Source of the DNA: an uncultured bacterium
GTDB taxonomy: Bacteria; Ratteibacteria; UBA8468; B48-G9; DSTR01
DNA length: 64,000 bases
Direction of reading: 5' to 3'
NCBI GenBank assembly: GCA_964645405.1
Contig: CAZYCA010000044.1
Coordinates: 78,503 to 142,502 of the forward strand
Made by a program: the position numbers and the translations under genes
Shown: in pieces, positions 1 to 64,000 of the stretch
Numbering within the stretch: position 1 is the stretch's first letter
Layout of the letters: each line of letters starts with the position of its first letter
The notes under the pieces: generated by a model
The model's input: only the letters and a program-made list of their open reading frames with translations
Databases searched by the model: none
What the model was told of the DNA's origin: nothing

Positions 1-129
1 TCTATCAAAAATGGAGTAAAAAAGGTTCATATCATTGGGGGGAACCTTTCTCATTCCCTGCTGCTGGAAATTTTTACCAACCAGGGTATTGGTACGGAGA
101 TTGTTGCTGAGGAAGGAGTGGAAAAATGA
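1..129 (+). CDS. argB: 3' fragment of acetylglutamate kinase (ArgB), C-terminal ~42 aa; the gene starts upstream of the window
   Basis: Frame 1 reads [42 protein letters not shown], an ArgB-like C-terminus. It lies directly upstream of argD-argF. Its stop (127-129) overlaps the argD ATG (126-128). Confidence 0.5.
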
Positions 130-1313
130 CCGGGGAGGAAATAAAAAGTCTTTATCAGCAGTTTGTAGTTGGTTGTTACAGGCGGGATGATGTTGTTTTA
201 GTGAAAGGACAGGGTAGCATAGTAAAAGATATGGATGGGAAAACGTATCTTGATTTCTTCCCTGGTTGGGCGGTTTCGGGGCTGGGACATTGTCCGGCAG
301 AAGTGGTAAGAGCCTTGAAAAAACAGGCAAGCCTTCTCATGCATGTTTCCAACAATTACTACCATCCCTGGCAGGCGCTGTTAGCCCGGCGAATTTCCCG
401 GCTTTCCTTTGGTGGTAAAGTTTTCTTCTGTAACAGCGGAGCTGAAGCCAACGAAGCAGCAATTAAACTCTGTCGTCTTTATGGCCGGGAGAAAGGACGA
501 TACAAAATTATTTCCATGGAAAACTCCTTTCATGGAAGAACTTTAGCTACAGTAACCCTGACCGGACAGGTGAAATACAGCCAGCCTTTTCATCCTCTGC
601 CGGAGGGGTTTGTGCAGGTACCTTTTAATGACCTGGATGCTGTGGAGAAAAATATTGACGAAGAAACAGTGGCTGTTTTTCTGGAATTGATTCAGGGTGA
701 AGGTGGAATTAATGTGGCGGAGAAAGATTACATCTCCGGGCTTGTTAAGTTGTGCCAGAAATCTGGTTTGTTGCTGGTTGTGGACGAGGTCCAGACTGGT
801 TTTGGCCGGACAGGCAGGATGTTTGCCTACCAGCATTATGACTTTCTTCCGGACATTATGACCCTGGCTAAGACCATGGGAGGTGGTTTTCCTGTTGCGG
901 CCATGGTTGCCAGAGGAGACCTGGCGGATTTAATGGTACCAGGGACTCATGCTTCCACCTTTGGCGGCAGTCCGTTAGCCTGTAGCAGCGGCCTGGCTGT
1001 CCTTGATTTGATAGAGAAAAAAAATTTAGTCCTGCGGGCAAGAAATATGGGGCAGTATCTGCAAGAGAGGTTAAATCTTTTAAGAAAGAAATATCCGGCG
1101 ATTACTCAGATACGGGGTTTAGGTTTAATGCTGGGACTGCAGCTGGATAGACCTGGTTCTGATCTGGTGAAGATTTGCCGGGAAAAAGGTCTTCTTGTTA
1201 ATTGTACCCACGAAAGTGTTATCCGGATTATGCCAGCGCTGACTGTGAAACGTTCTGAAATCCAGCAGGGGCTGAAGATTCTGGAGGAGAGTCTGCAGTT
1301 GTTTTTCCAGTAA
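126..1313 (+). CDS. argD: Acetylornithine aminotransferase (class III PLP aminotransferase)
   Basis: 395 aa. Carries the class-III aminotransferase motif [11 protein letters not shown] and the PLP-lysine region [10 protein letters not shown]. Sits between the argB tail and argF. Confidence 0.85.
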
Positions 1314-1315
1314 GG

Positions 1316-2254
1316 GTGCTGGCTTGCGGACAGGAGCGGGAAATTAAAAGAAAACGAGATTTTTTAGAGGTCACTGATTTAACCAGAGAAGAGGTTCTTT
1401 CCCTTTTTGATAGAGCCAGGTACTTCAAAAAAGAGAGGGGAAAAAATTCCTTTTCTTTTTTAAAAGGAAAGCACATTGGTTTGCTTTTCTGTAAACCTTC
1501 CACGCGCACAAGAGTTTCTTTTGAGGTAGCGATTTTAGAGCTGGGCGGGACACCTCTTTACCTCTCCGGACAATCAACTCAAATTTCCCGGGGGGAAAGC
1601 GTAAAGGATACGGCCTGTGTTCTCTCGCGTTATCTGCACGGGTTGGTGGTGCGAACATTTGCCCAGAAAGAAGTGGAAAACTATGCCCGGTGGTTCAACC
1701 ATCCTGTAATCAATGCTCTGACTGATTCTTCTCATCCCTGTCAGGCTTTATCCGATTACTTTACTATCCTGGAGAAGAAAAGAAGTCTGGAGAATTTAAT
1801 TCTTGCTTATATCGGTCATCCCAACAATGTCTGTAATTCTCTGGTTTTAATGGCAGACATTTTAGGAGTTTATATCCGGGTGTGTAGTCCCAAAGAGTAT
1901 CCCCTCTCTGAAGAAGTGCGCAGAAGAATGAAACATCCAGAATTACTGATGACTGGTTCTGACCCGGAAAACATTATCTCCGGAGCAGATGTTATCTATA
2001 CCGATACCTGGGTGAGCATGGGAGATGAGGGGAAAGAAAAAGAAAGGCTGGCTATTTTTCAGAAATACCAGGTAAACGAAAGTATTCTTTCTCTTGGCAA
2101 AAAAGAAGTTTTTTTCATGCACTGCCTGCCGGCGCACCGGGGCCAGGAAGTTACCGACAGTATTATTGACGGGCAAAATTCTATTGTTTTTGACCAGGCG
2201 GAGAATCGTCTCCACTGTCAGAAGGCCTTACTGGAATTTCTGTATGCCGGGTGA
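1316..2254 (+). CDS. argF: Ornithine carbamoyltransferase
   Basis: Carbamoyl-phosphate binding motif STRTR, ornithine-binding HCLPAHRGQEV, N-terminus KRDFLEVTDLTREEV. The start appears to be GTG at 1316, 2 nt after the argD stop. Confidence 0.85.
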   Translation: MLACGQEREIKRKRDFLEVTDLTREEVLSLFDRARYFKKERGKNSFSFLKGKHIGLLFCKPSTRTRVSFEVAILELGGTPLYLSGQSTQISRGESVKDTACVLSRYLHGLVVRTFAQKEVENYARWFNHPVINALTDSSHPCQALSDYFTILEKKRSLENLILAYIGHPNNVCNSLVLMADILGVYIRVCSPKEYPLSEEVRRRMKHPELLMTGSDPENIISGADVIYTDTWVSMGDEGKEKERLAIFQKYQVNESILSLGKKEVFFMHCLPAHRGQEVTDSIIDGQNSIVFDQAENRLHCQKALLEFLYAG

Positions 2255-3263
2255 GGAAAAGCCAATCCTTCTTAGAATAGAGAAGACAAGGGAATTCCTG
2301 GAAAAAAAAAGATGTACTGGTTGTCTGGTTTGTGGCTCGGCTAACATTTCCTGGCTGGTTGGTCTACCCCATACAGAAGGTCTACTTCTTCTGACAGGAA
2401 AAGAAGCGTATCTGTTTGTTTCTCCCCTGTGCAACCAGTCTCATCTGCATCAGAAAAAACTTCCTGTAGAACTGATTACTGAAGAGAAAAAATTTCGGGT
2501 TCTGGTGAACTGTTGCCGGAAAGTGGGGTATCTGGCACCAGAAATAACTGTGGAAAGACTGGCACACTGGAAGCGGCGGTTTACCTGCACATTTTTAGCC
2601 TGGCCTGATTTCATACTTAATCTACGTGCCGTGAAGGATTCTCTGGAACTGAAACTTTTGCGAAAAGCCAGAGTTATTGCCAGAAAGATTCTGAAGGAAA
2701 TCGTTACCAGGTATGTACGGTCCGGAGTGGAAGAGGTGGAACTGGCAGAAGAGATAAGGCACCTGGCTTATGTCTATGGGGCTACTGGTATTAGTTTCCC
2801 GCCTATTGTGGCCTCTGGTCCGAACAGTGCTTATCCACATCACCGGCCAGAAAGAAGGAAACTTAACGAAGGTGAAGCTCTCATCATTGATTTAGGTGTA
2901 GAATATGAGGGTTACCATAGTGATTTAACGGAAACAGTTTTTGCTGGGAAAAAATCCCCTGATCTGGAGTGTTTATATCAGGCTGTGGCAGAAGCGCAGA
3001 AAAAGTGTCTGGAAAAAATCAGGACAGGGCTTTCCGGTCAGGAAATTCATCAACTGGCTGCTTCTTATTTCCATGAGAAAGGACTGGCCAAGTATTTTGT
3101 TCACGGCCTGGGTCACGGACTTGGTCTGCAGGTTCATGAAAAACCAGTCTTAAACAGTCGTAGCAAAGACCTGTTACAGCCAGGTATGGTTGTTACTGTG
3201 GAGCCCGGGTTATATCTACCCGGTAGCGGAGGGGTAAGGCTGGAGGAAATGGTTTTTTTATAA
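2244..3263 (+). CDS. M24B-family Xaa-Pro aminopeptidase/dipeptidase (creatinase-like N-domain + pita-bread domain)
   Basis: Motifs HGLGHGLGLQVHE and VEPGLY, with metal ligands D...D...H...E...E in order. The ORF-track start (2094) lies inside argF. The ATG at 2244 overlaps the argF stop (2252-2254) and is the more plausible start. Confidence 0.7.
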   Translation: MPGEEKPILLRIEKTREFLEKKRCTGCLVCGSANISWLVGLPHTEGLLLLTGKEAYLFVSPLCNQSHLHQKKLPVELITEEKKFRVLVNCCRKVGYLAPEITVERLAHWKRRFTCTFLAWPDFILNLRAVKDSLELKLLRKARVIARKILKEIVTRYVRSGVEEVELAEEIRHLAYVYGATGISFPPIVASGPNSAYPHHRPERRKLNEGEALIIDLGVEYEGYHSDLTETVFAGKKSPDLECLYQAVAEAQKKCLEKIRTGLSGQEIHQLAASYFHEKGLAKYFVHGLGHGLGLQVHEKPVLNSRSKDLLQPGMVVTVEPGLYLPGSGGVRLEEMVFL

Positions 3264-3312
3264 AAAGCACACCAACAATTTTTTCCCACCGTATTCAGGA
3301 TTCACAGGCAAC

Positions 3313-3370
3313 TTGACAGAGGTAGCCGGTGTGTTTTATAATGATTCAATAAATGATTTGAATTCAATGC
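3313..3370 (+). promoter_or_regulatory. Near-consensus sigma70 promoter (TTGACA 3313-3318, 18-nt spacer, TATAAT 3337-3342) overlapped by Fur/PerR-box-like AATGATTYGAAT repeats and the palindrome TTGAATTCAA
   Basis: Read directly from the sequence: cTTGACAgaggtagccggtgtgtttTATAATgattcaataaatgatttgaattcaatg. It sits immediately upstream of the Fur-family gene, so an autoregulated operator is likely. Confidence 0.55.
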
Positions 3371-3408
3371 TGAAACTTATACATAGACGGAAAAATGAAG
3401 GATTTGAA

Positions 3409-3825
3409 ATGAACAAAGGTCAGATTATAGGAAAACTGGAAGGGAAGGGAATTCAGGCATCGTACCAGAGGATAAAAATACTGGAATATCTGATGAAAAA
3501 TAGAATTCATCCGACTGCTGATGATATCTACAAGGCTTTAAGAAATGAGATACCGACGCTTTCTAAAACGACGGTTTATAATACGCTAAAGACTTTGTTA
3601 GAAAAAAGAATTATTTTTATAGTTACAACAGAAGAGGATGAATTAAGGTATGACTGTGCTGGGGAGAACCATCTACATTTTAAGTGCAGGAGGTGCGGAG
3701 CTTTATATGATGTGTTTCATAAATGTGAGATTTTGAAACGCAGGGAGATACAAGGACATCTAATAGAAGAAAGCCACATATACCTTATCGGGGTATGTAA
3801 AAAATGCAGAAAGGAAAGTGCTTGA
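3409..3825 (+). CDS. perR: Fur-family transcriptional regulator, probably the peroxide sensor PerR
   Basis: 139 aa from the ATG at 3409 (RBS AAGGA 9 nt upstream). Winged-helix N-terminus, HxH metal site (HLHFKC), two CxxC pairs (CRRCG...CKKC). Heads an operon of peroxide/superoxide detoxification genes. The ORF-track start at 3313 coincides with the -35 box and is too long. Confidence 0.75.
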   Translation: MNKGQIIGKLEGKGIQASYQRIKILEYLMKNRIHPTADDIYKALRNEIPTLSKTTVYNTLKTLLEKRIIFIVTTEEDELRYDCAGENHLHFKCRRCGALYDVFHKCEILKRREIQGHLIEESHIYLIGVCKKCRKESA

Positions 3826-3841
3826 TTTAAGGAGGTGATTA

Positions 3842-4003
3842 ATGGATAGGTACATTTGTAAAGTGTGCGGATATGTGTACGACCCGGAGAAGGGAGACCC
3901 GGAAAACGGGGTGGCACCAGGTACAAGTTTTGAAAAACTTCCTGAGAAGTGGGTATGTCCTATCTGCGGGGCTGGAAAGAACATGTTTGAAAGGGAAGGT
4001 TAA
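3842..4003 (+). CDS. rub: Rubredoxin (53 aa). Absent from the supplied ORF track because it is under 60 aa
   Basis: Translates to [53 protein letters not shown], with the canonical CxxCG...CPxCG rubredoxin knuckles. RBS GGAGG 8 nt upstream. Confidence 0.85.
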
Positions 4004-4039
4004 AGGGATGACATGACCTAAAAAAGATGGGGGAAGACA

Positions 4040-4516
4040 ATGCCTGCAATTCTGGACATTCAAGATGTTTTGCAGTTTGCAGTAAAGATCGAGGAAAACG
4101 GAGAAAAATTCTACCGGACGGTAGCCCGGGCAATACGGGAGAAGGAAGTGGGAAAGCTGTTTAATTTTCTGGCAGAAGAAGAAGTACGACACGGAAAAAT
4201 TTTTGCGGAAATGCTGGAGAAAACAGGAAAACACCAAGTTCCTGAGACATATCCGGGTGAGTACTTCCAGTATCTGAAGGCCTATGTAGAAAATTTGATA
4301 TTTTCTTCCACGATGGAGAAACAACTGACCAACAGGGATGGGTTAATGAAAATTATGGACTTTGCTATAAGCAGGGAGCTGGATTCTATCACGTATTACC
4401 TGGAGACAAAACCTTTGGTACCTGAAATACAGCATGAGATTCTGGGCAGAATCATAGAAGAGGAGAGGGACCATTTTGTCCGTCTTTCCATCATGAAAGA
4501 AAAGATGGGAAAATGA
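4040..4516 (+). CDS. Ferritin-like diiron protein of the rubrerythrin family (no rubredoxin domain)
   Basis: 158 aa with paired E...ExxH diiron motifs (EEEVRHG and EEERDHF). RBS GATGGGGG. Lies inside the PerR operon. Confidence 0.6.
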
Positions 4517-4595
4517 AAGGCTGTTTCGGTCTGAAAGTTTTGAGATAAAGCAGAAGTATTACCGCGGTAATCAGTTAAACAAAAAAGGGGGGAAA

Positions 4596-5270
4596 ATGGA
4601 AGAAAAAGTAATGGCAAAGACAATGCCGCTTCTGGGGGATGACTTTCCGGAGATGAAGGTTCAGACCACGCAGGGAGTAATTGATTTACCCGGCCACTAC
4701 GCTGGGAAGTGGTTTGTTCTTTTCAGCCACCCGGCAGATTTTACACCTGTATGCACCACGGAATTTGTTGCTTTCCAGAAAAGATATGGGAAGTTCAAAG
4801 ATTTGAACTGTGAACTGATTGGGCTTAGTGTGGACCAGGTCTTTTCCCATATAAAGTGGGAAGAATGGATAAAGGAAAAGTTAGGAGTGGAGATTGAGTT
4901 TCCTATCATTGCAGATACCGGAGCGGTGGCAGAGACACTGGGTTTAATCCATCCGGGAAAGGGCAGCAATACTGTCCGGGCGGTCTTTGTAGTGGATGAG
5001 GCGGGTAAAATCAGGATTATCCTTTACTATCCTCAGGAACTCGGCAGGAATATGGAGGAAATACTGCGGGCGGTGAAGGCAATGCAGATATCTGACAAAT
5101 ATGGAGTGGCAATGCCGGCTAACTGGCCTGACAATGAGGTGATAAAGGACCATGTAATAATCCCGCCGGCCAGGGATGTGAGAACAGCAAAAGAAAGGCT
5201 GGAAAAAGCCAGAAAAGGTGAGTGGGAATGTTTTGACTGGTGGTTATGCCATAAGAAACTGCAAAAGTAG
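4596..5270 (+). CDS. 1-Cys peroxiredoxin (Prx6 subfamily thiol peroxidase)
   Basis: Peroxidatic-Cys motif FTPVCTTE. Total length is 224 aa (a C-terminal extension is typical of Prx6). RBS AGGGGGG precedes the ATG. Confidence 0.85.
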
Positions 5271-5320
5271 AAAATCCTGACAAAAAAGAATTTCAATTTC
5301 ATAGGAAAGGAGGTGAGAAA

Positions 5321-5845
5321 ATGGTTTATCTATGGAGATGCGAAATTTGCGGAGACCCCTATATCGGGGAAACCCCTCCCAGCAATTGTCCCTTCTGTGG
5401 TGCCCACTCCAGATACATTAAGCTGGCAACGCTGGCAGAGGTGACATTTGATGTGAATCTGGAGCTGCAGGATAGAGAAAATGCTGAACGTGCTCTTTCA
5501 GTGGAGGTAAGCAATTCCGCGTTTTATTTCTGCGCTGCAGAAAAGACTGATGATGCCGAGGGTAAACTTCTTTTTAAGGCGCTGGGCAAGGTGGAGGCTG
5601 AGCATGCAGCAATATGGAGGAAGATATTAAAGCTGGAATCCGTGCCCCAAGGCAAGGAGGTTTGCTCAACAAAAAACAGGGAGAACCTCAAAGAATCTCA
5701 CCAGCGGGAAACAAAGGCGATTGAATTCTACAGAAAAGCTGCCGGAGAAGCAAAAAACGCACGGATAAAAGAGATATTTGAGGCTCTGGTAGAGATTGAA
5801 ACTGACCATTTATATCTTTCCGAGGAGAGGATGAAAAATGACTAA
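5321..5845 (+). CDS. 'Reverse' rubrerythrin: N-terminal rubredoxin-like Cys4 domain followed by a ferritin-like diiron domain
   Basis: N-terminus [23 protein letters not shown] (CxxC...CxxC), then a four-helix diiron region with EAEHAA and ETDH. RBS GGAAAGGAGGTG. Confidence 0.7.
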
Positions 5846-6212
5846 AGTAAATCAAATTTACAGATGCAACGTATGCGGGAACATTGTGGTTGTTTTACAT
5901 GCGGGAGCAGGAGAGCTGGTTTGCTGTGGACAACCCATGGAATTACTTCCGGAAAAGACAGAAGATACAGGGAAAGAAAAACATGTGCCTGTGCTGGAGA
6001 AGACAGCTACCGGGATAAAAGTAAAAGTTGGTTCTGTCCCGCATCCCATGGAAGAAAAGCACCATATTGAATGGATTGAGATAATGGCTGACGGGTTCGT
6101 TGCCAGAAAATTCTTAAAGCCAGGGGACAAACCAGAGGCAGAGTTTGAGGTGCAGGCAGAAAACATTACCATTAGAGAATACTGCAATATCCACGGTTTG
6201 TGGAAGTCATAA
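5838..6212 (+). CDS. dfx: Desulfoferrodoxin (2Fe superoxide reductase)
   Basis: N-terminal desulforedoxin domain [12 protein letters not shown]...LVCCGQPM, then the SOR domain EKHVPV...H...CNIHGLW. It overlaps the preceding gene by 8 nt. Confidence 0.85.
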
Positions 6213-6369
6213 GTTTTTTATGGCTTCAGTCCAGGCGTTGATAGGGGAATGGTTCTGAATACTGCCCGGTGTATTTCTTATCCTCTCCGGGTAAGGTTGC
6301 TTTACGGAAGGATGGTTAGGTGTTTAAATATCAGTAATAAAGGAAACTACCTCTAACTGGAGGTAAAAG

Positions 6370-7194
6370 ATGGGTTTTCCTACCACAGAGGTTGGTGGTG
6401 TTACTCTTTCCCGGCTGATTTGTGGTACAAACTGGTTTCTTGGTTATTCTCACACCAGTGCCGCGAAAGATAAGTTTATCAGGGAGTTATTTCCTACCCC
6501 GGAGAAAATAGCAGCAGTAATTGAAGTTTTTGGACATCACGGTATTAACGCGGTTATGGGTCCTGCCAGTCCTCTCCTGGCAGAAGCCATTAAGATTGCC
6601 TGCGACCGGGTAGGTAAAAAAATACATTATGTCTGTACTCCCCATTATGAAGTGGGCAAACTGGATACCTGGCAGCAGGCGATAGACACAGCCATAAACT
6701 ACCAGGCTACTTTCTGTTTTCCGCACCAGTGTATGACTGACCCCCAGATAGACCTTGTCAGAAGAAGCCTTTCTGAAGAACTGCAGTTATGTTTGCAGAT
6801 GGTCAGGCAGGCAGGAATGATTCCAGGATTGAGCAGCCATACACCTCAGGCAATAGTTTGTGCGGATGCCTGCGGTGCTGATGTGGAAAGTTATATCCAG
6901 CCATATAATGCAGCTGGTTTTCTCTGCCAGGTAGAAACAGACTGGATAAGAAAAATTATTCTTCAGGCAAAAAAACCAGTCATGACCATTAAACCTCTTG
7001 CTGCGGGTCGGATCCTACCTCCTACCGGGTTGACATTTGTCTGGAATAGTATCCGGCCATGTGATTTAGTAACGATTGGTGTTGTTTCCCCGTATGAGGC
7101 GGAAGAGTGTATTGAACTGAGTCTTGCCTGTCTGGAAAAGCGGCCGGCAGAGGTAGAACTTCAGTTTACCAGAAGTAAGAAATCTCTTGTCTGA
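6370..7194 (+). CDS. Hypothetical Cys-rich protein (12 Cys in 274 aa). No family confidently recognised; there is a weak resemblance to an aldo-keto-reductase-like TIM barrel
   Basis: Long ORF with an RBS (GGAGGTAAAAGATG). Lies 157 nt downstream of dfx on the same strand. Contains CADAC and scattered Cys/His. Confidence 0.4.
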   Translation: MGFPTTEVGGVTLSRLICGTNWFLGYSHTSAAKDKFIRELFPTPEKIAAVIEVFGHHGINAVMGPASPLLAEAIKIACDRVGKKIHYVCTPHYEVGKLDTWQQAIDTAINYQATFCFPHQCMTDPQIDLVRRSLSEELQLCLQMVRQAGMIPGLSSHTPQAIVCADACGADVESYIQPYNAAGFLCQVETDWIRKIILQAKKPVMTIKPLAAGRILPPTGLTFVWNSIRPCDLVTIGVVSPYEAEECIELSLACLEKRPAEVELQFTRSKKSLV

Positions 7195-7223
7195 AGAGTT
7201 AACCCCGGGAAAAGGGAATTGCC

Positions 7224-10058
7224 GTGGACAAAAACAACGAGGAAAAAATTTCTGTGTTTCTCCGACGTATCAACTCCGAGTTAAGTTTTGCTGAGAAGTT
7301 TCTTTCTCTCTATCCGGATAAGAAGGCCTGGAAGGAAGTCGCTGAAGTAAAGAAAATTCTGGAGAGCGAGAGAGAAAACATTTCTGCCGGAACTGCAGGC
7401 CAGCTGGTGGAAGAATGTGAAAAAAGAATGTCTTATACTGCGGCATTGGCGAAAAAATTGACTGTCCATGCAGTTGGTCATGCCCATATTGATATGAACT
7501 GGACCTGGCCGTTAGATGAGACGCTGGCAGTCATCAGGGACACCTTCAGCACTGTTTTAACCTTAATGGACAGATACCCGGAGTTTACTTTTTCCCAGAG
7601 CCAGGCTGCTGTGTATTACCTTCTGGAAAAGTATTATCCGGAATTGTTAGAAAGGATAAAAGAAGCGGTGAAGAAAAAAAGGTGGGAGGTTTCTTCTGTT
7701 ACCTGGGTAGAAGCAGACAAAAATTTATCCTCCGGGGAGAGTCAAATAAGGCAGATTCTTCTAACGAAGAAATATTTTAAGAGAATTTTTGATTTACCTG
7801 AGGAAGAAATGGTTTTAGATTTTGAACCTGATACCTTCGGGCATGCTGTCATTGTTCCTTCTATTCTTGCAGGAGCTGGTGTTAAATACTACTACCACTG
7901 TCGTGGTTCCCAGGGTCCGAAACTGGCCAGGTGGGTGGGTCCTGACGGCGGTGAGGTACTGGTATATTTTGAAAAAGATAGCTGGTATATCAAACACGGA
8001 GACAGGGTTACTCCGGAAGCCATTGGTGATTTTGCCCTGATGAACCTGAAGCAGACGGCTCTGGCTGTGGCTCTTTTTGTTTATGGTATAGGTGACCATG
8101 GCGGTGGTCCCACAGTGCGAGATATTGAAAATATCCAGCAGGCATCTTCCTGGCCGGTTTTCCCTACAGTTATTTTCTCCAGTTATAAAAGATTTTTCTC
8201 TGCCATAGAACCCTTCCGGGAGAAACTTCCTGTCATCAGAGGGGAACTCAATTTTATGTTCACCGGTTGCTATAGCTCGCAATCAGAGATTAAAAAAGCC
8301 AACCGAGCTGGTGAACGTTATCTGAGACAGGCGGAAACCTGTGCCTGTTTGGCTTCACGGCTGGACCACAAATTTTCTTATCCTGAAGATTTGTTAGAGA
8401 ATGCCTGGAGAAAGCATCTCTTCAACCAGTTTCATGATATTCTGCCTGGTTCAGGGAAGCCTGAAACCAGGGAATATGCGTTAGGTCAGTTTCAGGAAAT
8501 TGCTGCCGCTACTTCCGCTGTCAGAACAAAAGCCCTGAGTTGTTTCACAGAATTGATTAATACCCGGGAAGCAGTCAAACTTTCAGGTTTTAAAGGTGGA
8601 AGGTCTGATTTATCCCTGGGCGCTGGTGCTGGTTTTCTCCAGAAGCAACGCGGTATCTCCTTACCAGGAAGTGATGATGCAGCCACCCGGGTTTTTCTCG
8701 TGTATAACTGCTGTCCTTTTCCCCGAACAGAAGTAGTAGAAGCTATTCTCTGGGATATGCCAGGCGAGTATCCTTTTGCGGTCAAGGATAGCCGTGGCCA
8801 GATTGTTATTTCTCAGCTGTTAGAAGGTAATGGACATTACTGGGGACACTGTTACCAGCGTCTTCTTTTTCTGGCGGAAAATGTGCCGCCTTTAGGTTAC
8901 CGAACCTATGTTGTGGGGGAAACCCCAGAAGCTAAATCTGAGGAGAAAAAAAAGTATGATTACCGTCTGGAAAAACCCCTGGTTTTCTCTTTAGAAAACG
9001 ATATTCTGCGCTTAGAGTTAGACAACATTTCCGGTGGTATTAAGCGCCTGTTATGGAAAAAAGACGGGCGGGAAATGGTAAAGCCTGGCCAGCTATTGGC
9101 TCTTTTCCGCCTGATAGAGGAGCGCTTTCCGCTCGGCTGGGGTATGACAGCCTGGCTGGTGGGAACCCATTCGCTGATTGAGAACCTGGAAGGTGTAAGT
9201 TTTTCTGCTGATTCGGTTTTTCAGGGTCCTTTGCGCTGGAGTATCACCTTTACTGGAAAAATCAGACATTCTGACCTGAAAGTGACTTATTCCTTAGACC
9301 GTGGAAGCTGTGATATTCGGCTGGAATGCCAGTGTTTCTGGAGAGAATGGGGTGAAAAGGAAAAGTTTGTTCCCCAATTGAATGTGATTTTCCCTGTGGC
9401 AGTGAAGGAATCAGTCAGGCATTATGAAGTTCCTTTTGGCTGGGTGGAAAGAAAAGAAAAAGATATGGACTTACCTACCTGGAGGTGGGCAGACATCTGC
9501 GGGAAAACCAGTGGCAGCAGGAATAAAATAGGGCTGACCGTTTATACTGATAGCAAGCACGGAATTCGGGCAGGAGATAATTTTCTGGCTGTTTCTCTTC
9601 TTCGTAGCAGTTACGACCCGGACCCCTTTCCGGAAATAGGGCAGCATAGTTTTACCCTTATTCTTTCTCCTCATCCAGGCAAATTTCAACCAGAAAATTG
9701 CTTCCAGAAGGCTGAAACTAATGATTTTCCCCTTCTGGTTTTTCCAGCCAGCAGCCACACTGGAATTCTACCTCCGGATTCTTTCCTCGTAGAACTGGCA
9801 GAGAAAAATGTGGTTTTTTCCGCTCTTAAGAAGCAGGAAGAAGACAATGGACTGATTATACGGTTTTATGAAGTCGCTGGGAAAAAGACTGTTTTTCATC
9901 TCCGGTTTAACAGACAACTTTTTCCTGCAGGTGTGAAAGTTACGGAGACAGATTTACTGGAGAACGCAAAAGGTAGAAGCAAGTCCTTCCCGGACGGTAC
10001 TGTTACCTGGGAGATTAAAGCCAGGGGGTTACTAACCCTTCTGGTGGAACCACTTTAG
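7224..10058 (+). CDS. Glycoside hydrolase family 38 alpha-mannosidase (cytoplasmic, no signal peptide)
   Basis: 944 aa. N-terminal GH38 catalytic-core signature VHAVGHAHIDMNWTW, followed by the large GH38 central/C-terminal beta domains. GTG start at 7224. Confidence 0.75.
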   Translation: MDKNNEEKISVFLRRINSELSFAEKFLSLYPDKKAWKEVAEVKKILESERENISAGTAGQLVEECEKRMSYTAALAKKLTVHAVGHAHIDMNWTWPLDETLAVIRDTFSTVLTLMDRYPEFTFSQSQAAVYYLLEKYYPELLERIKEAVKKKRWEVSSVTWVEADKNLSSGESQIRQILLTKKYFKRIFDLPEEEMVLDFEPDTFGHAVIVPSILAGAGVKYYYHCRGSQGPKLARWVGPDGGEVLVYFEKDSWYIKHGDRVTPEAIGDFALMNLKQTALAVALFVYGIGDHGGGPTVRDIENIQQASSWPVFPTVIFSSYKRFFSAIEPFREKLPVIRGELNFMFTGCYSSQSEIKKANRAGERYLRQAETCACLASRLDHKFSYPEDLLENAWRKHLFNQFHDILPGSGKPETREYALGQFQEIAAATSAVRTKALSCFTELINTREAVKLSGFKGGRSDLSLGAGAGFLQKQRGISLPGSDDAATRVFLVYNCCPFPRTEVVEAILWDMPGEYPFAVKDSRGQIVISQLLEGNGHYWGHCYQRLLFLAENVPPLGYRTYVVGETPEAKSEEKKKYDYRLEKPLVFSLENDILRLELDNISGGIKRLLWKKDGREMVKPGQLLALFRLIEERFPLGWGMTAWLVGTHSLIENLEGVSFSADSVFQGPLRWSITFTGKIRHSDLKVTYSLDRGSCDIRLECQCFWREWGEKEKFVPQLNVIFPVAVKESVRHYEVPFGWVERKEKDMDLPTWRWADICGKTSGSRNKIGLTVYTDSKHGIRAGDNFLAVSLLRSSYDPDPFPEIGQHSFTLILSPHPGKFQPENCFQKAETNDFPLLVFPASSHTGILPPDSFLVELAEKNVVFSALKKQEEDNGLIIRFYEVAGKKTVFHLRFNRQLFPAGVKVTETDLLENAKGRSKSFPDGTVTWEIKARGLLTLLVEPL

Positions 10059-10060
10059 GA

Positions 10061-11908
10061 TTAAAGGGTATACCGGTTACCTTTTGAACCATTCAACCAG
10101 TTAGTGAATCTTTCCTGGTGAATCATGGAAAGCCGGATAAGAGCATCCACGGCAACATAGCTGGAAAGCTCACTTCTGTTATTTTCTAAAAAAGACTGGA
10201 TTTGTTCTTCATTTTTCGCGCCCTCTGTAAAATTTCCTGTCAGTTCATAATCCCAGCTTTTTTTCCCTGCTTGCACGTATTCTATCCAGAGTAAATAACG
10301 GTTTACCCATTTCTGGTAAGGCATCTGAAGGAGGAATTCTTTAAGCAATTTCAGCTGTTTTACCGGGTTATGTTCCTTACCCAGTACATTTTGCACCTGC
10401 CTCAGTTTTTCTCTTAAAAAAGTACCTGATTTTCCAGCCAGTGCCTGGTAGTACTGTCTGGAGAGCTCTTCAGGATTTTCCTTCAAACTCCAGAGGATTT
10501 TGCCCAGGGACCACTGAGGGAAAATATCAGGCCAGCCATCAAAAATAGAACAAAGGTAAAAAACCTGTACATCATGCCGGGTATACCAGCGAACTTCGTC
10601 AAAGCGGATTTCCACGCGGGGATGGTAGAGATACCTGGGACGGTCAAAACGTCTGGTTTCATCATAGAAGCTTCCTCCGTATTCAAAAATGCCCAATCCC
10701 TGGTTTGTTTCCTTTACAACTTTAGACCATTTCCGAAACAATTTTCCATACTCTCTTTCATCCACCGGATTAATGATATCAGGTTCCGGATAACGTGTGC
10801 CCAGGGTAAGCTCTGGTCCAGATGGCTGGTAGATACGCTTTTGGTATGGCCTCAGGTAAGGACAAAGCATAGTGAAACAACGCTCATTAGGCTGGAGTTT
10901 CTTCCAGGGCAGATTGAGGAGATTAGAATAAGCAATCAGTTCTATCACTGTAGAAGATGGCAGTTTCTCAGACAGAAGGCTGGCGAGATGGTAAAGATGT
11001 TCATAAGGCGTTTTTTCCACGCACCTGGGACACTGACACCAGTTATTAACGCCATCATGTGGCCAGAGACCAAATATTTCTGCCTGGGGGAAACTCATCA
11101 TATGTTCTGCCATGCGGTCAGTAATAAATTCCGCTGCCTCCTGGTTGGAATAACAGGGCTGGATAGGAAGCTCGGCATTCAGATGCGGACAATCAGGTAT
11201 AACTACCTGGTCTGTAAGAACACGTCTTCCGTTTCTATAACCAAACCAGTCAGGATGCTGGAGAAACTTTTCTTCCGGCAGAAAGTATTTCATGGCGTGG
11301 TCACCCAGTGTCAGATGGATACACCGACTGGCACAGAGTTGAAGTATTTCCTTCCGGTAACACTCCTTCTGACTCATCCAGTAAGCACTATTTCTTCTCC
11401 ACAGGTTCCAGCGATTGCGGTTCATCCATCTGATAAAGGCGCGGTTGTCTCCATTGGGACTGCCCCCATCCCGTCCCCGGAAAGGGAAAAGAGGTTTCTG
11501 AACTCCAGCAGGTAAGGCTTTTCTCTTGCCAAAAAGAATATCCCTGTCTTCCAAACCAGCCCAGATAACCCCTGTTAAACACTGTAAAACTTCCTGAACT
11601 CCGTAGAGTGCGCCTTCGTTACCTCCAGCAACCACCCAGATTCGCCTGTCAGTATTTATCAACTGGAAACTCTGTCGGGTAATTTCCCGGGCGCACCGGC
11701 TGTGAAAAGAATCCGGTATTTTGGGTTCTGGTTTCTTTACCCTGTGGGAAGGAAGGTTAACAGGGATATTCCGGTTTTCCAGACTTATTACCACCAGAGA
11801 AATTCCTGCCAGTTGTTTTCTTGCCTCCTTATACTTTTCCACAGATTCAATATCTTCCCTGATACTTTCAAGAATTGTAGCGGAAACATTGGTGTGTTCA
11901 ACCTTCAT
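10061..11908 (-). CDS. DUF4838-like putative glycoside hydrolase (no signal peptide); last gene of the long minus-strand operon
   Basis: About 615 aa from MKVEHTNV... (the ORF-track start at 11971 would overlap the upstream gene, so the ATG at 11908 is preferred). Contains the WCQCPRC Cys cluster and a TIM-barrel-like core. The family assignment is from memory only. Confidence 0.45.
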   Translation of the reverse strand: MKVEHTNVSATILESIREDIESVEKYKEARKQLAGISLVVISLENRNIPVNLPSHRVKKPEPKIPDSFHSRCAREITRQSFQLINTDRRIWVVAGGNEGALYGVQEVLQCLTGVIWAGLEDRDILFGKRKALPAGVQKPLFPFRGRDGGSPNGDNRAFIRWMNRNRWNLWRRNSAYWMSQKECYRKEILQLCASRCIHLTLGDHAMKYFLPEEKFLQHPDWFGYRNGRRVLTDQVVIPDCPHLNAELPIQPCYSNQEAAEFITDRMAEHMMSFPQAEIFGLWPHDGVNNWCQCPRCVEKTPYEHLYHLASLLSEKLPSSTVIELIAYSNLLNLPWKKLQPNERCFTMLCPYLRPYQKRIYQPSGPELTLGTRYPEPDIINPVDEREYGKLFRKWSKVVKETNQGLGIFEYGGSFYDETRRFDRPRYLYHPRVEIRFDEVRWYTRHDVQVFYLCSIFDGWPDIFPQWSLGKILWSLKENPEELSRQYYQALAGKSGTFLREKLRQVQNVLGKEHNPVKQLKLLKEFLLQMPYQKWVNRYLLWIEYVQAGKKSWDYELTGNFTEGAKNEEQIQSFLENNRSELSSYVAVDALIRLSMIHQERFTNWLNGSKGNRYTL

Positions 11909-11930
11909 TTTTCCCCCGCTTTTTTGGAAA

Positions 11931-14900
11931 TTATTTTGCGCTGAGTTTTTCCTGTAACTGTTCAATGGCACTGGCTACTTTTTCCCGGCAGGCCAGAATA
12001 AGTTCATACGGCATGTTATAGTCATTCAAGGTTGGAAAAACATCATTCCAGATATTCTCCAGAATGTTTTGCGCTTTTTCTGCTTCTTTGTCCCATCCTT
12101 TTTCCTTTGCCTGAAGAATCATACTCCTTAAAAGATTTACATACCAGGCATCTTCCATCCCTTCCCTGATAATCTCCCATCTAATACTATCGACGGGCGA
12201 AGTGTCCACCCATCCTTTCCCTGGTTTTATCCAGGCAGGTTTCTCTGGATGCACAGGATACATTACGGAATTCCAGTGGCTATACCGGGAACGCCAGACT
12301 TCGTCATGGTCCTCCCAGCATTGTATTCCCCACCAGGAAATCAAATCAAGGTCATAACGAGCTGCCTGCCAGAGGTAACTGCGCCATTCTGAGGCTGGAG
12401 CAGAAACCGCAGTTTTTGGTGGAGGACCACAGTTGTACCAGGAAACCAGATCTCCTGCCTGCTTAGCCTTCTGGAAAAATGTACTGTTATGGAGCATGTA
12501 AAGAATCTGCCAGAGTTTAACAACACCCAGTCCTTTTTCTGCTTCCTGGTAATCAATGTTGTTAAAGGCAGTCATAAGAGGCATGCCAGCAGCTCTGGCT
12601 GCAGGAGTCAGTTTCTCCCACCAGTATTGAAAACCAGGTGGTTCATCACTTACTTTCAGAACAAACCGCTCCAGCCATCCTTTTCTGAGAAGGTGTTTTT
12701 TGAAAAGACCAATCATTTCCTCAGCATAGTAGTCAGCAATCCAGTGAACTCCTTCTCTTGATGTTTTTCCCTCAAACCTTTTAGGAAAAATTTTTTTGAA
12801 TTCTGAATGTTGTCTCCCCAGCAGCGCAAGTTCATAAAGCATATAACGAAGATTCCAGGGTTTTCCAGCCGCGTCAATGGTTTCCACCAGCCAGTCAAAG
12901 TAACTGGTATCTAAAGCTACAGTCCCATCATCATTAACTTCCAGCCAGTCAATATCCAGGTTTTTGTATTTCCCTTCCGGGCTGAAATGCCAGCGAAACA
13001 TTTCAGGAGGTCCCAGGTGGATAACTCTCATCCCGTGTTCTACAAGATTAATTACCAGGGATTCAATGTCCTGTTTCTTCAGTTCCCTTCTGGCATCAGG
13101 AGGAAACTGATTCAGGTGTATGTAGGGGTCACCACCCAACCCTTTCTCAGGAATGCTGAAATTGCGAACAGTCAGTTCCAGTGGAATGGTTTGTGAGACA
13201 TCATCTCCGGTGCAGGTTAAGGTGGAGTGGTAAACGCCAGGCTCAGCATTCTCAGATACTATTACTGTGAGCCAGAGCGCCTGGGTTTGCCCGGCATCCA
13301 GGGAGGAAACAGGTCTTTCCAGAAGCACATCAGGGTATCCTGTCCACCCTTTTTCCCAGCGGTCAGGTTCAACTGGATAATAGTAAACCCACCTTAACCA
13401 TAGAGGAGCATGTTTTTTTCTGAATGCTGTCTTATACCTTCTGTCAATTTCTTTACCTGTTTTTTCATGGACTAATGGGCTCAAAGTTACTTTCAGGTTT
13501 TTGATTTTCTGAAAAGCAGTAATGGCCAGTTGTTCTACCTCGTATTCACCTCTGGCTGCCTTCAAAGAAACTTTTTCTTTCTTTTCTTTGTGGGCTCTAC
13601 TGTAAGGATAGATTTTCCTGTCAGCACCGGCTACCCAGAAAATAAATCCTTCTGGTTCTTTTTTCTCTTTCAGGTAGTCGGTGATAAATTTTCTGGCTGC
13701 TTTCACAGTTCCAGAGGCATCACTGCCGGAAATCAGAAGTACCGATTCCTGGGTATCTTCGTAGTGGGGATAAAAAAGAATTGCACCCTTCCCCTTACCT
13801 GGCCAGGTAAGGCTCACGGAGTTTTTCCACCAGCCTATTTCTTTGACTACCTGGTTGGTTTCTGGATTTCCGATAATTAACAATTTGCCCCCGGGATTTG
13901 TCCAGGCTAGCCCAGCTCCTGTTTTTCTGGCAATAGTAATTGCCTGTTTTTTTTCCTCCGGGGAAGCCTCTGCAGAACAGTAAATGGTAAAATCACTTTC
14001 CTGAAGAAACTGGTCAATCTGTTTTTGCTGCTGCCTCTGGTAAACATCGGTTTTCACCGGTGGCAGATTCACCGGCTTTGTTTTGACTTCTATTTGACTG
14101 AGATTAAATTTTCCAGAAGAATCAACCTGGCCTATTGTTTTTCCAGCACTATCCACCGCCACAAGTTTCCAGTCAGAGTTGACCTGTGTTTTAATAATCA
14201 GGGTAGTGTCAGGACAGGCTCTATATTCAGCAATCCTGTTGCCTGTTTTTTCAACGACAAGTAACTTACCAGTAAAGAAAGGAATGATTTTCCCCTGGAG
14301 AAGATTTTGCTCACAAAAGAAAGGGTAAACAACAAGAAATAAAGGATTGATTCCATAAACCTTTTCCTTTACACCGGTGCAGGAGGACAAATAAACCTTT
14401 GTTTCCCAGGTATCTCCAGGCTTGAGCACCAGGGTTTTCAGGACCGGTTCCAGGGTGATTCCCGGACAGTTATAGAAACCAACAAGGGTTTTTTCCTCCA
14501 CCAGAAAACAGAGGGTGTCAGAACTGCTGCGGTTAACCCAGGCAGCCCAGTTTCCTTTCAAAACAGGTGTTGGAAGCTTTCCTGAGACCCAGTGCCGGGC
14601 TGGCTCATCCTTCCAGGAAGCGTTAAAAAATTTATCATTTTTGTATTTTTCTCTGTACTGCGTTAAATTTAGAGATTGATCCAGTTCCAGAATCCCTGCT
14701 TCTGTTTCCAGAAAAATGGTGTCATCCTTTTTTTGATATTTCCCTCTGGCACCAGGGCTGGCAGCGCTGTGAAGTCGCAGGGAAAAAGCAGAAACTTCCC
14801 CGCAAATGTTTTCTAATTTATAGCTCAGTTCAATAGTAGCCAGATCTCTTCTAAGGACCCATTTTTTTGTCAGCCGATAGGCTCCTTCACTTACCTGAAT

Positions 14901-15266
14901 CAAAACCGCGCCAGAACCATCCTGGTTTGTTCCATAAACTACGGGAATAAAAAGCCTTCCTGCCTGAGGTGCTTTACCCTGAAACTCTTTCCAGTTAACC
15001 GGGTCCCATTGCTCGCCCAGAAGATGTCCTCTGACATAATCTGTCTGTCCGTAAAGAACATCCACCATTTCATAGCCTGTGGATTTGAAAAACCAGGATA
15101 GAATACCCTGACTGCTACCCGGACGGCTGCTGATTTTAATATGGAGGAGACTGTTTTTTAGATTGACAGAACCATCAGGGTTAATTTTCACTTCCTGAGC
15201 CAGACCCGTTCTGGTAAGTGTTATTACCAGCAGGCAGAGAGAGATAAGCAGTCTTTTTCTTTCCAT
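11931..15266 (-). CDS. Giant secreted protein (1111 aa) with a C-terminal DUF4091/GH123-like (GH20-like D-E dyad) glycosidase module
   Basis: Signal peptide MERKRLLISLCLLVITLTRTGLAQ. C-terminal module with GVYHSTLTCTGDDVSQTIPLELTVRNFSIPE, then WLERFVLKVSDEPPG, then WYNCGPP...WWG. Paralogous to modules in the two genes described at 15280 and 22135. Confidence 0.6.
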   Translation of the reverse strand: MERKRLLISLCLLVITLTRTGLAQEVKINPDGSVNLKNSLLHIKISSRPGSSQGILSWFFKSTGYEMVDVLYGQTDYVRGHLLGEQWDPVNWKEFQGKAPQAGRLFIPVVYGTNQDGSGAVLIQVSEGAYRLTKKWVLRRDLATIELSYKLENICGEVSAFSLRLHSAASPGARGKYQKKDDTIFLETEAGILELDQSLNLTQYREKYKNDKFFNASWKDEPARHWVSGKLPTPVLKGNWAAWVNRSSSDTLCFLVEEKTLVGFYNCPGITLEPVLKTLVLKPGDTWETKVYLSSCTGVKEKVYGINPLFLVVYPFFCEQNLLQGKIIPFFTGKLLVVEKTGNRIAEYRACPDTTLIIKTQVNSDWKLVAVDSAGKTIGQVDSSGKFNLSQIEVKTKPVNLPPVKTDVYQRQQQKQIDQFLQESDFTIYCSAEASPEEKKQAITIARKTGAGLAWTNPGGKLLIIGNPETNQVVKEIGWWKNSVSLTWPGKGKGAILFYPHYEDTQESVLLISGSDASGTVKAARKFITDYLKEKKEPEGFIFWVAGADRKIYPYSRAHKEKKEKVSLKAARGEYEVEQLAITAFQKIKNLKVTLSPLVHEKTGKEIDRRYKTAFRKKHAPLWLRWVYYYPVEPDRWEKGWTGYPDVLLERPVSSLDAGQTQALWLTVIVSENAEPGVYHSTLTCTGDDVSQTIPLELTVRNFSIPEKGLGGDPYIHLNQFPPDARRELKKQDIESLVINLVEHGMRVIHLGPPEMFRWHFSPEGKYKNLDIDWLEVNDDGTVALDTSYFDWLVETIDAAGKPWNLRYMLYELALLGRQHSEFKKIFPKRFEGKTSREGVHWIADYYAEEMIGLFKKHLLRKGWLERFVLKVSDEPPGFQYWWEKLTPAARAAGMPLMTAFNNIDYQEAEKGLGVVKLWQILYMLHNSTFFQKAKQAGDLVSWYNCGPPPKTAVSAPASEWRSYLWQAARYDLDLISWWGIQCWEDHDEVWRSRYSHWNSVMYPVHPEKPAWIKPGKGWVDTSPVDSIRWEIIREGMEDAWYVNLLRSMILQAKEKGWDKEAEKAQNILENIWNDVFPTLNDYNMPYELILACREKVASAIEQLQEKLSAK

Positions 15267-15279
15267 CTTCCCCCCATTT

Positions 15280-18200
15280 TTAATGAGTAATGCTTTCCAT
15301 GAGAGCTTTTCTCAGAGCAGTTTTTACTGTCTGAAAACGTTCTGGTGTGATATTGTAAAAACTCTGTCTCTCCCCTTCAGGAGCCAGTACTGGTGCAACC
15401 ATTTCTTTCAGTTTTTCCTGTCCCAGTCTCTCTTTAACCAGGAAAAGGAGTTTAATGTCCTCCTGTGCCTGGCGGAAAAGTTCCAGTCTCTGGGAACCAA
15501 TAATTCTCTTTTCAGAAGCATCAGGATAAAAAACTGTGGTCCCACCAGGCCAGCCACCTGGATAATCAGTGTTAGCGTAAACATCAAAGACAAAATGGTC
15601 CCTCAGTTCTACAACCCCTTTCCCGCCTAACTCTCCACCGGACCACATATGACTCCAGTATCCACCACCATAATAAACAGCTCCGTCACACCCTTTCAGG
15701 AAACTGTCCCAGAGAAAAAAACGAATCTGGGTGGGAGTAGTCCGCAAATCAGCATAAGGTGCTCCACCCTTGCAGGTGTAATTCCAGACAACCTCACCCT
15801 CTTTTTTTCTTTCCTGAAGAAACTTCTGACTGAAAATGGTTGGTTCCTCCTCAGACATTGTCCTGCCGTAACGAGTAACCAGGAAAATCCAGTTAGGGCA
15901 CCAGATATTGATGGTACCAATCATTTTCTCTATCTCCTTCCTGCTGGTTCTGTTATGGCAAACTGTTACCGGTAGCCCTGCTCTGCGGAAAAAAGAAGCT
16001 GCTTTCACCCAGGCATCCATATCTGCCGGTTCATCTCCCACCCGCACATAAAGCCGGTCACGATAATCCTTATTTTTTAAAGAAGCAGCCAGAGAATCAG
16101 CCAGAAGATTAAATGCCTCTTCCTCTGTGAGATTAAGTTTTTTCATCATTGTTCTGGCTACAGGCAAAAGATTATTTGGATGCCCTACGATTTCAAAACG
16201 TCCGGAAAAGCCAGCCTTTTGATAAGCAGAAATGACTTTTTCCATCCCGGTTAAATCCCAGCACGGCATTCCTTTCTCCTTGAGGAAACATTCCAGACCA
16301 TACAAACCCCAGCCACTTCCAGCTACTGTAGCCACAGTAACTCCGTGAGAAGAGAAAAGTTTCCCCAGTTGAAAGAGTGCTTTTTCATAACAGGGCTCAT
16401 CAGGTTTTAAATTCAGGTAAAGAGCAAGACTGTTTTCCCGGTAAGAATAAAGTCCGTACATCAGGTTCAAATCCATCACCCAGCCAGAGGGTAAAACTAC
16501 TGGTAAGACATTCATTTCTACAGGTATCTGGAAAGAACTATCTGCACAGTCAATCTGTATCTTTCCCTGATAAAGACCGGGTACTGCAGAATCAGGAATC
16601 AGAAAATTGAACCAGAGGGAAAGGTAACTTTCTGCCGGGACCTGGTCAGGTATTCCTGGCCACAGGGCATCATTATTCGGTTCCGGACAGACATAAACAG
16701 GCCTTTTTTCTTCAGGAATATTTAGAGGATAGGTTGGTGCTCTGTGAGGTAAAGGATGCCCGATGAGGTAAATACTTCTTGCTGCAGGATAAACAGTGCC
16801 GTCAGAATCCAGCAAGGGAAATGTCCAGTAGATATGAGAAATTTCAGACTCTATTCTTGAATTGTTTGCGTTTTTAAGGGTTACCTGCACCCGGATAATT
16901 TTTTGTTTTTCCGGGAAAAAAAGAAGAAGGTGAACTGGTTCTACTTGTCCCTGACAGGCAGTAATATGGACTTTTTCAGGTTTAGACCTTCTCATCCATG
17001 GTCTTACCCTCATTTCTGGAGAGAGAAGACGAACCTGGGGACAGGTTATGGGTTTTAAATGGAAATGCTGGATAAGATATTCCGTCGCCAGTTTTACTCC
17101 GGAAATATCCTGGCCACCAGCATAAATTACAGGAAGCCCGGTTTTTAGAAAATCAGGAATGAGAACAATTCTACCTTTCTCTGGTCCTGGATAATAGCAG
17201 TCCACAAAGCCATATCCCGGGTTATTCGCCCCTACCACAGTATTTTCTTCAGGTGTACCCACCAGAATGAGTAAAAGGTTCTCACACTGGTAGGTTGGAT
17301 ACTGGGTGTTAAGAAAATTACTGAAGTTTTTAGCGGTAAGCAAAGGAGACTGAAATGCTTTTGCCAGTTTCTCAGCACAATAGAGACTACTTTTACTCAT
17401 TTTATCTCCGCTTAGAATAGCAATGTCCATCTCCTGGAGAAGTTTTGATATTTTGTTTCTGTCTGTAGCAGTGATGGCTACCCTGCCGGAAAAAACTTCT
17501 CTCTCTTTAACATAATGCGGAGCCAGAAAATCTGTCTGAAACTTCAGGTAGTCTTTTTCCCCGAAAGAAACGTCCTCAGGTAGTTGTGGATAAAGTGTTA
17601 ATCTCATTCTCAGGGAAACAGGTTTGCCAGCAGTATATTCTGTCCCGAACTGGTGGGGATTGATGTAGTTAGATTTTTCATTGAAGTTCCATATCCACCA
17701 TTGCAGTCCGGAACGATAGGCACCAGCTTCACCTTTTTTAGCACCAAAACTGCTTTTCAGGTCATCGCAGACATAAGAGAAAGCAGAAACCTTTCCTGCA
17801 ACGGCTGACCAGCAGCAACCTGTATTTTGCTGACTTTTGGCAGGAATGCCAAAAACAACAGAGACGGGTTTTCTGGTTTTTACATCTAAGGAATGTACCA
17901 GCCAGGTTTCTGTGGTGGTATCTACCACCAGTTGTCCTGTTCCGCAGATATAAAGACTGCCGTTTTGCTCAGGGACAAAAAGGGTCTCCAGATCTATCAT
18001 CGGTGATTGCCGGTAGATAGAGATTTTACTTTTTGTTGTCCCCGGGATGATTTCCACGTTCTGGTATCTGAGCTGTGACTTTCCAGTAATTAACAAAGTC
18101 GTCCTGAATGGTCCAGAGATTATCCTGATATCTGGTTTGCCCTGAAAAAAACCCAAATGGAACCCCTCTATGGAACTGACTCCTGTCTTCTGCCCGTTCC

Positions 18201-18654
18201 TGTAACGGAACTCTGTCAGTCTTCCTTTGACTAGTCCTTCTTTATCCGGTTCCCCGAGATAAAACAAGCAGGAAAAAATCTCATTGGAGAAAAAATATTT
18301 TTTCCCTTTTTCCATTTCTGCCAGGGTAGGTCCAGGTGAAAACTCATTTTTGACTGGCAGCAGTTTTACCCTTTTTCTCTCCTTGGGGTTCAAATCAACC
18401 AGGCCCACAATTTCTGTTTCCTCTGACGAAAAAACATCAATTTGTACAGGCAGGCTGACTTTTTCCTTAAGAGGGAAATTGCTGGTTTTTTCTGCAGCAG
18501 ACTTCACCTGTAAAACTACTGGTTGACCGCATACTGGAAAATCAAAGGGGTTGTAAAGGATAAATTCTTTCTCCTGGTTATTCCGGGCAATTCCAGGGGA
18601 AAGGAGAAAAAGATAGAGGGAAAAGGTCAGAAAGTACTTCTTTTCTCCTTTCAT
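15280..18654 (-). CDS. Giant secreted protein (1124 aa) with a DUF4091/GH123-like module
   Basis: Signal peptide MKGEKKYFLTFSLYLFLLSPGIARN. Module with GLYQGKIQIDCADSSFQIPVEMNVLPVVLPSG, then LYVRVGDEPADMDAW, then WNYTCKGG...GGGYWSHMW...FYPD. Confidence 0.6.
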   Translation of the reverse strand: MKGEKKYFLTFSLYLFLLSPGIARNNQEKEFILYNPFDFPVCGQPVVLQVKSAAEKTSNFPLKEKVSLPVQIDVFSSEETEIVGLVDLNPKERKRVKLLPVKNEFSPGPTLAEMEKGKKYFFSNEIFSCLFYLGEPDKEGLVKGRLTEFRYRNGQKTGVSSIEGFHLGFFQGKPDIRIISGPFRTTLLITGKSQLRYQNVEIIPGTTKSKISIYRQSPMIDLETLFVPEQNGSLYICGTGQLVVDTTTETWLVHSLDVKTRKPVSVVFGIPAKSQQNTGCCWSAVAGKVSAFSYVCDDLKSSFGAKKGEAGAYRSGLQWWIWNFNEKSNYINPHQFGTEYTAGKPVSLRMRLTLYPQLPEDVSFGEKDYLKFQTDFLAPHYVKEREVFSGRVAITATDRNKISKLLQEMDIAILSGDKMSKSSLYCAEKLAKAFQSPLLTAKNFSNFLNTQYPTYQCENLLLILVGTPEENTVVGANNPGYGFVDCYYPGPEKGRIVLIPDFLKTGLPVIYAGGQDISGVKLATEYLIQHFHLKPITCPQVRLLSPEMRVRPWMRRSKPEKVHITACQGQVEPVHLLLFFPEKQKIIRVQVTLKNANNSRIESEISHIYWTFPLLDSDGTVYPAARSIYLIGHPLPHRAPTYPLNIPEEKRPVYVCPEPNNDALWPGIPDQVPAESYLSLWFNFLIPDSAVPGLYQGKIQIDCADSSFQIPVEMNVLPVVLPSGWVMDLNLMYGLYSYRENSLALYLNLKPDEPCYEKALFQLGKLFSSHGVTVATVAGSGWGLYGLECFLKEKGMPCWDLTGMEKVISAYQKAGFSGRFEIVGHPNNLLPVARTMMKKLNLTEEEAFNLLADSLAASLKNKDYRDRLYVRVGDEPADMDAWVKAASFFRRAGLPVTVCHNRTSRKEIEKMIGTINIWCPNWIFLVTRYGRTMSEEEPTIFSQKFLQERKKEGEVVWNYTCKGGAPYADLRTTPTQIRFFLWDSFLKGCDGAVYYGGGYWSHMWSGGELGGKGVVELRDHFVFDVYANTDYPGGWPGGTTVFYPDASEKRIIGSQRLELFRQAQEDIKLLFLVKERLGQEKLKEMVAPVLAPEGERQSFYNITPERFQTVKTALRKALMESITH

Positions 18655-18670
18655 GGGCAGTTTTCCCTTA

Positions 18671-21600
18671 TCATCTCTGAGTTACCCAGAGATTTTGTAA
18701 TCTGATTGACGGAGAAGAAACTTTTTTCATTTCAGTGCCATAGACCAGACGGTCTCTCATCTCCAGAATTAACCTTTGCAAAACAAGGGGGAAATCCATT
18801 ATTCCGTCTCCACCTTCATACTTCCAGTTTCTATCTCTTGGGCCGTGGTAACCACCAGGGTAGCGACAAGGAAATCCCAGACGGATATTACACCAGCCAT
18901 CAAAGTTGATATAGGTTTGACTTTCCCAGTCTGAGACATTCCACCTGTCTGGTTCATAGCCGATAGAAATCCAGCGCTCTCCTTTGGCATCTTTAAACTC
19001 CCAGATGACCCGGCTCCAGCTACTGTTTCCCTTAATTACGAGCCCACAGGAATCTGCTGCAGTAGGTACAAGAATAGTCTTCTTTGGTTTTAAAATCAGA
19101 TACCGGGGACAGACAGCTGGGATCTCTGGCTGTGGCAGAAGAGTTACTTCTGTTACCGGTCCTTTCTTCTCGTCAAATACAGCGGAAATTGTACCTTTAC
19201 CAGCCCGGGCAGGATTGTCAAAGGCGTTTGTCTCCAGTTCCTCATCCGTTTCTGTCAGAAGCTGCCAGGATTCTGGTGAAGAAAAACTGTCTAAAATATA
19301 TACCTTTGCAGGAAGACTATCATCCAGGAAACTTTCACCTGCAGTAACAGAAACTACCTTTTCCGGACATATCAGATAGCCAGGCATGGCAGATACCTTT
19401 ATTGATACTGGCTGGTTATCAATTTTAACAGGGGTAACATTTCCCATACTGTCTATGAAGGTACTCTGGCACTGCCTTGCTGACTTGATTAACACCTGCC
19501 TTTCCCCTCTTAAAGTCCAGACAGCCAGGATTGTTTCTTTCCCGCGCTGGAACTGGAAAGCATAGAGACTGGTAGAACCTGTGTCCCATGCTTGCTGGTA
19601 TTTAGCCTGGTCCAGAACCCGGGTCAAAGTAGCCATCGCCACATAAGAAATTTTGGGGTATAAGAGAGGGTTTCTCATAAGGAAACCACTGGCACCATAG
19701 ATGGTGTAATAATAAGAATCAGCTACATCTTCCAGTAAACCGATATTAATACTGGGCATACCATAAGCCAGGGCATGGAGAGCATCTCTGACATAATAGG
19801 CAGCCTGGTCTTTCCAGGAAAGTGCACCAGGTTGGGTACAGCGGCAAATCCATTCAAAACCGGAAGAAACAGGTATGTCCTGGTAACCATAAATTTTTTT
19901 CATTTCCTGAAGCCACCAGACTTCCTGAAAGTTTCCTAATTCTGGTTGTCTTTCTGGCATTTTCCAGGCTGAAACTCCTTCTATACCAAAAGCATCAATA
20001 TACTCTTTCGGAAATTTTGCCCGCATAAACTGGATCATCAGAGGAGAGCTACTGTTACCAAAAGTAATTTTTACTCCAGGAAGTTTTTCCCGGTATAACC
20101 TGGCTGCTTCCAATGCCTGCTGCCAGAGTTTCTGGAATCTCTCGTTTTCTTCAGGTGTAAGTTCTGGTGCTGGTAGATTAAGAAGTTCCGGATAAAACAT
20201 CTGAGTCAGCCTGCCGGAAATACCTGTTTCATGGAAAATCATCGCCCATCTGACATGAGGATGTTTTGTAAAAAAAGTATTAACGATTTCCTCTCTCCTG
20301 GTTCCATACCAGGGAGCCATGGAATAGGAAAGTTTGTACTTAGCCAGTTGTTCACCAGAAAAATTTTTCCATCCTGAAGGACAGATGTGACGTATACCCA
20401 TCTTCTGGAGAAGCGGACCAACAGTATCAAGGGAGGCACAACCACCATGAGTACTACCAAACCACCAGACCCCAAAGGGTGATTCCAGACCAGCCTTTCT
20501 GGTATCGGCAGGAAGCAAGGCATAGAAAAAAGGTTCTTCCCAGATTTTTTCTCCTTCTTTATTTTTAATGGTTATTCTTGCCTGAAACCAGCCAGGATTT
20601 TTCTGACTTAAGTCCACTTCTATGATGTTATCGTTTTTTTCCGGGGAAGCTGGCAGAAAAACAGGAATATTTCTGGTTGTCTTCTGGTTATAGAAATCTT
20701 CTGTAGTCAGAATGAGGGAACCGGAGAAAGGAATCTTCTGATTGTTTTTCAAAATGACCTGGAGAGAAGGTTTTTTCTCATCCGCAAAGATAAAATCTCC
20801 ATGTTTTGTCCTGAGCTTTACTTCTACTGGACTTTCTTTCAGGGTCAGAGCCAGAACATGTACACTGCTGGGTAGTCCTAAAGGTTTAAGGGAACAGTTC
20901 TGGTAAGCGAAAAAATGGACAGCGGTACGAATCTCTTTTGTAAGTTCCAGATCCAGAAAATCACCTTCCCGGCCAAACTTGGGGAAATTGTCTCCCAGTA
21001 AATCAGAAATCTGACCTGCTGGTAAATCTACAGAAACAAGCCATAAAGGGATTTGGACTTCCTTTTTTCCCAGTATAATAGTAGCCTGTCCGGCTTTGCG
21101 GATATTTTCTGATGGTGACTGGGAATCCTCAGGGAGATAAACAACAGTGTCAGCAAAGGCATCACCTCGACCACCGCTATCCCCGTAGTGGTTACCAAAA
21201 CGGGTTAACCGCAGTCCCAGGGCCGGTACCTTATTCTTATTCGGCTCTACCAGGCAAAGAAGGTAAGCCTTCTGGTAAAAACGCTTTGGAATTCTGAAGA
21301 TGATACTTTCCGGATTGCCATCAAAGGCACTTCTGGTAGTATAGTTGTCGCAGAAGTCTGCCGGGTCAATACCCTCTTCCAGCCACCGGGAGAGGCCAAC
21401 GTCAATGTGCTTGTTCCAGGCAGCCACCTTCAGGGGAATACTGGAAAAGGTATCTTCCTGGATATTGAGGAACTTTAATTCCAGGCTACCTGGCCGGCCA
21501 TAATACTCAATTTCTAAAGGAAGAAAATCATTTTGTCTGATAGTTTTTTTCTTCTGAAAACCGATAATAAGACATCCCGGGGAAACTTCTAACAAGGTAG

Positions 21601-22138
21601 AATTTTTGTCCGGCGGTCCAGGAATAAAATTTATAAACCTGCCGTCCAGCCATACTTCCATACCTTCAGAATGAACATCCAGTCTTAACTGGAAAGGATG
21701 TTTTGTGGCAGGGGTAAAAAGATGGTATTTGGCTAATACCTGGTTTTGCTCCTCGAATACGTGTCTGTCAACAAACTGGTAAAACCAGCCACCTTTTCTT
21801 TTCTCGCCGACATAAAAGTAAGGGTTTGGTTTAATATAGTAATTCTGCTGGAGAGAAGGTTTCCCTGAAGTTGCCAAATCAAAAATCAGGCAGGATTCTT
21901 TTGTCTCTCTGGGAAGGTGTAAAGAAAATGAGCTACGTACGCCAGCCTGAGACCAGGAAACAACAAGGGTGGCATTTTCCTTTAAAAGAGAACCTTCCAG
22001 GACAACTCCTTCCCCGGTTTCTGGTAAAGAAAAATGGTAGCGGCTTTTCTCAGAAACCTGGAGGGGAAGGTCAGGTATCTGGGCGAAGACACAAACTAAA
22101 GGTAAAAAAAATAGCAGCAGGAAGAATATTCTGTTCAT
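18671..22138 (-). CDS. Giant secreted protein (1155 aa), glycoside-hydrolase-like. Different architecture; no clear DEP motif
   Basis: Signal peptide [21 protein letters not shown]-terminal half resembles a TIM-barrel GH (AMIFHETG...EGVSAW) followed by beta-sandwich domains. Its stop overlaps the upstream start by ATGA. Confidence 0.45.
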   Translation of the reverse strand: MNRIFFLLLFFLPLVCVFAQIPDLPLQVSEKSRYHFSLPETGEGVVLEGSLLKENATLVVSWSQAGVRSSFSLHLPRETKESCLIFDLATSGKPSLQQNYYIKPNPYFYVGEKRKGGWFYQFVDRHVFEEQNQVLAKYHLFTPATKHPFQLRLDVHSEGMEVWLDGRFINFIPGPPDKNSTLLEVSPGCLIIGFQKKKTIRQNDFLPLEIEYYGRPGSLELKFLNIQEDTFSSIPLKVAAWNKHIDVGLSRWLEEGIDPADFCDNYTTRSAFDGNPESIIFRIPKRFYQKAYLLCLVEPNKNKVPALGLRLTRFGNHYGDSGGRGDAFADTVVYLPEDSQSPSENIRKAGQATIILGKKEVQIPLWLVSVDLPAGQISDLLGDNFPKFGREGDFLDLELTKEIRTAVHFFAYQNCSLKPLGLPSSVHVLALTLKESPVEVKLRTKHGDFIFADEKKPSLQVILKNNQKIPFSGSLILTTEDFYNQKTTRNIPVFLPASPEKNDNIIEVDLSQKNPGWFQARITIKNKEGEKIWEEPFFYALLPADTRKAGLESPFGVWWFGSTHGGCASLDTVGPLLQKMGIRHICPSGWKNFSGEQLAKYKLSYSMAPWYGTRREEIVNTFFTKHPHVRWAMIFHETGISGRLTQMFYPELLNLPAPELTPEENERFQKLWQQALEAARLYREKLPGVKITFGNSSSPLMIQFMRAKFPKEYIDAFGIEGVSAWKMPERQPELGNFQEVWWLQEMKKIYGYQDIPVSSGFEWICRCTQPGALSWKDQAAYYVRDALHALAYGMPSINIGLLEDVADSYYYTIYGASGFLMRNPLLYPKISYVAMATLTRVLDQAKYQQAWDTGSTSLYAFQFQRGKETILAVWTLRGERQVLIKSARQCQSTFIDSMGNVTPVKIDNQPVSIKVSAMPGYLICPEKVVSVTAGESFLDDSLPAKVYILDSFSSPESWQLLTETDEELETNAFDNPARAGKGTISAVFDEKKGPVTEVTLLPQPEIPAVCPRYLILKPKKTILVPTAADSCGLVIKGNSSWSRVIWEFKDAKGERWISIGYEPDRWNVSDWESQTYINFDGWCNIRLGFPCRYPGGYHGPRDRNWKYEGGDGIMDFPLVLQRLILEMRDRLVYGTEMKKVSSPSIRLQNLWVTQR

Positions 22139-25100
22139 CTATCCTCCTTGTTTCCCAGGATTAACTGATAAAGTCTGGAACGGGCTTCATTCCAGCTGTC
22201 CATTTTCTGGCTATAGCCATATTTGTAAGGAACAACTGCTTCCAGTATTTGTTGAAGTTGACTGTTTAACTGGCTGGCTTTTTCCTTTTCTCCTTTTTCT
22301 TTTAAATCATGAATTTTTTTCTCCAGCTGCTCCAGCAGTTTCATATCCTGGATTCCTTCGGCTTCCAGCTGCCGGCGTGTAGTATCCAGGATGGTGCCAT
22401 CAGGAAGAAAAGCAATCCGGTGGTCAAGACCATGGTCATAACGGAAGGGGACAGGCTGGATATGGATATTACAATGCAAAGCAGCATAGTTTAAGGCACC
22501 ATCAAATTTCCATTTCTTAGTTAGCCAGTAGAAGGGTAGATTGTCAACAGGTTGACCTGTGATTCTGGTGGGTGGAACCCCACAGCAGTACCACCAGACT
22601 TCTTCTCCTACTTTCTGTCTTTCCTGGAAAAATGGACGGAGAACATTATGCTGGTAGTTAGGACACCATGGTTCCATGATACCAGAAGCTACCTCTATCT
22701 CCGGGTAGTTTCCTGAATGGCAGGTCATGGTGCGTAGTCCGGACAAGCGATAGGGTTTTGCCCACTCTACCCATTCTTTTATATCACGTGGTTCATCACT
22801 TACTTTCAGAATAAATCTTTCCAGCCTTCCTGTTTTTTCAACAAACGCAGCCAGCTGCTCAGCGAACATTTTTTGACATCCACCATTATGCCAGTGGCTG
22901 ACACCAACAAGCTCTCCAGAAATCTTTCCGGTGTCATGTGTTAACTGAGAAAGAAAGAAAGGTGGTGGCAGATTCTCTTTTCTATAAACCTCTTCTATAA
23001 TTTGCATCTGTTCTTTTAGTAGGGAAAAATCAACCGTAAAAGGATACTCCCGGTTTTCTTCTGAAAAAGCAACTATTTTACCTATTTCCAGTTCTTTCCC
23101 TTTCTGGTGGAAAAAACGCATTTTTTTCACTTTCTCTGACAGGCCGGTGAAGAAAAGTCCGTACCAGGAAGGTTCAGTGTTAGTTCCTTTAGGATATGGT
23201 AAAAGGTCTAATCTTTTCCATATTCCCTGATTTCCACAGACCTCCACTACTAAATCTTCCGGAGAAGTAACCCTGACTGCCAGTCCTGCCTGTCTTATTT
23301 TTAATGGTGAAGCAAACTCCACTGTAAGAATACTACCTTCCGGAACTTTTTTACCTCCTGCGGTGTAGACAGCCCAGTTCTCAGATTCAGCAGTTTGTGC
23401 GCTGGTTATTGCTTGCCTGACCGGTTCTATTCCTTCCTCACATTCCCAGGTAAGCAGCATTGGCAGACTGACTACACTTACGCTATGCCGGGCTTCGTTT
23501 TCTGCCAGAGATTTTGTTGCCTTTTTCCATTCTTCTGTCCCTGGAGGGAAAAACCAGGGCACAGCAGCAAAACTCATTGTTTTTACTCTGGAAAACGAAG
23601 GTAACTGTATGGGTAAGACGTTTACTCTTACAGGAACTGATTCCTGATAGTTTTGCCCGGAAACAACAATTTCTCCGTGATAGATACCCGGTCGGGTAAA
23701 CGTGGTTGTTTTTACTGTTAGCCAGATGCCTGTTGATGTCTTTCCGGGTAAAGAAATGGGAAAATCTACCAGAAAATTTGGTAGTCTCAGGTCCCCAAAA
23801 AATGGTTCCCATTCATAAAAACCAACTGCCCGCAGTTTCACCTCACCGGAAAAATCACCCTGGTCAGAGACAAGTTTCCTGCAGGACGCAGATAAAGAAA
23901 CAATATTTTTGTTTGCGGTGATACCAAGCTGAAGGGAACGAGTGTCATTTTGTCCCAGGGTAAGAGATAGGATTTCAGGTTTTCTTCTTTCTGGATGTAA
24001 CTGCCAGGGATAAACAACTTCTAAAACGTCAGAGGAGAAAAGACGGAAGGGTTTATCTGACAGCAGGGGAGATTTAATCTTTCCGAGAAGTCGTCTCCCG
24101 GCAGCAACCACAGCTTCAGGAGTTTCTCCAGTAACAAAAAGCCAGTGAATGCTGGCGTCGCTGTTTTTGTACCAGCCGACCACCCCTTCTTTGTTATTGA
24201 GAAAATTGGCATCAGACCAGATACCTTTTGCTGCCAGCAGCTGACGGCAGTAACGATGTGTCAGTGGCGTGCCAATAGCCAAAACAACCCCAGGATAGAG
24301 GTTAAGACCGATATCATCAGAAACCAGGTAAACACTGGCTTTTTCAGCAATTTCTCTGGCTATTTCCAGTTCTTCTTTTGTGCCCATTTTGGGATAAACA
24401 ATAACAATTTCTCTCCGGCTGATAGCATCAGCCACAGTCTCCAGGTCCTCAGAAAGAAGTGGAGGTTTTAATGGTTTAAAGGCTGGAAGTTCTTCTCCAG
24501 GTTGAGAATGGGGCAGCAACTGGATATTTTTTACTATCGGGCTTAGTTCTCCCCGGACAGAATCAGACTTCAGAATAAACTTTGCCTGGCAGACGGTAAG
24601 AGGAAATGTGGTAGCAGAAGGTATCTTTATTACCTTACCGGGTTCGGTAACAGGACCCAACCAGCAGGTCCAGTTTTTTCCATTTCCGAACCGCACCAGA
24701 GCAAAAAGTTGTGTTTTCCCCTTCACTTTCACTCCATGTATTTCGCAGTCTCCGGCCCCGTAAGTATCCTGTTTTGCCGGGAAGATTTCATTTTCCAGCC
24801 AGAGGTAGTGCCTGCCAGAAGGTAGATTATCTGCCAGAAGATGTTCTGATTTTTCTTTTTCCGGATGCAAGATAAGTCCGGAATGGCCGGTATCCAGAAA
24901 CCATCTAATTTTGCCCGTGCCAGAGACTAAAAGGGAAGCATTATCACCACAAAATTCAATTCCTGCCTGGCCACCAATCTGCCGCAGCAGAACAGATTTT
25001 CTTTTCAGCCAGGGTGTCTGCCAGCGCATGATGGGAAAGCCGCGGAATGACTCCATCTGAGGAGTATAAATAATTTCTTTTTCTTTTTCCTCGCATTCCC

Positions 25101-27108
25101 AATTTAAGGAAATACCCTTTATCCCCGGGGATAGACTTACTTCCTTTACCAGGCAGCCTTCCAGGGCGAAAGCAGTAGAGTACGCTTCCAGTTCTTTCAC
25201 CCCTGTTTTTAAACCCAGGCTGGAAGAAAGTTCCAGTTTTATACAGGCAACCCCGTGGACAGGATTGATTTGTAAGGTAACCTCTTTCCCCGGATAGAGA
25301 CTTTTTGTCCGGAATTGCTCCCAGAAGTTCCAGTCCCTTTCATACCGGCTGATGGTCTTTCCTGAAATGTCAAGAAAACTAATGGTGAAATAAGTATATT
25401 CTTCCAGGATGATGACCAGTTTTTCTATACTTGCTACCCGGGGAAGACTGACCATCAAAACTGCAGGAAGGTTTTCTGGTTGCCAGGATGTTTCCCTTTT
25501 CCCATCTATTGCCAGGCTGCCATTGCCGCTGGAACAGGTAAAGGCAGCATCCTTCAGAAGATTCTTACTGGCAGGAAAATTAGCCAGAGCAATTTCTTCT
25601 CCAGCAAGAATAATAGTTTCAGGCGTTTCTGGTAAAGGTGGTAAAGAACAAGAAGGTGTTTTCAAAAACGATTTTTCCGGTGTTGAATTTCTGGGTAACG
25701 GTCCCTGGACAATCTTTGTTTCCCCGTTTAACACAGAGAGGAACCATTCTGCTGCCGTGGCAGCCTGGCAGGTAGGGCAAAACCTGACTGCCTGCTCGAG
25801 GTTTTTAATGGCAGTTTCTTTATCAATACACCAGCTACCCCTTCCCGCCTTGAAAAAGTAATCACTGGCAGCATCAGCCAGATTGAGTCTCCTGCACATT
25901 TTGGCACAAAACATCATTACTTCCACCATCAATCCGGGCCGGGTGTCTAAAAAAGGTAGCTGTGCCAGTTGCTTGATTTTATGGCCATCGCGGTGAATGT
26001 CGCCAGCATTTTTTTCCAGATATTTTTTTATCAGATAAATGCTTTCTGTTTTTCCTTTCAGAAAGCTACTGATATGAGCGTAATAGTCTTCAGCTATTCT
26101 TCCAGAAGGCATCACTTCCAGGGCAAAACTGAGGAAAGGAATCTGTCGGGCAGAAGATAAACCTTGAATTTCTTTGAGAAAATCCTTCCAGAAAGGTTCT
26201 GTCACTCCGGCAGGTTGTTTTTTGATTTCTTCAAGTATTTTTAAGGCATCCTGATACTGCTTTGCACCAAATAACTGGTGGATGGAGGAAAGAATTTCCT
26301 TCAGTTTCTGAGCAGTGTTCTTCTCTATCTCTTCCATTTCCTTTAATTTCTGACTGGAATTTTCGTCTCCTGACTTGCTTTGCAAAAAAAGCAACCTTTT
26401 TAAAGCATTCCACCTTTCTGGGGTCTGTTCCTGGTAACGGTCAAGAAAACGTTTCAGCTCAGGAATGGCTTTTTCTGCTGGAACCGTGGAAGTGTAACAG
26501 TCGAGAAAGGACCAGAGAAATACTCTACTGTAAGGATAGGTACCACAGACTTCTTCTCCCCTTCTGGCAAGAATATATTTTTCTTCTGGTGAGAGAGGCA
26601 GACTGGCAATTGTATTCTGGGTTAAGGAAAGCATCCAGGAAGCATGCTGACAGTTGTCCAGGAAAACCAGCAAACAATCTTTTCTTATGTCTTCAGGTAA
26701 ATTACGGTCAATAACAATTCTTACTAACTGGTAAAGCAGGCTGGCCTTCAAACTACCATAGTCAGGATAATCCTTACAGAATTTTGCAAACCCCTCTGCA
26801 AAATTCAGGTACCTGCCTGATGCAAATAAGGAAGAGAGAAAAGTATTTGCTGACCAGGCTGGCCATTGAGTTTCCGGGTAAACATTAGCCAGGTACTTCC
26901 AGCGGGAGAAAAGTTGCTCAGGAGTGAGACCTTTTTCCAGAATAATTTCTTCATAAATTCTTTTTGCCTGGTCCTGCCGGGCTAAATTGTGTTCCGGGTC
27001 GCTGAAACAGTTTCCGCAGAGGAAACTGCCAAGAAAAAATGGCAAGTAAGAAAAACACTGCTTCTTCATTATTCTTTGCTTAAAGCTAACCTGGTGAAAA
27101 GCTACCAC
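22135..27108 (-). CDS. Giant secreted multidomain protein (1657 aa): alpha-helical repeat N-domain, discoidin (F5/8 type C) domain, C-terminal DUF4091/GH123-like module
   Basis: Signal peptide [23 protein letters not shown]. About 450 aa of helical, TPR-like sequence. Discoidin-like [31 protein letters not shown]-terminal [30 protein letters not shown], then [14 protein letters not shown], then WYCCGVPP. Confidence 0.6.
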
Positions 27109-27854
27109 ATTCTGAATTTAGTACTCCAGGGACCATCATCTGTGCCAGAATTGGGCACTGGTGGTGTCACGTATTCTGCATGGCCATCAGCAAACAGAAT
27201 GTTTACACCGTAAAAATGGTGTCTTGCCCACCAGTCCACCACCGGCCGACCAACCGTGGTACTGGCAAAACTTCTGGGTAGCCTGACTATGTACTGGCTG
27301 AAATCTCCGAGGACAAAAAATCTGCTGGGTTCCGGTAACCGGCCAAGTCTTCTGGGACCGGTACCACCTGTTCCCCACCAGTTCCTTCCAAACTGAAGGG
27401 TAAAATTATAGCCATAACTGTGGCCCAGCCAGGAAATGGCAGTACTTGGCCAGCTTGTCGGACACTGAAACTGAGGGATAAACCTGTCAATAGAAGTTGG
27501 CAGAGTGGAATCATGGCAGGTTTTTCCTGTCAGATCTAATTTCGGGTCCAGATAATGAGCAATCTGTAACATCCAGTGAGCCCAGTATTCAGTATTATTC
27601 GGGTAGGTGCCACCAATCCTGGCCGGGTCCCAGGTTACTACGGGAAAATAATCATCATTGTCCTGAAGATACAGGAAAATTGCCAGTCCCATCTGTTTGC
27701 AGTTATTAAGGCAGGCAGCACGTCTGGCATTTTCTCTGGCTCTTTCCAGCACAGGTAAAAGAATGGCAGCTAAAATGGCAATGATGGCAATTACCACTAA
27801 CAATTCAATCAGGGTAAATCCATTTTTCACCCATAATTTTTTTCTGTCCATTTT
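27102..27854 (-). CDS. Prepilin-type N-terminal cleavage/methylation domain protein, DUF1559/H-X9-DG family (pseudopilin-like)
   Basis: Preferred start [11 protein letters not shown]|[24 protein letters not shown] (class III signal peptide, Glu at +5). C-terminal [13 protein letters not shown] matches H-X9-DG. The ORF-track start at 27932 would overlap the next gene. Confidence 0.7.
27720..27822 (-). repeat. About 100-nt segment roughly 80% identical to 28447-28548 (5' ends of the two tandem pseudopilin paralogues)
   Basis: Pairwise comparison by eye: ...ggtaaaagaatggcagctaaaatggcaatgatggcaattaccactaacaattcaatcagggtaaa... versus ...ggcaaaagcaaagcggctaaaatggcgatgatcgcaattaccactaataactcaatcaaagtaaaa... 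Confidence 0.5.
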
Positions 27855-27861
27855 TTCCTCC

Positions 27862-28566
27862 TCATTCAACAAAGGTAAACGGGTTATAAAGAACACCAAT
27901 ACCGGTGGTGGGATTATCAATGCTTTGTTCAATGTTAGGACCTGCTACCCACTGGACCCGGCCATCCATAAAAAGCACATTTACTCCCTGCCAGCCATGA
28001 TTCAGGTAGGCACCGGTGATTCTTGGCTGGTAAGCACTGGCAGTCGTATCCTGCTTTGCTTTCCAGATAGAACTACGTTTGTCAAACGTGTAGTACCACT
28101 TATCGCTTTCATCTATTAAGAGGGCAAACTTCTGGAAGTAGGGGTCACTGCTGACCTGAAGCTGGATGGCATAGGCGTAAGAACAGTGGTTTCTTTTATC
28201 CTTTCCGGTGGGACATCCTCCCGGACAGTTCTGGGAAATACGGGTATTGCGGCCGATATGGTCGTAGGTGCGGGCTGAAGGGCAGACAAAAACTCCGGCA
28301 GATTTCAGATACCCTTCTGTCTGTAGCATCGCCAGAGAACGCAGCATATTCAGGCTGTTGGGCCAGGAAGGAAAAAATCCTCCAAAATCCTGGGCATACA
28401 TAGTTAAAGATGTGCCCAGTTGTTTCAGGTTACTCGTACAGACGCCACGTCGCGCGTTTTCTCTTGCCCGGCCCAGGACAGGCAAAAGCAAAGCGGCTAA
28501 AATGGCGATGATCGCAATTACCACTAATAACTCAATCAAAGTAAAACCTTTACTGTCTGTCTTCAC
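27862..28566 (-). CDS. Prepilin-type N-terminal cleavage/methylation domain protein, DUF1559-like (second tandem paralogue)
   Basis: N-terminus MKTDSKG|[34 protein letters not shown]-terminal [19 protein letters not shown]. Its start overlaps the regulator stop (28563-28566). Confidence 0.7.
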
Positions 28567-29645
28567 CTTATCCTCCTTGTTGATTCTCTGATAAGAATTT
28601 TACCCGGGATAATTGTTCTTAGTTCTACTTTCTCGCCCCGGATAAGACGGATTAGTTTTTCTGCGGCTTTCCTTCCTAAAAGAGAAGGGAAAATATCTGC
28701 GGTGGTCAGACTGGGGATGGTGTGCTGGGTAAAGGAAGAATTGTGACAGCCGCAGAGAGAAATATCTTCCGGGACAGATAATCCTTTTTCTCTGATGGCT
28801 CTCAAGGCACCAACGGAGATAAAATCATCGGCACAGACCAGTGCGGTAGGGGAATATTTCAAAATTTTTCTGGCATTTTCATAGCCGCTGATTTCAGAGA
28901 AAGCACCATGTTTTACCAGGGTTTTTTCATAACCAATCCCGTATTTCTGAAGAGCCATTCTATACCCGTTAAGTTTGTCCTGGCAGACAGTCAGTCTCTT
29001 TGGACCGTTTATAAAGCCTATCTTTTTGTGTCCTGACTTGAGAAGATGTTCTGTAAGCAGGTAAAAGATTTTCTGGTGGTCGACATCTACGGTAGAAACA
29101 TTTTGTTCTTGTGTTCTGCCCAAAACAACGAAAGGGGTACCCATCTTTTGCAGTTTTTTTACCCTGTTATCAGAAAAGGTGGGCTCGGTCAGGATAACAC
29201 CCTGCAGGGAATTTTTCTTTCCGGGCTCAAGGTAACCGTTCTCCGTATCAGTGAAGACCAGTACGTCCTGTCCGTACGTACATGTAACACTCTTGATTCC
29301 CAGAAGGAAATCAGAAACAAAAGGTGAACAGAGTCCCCCGTTGGTGGAGGGGATAACTATGCCAATAGGTGCACCTCCTTTCTCAGCCGAGCAAAGTTTT
29401 TCTGCCACATAGGTACCTTTGCCGGGAACCCGGAAGAGAAGGCCATCTCTGGTTAGTTCCACCAGCGCCTGACGGATACTGATGTGGCTGACACCAAAGA
29501 GATGACACATCTGTCTTTCTGAAGGTAGTAACTGACGGGGTTTGAGTATTCCTTCCACAATTGCCCTGCGGATGGCTTCCTTGACCTGAATATAGAGTGG
29601 CACAGGATTATTTCTTTCTACCTTCTGGAATATCTTTTCAGGCAT
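28563..29645 (-). CDS. Transcriptional regulator with a GntR-type winged-helix N-domain and a LacI/PBP1 periplasmic-binding-fold sugar-sensor domain
   Basis: N-terminus [48 protein letters not shown] (GntR HTH). The C-terminal ~270 aa resemble a LacI-family ligand-binding domain. First gene of the long minus-strand operon. Confidence 0.65.
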
Positions 29646-29781
29646 AATGGCCCACTGTTTATATACAGATATATTTTACACCTGACACCTCTGGCAGTCA
29701 AGTCAGGCAGAAAATAAAAAGAGAAAGGAGTATTCTGTTTTGTGATAGGGTATAATAAAAAGGTTACAAGCAAGGAGGGTT

Positions 29782-30540
29782 ATGGTCAGACGGGAAACAC
29801 TGGTAAAGTTTATTGATAATTATCTGAAGACAACTGAGGTCAGGGATTCTTCCTGGAATGGATTGCAGGTAGAGGGTAAGGCTCTTGTAAGAAAAGTTGT
29901 GGGTGCTGTGGATGCGGGGCTGGAAACCTTCCGTGTGGCTCTGGCAAAAAAGGCGGATTTTTTGATAGTACATCATGGGCTTTTCTGGAAGCAGATTCTT
30001 CCTTATTTGACAGGGGTAAACAAGGAAAGAATTAAGATTCTACTGGATAACCAGCTATCTCTCTATGCCAGCCATCTACCTTTAGACAGGCATCCAAAAA
30101 TAGGCAACAATGCCCTGTTGTTGAAGACTATTGGCGCTAAGAAGGAAAGGGAATATTTTCTTTATGAGGGCCAGAGTATCTCCTGGACAGGTATTTTTCA
30201 ACCGGCTACAACTACAAAAGAAGTCGTAGCCAGGCTGGAAAAATATCTCCGGACAAACTGTCGGGTGCTGGACTTCGGACCGAAAAAGGTAAACCGGGTA
30301 GCTGTCTGCAGCGGTGCTGGTGGGCTGGCGGCTTTTACTCAGGCATTGAGCCAGGAAGTGGATTTGTATGTGACCGGGGAGGAAACTGATTTTTACCACC
30401 TGGCAAAGGACAACAATTGTGCAGTTATTTTTGCGGGTCACCATGCGACAGAAACCCTTGGTGTCCAGGCTTTATTGCGACTGGTAGCTGCCAGATGGAA
30501 GCTGGAGACAGTTTTTGTTGATATTCCTACCGGGCTTTGA
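29782..30540 (+). CDS. Nif3-family (YqfO/YbgI) dinuclear-metal-centre protein
   Basis: 252 aa. N-terminal HHGLFW and C-terminal GHHATE motifs. RBS AAGGAGGG. Confidence 0.65.
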   Translation: MVRRETLVKFIDNYLKTTEVRDSSWNGLQVEGKALVRKVVGAVDAGLETFRVALAKKADFLIVHHGLFWKQILPYLTGVNKERIKILLDNQLSLYASHLPLDRHPKIGNNALLLKTIGAKKEREYFLYEGQSISWTGIFQPATTTKEVVARLEKYLRTNCRVLDFGPKKVNRVAVCSGAGGLAAFTQALSQEVDLYVTGEETDFYHLAKDNNCAVIFAGHHATETLGVQALLRLVAARWKLETVFVDIPTGL

Positions 30541-30575
30541 TTTCTCGTGGTAAAGAAGTTTTTTGGAGGAGGGGA

Positions 30576-33500
30576 ATGGTTAATTTTCATATGGAGGAAC
30601 TTCGCCGTAGCCTCCCGGGGATGGCCGGTAAAGGGAAGGGAAACGGTTCTCTGCGTAGCAATCGGGAAGCTCCCTTGCGGGCAGAATTGCTCAGCATAGA
30701 ACAACTGAAGCGGCACGCAGTAGAGTTAGCCCGCCGGCATACGGCAGAAATAAAAGCCGGGGAGAATCTTCTTCTTGCCAGGTTAGATAAAAACGAAGAG
30801 ATTCTTTTACAGGCTTTCACAGAACTCAGCCAGGCAGTGGAGAAACAGCAGGAGCTTGTCCCGGCTGCTGAATGGTTAATTGATAACTTCTACCTCATCC
30901 AGGAGCAGATTAGACTGGCAAGAAAACATCTCCCGCGTTCTTATAGCCAGCAGCTGCCCAGTTTAACCAGAGGACCGTTGACTGGTTATCCCCGGGTTTA
31001 TGAGATTGCTTCCGAGCTTATTGCCCACAGCGATGGACGGGTGGAAGACAGAAATCTTTATACTTTCGTAGCAGGCTATCAAACGGAAAGTTTTCTCACC
31101 CTTGGTGAACTCTGGGCCATTCCGATTATGCTGCGGCTGGCTCTGATTGAAAACATCAGACGGATAGCCAGCCGGCTCATCAATAGCCGCGCCGCCCGTA
31201 CTGAAGCAGCCTACTGGGTAAACCAGATGAGTAAAGCAGTGGAACAAAGCCCTGATAATCTTATCCTTGTTGTCGCGGATATGGCGCGGGCAAATCCTGT
31301 CCTAAATTCCTCCTTTGTGGCTGAATATGCCAGACTTCTTCAGGGGCAGAGTGCCGTCTTTGTTCTTGCTCTCACCTGGCTGGAGCAGCGTCTGGCTGCT
31401 GAAGGTTCTTCCATTGAACAACAGGTGCGTTTAGAAAATCAAACCCAGGCCGCAGACCAGGTTTCCATCAGTAACAGTATCAACAGTCTGCGTTTTCTGG
31501 ATGGGATGGACTGGCATGAGTTTGTAGAAGGTGTCAGTGTAGTGGAATCAATTCTTCGGACTGACCCGGCTGACGTTTATTCCCGTATGGATTTTGCTAC
31601 CAGGGACCGTTATCGTCATGCAGTAGAAAAGTTAGCAAAATTTTCAGGGCAGAAGGAAGAACAGGTGGCACAGAAAGCGATTGAACTGGCTAGAACCTGT
31701 CGGCAGCAAAATGGGGAAGATATAAAATACAGCCATGTTGGTTTTTACCTGATAGGACCAGGTATCTCTGAGTTAGAAAAAGGCCTGGGCGTGCCATTGA
31801 CTTTCTGTCGCAGGCTAAAACTCTGGTGTCAGAAAAAGGTTTTTCTCTGGTATGCGGGCAGCATTGGAGTGATAACATTGGCTCTGTCGCTGTTTATTTT
31901 GCGGGCTATTGGTTACCTCCCGCTGTGGCTGGCAATTTTCACTCTTTTTTTGCTTTTCGTCGTTTGCAGTCAGCTTGCTGTTGCCTTGACCAACTGGATG
32001 ACAACACTTTTTGTCAAACCGGTGCTTTTACCGCGTCTTGATTTTTCCCGGGGATTACCTCCGGAGTGCAGGACGCTAATAGTTTTCCCGGTGATCTTAA
32101 GCGACAGCAAAACGGTGGAGCAACTCTTAGAAAATCTTGAAGTCCAGTACCTGGCTAATCGGGATGAACATATCCATCTGGGACTGCTTACTGATTTTAA
32201 AGATTCCTTCCAGGAAAAGGAACCGGAAGATGAAGTTCTTTTGCACGAGGTTAAGGAGGGTATTCGGAAACTTAACAGGCGGTACCGGAGCCAGGGACAG
32301 GATATCTTCTTCCTTTTTCATCGCGACCGGACTTGGAACCCAAAGGAAAAGTGCTGGATGGGTTATGAACGTAAAAGAGGCAAGCTGCTCGGGTTGAACA
32401 TGCTCATCCAGGAAGGGAGAAAGGATGCTTTTACCCTTATCCTGGGAGAAATGGAGACTTTAAGGAAAGTGCGTTATGTGGTCACTCTGGACGCTGACTG
32501 TCAGTTGCCCAGGGAAGCAGTACGCAAGATGGTCGGGTGTCTGGAGCATCCTCTGAACAAGCCCCGGTATGAGGAGAAGAAACAGACAGTGGTGGAGGGA
32601 TATGGTATCCTGCAGCCCCGGGTAGCAACCAGTCTAACAAGTGCCAATCGGTCTCTCTATGCGAGGTTTTTCAGCGGAGAGCCAGGTCTGGACCCCTATA
32701 CCAGAGTTGTCTCTGATGTCTATCAGGACCTTTTCCAGGAGGGCTCTTTTGTAGGTAAAGGTATCTACCATGTGGAAACTTTTACCAGGGCACTTAAAGA
32801 ACGTTTCCCTGATAATTTAATTCTCAGTCATGACCTTCTGGAAGGCTGTTATGTGCGTTGTGGTCTTATCAGCGATGTCCAGGTATATGAGAATTTTCCG
32901 GCTCGTTACAGTGCTGATGTAAAGAGAAGACACCGCTGGATTAGAGGAGACTGGCAGATTTTAGCCTGGCTTTTTCCCCGGGTCCCAGGAAGAAGAGAAA
33001 AATGGGTGGTCAATCCTCTGAACAGCATAAGCCGGTGGAAAATCTTTGATAATATAAGAAGGAGTCTCTTCCCTCCTTTCTTGCTGCTTTTGGTCCTGGT
33101 AGGATGGCTGTTTTTAAAACCGGTCTGGATCTGGACAGTTCTCACCTCCGGACTTATATTTTTACCACTTTTCCTGAATGCCGCCTGCGGGATGCTGCAA
33201 CGGTCAAGAGAGATGTACTGGCTGGCTGCTTTGCGCATTGCCTTCCGTTCCGCAGGCAAGTATTTTATTCAGGCCTGTTTCTTTCTTGTTTTCCTTCCTT
33301 ACGAGGCGTTTCTTTCGCTTGATGCCATCACCAGAACCATCTGGCGTCTTTTGATTACCAGGCGTGGGCTACTGCAATGGGTGACCTCTGTTGAATCAGA
33401 GAAGAAATCAGAAAGTAATCTCTCAGAATTTTTAAAACTGATGTGGGTGGCTCCGTTAATCTCCATAGCCAGCTTAGTATCTCTGACAGTTTTTTCCTCT

Positions 33501-36500
33501 GTTTCCTTGCTCTTTGCGGAAATTTTTATCTGGGGATGGCTGTTTTCCCCTGTGGTTGCCTGGTGGTTGAGCCAGCCGCTTGTGATCTGGGAGACAGGTT
33601 TAAATGAGCAACAGATTTATTTCCTTCGGCGGGTTGCCCGGAAAACCTGGAGTTTCTTTCAAACTTTTGTGAATGCCGGAACCAGGTATCTGCCACCGGA
33701 CAACTATCAGGAGTACCCGGTCAGACGCGTCGCTTACCGCACTTCACCAACCAACATTGGCCTGACTTTACTTTCTACGCTGGCAGCCCGGGATTTAGGG
33801 TATCTCACCGGCAGCCACTTTGTTTTTCGTCTGCAGCAGACTTTGAATACCCTTCAACGGTTGAAACGTTTCCGGAAGCATTTTTACAACTGGTATGATT
33901 TAAAAACCTTAGAGCCACTTGCCCCTGTTTACATTTCCACTGTGGATAGCGGAAATTTAGCCGGACATCTACTTGTTCTGCACCAGGCACTTTTGGAGAT
34001 GTGTGATTCTCCGATTTTTGCCGAACAGTCACTGGCTGGTTTGGGTGATACTCTGTATGTGCTGCTGGAAGTAGCCGGTCAAGCCGAGAAACACCAGTTA
34101 AGACAGCTACCGGTTTTTTCGCGGGTGATGCGGGCAGGCTGGCGAGAGTTGACAACCCAGATGGAACAACCCGTGAAATCTTTGACTGGTATGTTTTCCC
34201 TTTTAGAAAAGGTGAAAGAGATGCACCAGGTGATGGAGGGAGAACTGAGAACCAGAGACAGAGAGGTAAATCGCTGGCAGAGGCTGTTAAGGGAACACTA
34301 TCAATCCCTGGAGGAGGAGCTAAATACTATCAGTCCCTGGGTGAGATTGCTTGCCGAACGGCCGCAGAATAATCTCTGGGCAGAATCCGTGAGAAAAACC
34401 TTAGAAAAACTCTGCCAGCTGGTAGATGAAAATCTTCCCCTGAGGAAGCTGGCTAATCTTTCTGCAGAGTTAGAAGGTTATCTCAGTGACCTGAGGGATT
34501 ATGCGGCAGCAAGTCAAGCTTCTGATTTGCTTAAGTGGCTGGAAAAACTTTCTTCAGCGATTGAAAAAGGAGCAAGTAAGGCTGAGCAACGTTTGCAGGA
34601 TTTAACCTCCTTAGCGGAGAGATTTGCGGAAATGGCTGATATGGACTGGGATTTTCTTTATGACCGTTCCTCCCGGTTATTGTCACTCGGGTACCATGTG
34701 GCAGAAAGAAGAAAAGATGCCATCTATTATGACCTTCTGGCTTCAGAGGCAAGACTGGCCAGTTTTGTCGCTATCTCCCTGGGACTGCTTCCTCAGGAGC
34801 ACTGGTTTGCTCTAAATCGCTTAATCACCGGAGAAGGTGAGAATGCTGTCCTGGTCTCCTGGGGTGGGTCAATGTTTGAGTATTTAATGCCGCTTCTGGT
34901 GATGCCAAACTTCCGCGGGACTTTGCTTGACCAGTCATGTCAGGCTGCGGTCAGGAGGCAGATAGAGTATGCGGCGGAACGGGGTGTGCCCTGGGGAATC
35001 TCTGAAGCTGCCTACAACGCGGTAGATTCCAGCCGGAATTACCAGTATGATTCTTTTGGCGTCCCTGGTCTGGGTTTGAGAGCAGGACTAGCTGAGGACC
35101 TGGTGGTGGCGCCTTATGCCTCAGCTTTAGCGTTGATGGTAACACCAGCCAGAGCCTGCCAGAATTTACAGCGTTTAAGGAAGGAAGGGATGGAGGGCCG
35201 TTTTGGTTTCTATGAATCCGTGGACTATACACCAGGAAGACTGGTACCGGGTCAGGAGAAGGCAATTGTTCGGTGTTTTATGGCTCATCATGAGGGAATG
35301 AGTCTGGTTGCCATCGCTAACACCCTTTTAAACCTGCCCATGGTGCGGCGTTTCCGGCAGAATCCTTTTTTCCGTTCAGCTGAACTCCTGCTGCAGGAAA
35401 GGGTACCTGATGTGGAACCATTCCAGTGGCCAGCAGAAGAATTGCCGCGTTATCGTCGGACTTCAGAAAAACAGGCAGCACTGATGAGAATTTTTACTGA
35501 GCCTGATACCCCGATGCCAGAAATCCATCTTCTCTCCAACGGGCGTTATACCGTAATGGTCACAAATGCCGGAGGAGGTTTTAGTCGCTGGCAGGATATA
35601 CTCCTGACAAGATGGCGGGAGGATTACACCCGTGATAACTGGGGTCTTTTCTTCTATGTGAAAGATGTCTCTACAGGTCAGTTCTGGTCAATAGGTCACC
35701 AGCCAGCACTACGGCCTGGCCGCAGATATGAAGTTATTTTCTCCCAGGCGAGGGCTGAATTCAGAAGAGTTGACGGTGATTTTGTCACCCATATGGAAAT
35801 TGCTGTTTCTCCTGAGGATGATATTGAGCTGCGCCGTATCAGTATCACCAACCGTTCCTGGTCTACCCGGACGATAGAACTCACCAGTTATGCAGAAGTA
35901 GTTCTGGACCAGGCATCTTCTGATGCCACTCATCCTGCTTTCAGTAAACTTTTTGTCCAGACAGAAATCCTGAAGCAGAGGCAGGCGATTATCTGTACCA
36001 GGCGGCCGCGTTCAGAGAAAGAAAGAGGCCTCTGGTTTTTTCATCTGGTGACCATCCATGGTGAACCAGCAAGGTCAGTAACCTATGAAACGGACAGGAT
36101 GAAGTTTTTAGGTCGGGGGAGAACTCCAGCAGAGCCAGTGGCGCTGGAAAGGGAACTTTCTAACAGCCAGGGACCGGTTCTGGACCCGATTGTGGCTATC
36201 AGGTGTCATCTCACCCTGGAGCCAGATGAAACCAGGGTTGTTGACTTTATTTCCGGTGTGGCAACCGAGAGAGATAAAGCAGAGTTGTTGCTGGAACGCT
36301 ATCATGACCCTGATTTAGCCAGTCGTGTTTTCAGTTTAGCCTGGACCCACAGCCAGGTTGTTTTGCACCAGTTAAATACCACAGAAGCGGATGCTCAACT
36401 TTATGGAAGGTTAGCCGGTTCTATAGTGTACGGCGGACCACAGCGTCGTGCTCCTGCAGGAATTCTTTTGAGGAGTAGAGGCAGACAGTCTGCTCTCTGG

Positions 36501-39347
36501 GCGTATGGTATCTCAGGAGATTTACCGATTGTTCTGGTGCGCATCAGCGATGCTTCACGGGTGGAACTCATCAGACAGATTCTGCAGGCTCACGGTTACT
36601 GGCAGGCCAAGGGGTTGAAAGTTGACCTTGTTATCTGGAATGAAGAAACTGGTAGTTACCGTCAGCAGCTGCATGATTTAATCATGAATATTTTAGCCGG
36701 TTTCCCCAATACTCAACTGGATACTCCAGGTGGTGTTTTTGTGCGCCGTATTGATCAGATGACAGAAGAGGATAGACTTCTCATGCAGGCTGCAGCCAGA
36801 ATCATTCTTCAGGATAGCAGAGGGTTACTCCCAGACCAGATAAGTTACAGAGCTACTGCTGAACTTCCGCCTCTTATGATTCCGGAAAAGAGCCGGCGCC
36901 TGGAGGCAGGGGAAGGACTATCCAGAAGGAAGGATTTAGAGTTTGCTACTGACTATGGCGGTTTCACCGCTAATGGCAGAGAGTACGTTATCCATGTCTG
37001 GCGGAGAAGGTTACCTCCTGCTCCCTGGGTAAATGTTATTGCCAATCAGGTTTTCGGGACAGTAGTTTCAGAATCTGGTTCTGCTTACACCTGGGCGGAA
37101 AATGCCCATGAGTTTCGCCTTACACCCTGGTACAACGACCCGGTCTCAGATGTAAGTGGAGAAGTGGTATATCTCCGGGATGAGAAAACAGGATACTTCT
37201 GGTCAGCTACACCTCTTCCCGCAGGAGGACCATTTCTCTACAGAGTTACCCACGGGTTTGGTTATACGGTTTATGAGTACCAGGAAAACTTTCTTCATTC
37301 CCAGATGTGGGTGTTTATTGCTCCTGATATGCCGATAAAGTTTTTTTATCTGAAGCTAGATAATAACTCCTCACAGGCAATGAGGCTTTCGGCGACAATC
37401 TATGTGGAATGGATATTGGGACAGTTACGTTCTCAGACAGCCATGCATGTTTCTACAGAGGTGGATTCCCGAACAGGGGCTATCCTGGCGAGAAACCATT
37501 ACAATATAGAATTTGCTAATAGGGTTGTTTTCCTGGATGCAGGTGAAGCGGAACATGAGTTTTTAGAAAGAAGTGTTACCGGAGACCGCACAGAATTTTT
37601 GGGACGAAACGGCACCCCTGTAGCCCCGGAGGCCATGAAACGGGAACGTCTTTCCGGTAGAACTGGAGCAGGCTTTGACCCGTGCGGTGCAGTGCAGGTT
37701 TTCTTTGACCTGGAGGCTCAGGAGAGCAAGGAACTGGTTTTTGTTCTGGGAAGCGGGCATAACCTGGAACAGGTGCGCAGTCTCCTGCTCCGTTATAGAA
37801 ATGTTGCTGCTGCCAGGTCTGTCCTGAAAGATGTGCAGAACCGCTGGAGACAGTTACTCAGTGCAGTGCGGGTGGAAACACCTGATTTAGCGTTGAATAT
37901 TATGGCTAATGGATGGTTGTTATACCAGACGTTAGCCTGTCGGTTTTTTGGCCGGAGTGCCTTCTATCAGTCTTCAGGTGCCTACGGTTTCCGGGACCAG
38001 TTACAGGATGTGATGGCTCTGGTTCATGCCACACCTTCCCTGGTACGTCGTCATTTGTTACGATGTGCTTCCAGGCAGTTCCGGGAAGGAGATGTGCAAC
38101 ACTGGTGGCATCCGCGAATTAGCCGGGGTGTCCGCACCAGAATTTCTGATGACCTGCTCTGGTTGCCGTTAGCCACCAGCCGGTACATAGCTACCACCGG
38201 GGACAGGGAGGTGCTGGGACACCAGGTGCACTATCTGGTAGGTCGTCCTCTGGGAACCGGGGAAATAGATTATTATGATTTGCCCTATCAATCAGAAGAA
38301 ACAGGTTCCCTTTATGAACATTGCCGGCTGGCTATCCGTCGCGCCTGCCGGTTTGGACCACATGGACTGCCTTTAATGGGAAGTGGTGACTGGAATGATG
38401 GAATGAACATGGTAGGAATTGAAGGTAAAGGGGAGAGTGTCTGGCTTGGTTTCTTCCTTTACCATGTGTTAATGGAGTTTGCTCCGGTAGCTGAAGAGTG
38501 GGGAGATAAATCCTTTGCCGAAGAATGCCGTCAGATAGCCAGAAATTTACAGGAAAATATTGAGAAACATGGATGGGATGGAAAATGGTACAGGAGAGCT
38601 TATTTTGATAACGGGCAAGTCCTTGGTTCTTCAGTCAATGAGGAGTGCCAGATAGATTCCTTACCTCAGAGCTGGGCAGTTCTTTCCAGGGCTGCAGGAA
38701 GGCAGCGGGCTATTCTTGCTCTTTCCTCAGTAGAGGAATATCTTGTAGACGAGAAAGCTGGACTTATCAGGCTTTTATTCCCACCTTTTGACAGAAGTCA
38801 CCTGAACCCGGGGTACATAAAGGGCTATGTCCCGGGTGTGAGAGAAAATGGTGGTCAGTATAACCATGCTGCTTGCTGGGTGGCTATGGCTCTGGCACAT
38901 CTTGGTGAGGCTGATAATACCTGGAAAATTTTCCGGTTGCTGCATCCCATTTATCGGAGTGAAACTACGGAAAAAGCTGAACGTTATGCTGTGGAACCCT
39001 ATGTCATGGCAGGGGATATTTATGCTGTCAGTCCTCATACTGGAAAGGGAGGCTGGACCTGGTATACCGGAGCTAGTGGCTGGATGTACCAGCTTATACT
39101 GGAATCACTCTTGGGTTTAAGAAGGAAAGGGCAGATGATAGAAGTAGTTCCCTGTGTCCCTGAAAACTGGCTTTCTTACAAGATTCATTATCGCTTCGGG
39201 AAAAGCATCTATCATCTGGATATAATCAGAAAAGGACCGGGCAGTTCAGTCAAAACTGTTCTTCTGGACAACCAGTTTATCCAGGATAAAGCCTTTCCCC
39301 TGCAGGATGATGGGAAAGAACACCAGGTGGAAATTCACTTTGGCTGA
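30576..39347 (+). CDS. cgs: Cyclic beta-1,2-glucan synthase-like giant (about 2920 aa): N-terminal cytosolic domain, TM segments, GT84 glycosyltransferase, second TM cluster, helical middle region, C-terminal GH94 phosphorylase-like domain
   Basis: GT84-like region TLIVFPVILSDSKTVEQLLENLEVQYLANRDEHIHLGLLTDFKDS with DxD in VVTLDADCQ. Hydrophobic clusters near aa 440-490 and 830-1000. GH94 N-domain ANQVFGTVVSESGSAYTWAENAHEFRLTPWYNDPVSDVSGEVVYLRDEKTGYFWS and catalytic-region YQSSGAYGFRDQLQD. Start taken at the ATG at 30576 (RBS GGAGGAGGGGA 4 nt upstream) rather than the TTG at 30537. Confidence 0.7.
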   Translation: MVNFHMEELRRSLPGMAGKGKGNGSLRSNREAPLRAELLSIEQLKRHAVELARRHTAEIKAGENLLLARLDKNEEILLQAFTELSQAVEKQQELVPAAEWLIDNFYLIQEQIRLARKHLPRSYSQQLPSLTRGPLTGYPRVYEIASELIAHSDGRVEDRNLYTFVAGYQTESFLTLGELWAIPIMLRLALIENIRRIASRLINSRAARTEAAYWVNQMSKAVEQSPDNLILVVADMARANPVLNSSFVAEYARLLQGQSAVFVLALTWLEQRLAAEGSSIEQQVRLENQTQAADQVSISNSINSLRFLDGMDWHEFVEGVSVVESILRTDPADVYSRMDFATRDRYRHAVEKLAKFSGQKEEQVAQKAIELARTCRQQNGEDIKYSHVGFYLIGPGISELEKGLGVPLTFCRRLKLWCQKKVFLWYAGSIGVITLALSLFILRAIGYLPLWLAIFTLFLLFVVCSQLAVALTNWMTTLFVKPVLLPRLDFSRGLPPECRTLIVFPVILSDSKTVEQLLENLEVQYLANRDEHIHLGLLTDFKDSFQEKEPEDEVLLHEVKEGIRKLNRRYRSQGQDIFFLFHRDRTWNPKEKCWMGYERKRGKLLGLNMLIQEGRKDAFTLILGEMETLRKVRYVVTLDADCQLPREAVRKMVGCLEHPLNKPRYEEKKQTVVEGYGILQPRVATSLTSANRSLYARFFSGEPGLDPYTRVVSDVYQDLFQEGSFVGKGIYHVETFTRALKERFPDNLILSHDLLEGCYVRCGLISDVQVYENFPARYSADVKRRHRWIRGDWQILAWLFPRVPGRREKWVVNPLNSISRWKIFDNIRRSLFPPFLLLLVLVGWLFLKPVWIWTVLTSGLIFLPLFLNAACGMLQRSREMYWLAALRIAFRSAGKYFIQACFFLVFLPYEAFLSLDAITRTIWRLLITRRGLLQWVTSVESEKKSESNLSEFLKLMWVAPLISIASLVSLTVFSSVSLLFAEIFIWGWLFSPVVAWWLSQPLVIWETGLNEQQIYFLRRVARKTWSFFQTFVNAGTRYLPPDNYQEYPVRRVAYRTSPTNIGLTLLSTLAARDLGYLTGSHFVFRLQQTLNTLQRLKRFRKHFYNWYDLKTLEPLAPVYISTVDSGNLAGHLLVLHQALLEMCDSPIFAEQSLAGLGDTLYVLLEVAGQAEKHQLRQLPVFSRVMRAGWRELTTQMEQPVKSLTGMFSLLEKVKEMHQVMEGELRTRDREVNRWQRLLREHYQSLEEELNTISPWVRLLAERPQNNLWAESVRKTLEKLCQLVDENLPLRKLANLSAELEGYLSDLRDYAAASQASDLLKWLEKLSSAIEKGASKAEQRLQDLTSLAERFAEMADMDWDFLYDRSSRLLSLGYHVAERRKDAIYYDLLASEARLASFVAISLGLLPQEHWFALNRLITGEGENAVLVSWGGSMFEYLMPLLVMPNFRGTLLDQSCQAAVRRQIEYAAERGVPWGISEAAYNAVDSSRNYQYDSFGVPGLGLRAGLAEDLVVAPYASALALMVTPARACQNLQRLRKEGMEGRFGFYESVDYTPGRLVPGQEKAIVRCFMAHHEGMSLVAIANTLLNLPMVRRFRQNPFFRSAELLLQERVPDVEPFQWPAEELPRYRRTSEKQAALMRIFTEPDTPMPEIHLLSNGRYTVMVTNAGGGFSRWQDILLTRWREDYTRDNWGLFFYVKDVSTGQFWSIGHQPALRPGRRYEVIFSQARAEFRRVDGDFVTHMEIAVSPEDDIELRRISITNRSWSTRTIELTSYAEVVLDQASSDATHPAFSKLFVQTEILKQRQAIICTRRPRSEKERGLWFFHLVTIHGEPARSVTYETDRMKFLGRGRTPAEPVALERELSNSQGPVLDPIVAIRCHLTLEPDETRVVDFISGVATERDKAELLLERYHDPDLASRVFSLAWTHSQVVLHQLNTTEADAQLYGRLAGSIVYGGPQRRAPAGILLRSRGRQSALWAYGISGDLPIVLVRISDASRVELIRQILQAHGYWQAKGLKVDLVIWNEETGSYRQQLHDLIMNILAGFPNTQLDTPGGVFVRRIDQMTEEDRLLMQAAARIILQDSRGLLPDQISYRATAELPPLMIPEKSRRLEAGEGLSRRKDLEFATDYGGFTANGREYVIHVWRRRLPPAPWVNVIANQVFGTVVSESGSAYTWAENAHEFRLTPWYNDPVSDVSGEVVYLRDEKTGYFWSATPLPAGGPFLYRVTHGFGYTVYEYQENFLHSQMWVFIAPDMPIKFFYLKLDNNSSQAMRLSATIYVEWILGQLRSQTAMHVSTEVDSRTGAILARNHYNIEFANRVVFLDAGEAEHEFLERSVTGDRTEFLGRNGTPVAPEAMKRERLSGRTGAGFDPCGAVQVFFDLEAQESKELVFVLGSGHNLEQVRSLLLRYRNVAAARSVLKDVQNRWRQLLSAVRVETPDLALNIMANGWLLYQTLACRFFGRSAFYQSSGAYGFRDQLQDVMALVHATPSLVRRHLLRCASRQFREGDVQHWWHPRISRGVRTRISDDLLWLPLATSRYIATTGDREVLGHQVHYLVGRPLGTGEIDYYDLPYQSEETGSLYEHCRLAIRRACRFGPHGLPLMGSGDWNDGMNMVGIEGKGESVWLGFFLYHVLMEFAPVAEEWGDKSFAEECRQIARNLQENIEKHGWDGKWYRRAYFDNGQVLGSSVNEECQIDSLPQSWAVLSRAAGRQRAILALSSVEEYLVDEKAGLIRLLFPPFDRSHLNPGYIKGYVPGVRENGGQYNHAACWVAMALAHLGEADNTWKIFRLLHPIYRSETTEKAERYAVEPYVMAGDIYAVSPHTGKGGWTWYTGASGWMYQLILESLLGLRRKGQMIEVVPCVPENWLSYKIHYRFGKSIYHLDIIRKGPGSSVKTVLLDNQFIQDKAFPLQDDGKEHQVEIHFG

Positions 39348-39352
39348 AATAC

Positions 39353-40270
39353 TTATTTCCCTCTGATTAAGCAGGCTACTTCATGTCCCGGTTCTATCTC
39401 TTTCAGAGCAGGAATATAGTCCAGACAGCAATTTTCAAACTCAGGACAGAAACAGGCATAAGGACAACCCTGGCTAGGTATGGTTCTCAAGGCTAACCGG
39501 GTAACTCTGTACTGAGAAGAAGCCACCAGAGACATAGTATAAGGATGAGCGGGTGATCTGATAATCTGGCTGGACTTTCCTATTTCCACAATTCTTCCCC
39601 GGAACATGACCGCAATTCTATCAGCAAGAAATTCCACCACCTTTAGATTATGGGAAATGAAAAGGTAAGTTAAAAAGTATTGCTCCTTCAGTTGCAGAAA
39701 AAGATTGAGAATCTGTGCCTGAACAGAAAGGTCCAGATTGGATGTTGGTTCGTCGCATACCAGAAATTCTGGTTCTGGACCAAGCGCTCGGGCAATCGCT
39801 AACCGCTGTCTCTGTCCTCCGCTGAACTGGTGGGGCAAGCGGTCAAAATCATCAGTACTCAGCCCCACATCCAGAAGCAGTTTCCTTGCCCTTTCTTTTT
39901 TTTCTGAAAAACTACCGGCAGCTGCCTCCATAATAATTTGACCGGCTTTCATCCTGGGATTGAGAGAACGGTAGGGGTCCTGGAAAACTATCTGAAAGTT
40001 TTTCCGCAGCCCACGCAACCTGCTTTCTGGAAGATGTGTTATCTCTAAAGTGCGAAAGAAAATCCTGCCAGAACTGACGGGAAGAAGCCTTAAAAGTACT
40101 TTCCCGAGCGTGCTTTTTCCACTCCCACTTTCACCGACCAGTCCAAGGGTTTCTCCCTGGTAGAGACGCAGGTCAATGTCCTTCAGAGCCTCCAGTCTTA
40201 TTGCCCCGCCCAGGGGGTCTGTCAGCTGGTATGTTTTATTAACTTTTTTCAGTTCCCAGAGTTTTTCCAT
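39353..40270 (-). CDS. ABC transporter ATP-binding protein, OppF/DppF type
   Basis: Walker A GESGSGKST, ABC signature LSGGQRQR, Walker B FLVCDEPTS, and a C-terminal Cys/His-rich Opp-type extension. Confidence 0.8.
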   Translation of the reverse strand: MEKLWELKKVNKTYQLTDPLGGAIRLEALKDIDLRLYQGETLGLVGESGSGKSTLGKVLLRLLPVSSGRIFFRTLEITHLPESRLRGLRKNFQIVFQDPYRSLNPRMKAGQIIMEAAAGSFSEKKERARKLLLDVGLSTDDFDRLPHQFSGGQRQRLAIARALGPEPEFLVCDEPTSNLDLSVQAQILNLFLQLKEQYFLTYLFISHNLKVVEFLADRIAVMFRGRIVEIGKSSQIIRSPAHPYTMSLVASSQYRVTRLALRTIPSQGCPYACFCPEFENCCLDYIPALKEIEPGHEVACLIRGK

Positions 40271-41204
40271 AGCGAAAACACCTTACCTTGATATCATCTC
40301 TCCTGAATACCGGCGGCTGGCTGCAGGTACATACGGGCAGTCTGTATCTACAACGCGGGTGATAGGAGCAACCAGAAGGTAGTCTCCGGAAATCAGGTAC
40401 AGAACCCGGGATGGCACTGATGGTCTGTTTCGGCTGATACTTTTCCGGAAGGCACCCGATGAGGTTTTCTGTGTAAGGATGCAGTGGTGAGGAAAAAATT
40501 TTCTTCGCCGGTCCGATTTCCACAATCTGTCCTGCGTACATAACAGCAAGCCTGTCACCGAAATGACAGGCCAGGGCGATATCGTGTGTAATCAGAAGAA
40601 GGGCAAGTCTATGCTTTTCCTGGAGGGTTTGAATAAGAGTCATAATCTGAATGGCAGTGGTGACATCAAGAGAGGTAGTTGGTTCATCTGCAATGAGAAG
40701 AGCGGGCTGGTTAATTAAAGCCATGGCAATCAGGCTACGTTGTTGCATCCCACCACTTAACTGGTGAGGGAATTGCCAGTAATGCATAGGTTTTAAGCCC
40801 ACCTCTGTCAGAGCCTGGAATACCTTCTCTTTTTTTTCTTTTTTTGTAAGTGGTGCTCTGATAGCTTCTGCAATCTGGTTGCCAATAGAATACACCGGGT
40901 TAAGGTAAGAAGATGGTTCCTGAAAAATCATTCCTATTTTTTTGCCTCTGATATTCAGCATATCTTTTTCGGCAAGATTAACAAGGTTATCTCCCAGCAG
41001 GTTTATCTCTCCCCGGTCAATTCTGGCATGCCGGGGCAGGAGTTTCACAATGGAAAGGGCAGTCAGAGTCTTCCCGCAACCACTTTCTCCTACCAGAGCA
41101 AGACTTTCCCCGGATTGGATGTCAAATTCCACTTCAGAAAGGATATTAACCGGGATCTTGCCCTGATGATAAAAGGAAACCTTTAGATTTTTAACGTTTA
41201 ACAT
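40239..41204 (-). CDS. ABC transporter ATP-binding protein, OppD/DppD type
   Basis: Walker A GESGCGKT, signature LSGGMQQR, Walker B LLIADEPTT, and a C-terminal Opp-type CxxC...C extension. Confidence 0.8.
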   Translation of the reverse strand: MLNVKNLKVSFYHQGKIPVNILSEVEFDIQSGESLALVGESGCGKTLTALSIVKLLPRHARIDRGEINLLGDNLVNLAEKDMLNIRGKKIGMIFQEPSSYLNPVYSIGNQIAEAIRAPLTKKEKKEKVFQALTEVGLKPMHYWQFPHQLSGGMQQRSLIAMALINQPALLIADEPTTSLDVTTAIQIMTLIQTLQEKHRLALLLITHDIALACHFGDRLAVMYAGQIVEIGPAKKIFSSPLHPYTENLIGCLPEKYQPKQTISAIPGSVPDFRRLPSGCSYHPRCRYRLPVCTCSQPPVFRRDDIKVRCFRYGKTLGTEKS

Positions 41205-41213
41205 TTAACATCC

Positions 41214-42281
41214 TTACCAGTTCTTAGGGTCAAGTACATCCCGGAGGCCATCTCCTAAAAAGTTAAAGCAGATAACCGTGAGGAAAATGCAGCCACCAGG
41301 TATCAGCATCCAGGGTGCACCTGTTAAGATACGGAGATTGCCAACACAAATAGAAAGCATGTTGCCCCAGCTGGGGTATGGTTCCTGAATTCCTAAACCA
41401 AGCAGGCTTAATGTTGATTCTCCCAGGATATAGCCCGGAATGGAAAGTGTTAAGGCTGTGATAGTGTAGGAAAAGGTATTCGGGAGTATATGTCGGGTAA
41501 TGATACGAAAGCTTGATAATCCTAAGGCCCGGCTGGCCATCACAAACTCTTCTTCTTTCAAGGAAAGAACCATCCCCCGGATGACCCGCGCCAGGGAAGC
41601 CCAGCCAATTAAACTCATAATAACGACAATGAGCAGGTAAAGCTGGAGGGAAGAAATATTTGGTTTGAACGCAGCGCGTAAAGCCAGAAGAAGATAAAAC
41701 CCGGGGAAGGTCATGATGATTTCTACCAGCCGCATCAAAACAGTATCCAGACGTCCCCCTATGTATCCTGAAATTCCGCCGATGAGAAGACCAAGGAAGA
41801 AAGAGATGGACACACCAATCAGACCAATGGAAAGGGAGATTCTGGCCCCATGAAGAACACGAGAGAAAACATCCCGGCCGTGCAAGTCTGTCCCGAAAAG
41901 AAAAATCTTACCTTCCGGCGCCACACCAAAGAGGCGGCGGCCACCAGAAGGGAAAAACATAATTTCGTAGCGCGTGGAGAAATCCTCCTGATATTCCTTT
42001 AAAGCTGGATTAACAATTGCTATCCGGTAAACAAACGGTCGCCAATGGAAACGACCGTCTCTGTCAAAAAAGTGGATTCTTGTCGGCGGGCAAAGAGAAT
42101 ATTCCCGGAACTGGCTATCATAAGGATAGGGTGCAATAAAATCAGCCAGAAGAGCAGCTAAGTAAAGCAGAAGAAGAAGCACCAAAGACACGCAGGCTGG
42201 TCTGTTTGCTCTTTTTAACCGGTTCCAGAAGTTTATCATAAGTTTCCCCTTTCTACTTGAGGCGAATGCGTGGGTCTGCAA
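41214..42281 (-). CDS. ABC transporter permease, OppC/DppC type
   Basis: Multi-TM protein with the binding-protein-dependent permease EAA-like region (SRALGLSSFRIITRHILPN). The real start may be MINFWNRL at 42239, which would avoid overlap with the upstream gene. Confidence 0.75.
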   Translation of the reverse strand: MQTHAFASSRKGKLMINFWNRLKRANRPACVSLVLLLLLYLAALLADFIAPYPYDSQFREYSLCPPTRIHFFDRDGRFHWRPFVYRIAIVNPALKEYQEDFSTRYEIMFFPSGGRRLFGVAPEGKIFLFGTDLHGRDVFSRVLHGARISLSIGLIGVSISFFLGLLIGGISGYIGGRLDTVLMRLVEIIMTFPGFYLLLALRAAFKPNISSLQLYLLIVVIMSLIGWASLARVIRGMVLSLKEEEFVMASRALGLSSFRIITRHILPNTFSYTITALTLSIPGYILGESTLSLLGLGIQEPYPSWGNMLSICVGNLRILTGAPWMLIPGGCIFLTVICFNFLGDGLRDVLDPKNW

Positions 42282-43218
42282 TTACCAGAAGGATATCCGC
42301 TATGAGGTTTCCAGCTACCAGCAAAAAACCTCCTATGAGAAGGGAAGCCATAACCAGGTAAAGATCCTGAGACAAAACTGCATCCAGGATGAGACGACCC
42401 ATTCCTGGCCAGTTGGTTATGATTTCCACCAAAGCAGCACCGCTTAAGATACTGGAAAGTTCATAGCCAAAAATGGTAATCATCGGATTGATGGCGTTCC
42501 TTAAAGCATGCTTGTAGAGAACAACAAACCGTGGCAGTCCTTTGGCATGGGCCGTCAGAATATAGGGACTGCCCAGGGCTTCCAGAAAGTTATTTTTCAT
42601 CAGGCGGTAAAGAGAACCTGTGCCCGCAAGTGTTAAAGCCAGGCCCGGCAGTAAAAGATGGTGGAGATAATCTATGAATTTTTGCCAGAGACTGGCCTGT
42701 TTCCAGAAGATACTGGTGGTGCCACCAACAGGTAAAACCAGGGTGCGGGCAGCAAAAAAAACCAGAAGCATTGCCAGAAAGAAGGAAGGGAGAGAAATAC
42801 CAACATAAGCTAAGCTGGATAAGAGTGTTTCCTGCCAGCGGCCATTTTTCTGCGCCGCATATATACCCAGGGGTATGGCTACAAGCCAGGTCAGAGTAAT
42901 GGAGAAAACAGAAAGGCTGATGGTGTTTAGCAACCGCTGTCTAATCAGAAAAGCATTAGGCACATGGTAAGCAAAAGATTCACCGAGGTTTAAAGTAAGG
43001 ATATTCTTCAACCAGTAAAAATACTGGACCATAACAGGTTTGTCCAGGCCAAAATTCTTTTCCATGGCAGCAATGGTTTCCGGTGAAATCTGCGGGTTCA
43101 TCTTCAGCTGGGTGAAATAGTCTCCAGGAGCAAGATGGATGATAAGAAAGGAAAGCAACGTCATACCCAGGAGAAGCGGGATAAACTGCATCAGACGCCT
43201 GAGGATATACCTTCTCAT
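42253..43218 (-). CDS. ABC transporter permease, OppB/DppB type
   Basis: 321 aa, six predicted TM segments, motif AHAKGLPRFVVLYKHALRNA typical of DppB/OppB. Confidence 0.75.
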   Translation of the reverse strand: MRRYILRRLMQFIPLLLGMTLLSFLIIHLAPGDYFTQLKMNPQISPETIAAMEKNFGLDKPVMVQYFYWLKNILTLNLGESFAYHVPNAFLIRQRLLNTISLSVFSITLTWLVAIPLGIYAAQKNGRWQETLLSSLAYVGISLPSFFLAMLLVFFAARTLVLPVGGTTSIFWKQASLWQKFIDYLHHLLLPGLALTLAGTGSLYRLMKNNFLEALGSPYILTAHAKGLPRFVVLYKHALRNAINPMITIFGYELSSILSGAALVEIITNWPGMGRLILDAVLSQDLYLVMASLLIGGFLLVAGNLIADILLVIADPRIRLK

Positions 43219-43221
43219 TTT

Positions 43222-44286
43222 TTAACTTAGCCAGCGGGAAAGATTTTCCCTGACGAAATCATCGTCCGCCAGATGGCGATAAAGGTGGTAGACTCTTACA
43301 ATTTCTTCTTTCTGTCCAGGAGAAAGAGTTTCCCTGGGGTCAAGGCAATAGATATTAGTGAGCAGCCCCTGCTGATAAAGAATCTGATGAATTCCAGGGA
43401 GACAACCAGCAAAGTTATGGGTAGCATCAAAGACAGCGCTATTACAATCGGTGATAGCAGCAGCCAGAGTAAGCATCTCTTGTGGTATCTTCTGGCCGGA
43501 TTCTCTAATTTTTCTTATCCTGTTAAATATTGCGACTGCCTTTTTTGTCCAGAAAGCCCAGTGTCCAAGAAGACCACCCTTTATCTGAATTTTTATTTTA
43601 CCGAACTGATAAGTGGTCAGAAGGTCAAGTACAATATGGTCGTCGTTTCCGGTATAAAGGCAGATTTCCCTGTGTCTGCCTGAATCAGCCAGGGCTCTCA
43701 CTACATCCACTGTCTGGTACCGGTTGAAAGGAGCAATTTTAATACCCACGACATTGGGAATCTCCAGAAATTTTCTCCAGAATACATATGATAGTACCCG
43801 ACCGCCAACCGCGGGCTGTAAATAGAAGCCGAAAAGGGGAATAATTTCTGCCACTTTCTGACAGTGGTCCAGTAGCTGACTTTCAGATTCCTTTCTGAAG
43901 GCAGCCGGACTTAAAAGTCCAGCGTGGTAGCCGAGTTCTCTCGCCAGCCGGGCTTCAGCAGTAGCCTGTCTTGTTTTCCCGCAGATTCCGGCAATGGCGA
44001 CCACGGTATTTTTGAGTTTTTTGTTATGCTGGCTGATGGTAGAAGCCGCCAGTTCCAGTACTGGCCGGTAAAGTCCTACCTCTGGTTTATGGATGGCAAA
44101 CTGGGTGGTGTGCACGCCAATTGCTAAACCGCCACAGCCAGCTTCCAGATAATACCTGGTCAAAACCTTCTGCCGTCTTTCATCCAGTTTTCTAAATTTA
44201 TTCAGAGCCAGAGGATGTGCTGGAATCATCAGTCCAAGCCGTATTCTTTCCAGAATATCTTGCGGTGGTAAAGGGTAGTTTGGCAT
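43222..44286 (-). CDS. Dihydrodipicolinate synthase / N-acetylneuraminate lyase-family (DUF993-like) TIM-barrel protein
   Basis: [11 protein letters not shown] resembles the DHDPS GTTGE region. VVGIKIAPF aligns with the Schiff-base lysine motif (IVGIK). The call is by eye only. Confidence 0.45.
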
Positions 44287-44305
44287 CAGCTCATCCTTTT
44301 TGACT

Positions 44306-44334
44306 TTGACATAGGCTATAGTTTATTGTACTAT
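44306..44334 (+). promoter_or_regulatory. sigma70-like promoter (TTGACA 44306-44311, 17-nt spacer, TACTAT 44329-44334) placing the transcription start at or next to the rpmA ATG, giving a leaderless mRNA
   Basis: Read from the sequence: tTTGACAtaggctatagtttattgTACTATataagcATG. No Shine-Dalgarno sequence lies between the -10 box and the ATG at 44341. Confidence 0.45.
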
Positions 44335-44340
44335 ATAAGC

Positions 44341-44589
44341 ATGGCACGCAAAAAACAGGGTAACGGAAGGGATTCCAATCCTAAAAGACTGGGCACCAAG
44401 GTTTTTTCTGGCCAGAAGGTGAAAGCCGGAGATATTATTGTGAGGCAGAAGGGCTCCCGGATTCAGCCCGGTAAGAATGTTGGCCGGGGACGGGATTTTA
44501 CCCTTTACAGTCTGGCTGAGGGAGTAGTTCAGTTTGGTGTGAGGAAGGGAAGAACTGTTGTGAATGTAGTTAGTTTTTCCTCCCCATGA
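44341..44589 (+). CDS. rpmA: 50S ribosomal protein L27
   Basis: [65 protein letters not shown] matches the L27 consensus. The ORF-track start at 44326 is 5 codons too long. Confidence 0.9.
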
Positions 44590-44945
44590 TAAGGACTGGC
44601 CTGGCTTTCTGTGAAGTATCCTTTATCAGAAAAGTGCTGGCAGAAAAGAAAGAGAAGAAATTTTTTACCAGCCAGGAATTGGCCAGAGGAAATCATCTCT
44701 CCCGGGCTGTTCACCTTTCAGGGGTGCTGGCAGCCAAGAAGGCTTTTCTGGACGCTCTCCAGAAGCCAGGATTTCAGCCACTTAACCAGATAAATATCCA
44801 CTCTTTAACAACAGGCTGTCCTGTACTGCAGACAGATTGTCCTTCCCTGAAATCTGCTTTACGCAAGAAAAAAGTTTGTATTTCTATCTCCCATACCAGG
44901 AAAACAGGAGTTGCTTTCTGTCTGATTTATTCCAGGAAAAAATAA
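44586..44945 (+). CDS. Holo-ACP synthase (AcpS)-like protein lacking both conserved Mg-ligand acidic residues
   Basis: Overall AcpS layout: GLAFCEV aligns to GIDIx[14 protein letters not shown] to FAAKEAxxKAL, and [16 protein letters not shown] to the HT/HS motif strand. Asp and Glu are replaced by Ala and Lys. The start overlaps the rpmA stop. Confidence 0.45.
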
Positions 44946-44946
44946 G

Positions 44947-45831
44947 ATGGAGGAACAGGAAAATAAGAGAAATTATCCCTGGGAGAAAAGGAATCCGGAA
45001 AGCCACAAGGGTAGTTACGGTCATCTTTTTGTCATGGGAGGGAGTCCTGGTTTTACCGGTGCAGTATGCCTGGCAGCGCAGGCAGCGCTGAGAAGTGGTG
45101 TCGGACTGGTGACAGTAGGTATTCCAGAAAGTCTAAATGATATTCTGGAAGTGAAGCTAACTGAACCAATGAGTTTACCTTTACCAGAAACAGGGGAGAA
45201 AACTTTTTCTCTCAGGGCTGCAGAATTAGCACTTGATTTCATTCGTGAAAGGAGTGATGCGGCAGTCATTGGTCCAGGAATTTCTCTTCATCCAGAAACG
45301 ATAAACTGTCTGACTTCTTTAATTCCGCAGATTCCGGTTCCCATGGTCATAGATGCAGATGCTTTAAAAATTATCTCTACCAGAATGGAGATTATGAAAA
45401 AGCTGAAAGCACCAGTTATTTTGACACCACATCCCGGGGAAATGGGATATTTAGTGGGTAAGTCCGCAGCAGAGGTGCAAAAGGATAGGCTGAATCTTGC
45501 CAGGAGACTGGCTGAAGAATATCAGGTAGTTGTTGTCCTTAAAGGCCATCGGACAGTGGTAACAGACGGCCATAACGCTACTATTAATCTTACAGGAAAT
45601 GCTGGTATGGCTACAGCTGGTGCGGGTGATGTACTATCCGGAATAGCAGGTAGTTTCCTCGCACAGGGAATGCAGACCCTGGAAGCCGCTTCCTGGGCAG
45701 TGTACTTTCATGGTCTGGCTGGTGATTTAGCAGTCTCAGCAAAAGGTGAGATATCCTTGATCGCTTCTGATTTGATAGAATATCTACCTCTGGCTTTCCA
45801 GATGTTTAAAAGGAAAGGTGCTCCTTCCTGA
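44947..45831 (+). CDS. ADP/ATP-dependent NAD(P)H-hydrate dehydratase (YjeF C-terminal domain, Nnr2)
   Basis: HKGSYGHLFVMGGSPGFTGAVCLAAQAALRSGVGLVTVG together with a C-terminal GNAGMATAGAGDVLSG motif typical of the YjeF-C carbohydrate-kinase fold. Confidence 0.75.
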   Translation: MEEQENKRNYPWEKRNPESHKGSYGHLFVMGGSPGFTGAVCLAAQAALRSGVGLVTVGIPESLNDILEVKLTEPMSLPLPETGEKTFSLRAAELALDFIRERSDAAVIGPGISLHPETINCLTSLIPQIPVPMVIDADALKIISTRMEIMKKLKAPVILTPHPGEMGYLVGKSAAEVQKDRLNLARRLAEEYQVVVVLKGHRTVVTDGHNATINLTGNAGMATAGAGDVLSGIAGSFLAQGMQTLEAASWAVYFHGLAGDLAVSAKGEISLIASDLIEYLPLAFQMFKRKGAPS

Positions 45832-45855
45832 AGCCTGGTAGTTTCCGGAGATTTT

Positions 45856-46179
45856 TTAAGAAACAGGGCTACCAGGTGGCAAATCCCTGTCCAGGGTTAA
45901 AATTGCCAGCTGATTGTTTGCCAGAGAAGCGAGAATCATTCCGTGACTTTCCACCCCGCGGATATTTTTGGTAGCAAGGTTGGTCAGGACAATCACGTTC
46001 TTACCCACCAGTTCCTCTTTCTGATACCAGGGTTTAATCCCGGCCACCATTTTTCTCTTTTCATTTCCTAAATCCACTGTCACCAGATAGAGTTTGTCAG
46101 CGTTTGGATGGTCCTCAACGTCTACCACCTTCCCCACTCTTAAATCCATTTTCTTGAATTCCTCAAAAGAAATATCCAT
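45856..46179 (-). CDS. csaA: tRNA-binding protein of the CsaA/Trbp111 type (EMAP-like OB fold)
   Basis: 107 aa: KMDLRVGKVVDVEDHPNADKLYLVTVDLGNEKRKMVAGIKPWY...ESHGMILAS, characteristic of CsaA and the MetRS C-terminal tRNA-binding domain. Confidence 0.75.
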   Translation of the reverse strand: MDISFEEFKKMDLRVGKVVDVEDHPNADKLYLVTVDLGNEKRKMVAGIKPWYQKEELVGKNVIVLTNLATKNIRGVESHGMILASLANNQLAILTLDRDLPPGSPVS

Positions 46180-46909
46180 ATTGCCCCCTTTTCCGTTACT
46201 TATATCTCAGAAGACTTTCTCTGTCAAACCGTATGTGTAGTTAGAAAGTTAAAATGTCGTATTGCAATTTTTCTTTTCCTTTGTTGCACAAGGAGTTTCC
46301 AAGAGCAGGGTTTTTAATTCCCTGTAATTTCTATTGTTTGAAAGATAAAATGTCGTATTTTACCAGAGTAACTGTTCAATGAACTGGTCATGGTGGCACA
46401 CTCTTATCTTTTGATGAGCACAAAAATTCTTCCAGATAGCGCATTACATCCTCTTAACCTGGCTGAAAATAAAGACAATCCTTTCGGGTTTATCCTTGTG
46501 TTGCTATTTCTCAATTTAAAGTATTAAGTTTTTTTTGATGGTTTGATAGCGATCGGATTATGACATTCTATCTTTCTAATAACAACCGTAAGGTAAATAG
46601 CCAGGCAAGTTTAACTGATTTTGAAGGGCTGGTTAAAAATCCTGAATTCAGGCCGAAGATGAATTTCTCCGGTTAACAGTCTCTCCTGAAGTTTTCATCT
46701 CGCAGTCACTTTCGGTATAGTTTTTCCGCCTCCTGAAAAACTCTGTTTGCTTCCTCAATTAACCCTTAAGTGTCTGTTAAATAAAAGTAAATTCTTCAAG
46801 GAATATCATAAGCCCTGGAGAAATTCTGCCAGCGCTGGTAGAAACTCAAACTGCTAAGATGTTTGCACTGTTATCCTTTTCGTCGTAAACTAATTCTTAT
46901 GGAGAGGAA

Positions 46910-47890
46910 ATGACCAGCAGAGAAGTGGTGAAAAGAACAGTGGAGTTCAGGAAACCAGCCTGGCTGGCGCACAACTTTCCTGAGCCTTACGGCACAGATT
47001 TTGCCTGGACAGGGCTGGACCCTTCACCTGATGCCAGACCAAAGTCAGGTAAGGATGAATGGGGTGCTATCTGGGAAAATATCGGGGTCAGTAATCTCGG
47101 TCAGGTAAAGGATTTCCCCATAAAAGACTGGTCTGATTTTGACAGGTTGCGGATACCTGACATCAAAGAGCCACAGAGATACCGTCATCTGGCGACTGCC
47201 AGGGAAAAGGCAGGAGATAAGTTTCTCTTAGGTGGTGGTATTTCCATATATGAAAGGGTGCACTTTCTCAGAGGATTGGAAAACACCTGGTCTGATATCT
47301 ACCAACATCCAGATGATCTGGGAAAGTTACTGGACCTTCTGGTGGAGATGAACCTGGTAGTGATTGATCGTTACGCTAAAGCCGGAGTGGATGGGTACAT
47401 CTTCTGTGATGACTGGGGTCTTCAGAACAGGCTGATGATTTCTCCGGAGAAGTGGCGCGAGCTCTGGAAACCCCGTTACCGTCGCATCTACCAGGCATGC
47501 CACCAGGCTGGTCTGGTGAGTTTTCTGCATTCCTGTGGTTACATTATGGATATTCTGGATGATTTGATTGAGGTGGGACTGGATGTGATTTGTATGGACC
47601 AGCAAGAAAATATGGGACTGGAATTGCTGGGAAAAAGATTTGGTGGACGCATTACTTTTTACGCTCCGGTTGACATTCAGAACACAATGGTTTACGGCAG
47701 TATCCAGGAAATTCGGGCTTACTGCTGGAAGATGGTAAAGTTTCTTGGCCGGCCAGAAGGGGGGTTCATCGCTGCGTGGTATTCTGACCCGGTCGGGGCT
47801 GGGCATCGGCAGGAGGCTATTGATGCTATGTGCCAGGAGTTCCTGAAAATAAGCCAGCAGGTTTATGGTAGTTCAGGTGGAAATACCTGA
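46910..47890 (+). CDS. Uroporphyrinogen-decarboxylase (URO-D) family protein (MtaA/CmuA-like fold), function unknown
   Basis: 326 aa with URO-D-family (beta/alpha)8 features: FCDDWGLQNRLMISPEKWRE and HSCGYIMDILDDLIEVGLDVI. RBS GGAGAGGAA. Confidence 0.55.
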   Translation: MTSREVVKRTVEFRKPAWLAHNFPEPYGTDFAWTGLDPSPDARPKSGKDEWGAIWENIGVSNLGQVKDFPIKDWSDFDRLRIPDIKEPQRYRHLATAREKAGDKFLLGGGISIYERVHFLRGLENTWSDIYQHPDDLGKLLDLLVEMNLVVIDRYAKAGVDGYIFCDDWGLQNRLMISPEKWRELWKPRYRRIYQACHQAGLVSFLHSCGYIMDILDDLIEVGLDVICMDQQENMGLELLGKRFGGRITFYAPVDIQNTMVYGSIQEIRAYCWKMVKFLGRPEGGFIAAWYSDPVGAGHRQEAIDAMCQEFLKISQQVYGSSGGNT

Positions 47891-47920
47891 GAGAAAACAA
47901 AATTCACTGAGAGGAGAAAA

Positions 47921-48697
47921 ATGAAACTGGGGCTGGTGACTTATCAGCTGGCAGCAGAATGGGATTTAGATACCATTATCAAGAAAGGGAAAGAATTAGG
48001 TTATAAGGGGGTGGAATTGCGCACCACCCATGCGCACGGGGTGGAACCTTCCCTGAGTAAGGCAGAAAGGGAGAAGGTGAGAAAGAAATTTGCGGATTCA
48101 GCAGTGAAACTGGTAGGTCTTGGTTCAGTCTGTGACTATCACACTCCAGACCCGGAGGAATTAAAGAGAAAAATTGAGGAGACAAAGGCATTTGTTCTTT
48201 TAGCCAAAGATGTAGGTGCGGAAGGAGTAAAGGTCAGGCCAAATGCTTTTCCAGAAGGAGTGCCGAAAGAAAAAACAATAGAACAGATTGGTCTGAGTCT
48301 GGGTAAGGTCTCCAGGTTTGCTGCAGACTACGGGGTAAAAATTCGGCTGGAGGTTCACGGGGCAGGAACCGCACATCCACCTTTTATCAAGCAAATGGTG
48401 GATATCGCCAATCATCCTAACTGTTGTGTCTGCTGGAACTCTAACTTAACTGATCTGGACGAAAATGGGTGTATTGACAGGAATTTTAACCTTCTCAGCG
48501 ATAAGATAGAGATTGTTCACATCAATGAACTGAGCAACGAATATCCCTGGGTAAGATTGTTTTCCCTCCTCCAGAAAAGAAACTTCACCGGTTGGTGTCT
48601 GGCTGAGGTTGGGGGAAGTTCTGAGCCAGAAAGATTTTTCCGTTATTACCGGGCACTTTTTGAGGCTTATTGCCGCCTGGCTCAACTGTCACTTTGA
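47921..48697 (+). CDS. Sugar phosphate isomerase/epimerase (xylose-isomerase-like TIM barrel, AP endonuclease-2 superfamily)
   Basis: MKLGLVTYQLAAEWDLDTIIKKGKELGYKGVELR, metal-ligand pattern E...D...H...E across the barrel (LEVHG, HINEL). Confidence 0.6.
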   Translation: MKLGLVTYQLAAEWDLDTIIKKGKELGYKGVELRTTHAHGVEPSLSKAEREKVRKKFADSAVKLVGLGSVCDYHTPDPEELKRKIEETKAFVLLAKDVGAEGVKVRPNAFPEGVPKEKTIEQIGLSLGKVSRFAADYGVKIRLEVHGAGTAHPPFIKQMVDIANHPNCCVCWNSNLTDLDENGCIDRNFNLLSDKIEIVHINELSNEYPWVRLFSLLQKRNFTGWCLAEVGGSSEPERFFRYYRALFEAYCRLAQLSL

Positions 48698-50143
48698 TTA
48701 ATGCCTCACATCAATCTGGTAGAAATCAGTGTGGAATCCTGGCCATGAACTGTTGCGGTGGTCAGCAGTGGTATCCTTCCCCGGGGGTAAAGCCACAAAA
48801 TTGTTTTCTGCGACCAGGGAAGAATTACGCGCCTTATGTCTGGAGATAAGTTCGTTCTTCAGACGTTCCTTTTCTTCCTTAAATTCAGCTAAAAAAGCCA
48901 GATTTTTTAATTCCCGGGGGTCTGATTGTAAATCAAACAGTTGTTCTCCTGCGCCTTCCGGGTAGTAAATGTATTTCCATCTTCCATCGGTGATAGCAGT
49001 GTAACCCTTAGTACCTGCTGCTCCTGCTTCTAAGTATGTGCGGCTTTCTATTTGTCCTCTTGCCAGTTTTATTAAATCTATGCCATCAGTATCTTCCGGT
49101 GGACTTCCACCAGCAGCAGAAACAATTGTAGGTAGAATATCAGCATGTGTCACCAGGGTATGAATCTGGCTGCCATAACAGCGGTTGGTCCAGGTTTTGG
49201 GCATTCTTAGAACAAAAGGGATTCTGGCTGATGGCTCGTGAAAGAAAACTTTAGAACAGGTATGGTGGTCGCCTAAATACTCGCCATGGTCTGAGGTATA
49301 AATGATCAAGGTATTTTCCAGCATTCCAAGGTCCTGGAGGGCAGATAGAACACGTCCCAGATTATAGTCTATCTGGGTAATAAGACCGTAATAGGCAGCT
49401 CTTGCTTCCCTGATTATTTCCGGTGGCAGTATGTCATAGTCCAGAGCTTCGCGGAAACGGCGGAAGGGTAGCGGACAATGTTCCGGACCAGCCCAGTCAC
49501 CATAAACTGGTTCCGGGATAGGGCAGTTGCGGTACATGGAGTAGTATGGTTCCGGCGGGTCAAAAGGAGGATGTGGTTTGGTAAAGGAACACCAGAGGAA
49601 AAAAGGTACTGTAGGGTCGCGTCTTTCCAGGATGTATTCCAGACATTGTTCTGCTATCCAGGAAGTCAGGGTGAGAGATTCCGGGACAGTGGCCATACCC
49701 GGATACATTTCATTTTGTCCCAGTCCGTGGCGCATGGGCTGGAAAGGGAAGCCTGTTTTTCTAATCCAGCGGTAATAGTCTTCAGGCAGAATCATCTCGT
49801 CAAATCCATGCCTGGCACGTTGAGGGGAAAAATGCATCTTCCCGATGGCTGCTGTTTGGTATCCCAGTTCCCTGAGGTAAGCAGGCAGTGTACTTGTTCT
49901 TCCCATGACCTGGCTGGTTTTTCCGTTACCCCACATGCCATGGTGGAAGACGTATTTGCCGGTCATGATGCCTACCCTGGCAGGGACACAGATAGGACAA
50001 TCGGCATAGGCACGGGTAAAAGTTACTCCTTCCCGGCAGAGAAGGTTGAAATGGGGTGTTCTCATAAAGGAAGGAGCCTGCTGTGCACAGGTGTCAAATC
50101 TTTGCTGGTCTGTTGTTACCAGAAGGATATTCGGTTTTTCCAT
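48698..50143 (-). CDS. Cys-type sulfatase (arylsulfatase family) with no N-terminal signal peptide
   Basis: Sulfatase signature PICVPARVGIMTGK (C-x-P-x-R), N-terminus MEKPNILLVTTDQQRFD, metal ligands DQQ...D...H. Start preferred at the ATG at 50143. Confidence 0.8.
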   Translation of the reverse strand: MEKPNILLVTTDQQRFDTCAQQAPSFMRTPHFNLLCREGVTFTRAYADCPICVPARVGIMTGKYVFHHGMWGNGKTSQVMGRTSTLPAYLRELGYQTAAIGKMHFSPQRARHGFDEMILPEDYYRWIRKTGFPFQPMRHGLGQNEMYPGMATVPESLTLTSWIAEQCLEYILERRDPTVPFFLWCSFTKPHPPFDPPEPYYSMYRNCPIPEPVYGDWAGPEHCPLPFRRFREALDYDILPPEIIREARAAYYGLITQIDYNLGRVLSALQDLGMLENTLIIYTSDHGEYLGDHHTCSKVFFHEPSARIPFVLRMPKTWTNRCYGSQIHTLVTHADILPTIVSAAGGSPPEDTDGIDLIKLARGQIESRTYLEAGAAGTKGYTAITDGRWKYIYYPEGAGEQLFDLQSDPRELKNLAFLAEFKEEKERLKNELISRHKARNSSLVAENNFVALPPGKDTTADHRNSSWPGFHTDFYQIDVRH

Positions 50144-50150
50144 CTTTGCC

Positions 50151-50846
50151 TCACTTTCTTTTCTGTCCGTATCTGGATGAGTGGTACCTGTCAAACCATT
50201 TCTTTATCTCTGAATATGGCAGGGGAGAAATTTTATGCTTCAGCAGTCTGCTGAGGACTAAAGCGTAAAAGGAAGTTTGGGCACAGTATTCCGCCATTAA
50301 GGCGTAAAAGGCTGCTTTTTCCGGAGTTTCACCGACTGTGAAAAGACCGTGATTTCCGAGGATGATAGCAGGACAGCCCGTGGCATAGTAAGTTTTTAGA
50401 AAGGTTTTTCCTATAGCATCGGCTTTGTTGTCCACATAGGAAGTTACCGGGATTTCCTGGCCAAATACATCAGCATGTCCTGTAGAAAAAGTCGGCACTG
50501 CTAACTTGAGGATGGCAAATACTGTGGTAAAACAGGAGTGGGTATGCGCTACACCTCCGATTTCTTTAAGGTGGTTGTAAAGAAAAAGATGGTGGACAGT
50601 GTCTACAGAGGGTTTCAACCGGGAGATAATAACTTCTCCGTTAAGTTTCACTCTGACGAGATGTTGAGGTTGGAGTTTTTCGTAAGGTACCCCGCTGGGC
50701 TTAATCAAAATTTCTTTTCTCTCTCTGTTCAGCCCACTGACATTACCCTGGGTTCCATAGACCAGACGATTCTCCCAGAGAGATAAATTTGCCTGCCAGA
50801 TGGAGAAGCGCAACCTCTTAAGAAAGCTCTTTCTTTTCTTATTCAT
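50151..50846 (-). CDS. araD: Class II aldolase/adducin-family protein, likely L-ribulose-5-phosphate 4-epimerase
   Basis: GNVSGLNRERKEILIKPSGV and HTHSCFTTVFA (Zn-binding His cluster). Paired with a ribulokinase-like gene, which it overlaps by 8 nt. Confidence 0.6.
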   Translation of the reverse strand: MNKKRKSFLKRLRFSIWQANLSLWENRLVYGTQGNVSGLNRERKEILIKPSGVPYEKLQPQHLVRVKLNGEVIISRLKPSVDTVHHLFLYNHLKEIGGVAHTHSCFTTVFAILKLAVPTFSTGHADVFGQEIPVTSYVDNKADAIGKTFLKTYYATGCPAIILGNHGLFTVGETPEKAAFYALMAEYCAQTSFYALVLSRLLKHKISPLPYSEIKKWFDRYHSSRYGQKRK

Positions 50847-52521
50847 TAGTTTTACCCTTTAAGGAAAGAAGTTCCTTCATCACCTGGTAAAGACTTTCCC
50901 TGTAGTCTCTTGTGCCAAAGGAATCATGGAGTTTTCTGTAAAGTTCGTACAGGCGGTTATAAATCTGGTGGTTGGCTGAATCAGGCTGGTAAACTACCGG
51001 CTGGAAATGACATAGTCTTTCCTGTAACCGGGAAACTGAAGAAAAACCAGTTTTTTCTGGCCCGGCAACCACTGCTCCAAAGATAGCAGCTCCAAGGGCG
51101 CAGTTTTGAGAGGAGGCAGAAATTTTGAAGTTCCGGCCAATGACATCAGCATAAATCTGCATGAGGAAAGGGCTTTTTTCCGCAATTCCACCGCCGGTGA
51201 TAATCTCTGAGACTTTCACCCCATATTCTTCCAGTCTATCAATAATGACCCGGGCACCAAAGGCTGTAGCCTCAATTAAAGCACGGTAAACCTCAAAAGG
51301 TTTTGTTTTTAAGGTAAAACCAAGAATCAGCCCGGTTAATTTCTGGTCCACCAGAACTGTTCTGTTGCCATTGTGCCAGTCCAGAGCAAGTAACCCGGAT
51401 TCCCCTGGTTTCAGACACTTTGCCTGCTTTTCAAAGTAAGTATAAGAACGGCCAGGAAATTCAGGCATAAAGGTTTTTACAAACCAGTAGAATATATCAC
51501 CAACCGCTGACTGACCTGCTTCCAGACCATAGTAGCCAGGGACAATAGAATCAGGGACAATTCCGCACAGTCCTGGAATATCAGGCAAAGGCTGGTTCTC
51601 AGGGAAAATCATTAAGTCACAGGTAGAAGTACCCAGAATTTTCACCAGGGTCCGTTCTTTAATCCCGGAACCCACCGCTCCCATATGCGCATCAAAGGCA
51701 CCTACACTGAGGGGAATGTTTTCTGGAAGTTTCAGCCTTTCCGCCCAGGTACGGCAGAGGAACCCGGCCAGTTGACCTGCAGGATAAGCCTTCTGGTAAA
51801 GTCGGTTTCTTAATCCCCGGAAAGAGGGAGAAAGAGTACACAGGAATTCCTCATCAGGTAGTCCTCCCCAGTCTTCACTGTACATGGCTTTATGACCGGC
51901 AGCACAAATACTGCGGATAACTTCTGCAGGGGTTTTCTTGCCTGCAAGGAGAGCCGGAATAAAATCCACCAGTTCTACAAAACTGGCACTACAGGCAAAG
52001 ACTCTGGGGTCTACCCGGGAAAGGTGTAAAATCTTGGAAAAGAACCACTCGGAAGAGTAAACTCCGCCTATGCGGGCTAAATACTGTGGTCTTATTTTTC
52101 TTGCCAGTTGTGTAATTTCTTCGGCTTCTTCCACAGAAGTGTGGTCCTTCCACAACCAGGCATAAGCATTTTTGTTATTCTTAAACTCAGGATGAAAGGC
52201 TAATGGTGTCAGGCTGGCATCCACCGGTAAGGGGGTACTGCCGGTAGTGTCCACTCCAATACCAACAACTGCACCAGGTGAAAATTTTTTTTCTTTTTTC
52301 CGGGCTAGCTGGAGAAGTTTTTTGATTACCTTTTCCAGACAGACTACATAGTCAGCAGGATTCTGCCTGGCTAAATGCGGATTTTTTTCGTCCAGGATGA
52401 CCCCATCAGTCCCGGAAGGATAGGGGACAACACTTGCAGCAAGTTCTTCACCTGTTTTCAAGTTAACTAGAACGGCTCTGACAGAGTTAGTTCCAAAGTC
52501 AATCCCAAGAGAATAAGACAT
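50839..52521 (-). CDS. araB: FGGY-family carbohydrate kinase, ribulokinase-like
   Basis: MSYSLGIDFGTNSVRAVLVN (FGGY N-terminal motif). About 560 aa, typical of ribulokinases, with a C-terminal GGGIAEKSPFLMQIYADV motif. The ORF-track start at 52656 is 45 codons too long. Confidence 0.65.
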   Translation of the reverse strand: MSYSLGIDFGTNSVRAVLVNLKTGEELAASVVPYPSGTDGVILDEKNPHLARQNPADYVVCLEKVIKKLLQLARKKEKKFSPGAVVGIGVDTTGSTPLPVDASLTPLAFHPEFKNNKNAYAWLWKDHTSVEEAEEITQLARKIRPQYLARIGGVYSSEWFFSKILHLSRVDPRVFACSASFVELVDFIPALLAGKKTPAEVIRSICAAGHKAMYSEDWGGLPDEEFLCTLSPSFRGLRNRLYQKAYPAGQLAGFLCRTWAERLKLPENIPLSVGAFDAHMGAVGSGIKERTLVKILGTSTCDLMIFPENQPLPDIPGLCGIVPDSIVPGYYGLEAGQSAVGDIFYWFVKTFMPEFPGRSYTYFEKQAKCLKPGESGLLALDWHNGNRTVLVDQKLTGLILGFTLKTKPFEVYRALIEATAFGARVIIDRLEEYGVKVSEIITGGGIAEKSPFLMQIYADVIGRNFKISASSQNCALGAAIFGAVVAGPEKTGFSSVSRLQERLCHFQPVVYQPDSANHQIYNRLYELYRKLHDSFGTRDYRESLYQVMKELLSLKGKTNE

Positions 52522-52648
52522 TTTTGCCTTCTCCCGTAGAAGTTTGAAAGGTATTTTATCTTTAATCAGCCCTTTCAGACAAGTGGTGGGGTTCAGGTAG
52601 AAAATGACAGCGCTGTTTTCAGATGATAAAATTGAAGCAGGCAAAAAT

Positions 52649-54199
52649 ATGCGCACCGTTACTGTTTACTTTTCTGTGTTATTCATTCTTACAGAGTATC
52701 TCTGGTCAGGAACAGAAAGGGAAAATTTCGCCCTGGCAGTGGAGTATATGGTTCCAGGTCTGGCTGAGGTTTACGCCAGGACTGGTGTTAAGTGGGCTAA
52801 AGCCATGGGGCAGGGGTTTTCCTGGGCGGATATTGAACCCTCTGCCCCTGTCAAGGGCAAACATTCATATCGCTGGGATTTTACAGATAGATTAATTCTG
52901 GAATACCAGAAGGCTGGCTTCCAGAATTTTCACATCTATGTGAAAAGCATGAGTCCCTGGGCTTCTACCAAACCCGTGAAACTGATAGGCCACGGAAGTT
53001 CTCCCCTGAAACCCGAGCACATAGAAGATTATAAAGCTTTCCTCACCGCGCTGGTACAGCGTTACAATCTCCACCACCCTGACCATGTTCCCGGACTTCT
53101 CTATTCTGTGGAATACTGGGAAATTGAATCAGAGTGGGGCACTGGTTTCTGGCAGGGGACGGTTTCTGAATACCTGAATTTACTGAGGATAGCCTATTCC
53201 ACTGTCAAGAAAGCCAACCCTGAGGCAAAAGTTATTCTAATTGGTTTTTTTCTCGCCGGGCTTTTTGAAGGGCATCCTGATTTGCAGGAAATTCCACTTA
53301 CACTTTCCAAAATGCCAGCAAAGCGGAGGAAAATAACAGTTCAATACCTGACCGAGATGAAAGAACTTCTTGCTCATCCTGAAATTTTTGATGTCGTGGA
53401 ATTCCATTCTCTGAGCGACTGGAGCGAAATACCAGGGATGATAAGATTTCTTCGTCAAACGATGAAAGAATATAACTATGAAAAACCTATCTGGGTGGGC
53501 GATGTAAACTATACGGCTTCGCCACTGGTTTTCTGGGGTAATCCCGTTCCTCCTTATAGAGAGGAGCAGAAGCCTGCTATTCAGGAAACGCTGAAGGCTC
53601 TGGCTGAGGAAAAGCATCCCCGGAGAAAGGAAGTAATAACGTGGTTTCGGGCAGAACAGGCCAAAGGACTGGTGAAAAAAGCGGTTCTGGCAATGGCTGA
53701 AGGGGCACGAGGTATCAATCTGGGAAATCTAAAGGATGAACCTATGTTTGCTCTTGCTCCGGGTCTGGCAGGGACAGTGGCTTTTCAGGGGCTCATTGAC
53801 ACAGAGGGTATTCCGGCCAGACCTGGTAAGGAAAGACCGGCCTACAGAGCTTTAACTCTTCTGGTGGAAAAACTGGGTCATTTTTCCAGTGTGAAATCAC
53901 TGGCTTCTGGTACGGGTATCTACAGCTATGAATTTACCAGGGAAGGGAATAACAAAGTATATGTTTTCTGGTATGATGATGGTAAAAGATATCTTCCAGG
54001 AGATAAACAACCGGAGAAGGAAGTAAGCCTTGTGTTGCCAGGTGGCAGTTACCTACTTACAGAGATCCCCACTGGAGAAAAAACGGTGTTTGCGAGAACT
54101 ATTTTTCTTTCATCTTCAGGAATAAAGATAAAGCTTTCCACCACGCCTGTATTTCTGGAACCTGAATCCCGGAAAATGTCTTGCCCGGGTGAGAATTAG
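52649..54199 (+). CDS. Hypothetical secreted or membrane-anchored protein (about 516 aa), possibly a TIM-barrel glycosidase-like fold
   Basis: N-terminal hydrophobic segment MRTVTVYFSVLFILTEYLW. No confident family. Confidence 0.4.
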   Translation: MRTVTVYFSVLFILTEYLWSGTERENFALAVEYMVPGLAEVYARTGVKWAKAMGQGFSWADIEPSAPVKGKHSYRWDFTDRLILEYQKAGFQNFHIYVKSMSPWASTKPVKLIGHGSSPLKPEHIEDYKAFLTALVQRYNLHHPDHVPGLLYSVEYWEIESEWGTGFWQGTVSEYLNLLRIAYSTVKKANPEAKVILIGFFLAGLFEGHPDLQEIPLTLSKMPAKRRKITVQYLTEMKELLAHPEIFDVVEFHSLSDWSEIPGMIRFLRQTMKEYNYEKPIWVGDVNYTASPLVFWGNPVPPYREEQKPAIQETLKALAEEKHPRRKEVITWFRAEQAKGLVKKAVLAMAEGARGINLGNLKDEPMFALAPGLAGTVAFQGLIDTEGIPARPGKERPAYRALTLLVEKLGHFSSVKSLASGTGIYSYEFTREGNNKVYVFWYDDGKRYLPGDKQPEKEVSLVLPGGSYLLTEIPTGEKTVFARTIFLSSSGIKIKLSTTPVFLEPESRKMSCPGEN

Positions 54200-54216
54200 A
54201 TTAACCAGGAGGAAAA

Positions 54217-55251
54217 ATGGCAGGTGTATTTCGTTTCTCATTTGGTCCGTGGAACATTCATGAAGGGGCAGACCCTTTCGGTCCGCCTGTGCGCCGGCCA
54301 GTGGAGCTGGGAAGAAAATTGAAGGAGTACAGAAGGTTAGGTTTTGAGGGAGTGCAGTTTCATGATGACGATGCTGTGCCTGACCTGAACAATCTCTCAG
54401 CCAGGCAGATAGAACAGGAGGCGAAAACTTTAGCACACCTTTTACAGGAAGAAGGCCTGGTAGCTGAGTTTGTGGCTCCACGACTCTGGGAGGATTACCG
54501 TACTATTGATGGTGCTTACACTTCCAATGATGAAAAATGCCGGCAATATGCGCTGGAGAGAAGTTTCCGAGCGATTGACATCGCCCGGGCTCTGGGAACA
54601 AATCTTATTGTCCTCTGGCTGGCCAGGGAAGGTACCTACATCCGGGAATCAAAGGATACCAGGGTGGCTATTGACAGGTTGGTGGAGGCAATTAACGCCC
54701 AGTTAAACTATGATAATTCCATCAGGATAGCCATTGAACCAAAACCTAATGAACCTATGGACCAGGCTTTCATTCCAACAGCCGGCCATGCTCTTGCTGT
54801 TGCCAGCCGCTGTCTGGATCCTGGCCGCGTGGGAGTGAATGTGGAAAGTGCCCATGCCATTTTAGCCGGGCTTGACCCTGCAGAGGAGATGGCTTTTGCT
54901 CTTTCTTTCGGAAAATTGTTTTCTGTTCATCTCAATGACCAGAATGGGTTGAAGTTTGACCAGGACAAGGTTTTTGGTTCTGTAGATATCCGTAGAGCTT
55001 TCAACCAGGTCCGGGTTCTGGACAGGTATGGTTACGGGACAAACGGGGAATGGGTTGGTTTGGATGTTAAGGCGATGCGTACCCAGCCTGAGGAAAAAGC
55101 CACCAAACACTTAAAAAATAGCCGGGCTATGTTTCTCTCTTTGCTGGAGATTTCCCGTAACCTGGATGAAGAGAGAATCTCAGGGCTGATAAAGGAGAGG
55201 GACTACGAGGAATTAGAAGGCTACATCCTGCAACGGCTCATCGGTCGTTAG
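54217..55251 (+). CDS. xylA: Xylose isomerase, class I (short actinobacterial/Thermus type)
   Basis: FSFGPWNIHEGADPFGPPVR (compare FTFGLWTVGWxGRDPFG), FHDDD, IAIEPKPNEP, and HALAV...VNVESAHAILAGL. RBS AGGAGGAAAAATG. Confidence 0.7.
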   Translation: MAGVFRFSFGPWNIHEGADPFGPPVRRPVELGRKLKEYRRLGFEGVQFHDDDAVPDLNNLSARQIEQEAKTLAHLLQEEGLVAEFVAPRLWEDYRTIDGAYTSNDEKCRQYALERSFRAIDIARALGTNLIVLWLAREGTYIRESKDTRVAIDRLVEAINAQLNYDNSIRIAIEPKPNEPMDQAFIPTAGHALAVASRCLDPGRVGVNVESAHAILAGLDPAEEMAFALSFGKLFSVHLNDQNGLKFDQDKVFGSVDIRRAFNQVRVLDRYGYGTNGEWVGLDVKAMRTQPEEKATKHLKNSRAMFLSLLEISRNLDEERISGLIKERDYEELEGYILQRLIGR

Positions 55252-55257
55252 AAAGAC

Positions 55258-55911
55258 TCAGATGAAGAGAAGCTGGTGGTAGTCTTCATACCTATGAAAG
55301 TCAGCTTTGGGAAAATGGGCAGTAGAAGAAAGCTCAGGTTCTGTCCAGGCTGAAGAGTAATTGTACCGGCATACAGCAAATCGCCAGCCTGTCTGCGGGA
55401 GGCTAAACTTCTCTAAACCAAAGGAAGACCAGGGGATGGTAATTTCTACAGCCCAGGCTTCTTTCAGGATAAAAGTTTTATACCGACTGTGGCTGTTAAA
55501 GTTTAGAACATCTTCCCAGGAAACCTTTTTATTTCTGAATTTTTCCCTGGAGGGGATGCGCAGGTCCATGATGTGTCCGTTGGGGGAGATATGAATTTCG
55601 TAATACACAGTTTGCCGTGGCCCTGGTTTGATAAAAAATTCTACAGTGTCACCCAGCATCCATATTTTCTGGTTGTCAGAGGTAACCTTTGTAATGATTT
55701 CACTGTCTTCTAAGAAAGCTGCAAACCGCAGTCCTTCTTCATCATACCCAGTCCAGGCAAAACCATTCTCTCGCGGAAGGTAATTTTCCTTATCCCAGAA
55801 GCGAATCAGAGGCAGTTCAGACTCTTCCGGAAAAGGAGCTGGTGGTTTAACAGAAAAATCCTTTACCGGACCGCTGATTTTCTGACACAAAACCACTTTT
55901 TTCTTTTCCAT
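55258..55911 (-). CDS. Hypothetical protein with a CBM9/DOMON-like beta-sandwich resemblance
   Basis: GDTVEFFIKPG...YYEIHISPNGHIMDL resembles CBM9-type carbohydrate-binding modules. Weak call. Confidence 0.35.
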   Translation of the reverse strand: MEKKKVVLCQKISGPVKDFSVKPPAPFPEESELPLIRFWDKENYLPRENGFAWTGYDEEGLRFAAFLEDSEIITKVTSDNQKIWMLGDTVEFFIKPGPRQTVYYEIHISPNGHIMDLRIPSREKFRNKKVSWEDVLNFNSHSRYKTFILKEAWAVEITIPWSSFGLEKFSLPQTGWRFAVCRYNYSSAWTEPELSSTAHFPKADFHRYEDYHQLLFI

Positions 55912-55934
55912 TTTTCCCTTTCGTAATTAGTAAC

Positions 55935-56435
55935 TTATTTTTGCTGAAGGAAAAATCCAAACTTTTTCAGTGGCCAGTAACGACAGAAGGCACGACCTAC
56001 GATAAGCTCTTTCTCCACTGGTCCCCAGATACTGCTGTCCTCACTGTTGTTGCGGTTATCTCCCAGGAGAAAATAGCAGGATTCTGGAATGGTGAAAGGT
56101 TCTATCTGATAGGCAGTGGGTTCCTTGATGTAAGGTTCGTCCAGCCGTTCGTTGTTGATATAAACATATCCTTCTCTGACAGATAGTTTTTCACCGGGAA
56201 GCCCGATAACCCGTTTGGTAAGAATTTCTTCTCCTCCTTTGGGGTCACGCAGGACAACAATTGTTCCTCTCTCAATCCGTTCGGGTTTAACTGCGGCTAT
56301 CCTGTCGTTCCTTTGTAATAATGGCTCCATAGAAGAGGAAGTAATCTGGTAGAAGCGGACCTGTTTTAAACCGAACAGGTAGCCGACCAGAAATATTCCA
56401 CCTACCAGGATTAACTGCCTGAGAAGTCTAAACAT
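55935..56435 (-). CDS. lepB: Signal peptidase I (S26 family)
   Basis: N-terminal TM segment, catalytic-Ser box SSSMEPLL, RVIGLPGE, catalytic-Lys region, GDNRNNSEDS box E. Confidence 0.85.
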   Translation of the reverse strand: MFRLLRQLILVGGIFLVGYLFGLKQVRFYQITSSSMEPLLQRNDRIAAVKPERIERGTIVVLRDPKGGEEILTKRVIGLPGEKLSVREGYVYINNERLDEPYIKEPTAYQIEPFTIPESCYFLLGDNRNNSEDSSIWGPVEKELIVGRAFCRYWPLKKFGFFLQQK

Positions 56436-56487
56436 GTGTTTATTTCAACTGAAACGAAATTTAACACTATGGATTATACCTGAAATC

Positions 56488-56517
56488 TTGACAGAGTGGA
56501 AGAAATATCGGTATAAC
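56488..56517 (+). promoter_or_regulatory. sigma70-like promoter (TTGACA 56488-56493, 18-nt spacer, TATAAC 56512-56517) upstream of dnaG-rpoD
   Basis: Read from the sequence: cTTGACAgagtggaagaaatatcggTATAACtgg, about 30 nt upstream of the dnaG ATG. Confidence 0.45.
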
Positions 56518-56546
56518 TGGTAAAACCTGTAATGAACTGAAGAAAA

Positions 56547-58295
56547 ATGGAAGAGGAAAAAGGTTTAGACATCACCGGGGAGATTCTTTCCAGGTTAGAT
56601 CTAACAAAAATAGTCGCAGAATACGTCACGTTAAAGAAAAGTGGACGGTCGCTGAAAGGACTCTGTCCCTTTCACCAGGAAGATACTCCCTCTTTTTTTG
56701 TCAGTCCGGAAAAGCAGGTTTTCTATTGTTTTGGGTGCGGTGCAGGGGGTAATGTAATTACTTTCCTTAAAAATATTGAAAAGGTTTCTTACGGTGAAGC
56801 GCTGGAACTGGCAGCTCAAAGGGCAGGGATAACCTTAGCCTCAGGAACGATTGAAGGCAATAAAGAGAAAAACGAGATATATCAGGCTAACCTTTTAGCA
56901 GCAAAATTTTATCAGTCGGTTCTTTTCCAGCCGGAAGGCAAGGACGGGCTGGATTATCTTACCAGTCGCAATCTGGGCGAGGAAGAAATAAAACGTTACG
57001 GGTTAGGCTATGCTCCAGGGCAACCGGATTTCCTTGTGGCTAAAATAAAGAAGGAAGGATGGGAAAAAGAGCATTTTAAAAAAGCGGGTTTAATAGATGG
57101 CTCAGAAAAGAGGGATGTTTTCCACCGGAGAGTTCTTTTCCCTATTTATGATGTGAAGGGTCAGGTACTTGGTTTTGGTGGAAGGTGTGTTGACGACAGG
57201 CAGGAACCGAAGTATCTCAACACTGCAGAAAACCTTGTCTTTAACAAGAGAAGGATTCTCTACGGGCTCAACTGGGCACGGGAGGGAATCCGGGAAACAG
57301 GTTATGCTTTGATTGTGGAAGGATATTTTGATGTTCTCCGCTTACACAAGCATGGTTTTCGCAATGCTGTAGCTCCTTTAGGAACAGCACTGGGGGAAGG
57401 ACACTTGCGCCTTTTGAAAAGGTTTACAGAACGGTTGCTCTTGCTTTTTGATTCCGATGAATCAGGAGTTCGGGCTACCTTAAAACACCTGGAAACTGTT
57501 TTAAGCAATGGCTTTGAAGTAAAGATAGGGATTTTACCTGTTGGTTTTGACCCGGACAGGTTTTTGGAAGATTATGGCGAACAATCTTTCTCCACCTTTA
57601 TGCAGAATGCTCAGGACTTTCTTGATTTCAGTTTATCTGCACTCAGCGGTCTTTATCAGAGTAATTCTCCACGGGGAAAAGCGAGGTTAGCCAGGGAGAT
57701 AATGAGATTAATAAGATGTATCCCGGACGAGGTGGAACGTGATGAATACAGAAAAAGGTTAGAGGAAAAACTGCAGTTATCTCCTGCAGTTGCTCAGTTG
57801 ATAGAAATTGCGGAAAGAGAAGTCCTGCCAAAGCCTTTTTCCGAAAAGCAGCCTGCTGGGAAAAACTCCCGCCAGGAACTGGCGGAAAAGGAATTGATAC
57901 GACTGGCACTGACTGATAAAAGTTACTGGGAACGATTATCTGAGGAAAGGGGTAACCTCACTGAAAACATAGAGAGGTTGCTTAATTCAGGAGAGATTTT
58001 GAAAAAGGAGGGACTGCCGATTACTATTTCCGGATTAATCTCCAGATGCCAGGACGAGAAATTAAGCAGATGGTTGGCAGAAATCTCTGTGGAAGAAACT
58101 GAAGTAGAAGGTGAGAAGAAGGAAAAAATTTACAGTGACTGTGTTTGCTGCCTGCGCCAGTGTCGGTCTGCTGAGGAGCTTAGAATGAGGCTGGCAAAGT
58201 TGAAGGAAAAGTCCTCAGAGGAAGAAATCAGTGTGGAGGAATTGAAACAGATACAACAGACATTGTGGGCAATGAAAAAAGGAGTAGAACTATGA
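56547..58295 (+). CDS. dnaG: DNA primase
   Basis: CHC2 zinc finger CPFHQEDTPSFFVSPEKQVFYCFGCGAGGNVITFL and a TOPRIM region EGYFDVL...DSDESG. Confidence 0.9.
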   Translation: MEEEKGLDITGEILSRLDLTKIVAEYVTLKKSGRSLKGLCPFHQEDTPSFFVSPEKQVFYCFGCGAGGNVITFLKNIEKVSYGEALELAAQRAGITLASGTIEGNKEKNEIYQANLLAAKFYQSVLFQPEGKDGLDYLTSRNLGEEEIKRYGLGYAPGQPDFLVAKIKKEGWEKEHFKKAGLIDGSEKRDVFHRRVLFPIYDVKGQVLGFGGRCVDDRQEPKYLNTAENLVFNKRRILYGLNWAREGIRETGYALIVEGYFDVLRLHKHGFRNAVAPLGTALGEGHLRLLKRFTERLLLLFDSDESGVRATLKHLETVLSNGFEVKIGILPVGFDPDRFLEDYGEQSFSTFMQNAQDFLDFSLSALSGLYQSNSPRGKARLAREIMRLIRCIPDEVERDEYRKRLEEKLQLSPAVAQLIEIAEREVLPKPFSEKQPAGKNSRQELAEKELIRLALTDKSYWERLSEERGNLTENIERLLNSGEILKKEGLPITISGLISRCQDEKLSRWLAEISVEETEVEGEKKEKIYSDCVCCLRQCRSAEELRMRLAKLKEKSSEEEISVEELKQIQQTLWAMKKGVEL

Positions 58296-59440
58296 GCGAG
58301 AAGATGGCTAATGTGTCTGACCGGGAGAAGAAAATAAGAGATTTCATAGAAACAGGGAAAAAGAAAAAGCATCTTTCCTGGGAGGAAATCAACGAGATTT
58401 CCCTGGATATGAGTACAGAAGAAATTGATGACCTTTTTGAGGAACTGGAAAGCTGGCATATTGAGATTGAAGGGGAGGAAATTCCTTTTATTGAGGAAAA
58501 AAAGGTGGACCTGGAAGAAGCCAGGAATCCACTCCGTTCCTATCTGAAAGGTGCAGGTTCTTACTCACTTTTAACACATGAAGAGGAAGTGGAGATTGCG
58601 CGTGGTATTGAAGAGACTAAGAAGAAAATAAGTCGTGAGAAGAGTGTCTCAGGAAAAAATTTAATCCGGTACGAAAGGCAATTGCAGGAATTACGCGGCC
58701 GTCTTATCCAGGCTAATTTGAGGCTGGTAATCAACATAGCGAAAAGGTACAGCAATTCTAAACTTTCCATCCTGGACTTAATTCAGGAGGGAAATATCGG
58801 TCTGATGAAGGCGGTGGAGAAATTTAAATACAGAACCGGTTTTAAGTTCAGCACCTATGCCACCTGGTGGATAAGACAGGCTATCACCAGAGCCATTGCG
58901 GACCATTCAGCCACAATTAGGATACCAGTTCACATGATAGAAAAAATAAACAAAATGAACAAAACTATCAGATACCTTTCGCAACAGCTGGATAGGGAAC
59001 CAACCGACCAGGAAATTGCGGAAGCGTTGAACCTTGACGAAGATAAGGTACGTGCCATTAAACGTTCCATGCGTCCGGAACCTGTATCCCTGGATTTACC
59101 GGTAGGTGATGAGGAACGGACCACAGTGGGTGATTTTATTGAGGATAACGATGACCCCGGTCCCTTGCATTATACCAAGCATTCTCTTTTGCGGGAGATG
59201 CTGGAAAAAGCGATGGAGGTTCTTGACGAACGGGAAGAAACTATTATCCGTTTGAGGTTTGGTCTGGATAAGGAAGGCTATCCACGGACATTAGAAGAAG
59301 TTGGTCAGTATTTTCGGTTGACCCGGGAAAGAATCAGACAGATTGAAGCCAAAGCCATCCAGAAACTGCGCAATTCCGATAAGGCGCAGAAGTTGTTGCC
59401 TTTCCTGCAGGAAATGTATACCGGCCTTTCTGCGAGATAA
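58292..59440 (+). CDS. rpoD: RNA polymerase sigma-70 (primary sigma factor), short form without the non-conserved region
   Basis: Region 2 motifs IAKRYSNSKLSILDLIQEGNIGLMKAVEKF and TYATWWIRQAITRAIAD, region 4 LTREEVG-like RTLEEVGQYFRLTRERIRQIEAKA. The ATG at 58292 overlaps the dnaG stop (ATGA). Confidence 0.9.
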   Translation: MSEKMANVSDREKKIRDFIETGKKKKHLSWEEINEISLDMSTEEIDDLFEELESWHIEIEGEEIPFIEEKKVDLEEARNPLRSYLKGAGSYSLLTHEEEVEIARGIEETKKKISREKSVSGKNLIRYERQLQELRGRLIQANLRLVINIAKRYSNSKLSILDLIQEGNIGLMKAVEKFKYRTGFKFSTYATWWIRQAITRAIADHSATIRIPVHMIEKINKMNKTIRYLSQQLDREPTDQEIAEALNLDEDKVRAIKRSMRPEPVSLDLPVGDEERTTVGDFIEDNDDPGPLHYTKHSLLREMLEKAMEVLDEREETIIRLRFGLDKEGYPRTLEEVGQYFRLTRERIRQIEAKAIQKLRNSDKAQKLLPFLQEMYTGLSAR

Positions 59441-59443
59441 GGG

Positions 59444-60208
59444 ATGAATTTTATTAAATTCCTGGGTACGGCCGGTGCCAGATTTGTTGTTATCAAGCAG
59501 CTACGAGCATCCGGGGGACTATGGGTGGCTGTTGCAGAAACAAATCTTTTGGTTGACCCGGGACCCGGTTGCCTGGTGAGATGCTGGAAAAGTCGTCCAC
59601 CCTTAGACCCTGGAACCCTTGATGGAATTTTCCTTTCCCATAAACATCTTGACCATTCCGGAGACGTCAATATTATGATTGAAGCAATGACCAATGGTGG
59701 TTTTTCTCCCCGCGGGGTTCTTCTGGCTCCTTCTGATGCCTTAAAAGAGGATGCTGTTGTTTTGAATTATCTCCGCTCTTTTCTCCAGAGGATAGAAATT
59801 CTGAAGCCCGCCGGTAAATATAAACTTAATCAACTGGAACTGATGGTACCTATTGAGCATCAGCATGGGGTGGAAACTTACGGTTTCACCATGAGGACAG
59901 AAGGTTATCCTGCTATTTCCTATCTCCCTGACACCAGATTTTTCCCAGAGTTGTTTTCTGCCTACGCGGGAACAGAAATACTGATTATCAATTCAGTGCT
60001 GCTTCAACCCCGCCCTCACATTTTTCATTTATCTCTTCCTGAAGCAGAAGAAATTATTAGAAATATTCGGCCGAAAACAGCTATTCTGACCCATTTCGGA
60101 ATGACTGTGCTGAAGGCGCGCATCTGGGAGAGACAGGAGGAAATTTCTCAGAAAGTAGGAACCAGGGTTATTGCCGCCAGTGATGGTCTGATGCTTCCTC
60201 TGGACTGA
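59444..60208 (+). CDS. MBL-fold metallo-hydrolase
   Basis: HKHLDHSGD (HxHxDH Zn motif) and the later His/Asp ligands. 254 aa. Confidence 0.65.
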   Translation: MNFIKFLGTAGARFVVIKQLRASGGLWVAVAETNLLVDPGPGCLVRCWKSRPPLDPGTLDGIFLSHKHLDHSGDVNIMIEAMTNGGFSPRGVLLAPSDALKEDAVVLNYLRSFLQRIEILKPAGKYKLNQLELMVPIEHQHGVETYGFTMRTEGYPAISYLPDTRFFPELFSAYAGTEILIINSVLLQPRPHIFHLSLPEAEEIIRNIRPKTAILTHFGMTVLKARIWERQEEISQKVGTRVIAASDGLMLPLD

Positions 60209-60220
60209 CAGGTCGTGTTT

Positions 60221-61432
60221 CTACAGCCATCCAGTGAGAAAGGCAAGGTAGCGGCAATAATTCAAAAAATCAGGCCAGGAAATGTCAGGTGGTACCCCGT
60301 GGTCGCAGCCAGGGATATAACCACCCTCTTTCAATAAAGGTGGGATCACCCTTTCCAGTTCCTTTTTCATCACTTCTCCGCCCCTGGCTATTGCTCTTTT
60401 ATCCAGTCCACCCTGGTATGCCATCTTTTTGTGAAACTGATTACGGAAGGCGACAATGTCATTTCCTGCTGCTACCTCAATCGGAGTAGTGGCGTTGATA
60501 CCGGACTCAATCCACAGGGGAATAAGCTGTCCGATGTAACCATCTGAATCCAGCATGATAATCTGGCAACCACTTTCTCTCAACCTTTGAGACCAGGCTG
60601 TCCAGGAGGGGCTAAGGAATTTTCTTACCATGGCAGGGGAAATCATGGCTTTCTCTTTATAAGCCATATCTTCGCTGATAATGACATAATCAAAGGTAAC
60701 AAAATCAACTACCCTGTCCAGAACAGAAAGAACAAACTTTTTCCAGAAGTTAGCCATCTCATCAACAAAATCTGGCTGGGTAGCCATAAGAAGACAAAGG
60801 CCTTCCAAACCGCACCAGTCTCTCATGGTCCAGAAAGGTCCTGGAATGCCAATCCCGCAGACAGTTTCCCGGTTCCTTAAGCAACTGGCTACTTTTTCTA
60901 TATCTTCGGGATACCGGTCTTCAGTATCTGGGTTATATCTTTTCTTCATCCTTTCCCAGTCGGAGAAGTTTTCCACCGGAAACTTATGCCATTTTCTGGT
61001 GACAAAGTCCTTGGCAGTACGCAGGTAACTGAAATCGTACTGGTCAGAGATTTCTACAATAGCACCTTTGCTATCCTGAACCAGATAATGGCCAGCACAG
61101 TGCTGGATAATTTTTTCTTCAAAGGGTGGAAGGGGAGCAAAAGAAAGTCTGAAGGCAGGAACTTCTTCCTTTTTTGGTTCTGCGGGCAAACCAATCTGGT
61201 GTTTAAGATACTCAAACCAGTTAACATTTCTTGGTAGCCCCTGGCTGTACCAGACATTCAGCGTTGATTCCCGTGGCCCACCCGGAGCAAAATAGACTTT
61301 ATCAGGCTTCCCGAACAAAAGTGATTGCAGAAATCTTTCTCTTTCCGTCAAATTTCCTCCTTTCCCGTGAAAGATGTTCCTTGAAGAATCCTTTCTGCGT
61401 TCTGCCACCAGACCCACTCCTGGAATTCCCAA
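60221..61432 (-). CDS. URO-D-family protein (second paralogue)
   Basis: C-terminal URO-D-like region QIIMLDSDGYIGQLIPLWIESGINATTPIEV...GGYIPGCDHGVPPDISWPDF. The 5' end overlaps the upstream amidohydrolase gene by 85 nt, so the true start is probably internal or a non-ATG codon. Confidence 0.5.
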   Translation of the reverse strand: MGIPGVGLVAERRKDSSRNIFHGKGGNLTERERFLQSLLFGKPDKVYFAPGGPRESTLNVWYSQGLPRNVNWFEYLKHQIGLPAEPKKEEVPAFRLSFAPLPPFEEKIIQHCAGHYLVQDSKGAIVEISDQYDFSYLRTAKDFVTRKWHKFPVENFSDWERMKKRYNPDTEDRYPEDIEKVASCLRNRETVCGIGIPGPFWTMRDWCGLEGLCLLMATQPDFVDEMANFWKKFVLSVLDRVVDFVTFDYVIISEDMAYKEKAMISPAMVRKFLSPSWTAWSQRLRESGCQIIMLDSDGYIGQLIPLWIESGINATTPIEVAAGNDIVAFRNQFHKKMAYQGGLDKRAIARGGEVMKKELERVIPPLLKEGGYIPGCDHGVPPDISWPDFLNYCRYLAFLTGWL

Positions 61433-62169
61433 GGTAGCTGCAGGTTGTTAAAAAGGTTTTCGTAGTCTGCCACCACTTCCGCTATACTCTCCGGGGCAAC
61501 ATCACTGCCAAAAACTATTTTCTGCCATGGCCAGGTCCGGTCAGGACTCGGATAGGAACAATGGGGTGACCACCAGAGAAGTCCACCAATGTAATCAGGG
61601 CTCCGGTATTTCAGAAGAGAACCGGAAAAATCAAAAGACAGGTTAGGGTTCCAGCGACAGGCCATAGCAGCCTCATCACTCCAGGGATTCCCGAAATGAG
61701 CACCGATAATGGTTAGTTCCGGGAAACACCGGGCGATGTGGTCCAGATAGATGGGCCTCATGAGACTACTGTCACAATCCTTCCAGGCTGAGGTATTGGC
61801 AACAATGCCAAGATGAAAAACACAGATCATTCTCAGCCGGGCTGCTTTCTCATAGAGAGAGAAATACCGGGCATCATTATAGGGGAAAGTGGGGGCAATA
61901 AACTTTAGCCCCAGAAATCCTTCTTCTTTAAAATGTTCTATATCCAGAGTACTACCGGTGCGAAAATCAAAACCAGCAAAGGGGACAAAGAAATCAGGAT
62001 AGTCTTTTGCTGCTTTGAGCACCAGTTTGTTATTACCAGGCAAACGGGATTCAGGCATACCTAAAACAACAGTCTTGATTACTCCAGCCTTTTCCCCATT
62101 GATTCTCAATTTTTCCACATCCTCCTTTGAATGGAGGTGCTGGTGAAAGTCAATAATCTTTCTTTTCAT
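61348..62169 (-). CDS. Amidohydrolase-2-family metal-dependent TIM-barrel hydrolase
   Basis: N-terminus KIIDFHQHL (HxH metal motif), later His and Asp ligands (GAHFGNPWSDEAAM...FGSDVAPES). Confidence 0.6.
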   Translation of the reverse strand: MKRKIIDFHQHLHSKEDVEKLRINGEKAGVIKTVVLGMPESRLPGNNKLVLKAAKDYPDFFVPFAGFDFRTGSTLDIEHFKEEGFLGLKFIAPTFPYNDARYFSLYEKAARLRMICVFHLGIVANTSAWKDCDSSLMRPIYLDHIARCFPELTIIGAHFGNPWSDEAAMACRWNPNLSFDFSGSLLKYRSPDYIGGLLWWSPHCSYPSPDRTWPWQKIVFGSDVAPESIAEVVADYENLFNNLQLPWEFQEWVWWQNAERILQGTSFTGKEEI

Positions 62170-62248
62170 GATATCCTTAAATTAAATTTTAACACGGGAG
62201 ACAGAAAATAGAAAAATTTTCTGCCTGCCAGTATAATAAAAAAATTCT

Positions 62249-63364
62249 ATGGTTGACTTTGAAGTACTGGTAATTGGTGCCGGGATTGTCGGGCTGGCAG
62301 TGGGTCGGGAACTGGCAGAAAGTGGTTTTTCTGTAGGTATGCTGGAAAAAAATCGCCGTTATGGTCTGGAAACCAGTTCCCGTAACAGCGAAGTACTCCA
62401 TAGTGGTATTCACTATCCACCTGATTCTCTAAAAGCCAGTTTGTGTGTCCAGGGGAACCAGTTGCTTACTTCTCTGCTGAAAGAGTATGGTTTGATGTAT
62501 CTACCCTGCGGCAAGCTTACCCTGGCTGTAAACCCGGAAGAGGAGGGCAATCTTTATCACCTGAAGCAACAGGGAGAAAAAAATGGGGTGCCCGGGCTAA
62601 AACTTTTGAGCGGAACACACCTCAGCCAGATAGAGCCAGAAATTAAAGCAGTTTCTGGCTTGCTCACCCCAACGACTGGCATTTGCAACGCTCACCAGGT
62701 GATGGATTTTCTCGCGGAAAAATTTCGCCAGAGTGGTGGACTGATGGGATTAAATTCCAGAGTTACAGGAATAGAGTGGACCGGTCATCTTTACCGGGTT
62801 AGTGTTTTACAGGAGAAAGTGGAAACATACACAGCTTGTGCAGTTATTAATTGTGCCGGGCTCTTCTGCGATGATGTTAGCCGCATGCTGGGGCTGGTTT
62901 ACCGGTTGTACTGGGCGAAAGGAGATTATTTCTCAGCACATAACTGCCCCCGGGTGAAACACCTGATATATCCGCTACCTTCCTCTGATTCTCTCGGTAT
63001 CCACGTGACACCAAGACTCGCTGGTGGATATCGTCTTGGTCCGGATATCCAGTATGTGGAAAAACAAACGAATCCCTATCCGGATGAAAAGGGGAATCCT
63101 GGCTATGGGGTTGATGCTGGCAAGGACAAGATTTTCCGGCAGCAGGTGGGATACTTTCTCCCGGGGATAGAAAAGGCAGAAATATTTCCAGAAACCTATG
63201 GACTGAGACCAAAGATTCAGGGCCCAGGGGAACCATTCCAGGATTTTATTATCAAAGAGGAGAAAGAAAGAGGGTTTCCTCATTTTATTAACCTGATTGG
63301 TATAGAATCTCCAGGGTTGACTGCCTGTCTGGCGATAGCAAGGCTGATGAGGAAATTTTTCTGA
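62249..63364 (+). CDS. FAD-dependent oxidoreductase, L-2-hydroxyglutarate oxidase/dehydrogenase (LhgO)-like
   Basis: Rossmann motif VLVIGAGIVGLAVGREL, then LEKNRRYGLETSSRNSEVLHSGIHYPPDSLKASLCVQG, closely matching the LhgO/YgaF family. Confidence 0.6.
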   Translation: MVDFEVLVIGAGIVGLAVGRELAESGFSVGMLEKNRRYGLETSSRNSEVLHSGIHYPPDSLKASLCVQGNQLLTSLLKEYGLMYLPCGKLTLAVNPEEEGNLYHLKQQGEKNGVPGLKLLSGTHLSQIEPEIKAVSGLLTPTTGICNAHQVMDFLAEKFRQSGGLMGLNSRVTGIEWTGHLYRVSVLQEKVETYTACAVINCAGLFCDDVSRMLGLVYRLYWAKGDYFSAHNCPRVKHLIYPLPSSDSLGIHVTPRLAGGYRLGPDIQYVEKQTNPYPDEKGNPGYGVDAGKDKIFRQQVGYFLPGIEKAEIFPETYGLRPKIQGPGEPFQDFIIKEEKERGFPHFINLIGIESPGLTACLAIARLMRKFF

Positions 63365-63428
63365 AATATCCTCTGCCCAGACCTTGGGTATTGACAGGGA
63401 AAAGATAAAGAAGGTATAATCACACAAA

Positions 63429-63995
63429 ATGAAGAAAGGTCGGTTCCACTTACTGATTGACAGGGAGATTCAACTGCGGTTTGTCGTGTATATTGTCATT
63501 TTTATGACTCTGGCGATGGCTGTAGGGAGTGTAGCAATTTTCTACAATGTCTGGGAGAGTATCCTTCAGGATGTTGTTGCCAGTAATGAACTGGTTACCC
63601 AGATTTATCACCTTTCCTGGAGAAGATTTTTACCGGTGAGTATCAGTCTGACCCTGGGCATGGCAGTTTTATCCTGTCTGGGCATGATTATTCTTTCCCA
63701 CCGGGTCGCCGGGCCGGCTTACCGCATAGCTACTATCCTGAAAGAGCTCAAACAGGGACGGCAACCAAATTTTAAGTTAAGGAAAGGGGATAGTCTCTAT
63801 CCGGTTCTGGAAGAACTGAAATCTTTTGCTGAACAGCAGGAAGCTATCACCAGAGCCGCCAGGCTGGTAATTTCCCACTGGCAAAATGTGGAGATTAAAG
63901 ACATAAGTTTTAATCTTTCCCTGAAAGAACTGGAAAACTGTTTAAGCCGGGGCAAAAAACCTGAGGAGGGCGAAAACCATGAGAAAGGGGTTTAG
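63429..63995 (+). CDS. Hypothetical membrane protein (2-3 predicted TM helices)
   Basis: Hydrophobic segments FVVYIVIFMTLAMAVGSVAIF and VSISLTLGMAVLSCLGMIIL. No family recognised. Confidence 0.4.
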   Translation: MKKGRFHLLIDREIQLRFVVYIVIFMTLAMAVGSVAIFYNVWESILQDVVASNELVTQIYHLSWRRFLPVSISLTLGMAVLSCLGMIILSHRVAGPAYRIATILKELKQGRQPNFKLRKGDSLYPVLEELKSFAEQQEAITRAARLVISHWQNVEIKDISFNLSLKELENCLSRGKKPEEGENHEKGV

Positions 63996-64000
63996 TCTGA

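What the first reader, a model, noticed from the sequence alone, without database searches (positions are those of the whole stretch)
44586..44945. AcpS-like ORF with both Mg2+-ligand acidic residues substituted
The 119-aa product aligns along the whole holo-ACP synthase fold: [18 protein letters not shown] and [16 protein letters not shown]. However, the N-terminal Asp of the GxDxxE box is Ala, and the Glu of the AAKEA box is Lys. Both residues coordinate the catalytic Mg2+ in characterised AcpS enzymes. The gene is translationally coupled to rpmA (stop/start overlap) and sits upstream of the YjeF-C dehydratase, a pairing seen in many genomes. Possible explanations: a pseudo-enzyme, a divergent metal-independent PPTase, or a sequencing/assembly error at two codons.
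Basis: partly seen in the sequence, partly recalled or inferred. Interest (0 to 1): 0.5.

Follow-up and report, generated by a model that had tools for sequence, protein, structure and literature searches.

The report
AcpS paralogue lacking its catalytic half
A small conserved relative of holo-ACP synthase, sitting between the ribosomal protein L27 gene and an NAD(P)HX-repair gene in a poorly known bacterial lineage, has lost the metal-binding catalytic half of its active site but kept the half that holds the nucleotide of coenzyme A, so it probably cannot work alone and may need a partner subunit.

Summary
ORF 44586-44945 (119 aa) has a confident AcpS fold (AF2 pLDDT 94; TM about 0.8 to solved AcpS). 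Profile alignments fix the register: Asp8 is Ala7 and Glu58 is Lys52. The catalytic Lys62 is Asp56, and the ACP-docking Arg14 is Phe13.

It is not a sequencing error. The identical gene occurs in independent assemblies, and orthologues at 47-50% identity keep Ala and Lys.

The ORF belongs to a monophyletic clade of about 50 protein clusters (Ratteibacteria/Omnitrophota-labelled MAGs). None of them has the canonical Asp+Glu pair, which is invariant in 201 other AcpS. The clade keeps the other face of the interfacial active site (Gly52, Gly-Lys/Arg-Pro, Ser-x-Ser-His-Thr).

The block rpmA, this gene, stand-alone nnrD is conserved: rpmA upstream in 16/16 lineages, nnrD downstream in 16/17.

One related contig also carries a second AcpS paralogue with the inverse pattern: catalytic face intact, nucleotide face lost. 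A fused protein shows both halves in the same order as Sfp-type enzymes.

Best reading (about 0.4): a non-catalytic, nucleotide-binding protomer of a split PPTase. Rivals are a stand-alone pseudoenzyme tied to NnrD, or a metal-independent PPTase. The partner gene was not shown in this genome.

The parts
44306..44334 (+). Sigma-70-like promoter (TTGACA, 17 nt, TACTAT) for the rpmA / AcpS-like / nnrD block. It ends 6 nt before the rpmA ATG.
   Evidence: Consensus scan, 10 of 12 matches. This is a pattern match only.
44341..44589 (+). rpmA (ribosomal protein L27), 82 aa from the ATG. The ORF lister starts it at the TTG at 44326.
   Evidence: Pfam PF01016, E 2.8e-28. Called as 82 aa in L004. 72-79% identical in L006 and L007.
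44586..44589 (+). ATGA overlap: the start of the AcpS-like gene overlaps the stop of rpmA. No Shine-Dalgarno sequence lies upstream.
   Evidence: Read from the sequence. The same overlap or near-abutment occurs in L006, L007, L009-L011, L024, L034 and L035.
44586..44945 (+). AcpS-fold protein 'X' (119 aa), the beta-type degenerate paralogue.
44604..44606 (+). Codon GCT = Ala7, at the position of the Mg ligand Asp8.
   Evidence: Alignment to 3hyk and 1f80. Asp in 198/198 ordinary AcpS against 6/50 in the clade.
44739..44741 (+). Codon AAG = Lys52, at the position of the Mg ligand Glu58.
   Evidence: Glu in 201/201 ordinary AcpS against 2/50 in the clade.
44751..44753 (+). Codon GAC = Asp56, at the position of the catalytic Lys62.
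   Evidence: Lys in 201/201 ordinary AcpS. The role of this lysine is taken from PMC3447402.
44883..44897 (+). Ser100-Ile-Ser102-His103-Thr104, the retained nucleotide-phosphate-binding strand.
   Evidence: Invariant or nearly invariant in the clade, 48-50 of 50. The residues' roles are taken from PMC3447402.
44947..45831 (+). nnrD: stand-alone YjeF C-terminal domain, an ADP-dependent NAD(P)H-hydrate dehydratase of 294 aa with no YjeF_N epimerase domain.
   Evidence: PF01256, E 6e-54. TIGR00196, 217.7 bits against a cutoff of 129.85. Conserved downstream partner in 16/17 lineages.

Best explanation
X is a diverged paralogue of AcpS-type (group I) phosphopantetheinyl transferase. On its own it cannot carry out Mg-dependent phosphopantetheinyl transfer.

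In AcpS the active site lies between two protomers. One face supplies Asp8, Glu58 and Lys62 (Mg2+ binding and catalysis) and the ACP-docking arginines. The neighbouring protomer supplies the pocket for the 3'-phospho-ADP part of CoA: Gly52/Arg53, Gly-Lys-Pro, and Ser-x-Ser-His. X has lost the first face and kept the second.

The most likely mechanism is that X binds the nucleotide end of CoA and completes an active site with a protomer that carries the other face. That partner would be a second, inversely degenerate AcpS paralogue. This is how the N-terminal half of Sfp-type PPTases serves the C-terminal catalytic half.

Shown: the fold, the register, the asymmetric conservation of the two faces, purifying selection, the conserved operon, and one genome holding both complementary paralogues.

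Inferred: that X binds CoA, that the two paralogues assemble, and that the window's own genome has the partner.
For: (1) The catalytic face is degenerate and the nucleotide face is conserved. Counts are for the 50-member clade against 201 ordinary AcpS:
- Asp8: 6/50 against 198/198.
- Glu58: 2/50 against 201/201. The clade has K, D, T, R, L, Q or I here.
- Basic residue at Arg14: 1/50 against 185/201.
- Gly52: 50/50.
- Basic residue at Lys86: 47/50.
- Pro87: 49/50.
- Ser100/Ser102/His103/Thr104: 48-50 of 50.

(2) Assignment of residues to the two protomers follows PMC3447402. Asp8/Glu57/Lys61 come from one chain. Lys51, His80, Ser111/Asp112 and Pro86 come from the neighbouring chain.

(3) Contig L034 carries the rpmA-X-nnrD block and, 8.2 kb away, a second AcpS-family gene (P0377). 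P0377 keeps G6, D8, E11, R14, K28, E58 and K62. It has lost R53, N81 (W), G85 (D), S100 (D), H103 (F) and T104 (N). Both proteins come from one MAG: HPP66748.1 and HPP66606.1.

(4) The fused protein P0106 has an X-like N-half (D8G, E58R, K62D, SISH kept) and a P0377-like C-half (D, E, K kept; S102I, H103P, P87Y).

(5) Clade members score as well on Pfam PF22624, the non-catalytic N-half of Sfp-type enzymes, as on ACPS. Both scores are below threshold.

(6) The E. coli AcpS D9A mutant was crystallised with CoA bound (PDB 5xuh). So loss of this Asp is compatible with CoA binding.

(7) X is under purifying selection. pN is 0.34-0.37 against saturated pS of 0.70-0.76. The clade is exactly monophyletic in an NJ tree.
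Against: - The complementary paralogue was seen in only one lineage. It was not found in the 64-kb window or in about 0.4 Mb of flanks of other loci. Its presence in this genome is untested.
- X is never adjacent to that paralogue. It is welded to rpmA and nnrD, which this model does not explain.
- Heteromeric AcpS assemblies are not known to me, and no paper on one was found.
- Lys62, a catalytic-face residue, is still K or R in 43/50 clade members.
- In the window trio the nucleotide face is also eroded: Arg53 is Val and Asn81 is Ser.
- By sequence the clade matches only AcpS-type and fungal FAS PPT structures, not Sfp-type ones. The Sfp resemblance is therefore analogy, not membership.
Confidence: 0.4

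Rival explanations
1. X is a stand-alone pseudoenzyme. It is an AcpS-fold homotrimer that still binds an adenine nucleotide (CoA, 3',5'-ADP or similar) but transfers nothing. It has acquired a new role tied to the genes it is co-translated with. Most plausibly it is a ligand-binding or regulatory partner of the stand-alone NAD(P)HX dehydratase NnrD.
For: - The block rpmA, X, nnrD is conserved while outer flanks differ. rpmA lies upstream in 16/16 lineages and nnrD downstream in 16/17, with overlapping or abutting stops and starts.
- No ordinary AcpS locus examined has either neighbour.
- nnrD here always lacks the YjeF_N domain (284-303 aa).
- Both Mg ligands and the ACP-docking Arg14 are lost.
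- Position 52 varies among K, D, T, R, L, Q and I, as expected if it no longer has a catalytic role.
- No Shine-Dalgarno sequence precedes X, so its expression is tied to a highly expressed ribosomal protein gene.
Against: - Gene order alone is weak evidence. rpmA and nnrD themselves have no known functional link, so the block may be kept by translational coupling only.
- One lineage (L024) has a response regulator in place of nnrD.
- This reading does not explain why the second paralogue in L034 shows the exact inverse degeneration.
- No biochemical connection between CoA-type ligands and NnrD is established here.
Confidence: 0.3
2. X is still the lineage's working holo-ACP synthase and uses a non-canonical active site. 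For example, Lys or Arg at position 52 takes the place of Mg2+ on the CoA pyrophosphate, and His103 acts as the base.
For: - The gene is a single conserved housekeeping-operon gene of the right size, with a confident AcpS fold.
- Lys57, Ser102, His103 and Gly-x-Pro are invariant, and Lys62 is K or R in 43/50.
- 25/50 members have Lys or Arg at position 52, and 37/50 keep an acidic residue (mostly Glu) at position 7. Nine have the swapped Glu...Asp pair.
- The clade is basic, median pI 9.6, as suits an acidic ACP partner.
- No other PPTase was seen in the window.
- In the sister phylum Omnitrophota, three of three tabulated genomes have ACP, FAS II and lpxA genes, one K00997 call and no Sfp-type KO.
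Against: - The residue at position 52 is not conserved within the clade and includes Leu, Ile, Thr and Gln. It therefore cannot be a shared catalytic substitute.
- 11/50 members, including the window protein, have no acidic residue at either ligand position.
- The ACP-docking Arg14 is Asp or Glu in 36/50.
- The window trio also lacks Arg53 and, except P0003, Lys62.
- A second paralogue with intact Asp, Glu and Lys exists in one clade member's genome.
- AcpS requires Mg (PMC3447402).
- The Omnitrophota tables concern genomes not shown to carry X. All 11 clade members tested fall below the Pfam and TIGR00516 thresholds, so those annotation calls probably mark a different gene.
Confidence: 0.12
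3. The substitutions are a sequencing or assembly artefact, or the ORF is a decaying pseudogene.
For: None beyond the unusual residues. X evolves faster than its neighbours: 47% identity against 64% for NnrD and 72% for L27 over the same species pair.
Against: - The ORF DNA is identical in five other assemblies from other samples, including strains that differ by 13-16 SNPs elsewhere.
- Ala7 and Lys52 are conserved in orthologues at 47-50% identity.
- Intact ORFs of 107-142 aa occur in at least 17 lineages.
- pN is far below saturated pS.
Confidence: 0.02

Closest known systems
AcpS-type (group I) holo-[acyl-carrier-protein] synthase, e.g. B. subtilis AcpS (PDB 1F7L/1F80) and B. anthracis AcpS (3HYK)
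   Same: - Same size (about 120 aa) and same alpha/beta fold, TM about 0.8.
- Alignable along the full length, E 2e-16 with the clade profile.
- Keeps Glu34, Gly52, Lys57, Gly85, Pro87, and the Ser-x-Ser-His-Thr strand that contacts the CoA 3'- and 5'-phosphates.
- Descends from within AcpS-type sequences.
   Different: - Lacks both Mg ligands: Asp8 is Ala and Glu58 is Lys.
- Lacks the catalytic Lys62 (Asp), Arg53 (Val) and the ACP-docking Arg14 (Phe).
- Falls below every curated AcpS threshold: Pfam no hit, TIGR00516 23 bits against 59.8.
- Has a fixed rpmA ... nnrD context that ordinary acpS genes in this sample lack.
N-terminal half-domain of Sfp-type (group II) PPTases (Pfam PF22624 AASDHPPT_N, PF17837 4PPT_N)
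   Same: It shows the same pattern of retention and loss: no Mg ligands, but the nucleotide-binding elements are kept. In Sfp-type enzymes that half pairs with a catalytic half to form one active site (established knowledge of Sfp-type pseudodimers). Clade members give weak PF22624 matches equal to their ACPS matches. The fused protein P0106 shows an X-like half followed by a catalytic half.
   Different: - X is a separate 119-aa protein, not fused to a catalytic half.
- The window protein itself has no PF22624 hit.
- The clade profile finds no Sfp-type structure at E<=10.
- X derives from AcpS-type sequences, so the resemblance is functional analogy, not family membership.
Engineered E. coli AcpS D9A (PDB 5XUH)
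   Same: The same Asp-to-Ala change at the first Mg ligand. That mutant was crystallised with CoA bound.
   Different: A laboratory point mutant of an otherwise canonical enzyme. X carries many further changes and is a naturally conserved gene.
NnrE (YjeF_N) epimerase, the usual N-terminal partner of NnrD
   Same: X occupies the position directly upstream of, and translationally coupled to, the YjeF_C dehydratase. In these lineages the dehydratase lacks the YjeF_N domain.
   Different: No sequence or fold similarity was found. The X model matches AcpS structures only. No evidence for epimerase activity.

Membership tests
AcpS-type (group I) PPTase | About 120-aa alpha/beta AcpS fold | tested here: met
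   AF2 model with 119-sequence alignment: pLDDT 94.1, pTM 0.88. Foldseek top 50 hits are all AcpS-type or fungal FAS PPT structures, TM 0.74-0.85.
AcpS-type (group I) PPTase | Sequence match to curated family models above their thresholds (Pfam PF01648, TIGR00516) | tested here: not met
   PF01648 gives no hit at E<=1. TIGR00516 scores 23.4 bits against a cutoff of 59.8, and TIGR00556 scores 27.4 against 45.35. Homology is nevertheless significant with custom profiles.
AcpS-type (group I) PPTase | Mg2+ ligands Asp8 (GxD motif) and Glu58 (AAKEA motif) | tested here: not met
   The window protein has Ala7 and Lys52. The residues are invariant in 198/198 and 201/201 other AcpS retrieved here.
AcpS-type (group I) PPTase | Conserved catalytic Lys62 | tested here: not met
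   Asp56 in the window protein, Gln in P0002 and Lys in P0003. The role of this lysine is from PMC3447402.
AcpS-type (group I) PPTase | Basic ACP-docking residues on helix 1 (Arg14, Arg28) | tested here: not met
   Phe13 at Arg14, and Lys25 at Arg28. In the clade, position 14 is Asp or Glu in 36/50.
AcpS-type (group I) PPTase | Pocket for the 3'-phospho-ADP part of CoA (Gly52/Arg53, Gly85-x-Pro87, Ser102-His103) | tested here: inconclusive
   Gly46, Gly77, Pro79, Ser100, Ser102, His103 and Thr104 are kept. Arg53 is Val47 and Asn81 is Ser73. Ligand binding was not measured.
AcpS-type (group I) PPTase | Homotrimer with three interfacial active sites, and apo-ACP to holo-ACP activity | not testable with these tools
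   No multimer prediction or assay was available.
Sfp-type PPTase N-terminal half-domain (PF22624/PF17837) | Match to the Pfam half-domain models | tested here: not met
   The window protein has no hit. Ten relatives score 12-22.7 bits against a threshold of 27. No Sfp-type structure is hit by the clade profile.
Sfp-type PPTase N-terminal half-domain (PF22624/PF17837) | Covalently fused to a catalytic C-terminal half | tested here: not met
   X is a stand-alone 119-aa ORF. A fused analogue exists elsewhere (P0106).
Sfp-type PPTase N-terminal half-domain (PF22624/PF17837) | Lacks Mg ligands but keeps nucleotide-binding elements, and is complemented by a partner that carries Asp/Glu/Lys | tested here: inconclusive
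   The first part is met. A complementary partner was seen in one related genome only (L034), not in this window.
Pseudoenzyme (catalytically dead homologue kept by selection) | Loss of invariant catalytic residues together with evidence of purifying selection | tested here: met
   Residue losses. pN 0.34-0.37 against saturated pS. Intact ORFs in at least 17 lineages. The clade is monophyletic. Actual inactivity was not measured.

The most novel reading that the evidence does not exclude
X has left phosphopantetheinyl transfer altogether. It would be an AcpS-fold nucleotide-binding protein recruited to NAD(P)HX repair as the obligatory partner of a stand-alone NnrD. For example, it could supply the missing NnrE-type epimerase function, or present the ADP or NADPHX ligand. 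This would explain why it is fixed between rpmA and nnrD in 16/17 lineages and why nnrD there always lacks the YjeF_N domain.
Probability: 0.08. Interest if true: 0.8.

Novelty: new variant of a known kind. Interest (0 to 1): 0.55.

Why it matters
AcpS-type PPTases are textbook homotrimers whose Asp/Glu Mg site is treated as invariant and essential. Here a whole bacterial clade keeps an AcpS gene under selection after losing exactly one face of the interfacial active site. In at least one genome a second paralogue has lost the other face.

If the two assemble, this would be a two-gene, hetero-oligomeric PPTase. It would be a living intermediate between AcpS homotrimers and Sfp-type pseudodimers. 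It would also be a clean case of complementary degeneration at a protein interface.

There is a practical consequence. Annotation pipelines either miss these genes or label both paralogues '4'-phosphopantetheinyl transferase superfamily protein'. Metabolic reconstructions of Ratteibacteria and Omnitrophota may therefore miscount PPTases.

If instead X works with NnrD, it would be a new function for the AcpS fold.

Tried and rejected
- Pfam scan of the ORF gave no hit, so homology had to be shown with custom profiles.
- A single-sequence PDB search gave only a spurious lipovitellin hit.
- AF2 with three sequences gave an unusable model, pLDDT 47. It was repeated with 119 sequences.
- The afdb50 fold library was not available.
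It was repeated with 6 sequences.
- A second PPTase, an Sfp-type enzyme and ACP were looked for in the window and all loci, and none was found.
- Naming or placing the closest ordinary AcpS sequences led nowhere. The clusters carry no names. The profile search returned Clostridiales, Cloacimonetes and WOR-3 names, none Omnitrophica or Ratteibacteria. P0281, chosen for its 386-kb contig, is a Firmicute-like acpS-pemK locus.
- Literature searches on Omnitrophota fatty-acid synthesis, PPTase pseudoenzymes and YjeF-AcpS links found nothing relevant.
- The per-genome KO, Pfam and TIGRFAM tables of Seymour et al. 2023 show acpS, acpP and FAS II in Omnitrophota. I do not use them as evidence of co-occurrence. 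The stored rows are Omnitrophota proper, whereas the window's nearest relative is GTDB Ratteibacteria.
- Strain-level dN/dS had no power, because the assemblies differ by 0.1% or less and the ORF has no differences.
- The idea of a Glu58/Lys62 charge swap (Lys52/Asp56) was rejected, because Asp56 is not conserved in the trio (Gln, Lys).
- The conserved Cys112 was considered as a clade-specific catalytic residue and rejected, because related ordinary AcpS sequences also have Cys there.
Full report
**Observation**

Its ATG overlaps the rpmA stop codon as ATGA. One base separates its stop from the start of a 294-aa YjeF C-terminal-domain gene. That gene matches PF01256 (E 6e-54) and TIGR00196 (217.7 bits against a cutoff of 129.85).

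Curated models barely see the protein. Pfam ACPS gives no hit at E<=1. TIGR00516 gives 23.4 bits against a cutoff of 59.8. The homology is nevertheless secure:
- A profile of three orthologues hits B. subtilis and B. anthracis AcpS structures.
- The 17-member clade profile hits them at E 2e-16.
- An HMM of 126 ordinary AcpS gives 78.9 bits.
- An AF2 model built on 119 sequences has pLDDT 94.1. It matches solved AcpS at TM about 0.8, with AcpS-type or fungal FAS PPT domains as all top 50 hits.

The HMMER alignments fix the register. GLAFCE aligns with GIDIIE and AAKKAF with AAKEA.

**Not an artefact**

The identical protein is on at least 8 contigs from JGI, Logan, ENA and NCBI sources. Five fetched loci have identical ORF DNA. 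Three of them differ from the window by 13-16 SNPs elsewhere, so they are independent strains and assemblies. Two orthologues at 50% and 47% identity keep Ala7 and Lys52.

**A clade, not a single gene**

An exhaustive profile search and a second word-indexed search recover about 50 protein clusters. They are separated by a score gap from ordinary AcpS, and the sources label them Candidatus Omnitrophica, Ratteibacteria or 'bacterium'. In a neighbour-joining tree of 251 AcpS sequences these 50 form one exact clade (no support values).

None of the 50 has the canonical Asp+Glu pair.
- The Asp8 position holds E 31, A 6, D 6, G 4, T 2, S 1.
- The Glu58 position holds K 20, D 10, T 10, R 5, E 2, L 1, Q 1, I 1.

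The comparison set is 201 other AcpS retrieved by the same searches. Four further outliers (P0056, P0057, P0106, P0111) were set aside. In that set, Asp8 is present in 198/198, and Glu58 and Lys62 in 201/201. Arg14 is basic in 185/201 and Arg28 in 180/201. In the clade, Arg14 is Asp or Glu in 36/50 and basic in 1/50.

By contrast, several positions are as conserved as in working enzymes, or more so: Glu34, Gly52, Lys57, Gly85, a basic residue at 86, Pro87, and Ser100-x-Ser102-His103-Thr104.

Halavaty et al. (PMC3447402) describe the AcpS site as interfacial. Asp8, Glu57/58 and Lys61/62 of one chain hold the metal and the pyrophosphate. Residues of the neighbouring chain hold the 3'-phosphate, ribose and adenine. 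These correspond to Arg53, Asn81, Pro86/87 and Ser-His (Ser-Asp in V. cholerae). Arg14 and Arg28 dock ACP, and the enzyme requires Mg.

The clade has therefore lost one face of the site (metal, catalytic Lys in part, ACP docking) and kept the other (nucleotide). The window protein and its two closest orthologues are the most eroded members. They also have Arg53 as Val and Lys86 as Cys. Position Lys62 is Asp, Gln or Lys in the three.

**Selection**

Between the window, L006 and L007, synonymous sites are saturated (pS 0.70-0.76). pN is 0.34-0.37 for X, 0.21-0.24 for nnrD, 0.13-0.18 for rpmA and 0.08-0.09 for csaA. X evolves fastest of the four genes but is clearly constrained.

**Context**

Gene order could be read in 17 distinct lineages of the clade. 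rpmA lies immediately upstream in 16 of 16 lineages with upstream sequence. A stand-alone nnrD (284-303 aa, no YjeF_N domain) lies immediately downstream in 16 of 17. The exception, L024, has a response regulator instead. Outer flanks differ between lineages.

None of the ordinary AcpS loci fetched has either neighbour. These are L008, L012, L013, L014/15, L022, L027, L028, L030 and L032.

No Shine-Dalgarno sequence precedes X, so its translation probably depends on coupling to rpmA. A promoter-like TTGACA-17-TACTAT sits just upstream of rpmA.

**Organism**

The nearest relative's genome is L006, isolate QZM4_2.bins.498.Tibet. It is labelled Omnitrophota by NCBI but is GTDB p__Ratteibacteria, c__UBA8468, o__B48-G9 in Table S1 of Seymour et al. 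2023. The window encodes GH38, GH94 and GH123 enzymes, DUF1559 pseudopilin-like proteins, rubrerythrin and desulfoferrodoxin. That fits an anaerobic saccharolytic member of the PVC group. No ACP, FAS or second PPTase gene lies in the 64 kb.

**The second paralogue**

The last context look-ups gave the most informative result. Contig L034 (74.5 kb) carries rpmA, X (P0034) and nnrD. It also carries, 8.2 kb upstream, another AcpS-family gene, P0377, with PF01648 at 46.6 bits. Both proteins belong to one MAG, and both are named '4'-phosphopantetheinyl transferase superfamily protein'.

P0377 is the mirror image of X. It keeps Gly6, Asp8, Glu11, Arg14, Lys28, Glu58 and Lys62. It has lost Arg53, Asn81 (Trp), Gly85 (Asp), Ser100 (Asp), His103 (Phe) and Thr104 (Asn). 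It too scores far below ordinary AcpS on the ordinary-AcpS HMM: 59 bits against 120-148.

A 270-aa protein found in the exhaustive search (P0106) is a fusion of two AcpS-like halves with the same complementary pattern. The N-half is X-like: Asp8 is Gly, Glu58 is Arg, Lys62 is Asp, and SISH is kept. The C-half is P0377-like: Asp, Glu and Lys are kept, Ser102 is Ile, His103 is Pro and Pro87 is Tyr.

That is the architecture of Sfp-type PPTases. In those enzymes a non-catalytic N-half and a catalytic C-half form one site (established knowledge). Clade members give weak Pfam matches to the Sfp N-half model PF22624 that equal their ACPS scores. By sequence, however, the clade hits only AcpS-type and fungal PPT structures. 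So X works like an Sfp N-half but is not a member of that family.

**Interpretation**

My best explanation (about 0.4) is that X is the non-catalytic, nucleotide-binding protomer of a split PPTase. Its catalytic face would be supplied by an inversely degenerate paralogue.

This rests on one genome plus one fusion. The partner has not been shown in the window's genome, and the model does not explain the rpmA/nnrD linkage.

The main rival (about 0.3) is a stand-alone pseudoenzyme with a role tied to NnrD. It explains the synteny but not the mirror-image paralogue.

A metal-independent, self-sufficient PPTase (about 0.12) is disfavoured. Position 52 is not conserved within the clade, the ACP-docking arginine is charge-reversed, and a paralogue with the intact Mg site exists.

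Error or pseudogene is excluded.

**What I could not do**

I could not scan whole genomes for the partner gene, predict heteromers, or assay anything.

The KO, Pfam and TIGRFAM tables of Seymour et al. show acpS, acpP, fabD/F, plsX and lpxA, and no Sfp-type KO, in the few Omnitrophota genomes stored. Those genomes are not shown to carry X. Eleven clade members tested fall below the Pfam and TIGR00516 thresholds. I therefore treat these tables only as evidence that the wider group uses ACP.

**Novelty**

No paper in the library links PPTases with pseudoenzymes, or AcpS with YjeF. I rate this a new variant of a known kind: an AcpS-derived clade with a half-degenerate interfacial active site and a fixed operon context. 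It is of moderate interest now, and of higher interest if the two-gene PPTase or the NnrD link is confirmed.

Noticed in passing
window 44306-44341: rpmA stands alone, with no rplU upstream and a divergently transcribed DHDPS-like gene instead. A TTGACA-17-TACTAT promoter-like site ends 6 nt before the rpmA ATG, which suggests a leaderless or near-leaderless mRNA. The ORF lister's TTG start at 44326 is probably wrong.
   Followed up: partly
L034:1395-1754 (contig Ga0116245_10000522): A second AcpS-family gene (P0377) lies between a dCTP-deaminase-like gene and an NAD-epimerase gene. It has an intact Asp/Glu/Lys catalytic face, but His103 is Phe, Ser100 is Asp and Gly85 is Asp. It is the mirror image of the finding's protein.
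   Followed up: partly
protein P0106 (270 aa): A tandem fusion of two AcpS-like domains. The N-half lacks the Mg ligands but keeps SISH. The C-half keeps Asp/Glu/Lys but lacks Ser-His. It looks like a minimal Sfp-like pseudodimer built from AcpS-type halves.
   Followed up: partly
L024:1869-3009: This is the only clade locus where the gene after the AcpS-like ORF is a response regulator (148 aa) instead of nnrD. rpmA coupling is kept: a GTG start overlaps the rpmA stop.
   Followed up: no
window 30537-39347 (+): A 2936-aa protein with GH94, glycoamylase and GH94 beta-supersandwich domains, in the cyclic-glucan-synthase or cellobionic-acid-phosphorylase class. It lies next to a NIF3 gene.
   Followed up: no
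window 11931-28566 (-): A run of four very large ORFs (1111, 1124, 1155 and 1657 aa). Two have GH123 catalytic domains and two have no Pfam match at all. They are followed by two DUF1559/N-terminal-methylation pseudopilin-like genes and a GntR/LacI-type regulator.
   Followed up: no
window 3313-6212 (+): An oxidative-stress cluster typical of anaerobes: Fur-family regulator, 1-Cys/AhpC peroxiredoxin, rubrerythrin and desulfoferrodoxin.
   Followed up: no
window 45856-46179 (-): A CsaA-like tRNA-binding-domain protein (107 aa) is unusually conserved: 84-88% identity to L006 and L007, against 64-66% for NnrD. It stays near the block in the closest lineages and in L010.
   Followed up: no
window 46910-47890 and 60221-61432; also L010: Several URO-D-family paralogues (uroporphyrinogen decarboxylase / methyltransferase-like) recur near the block in the window and in the Ratteibacteria locus L010.
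   Followed up: no
protein P0006 (1503 aa): A highly repetitive protein matched the three-sequence profile in 15 stretches (E 3e-15). It is a tandem-repeat sequence unrelated to AcpS, so this is a spurious profile hit worth remembering when reading that list.
   Followed up: partly
L006 / Seymour et al. 2023 Table S1: The NCBI label 'Candidatus Omnitrophota/Omnitrophica' on several of these MAGs conflicts with the GTDB placement in Ratteibacteria (UBA8468, B48-G9). The clade may be a Ratteibacteria marker rather than an Omnitrophota one.
   Followed up: partly
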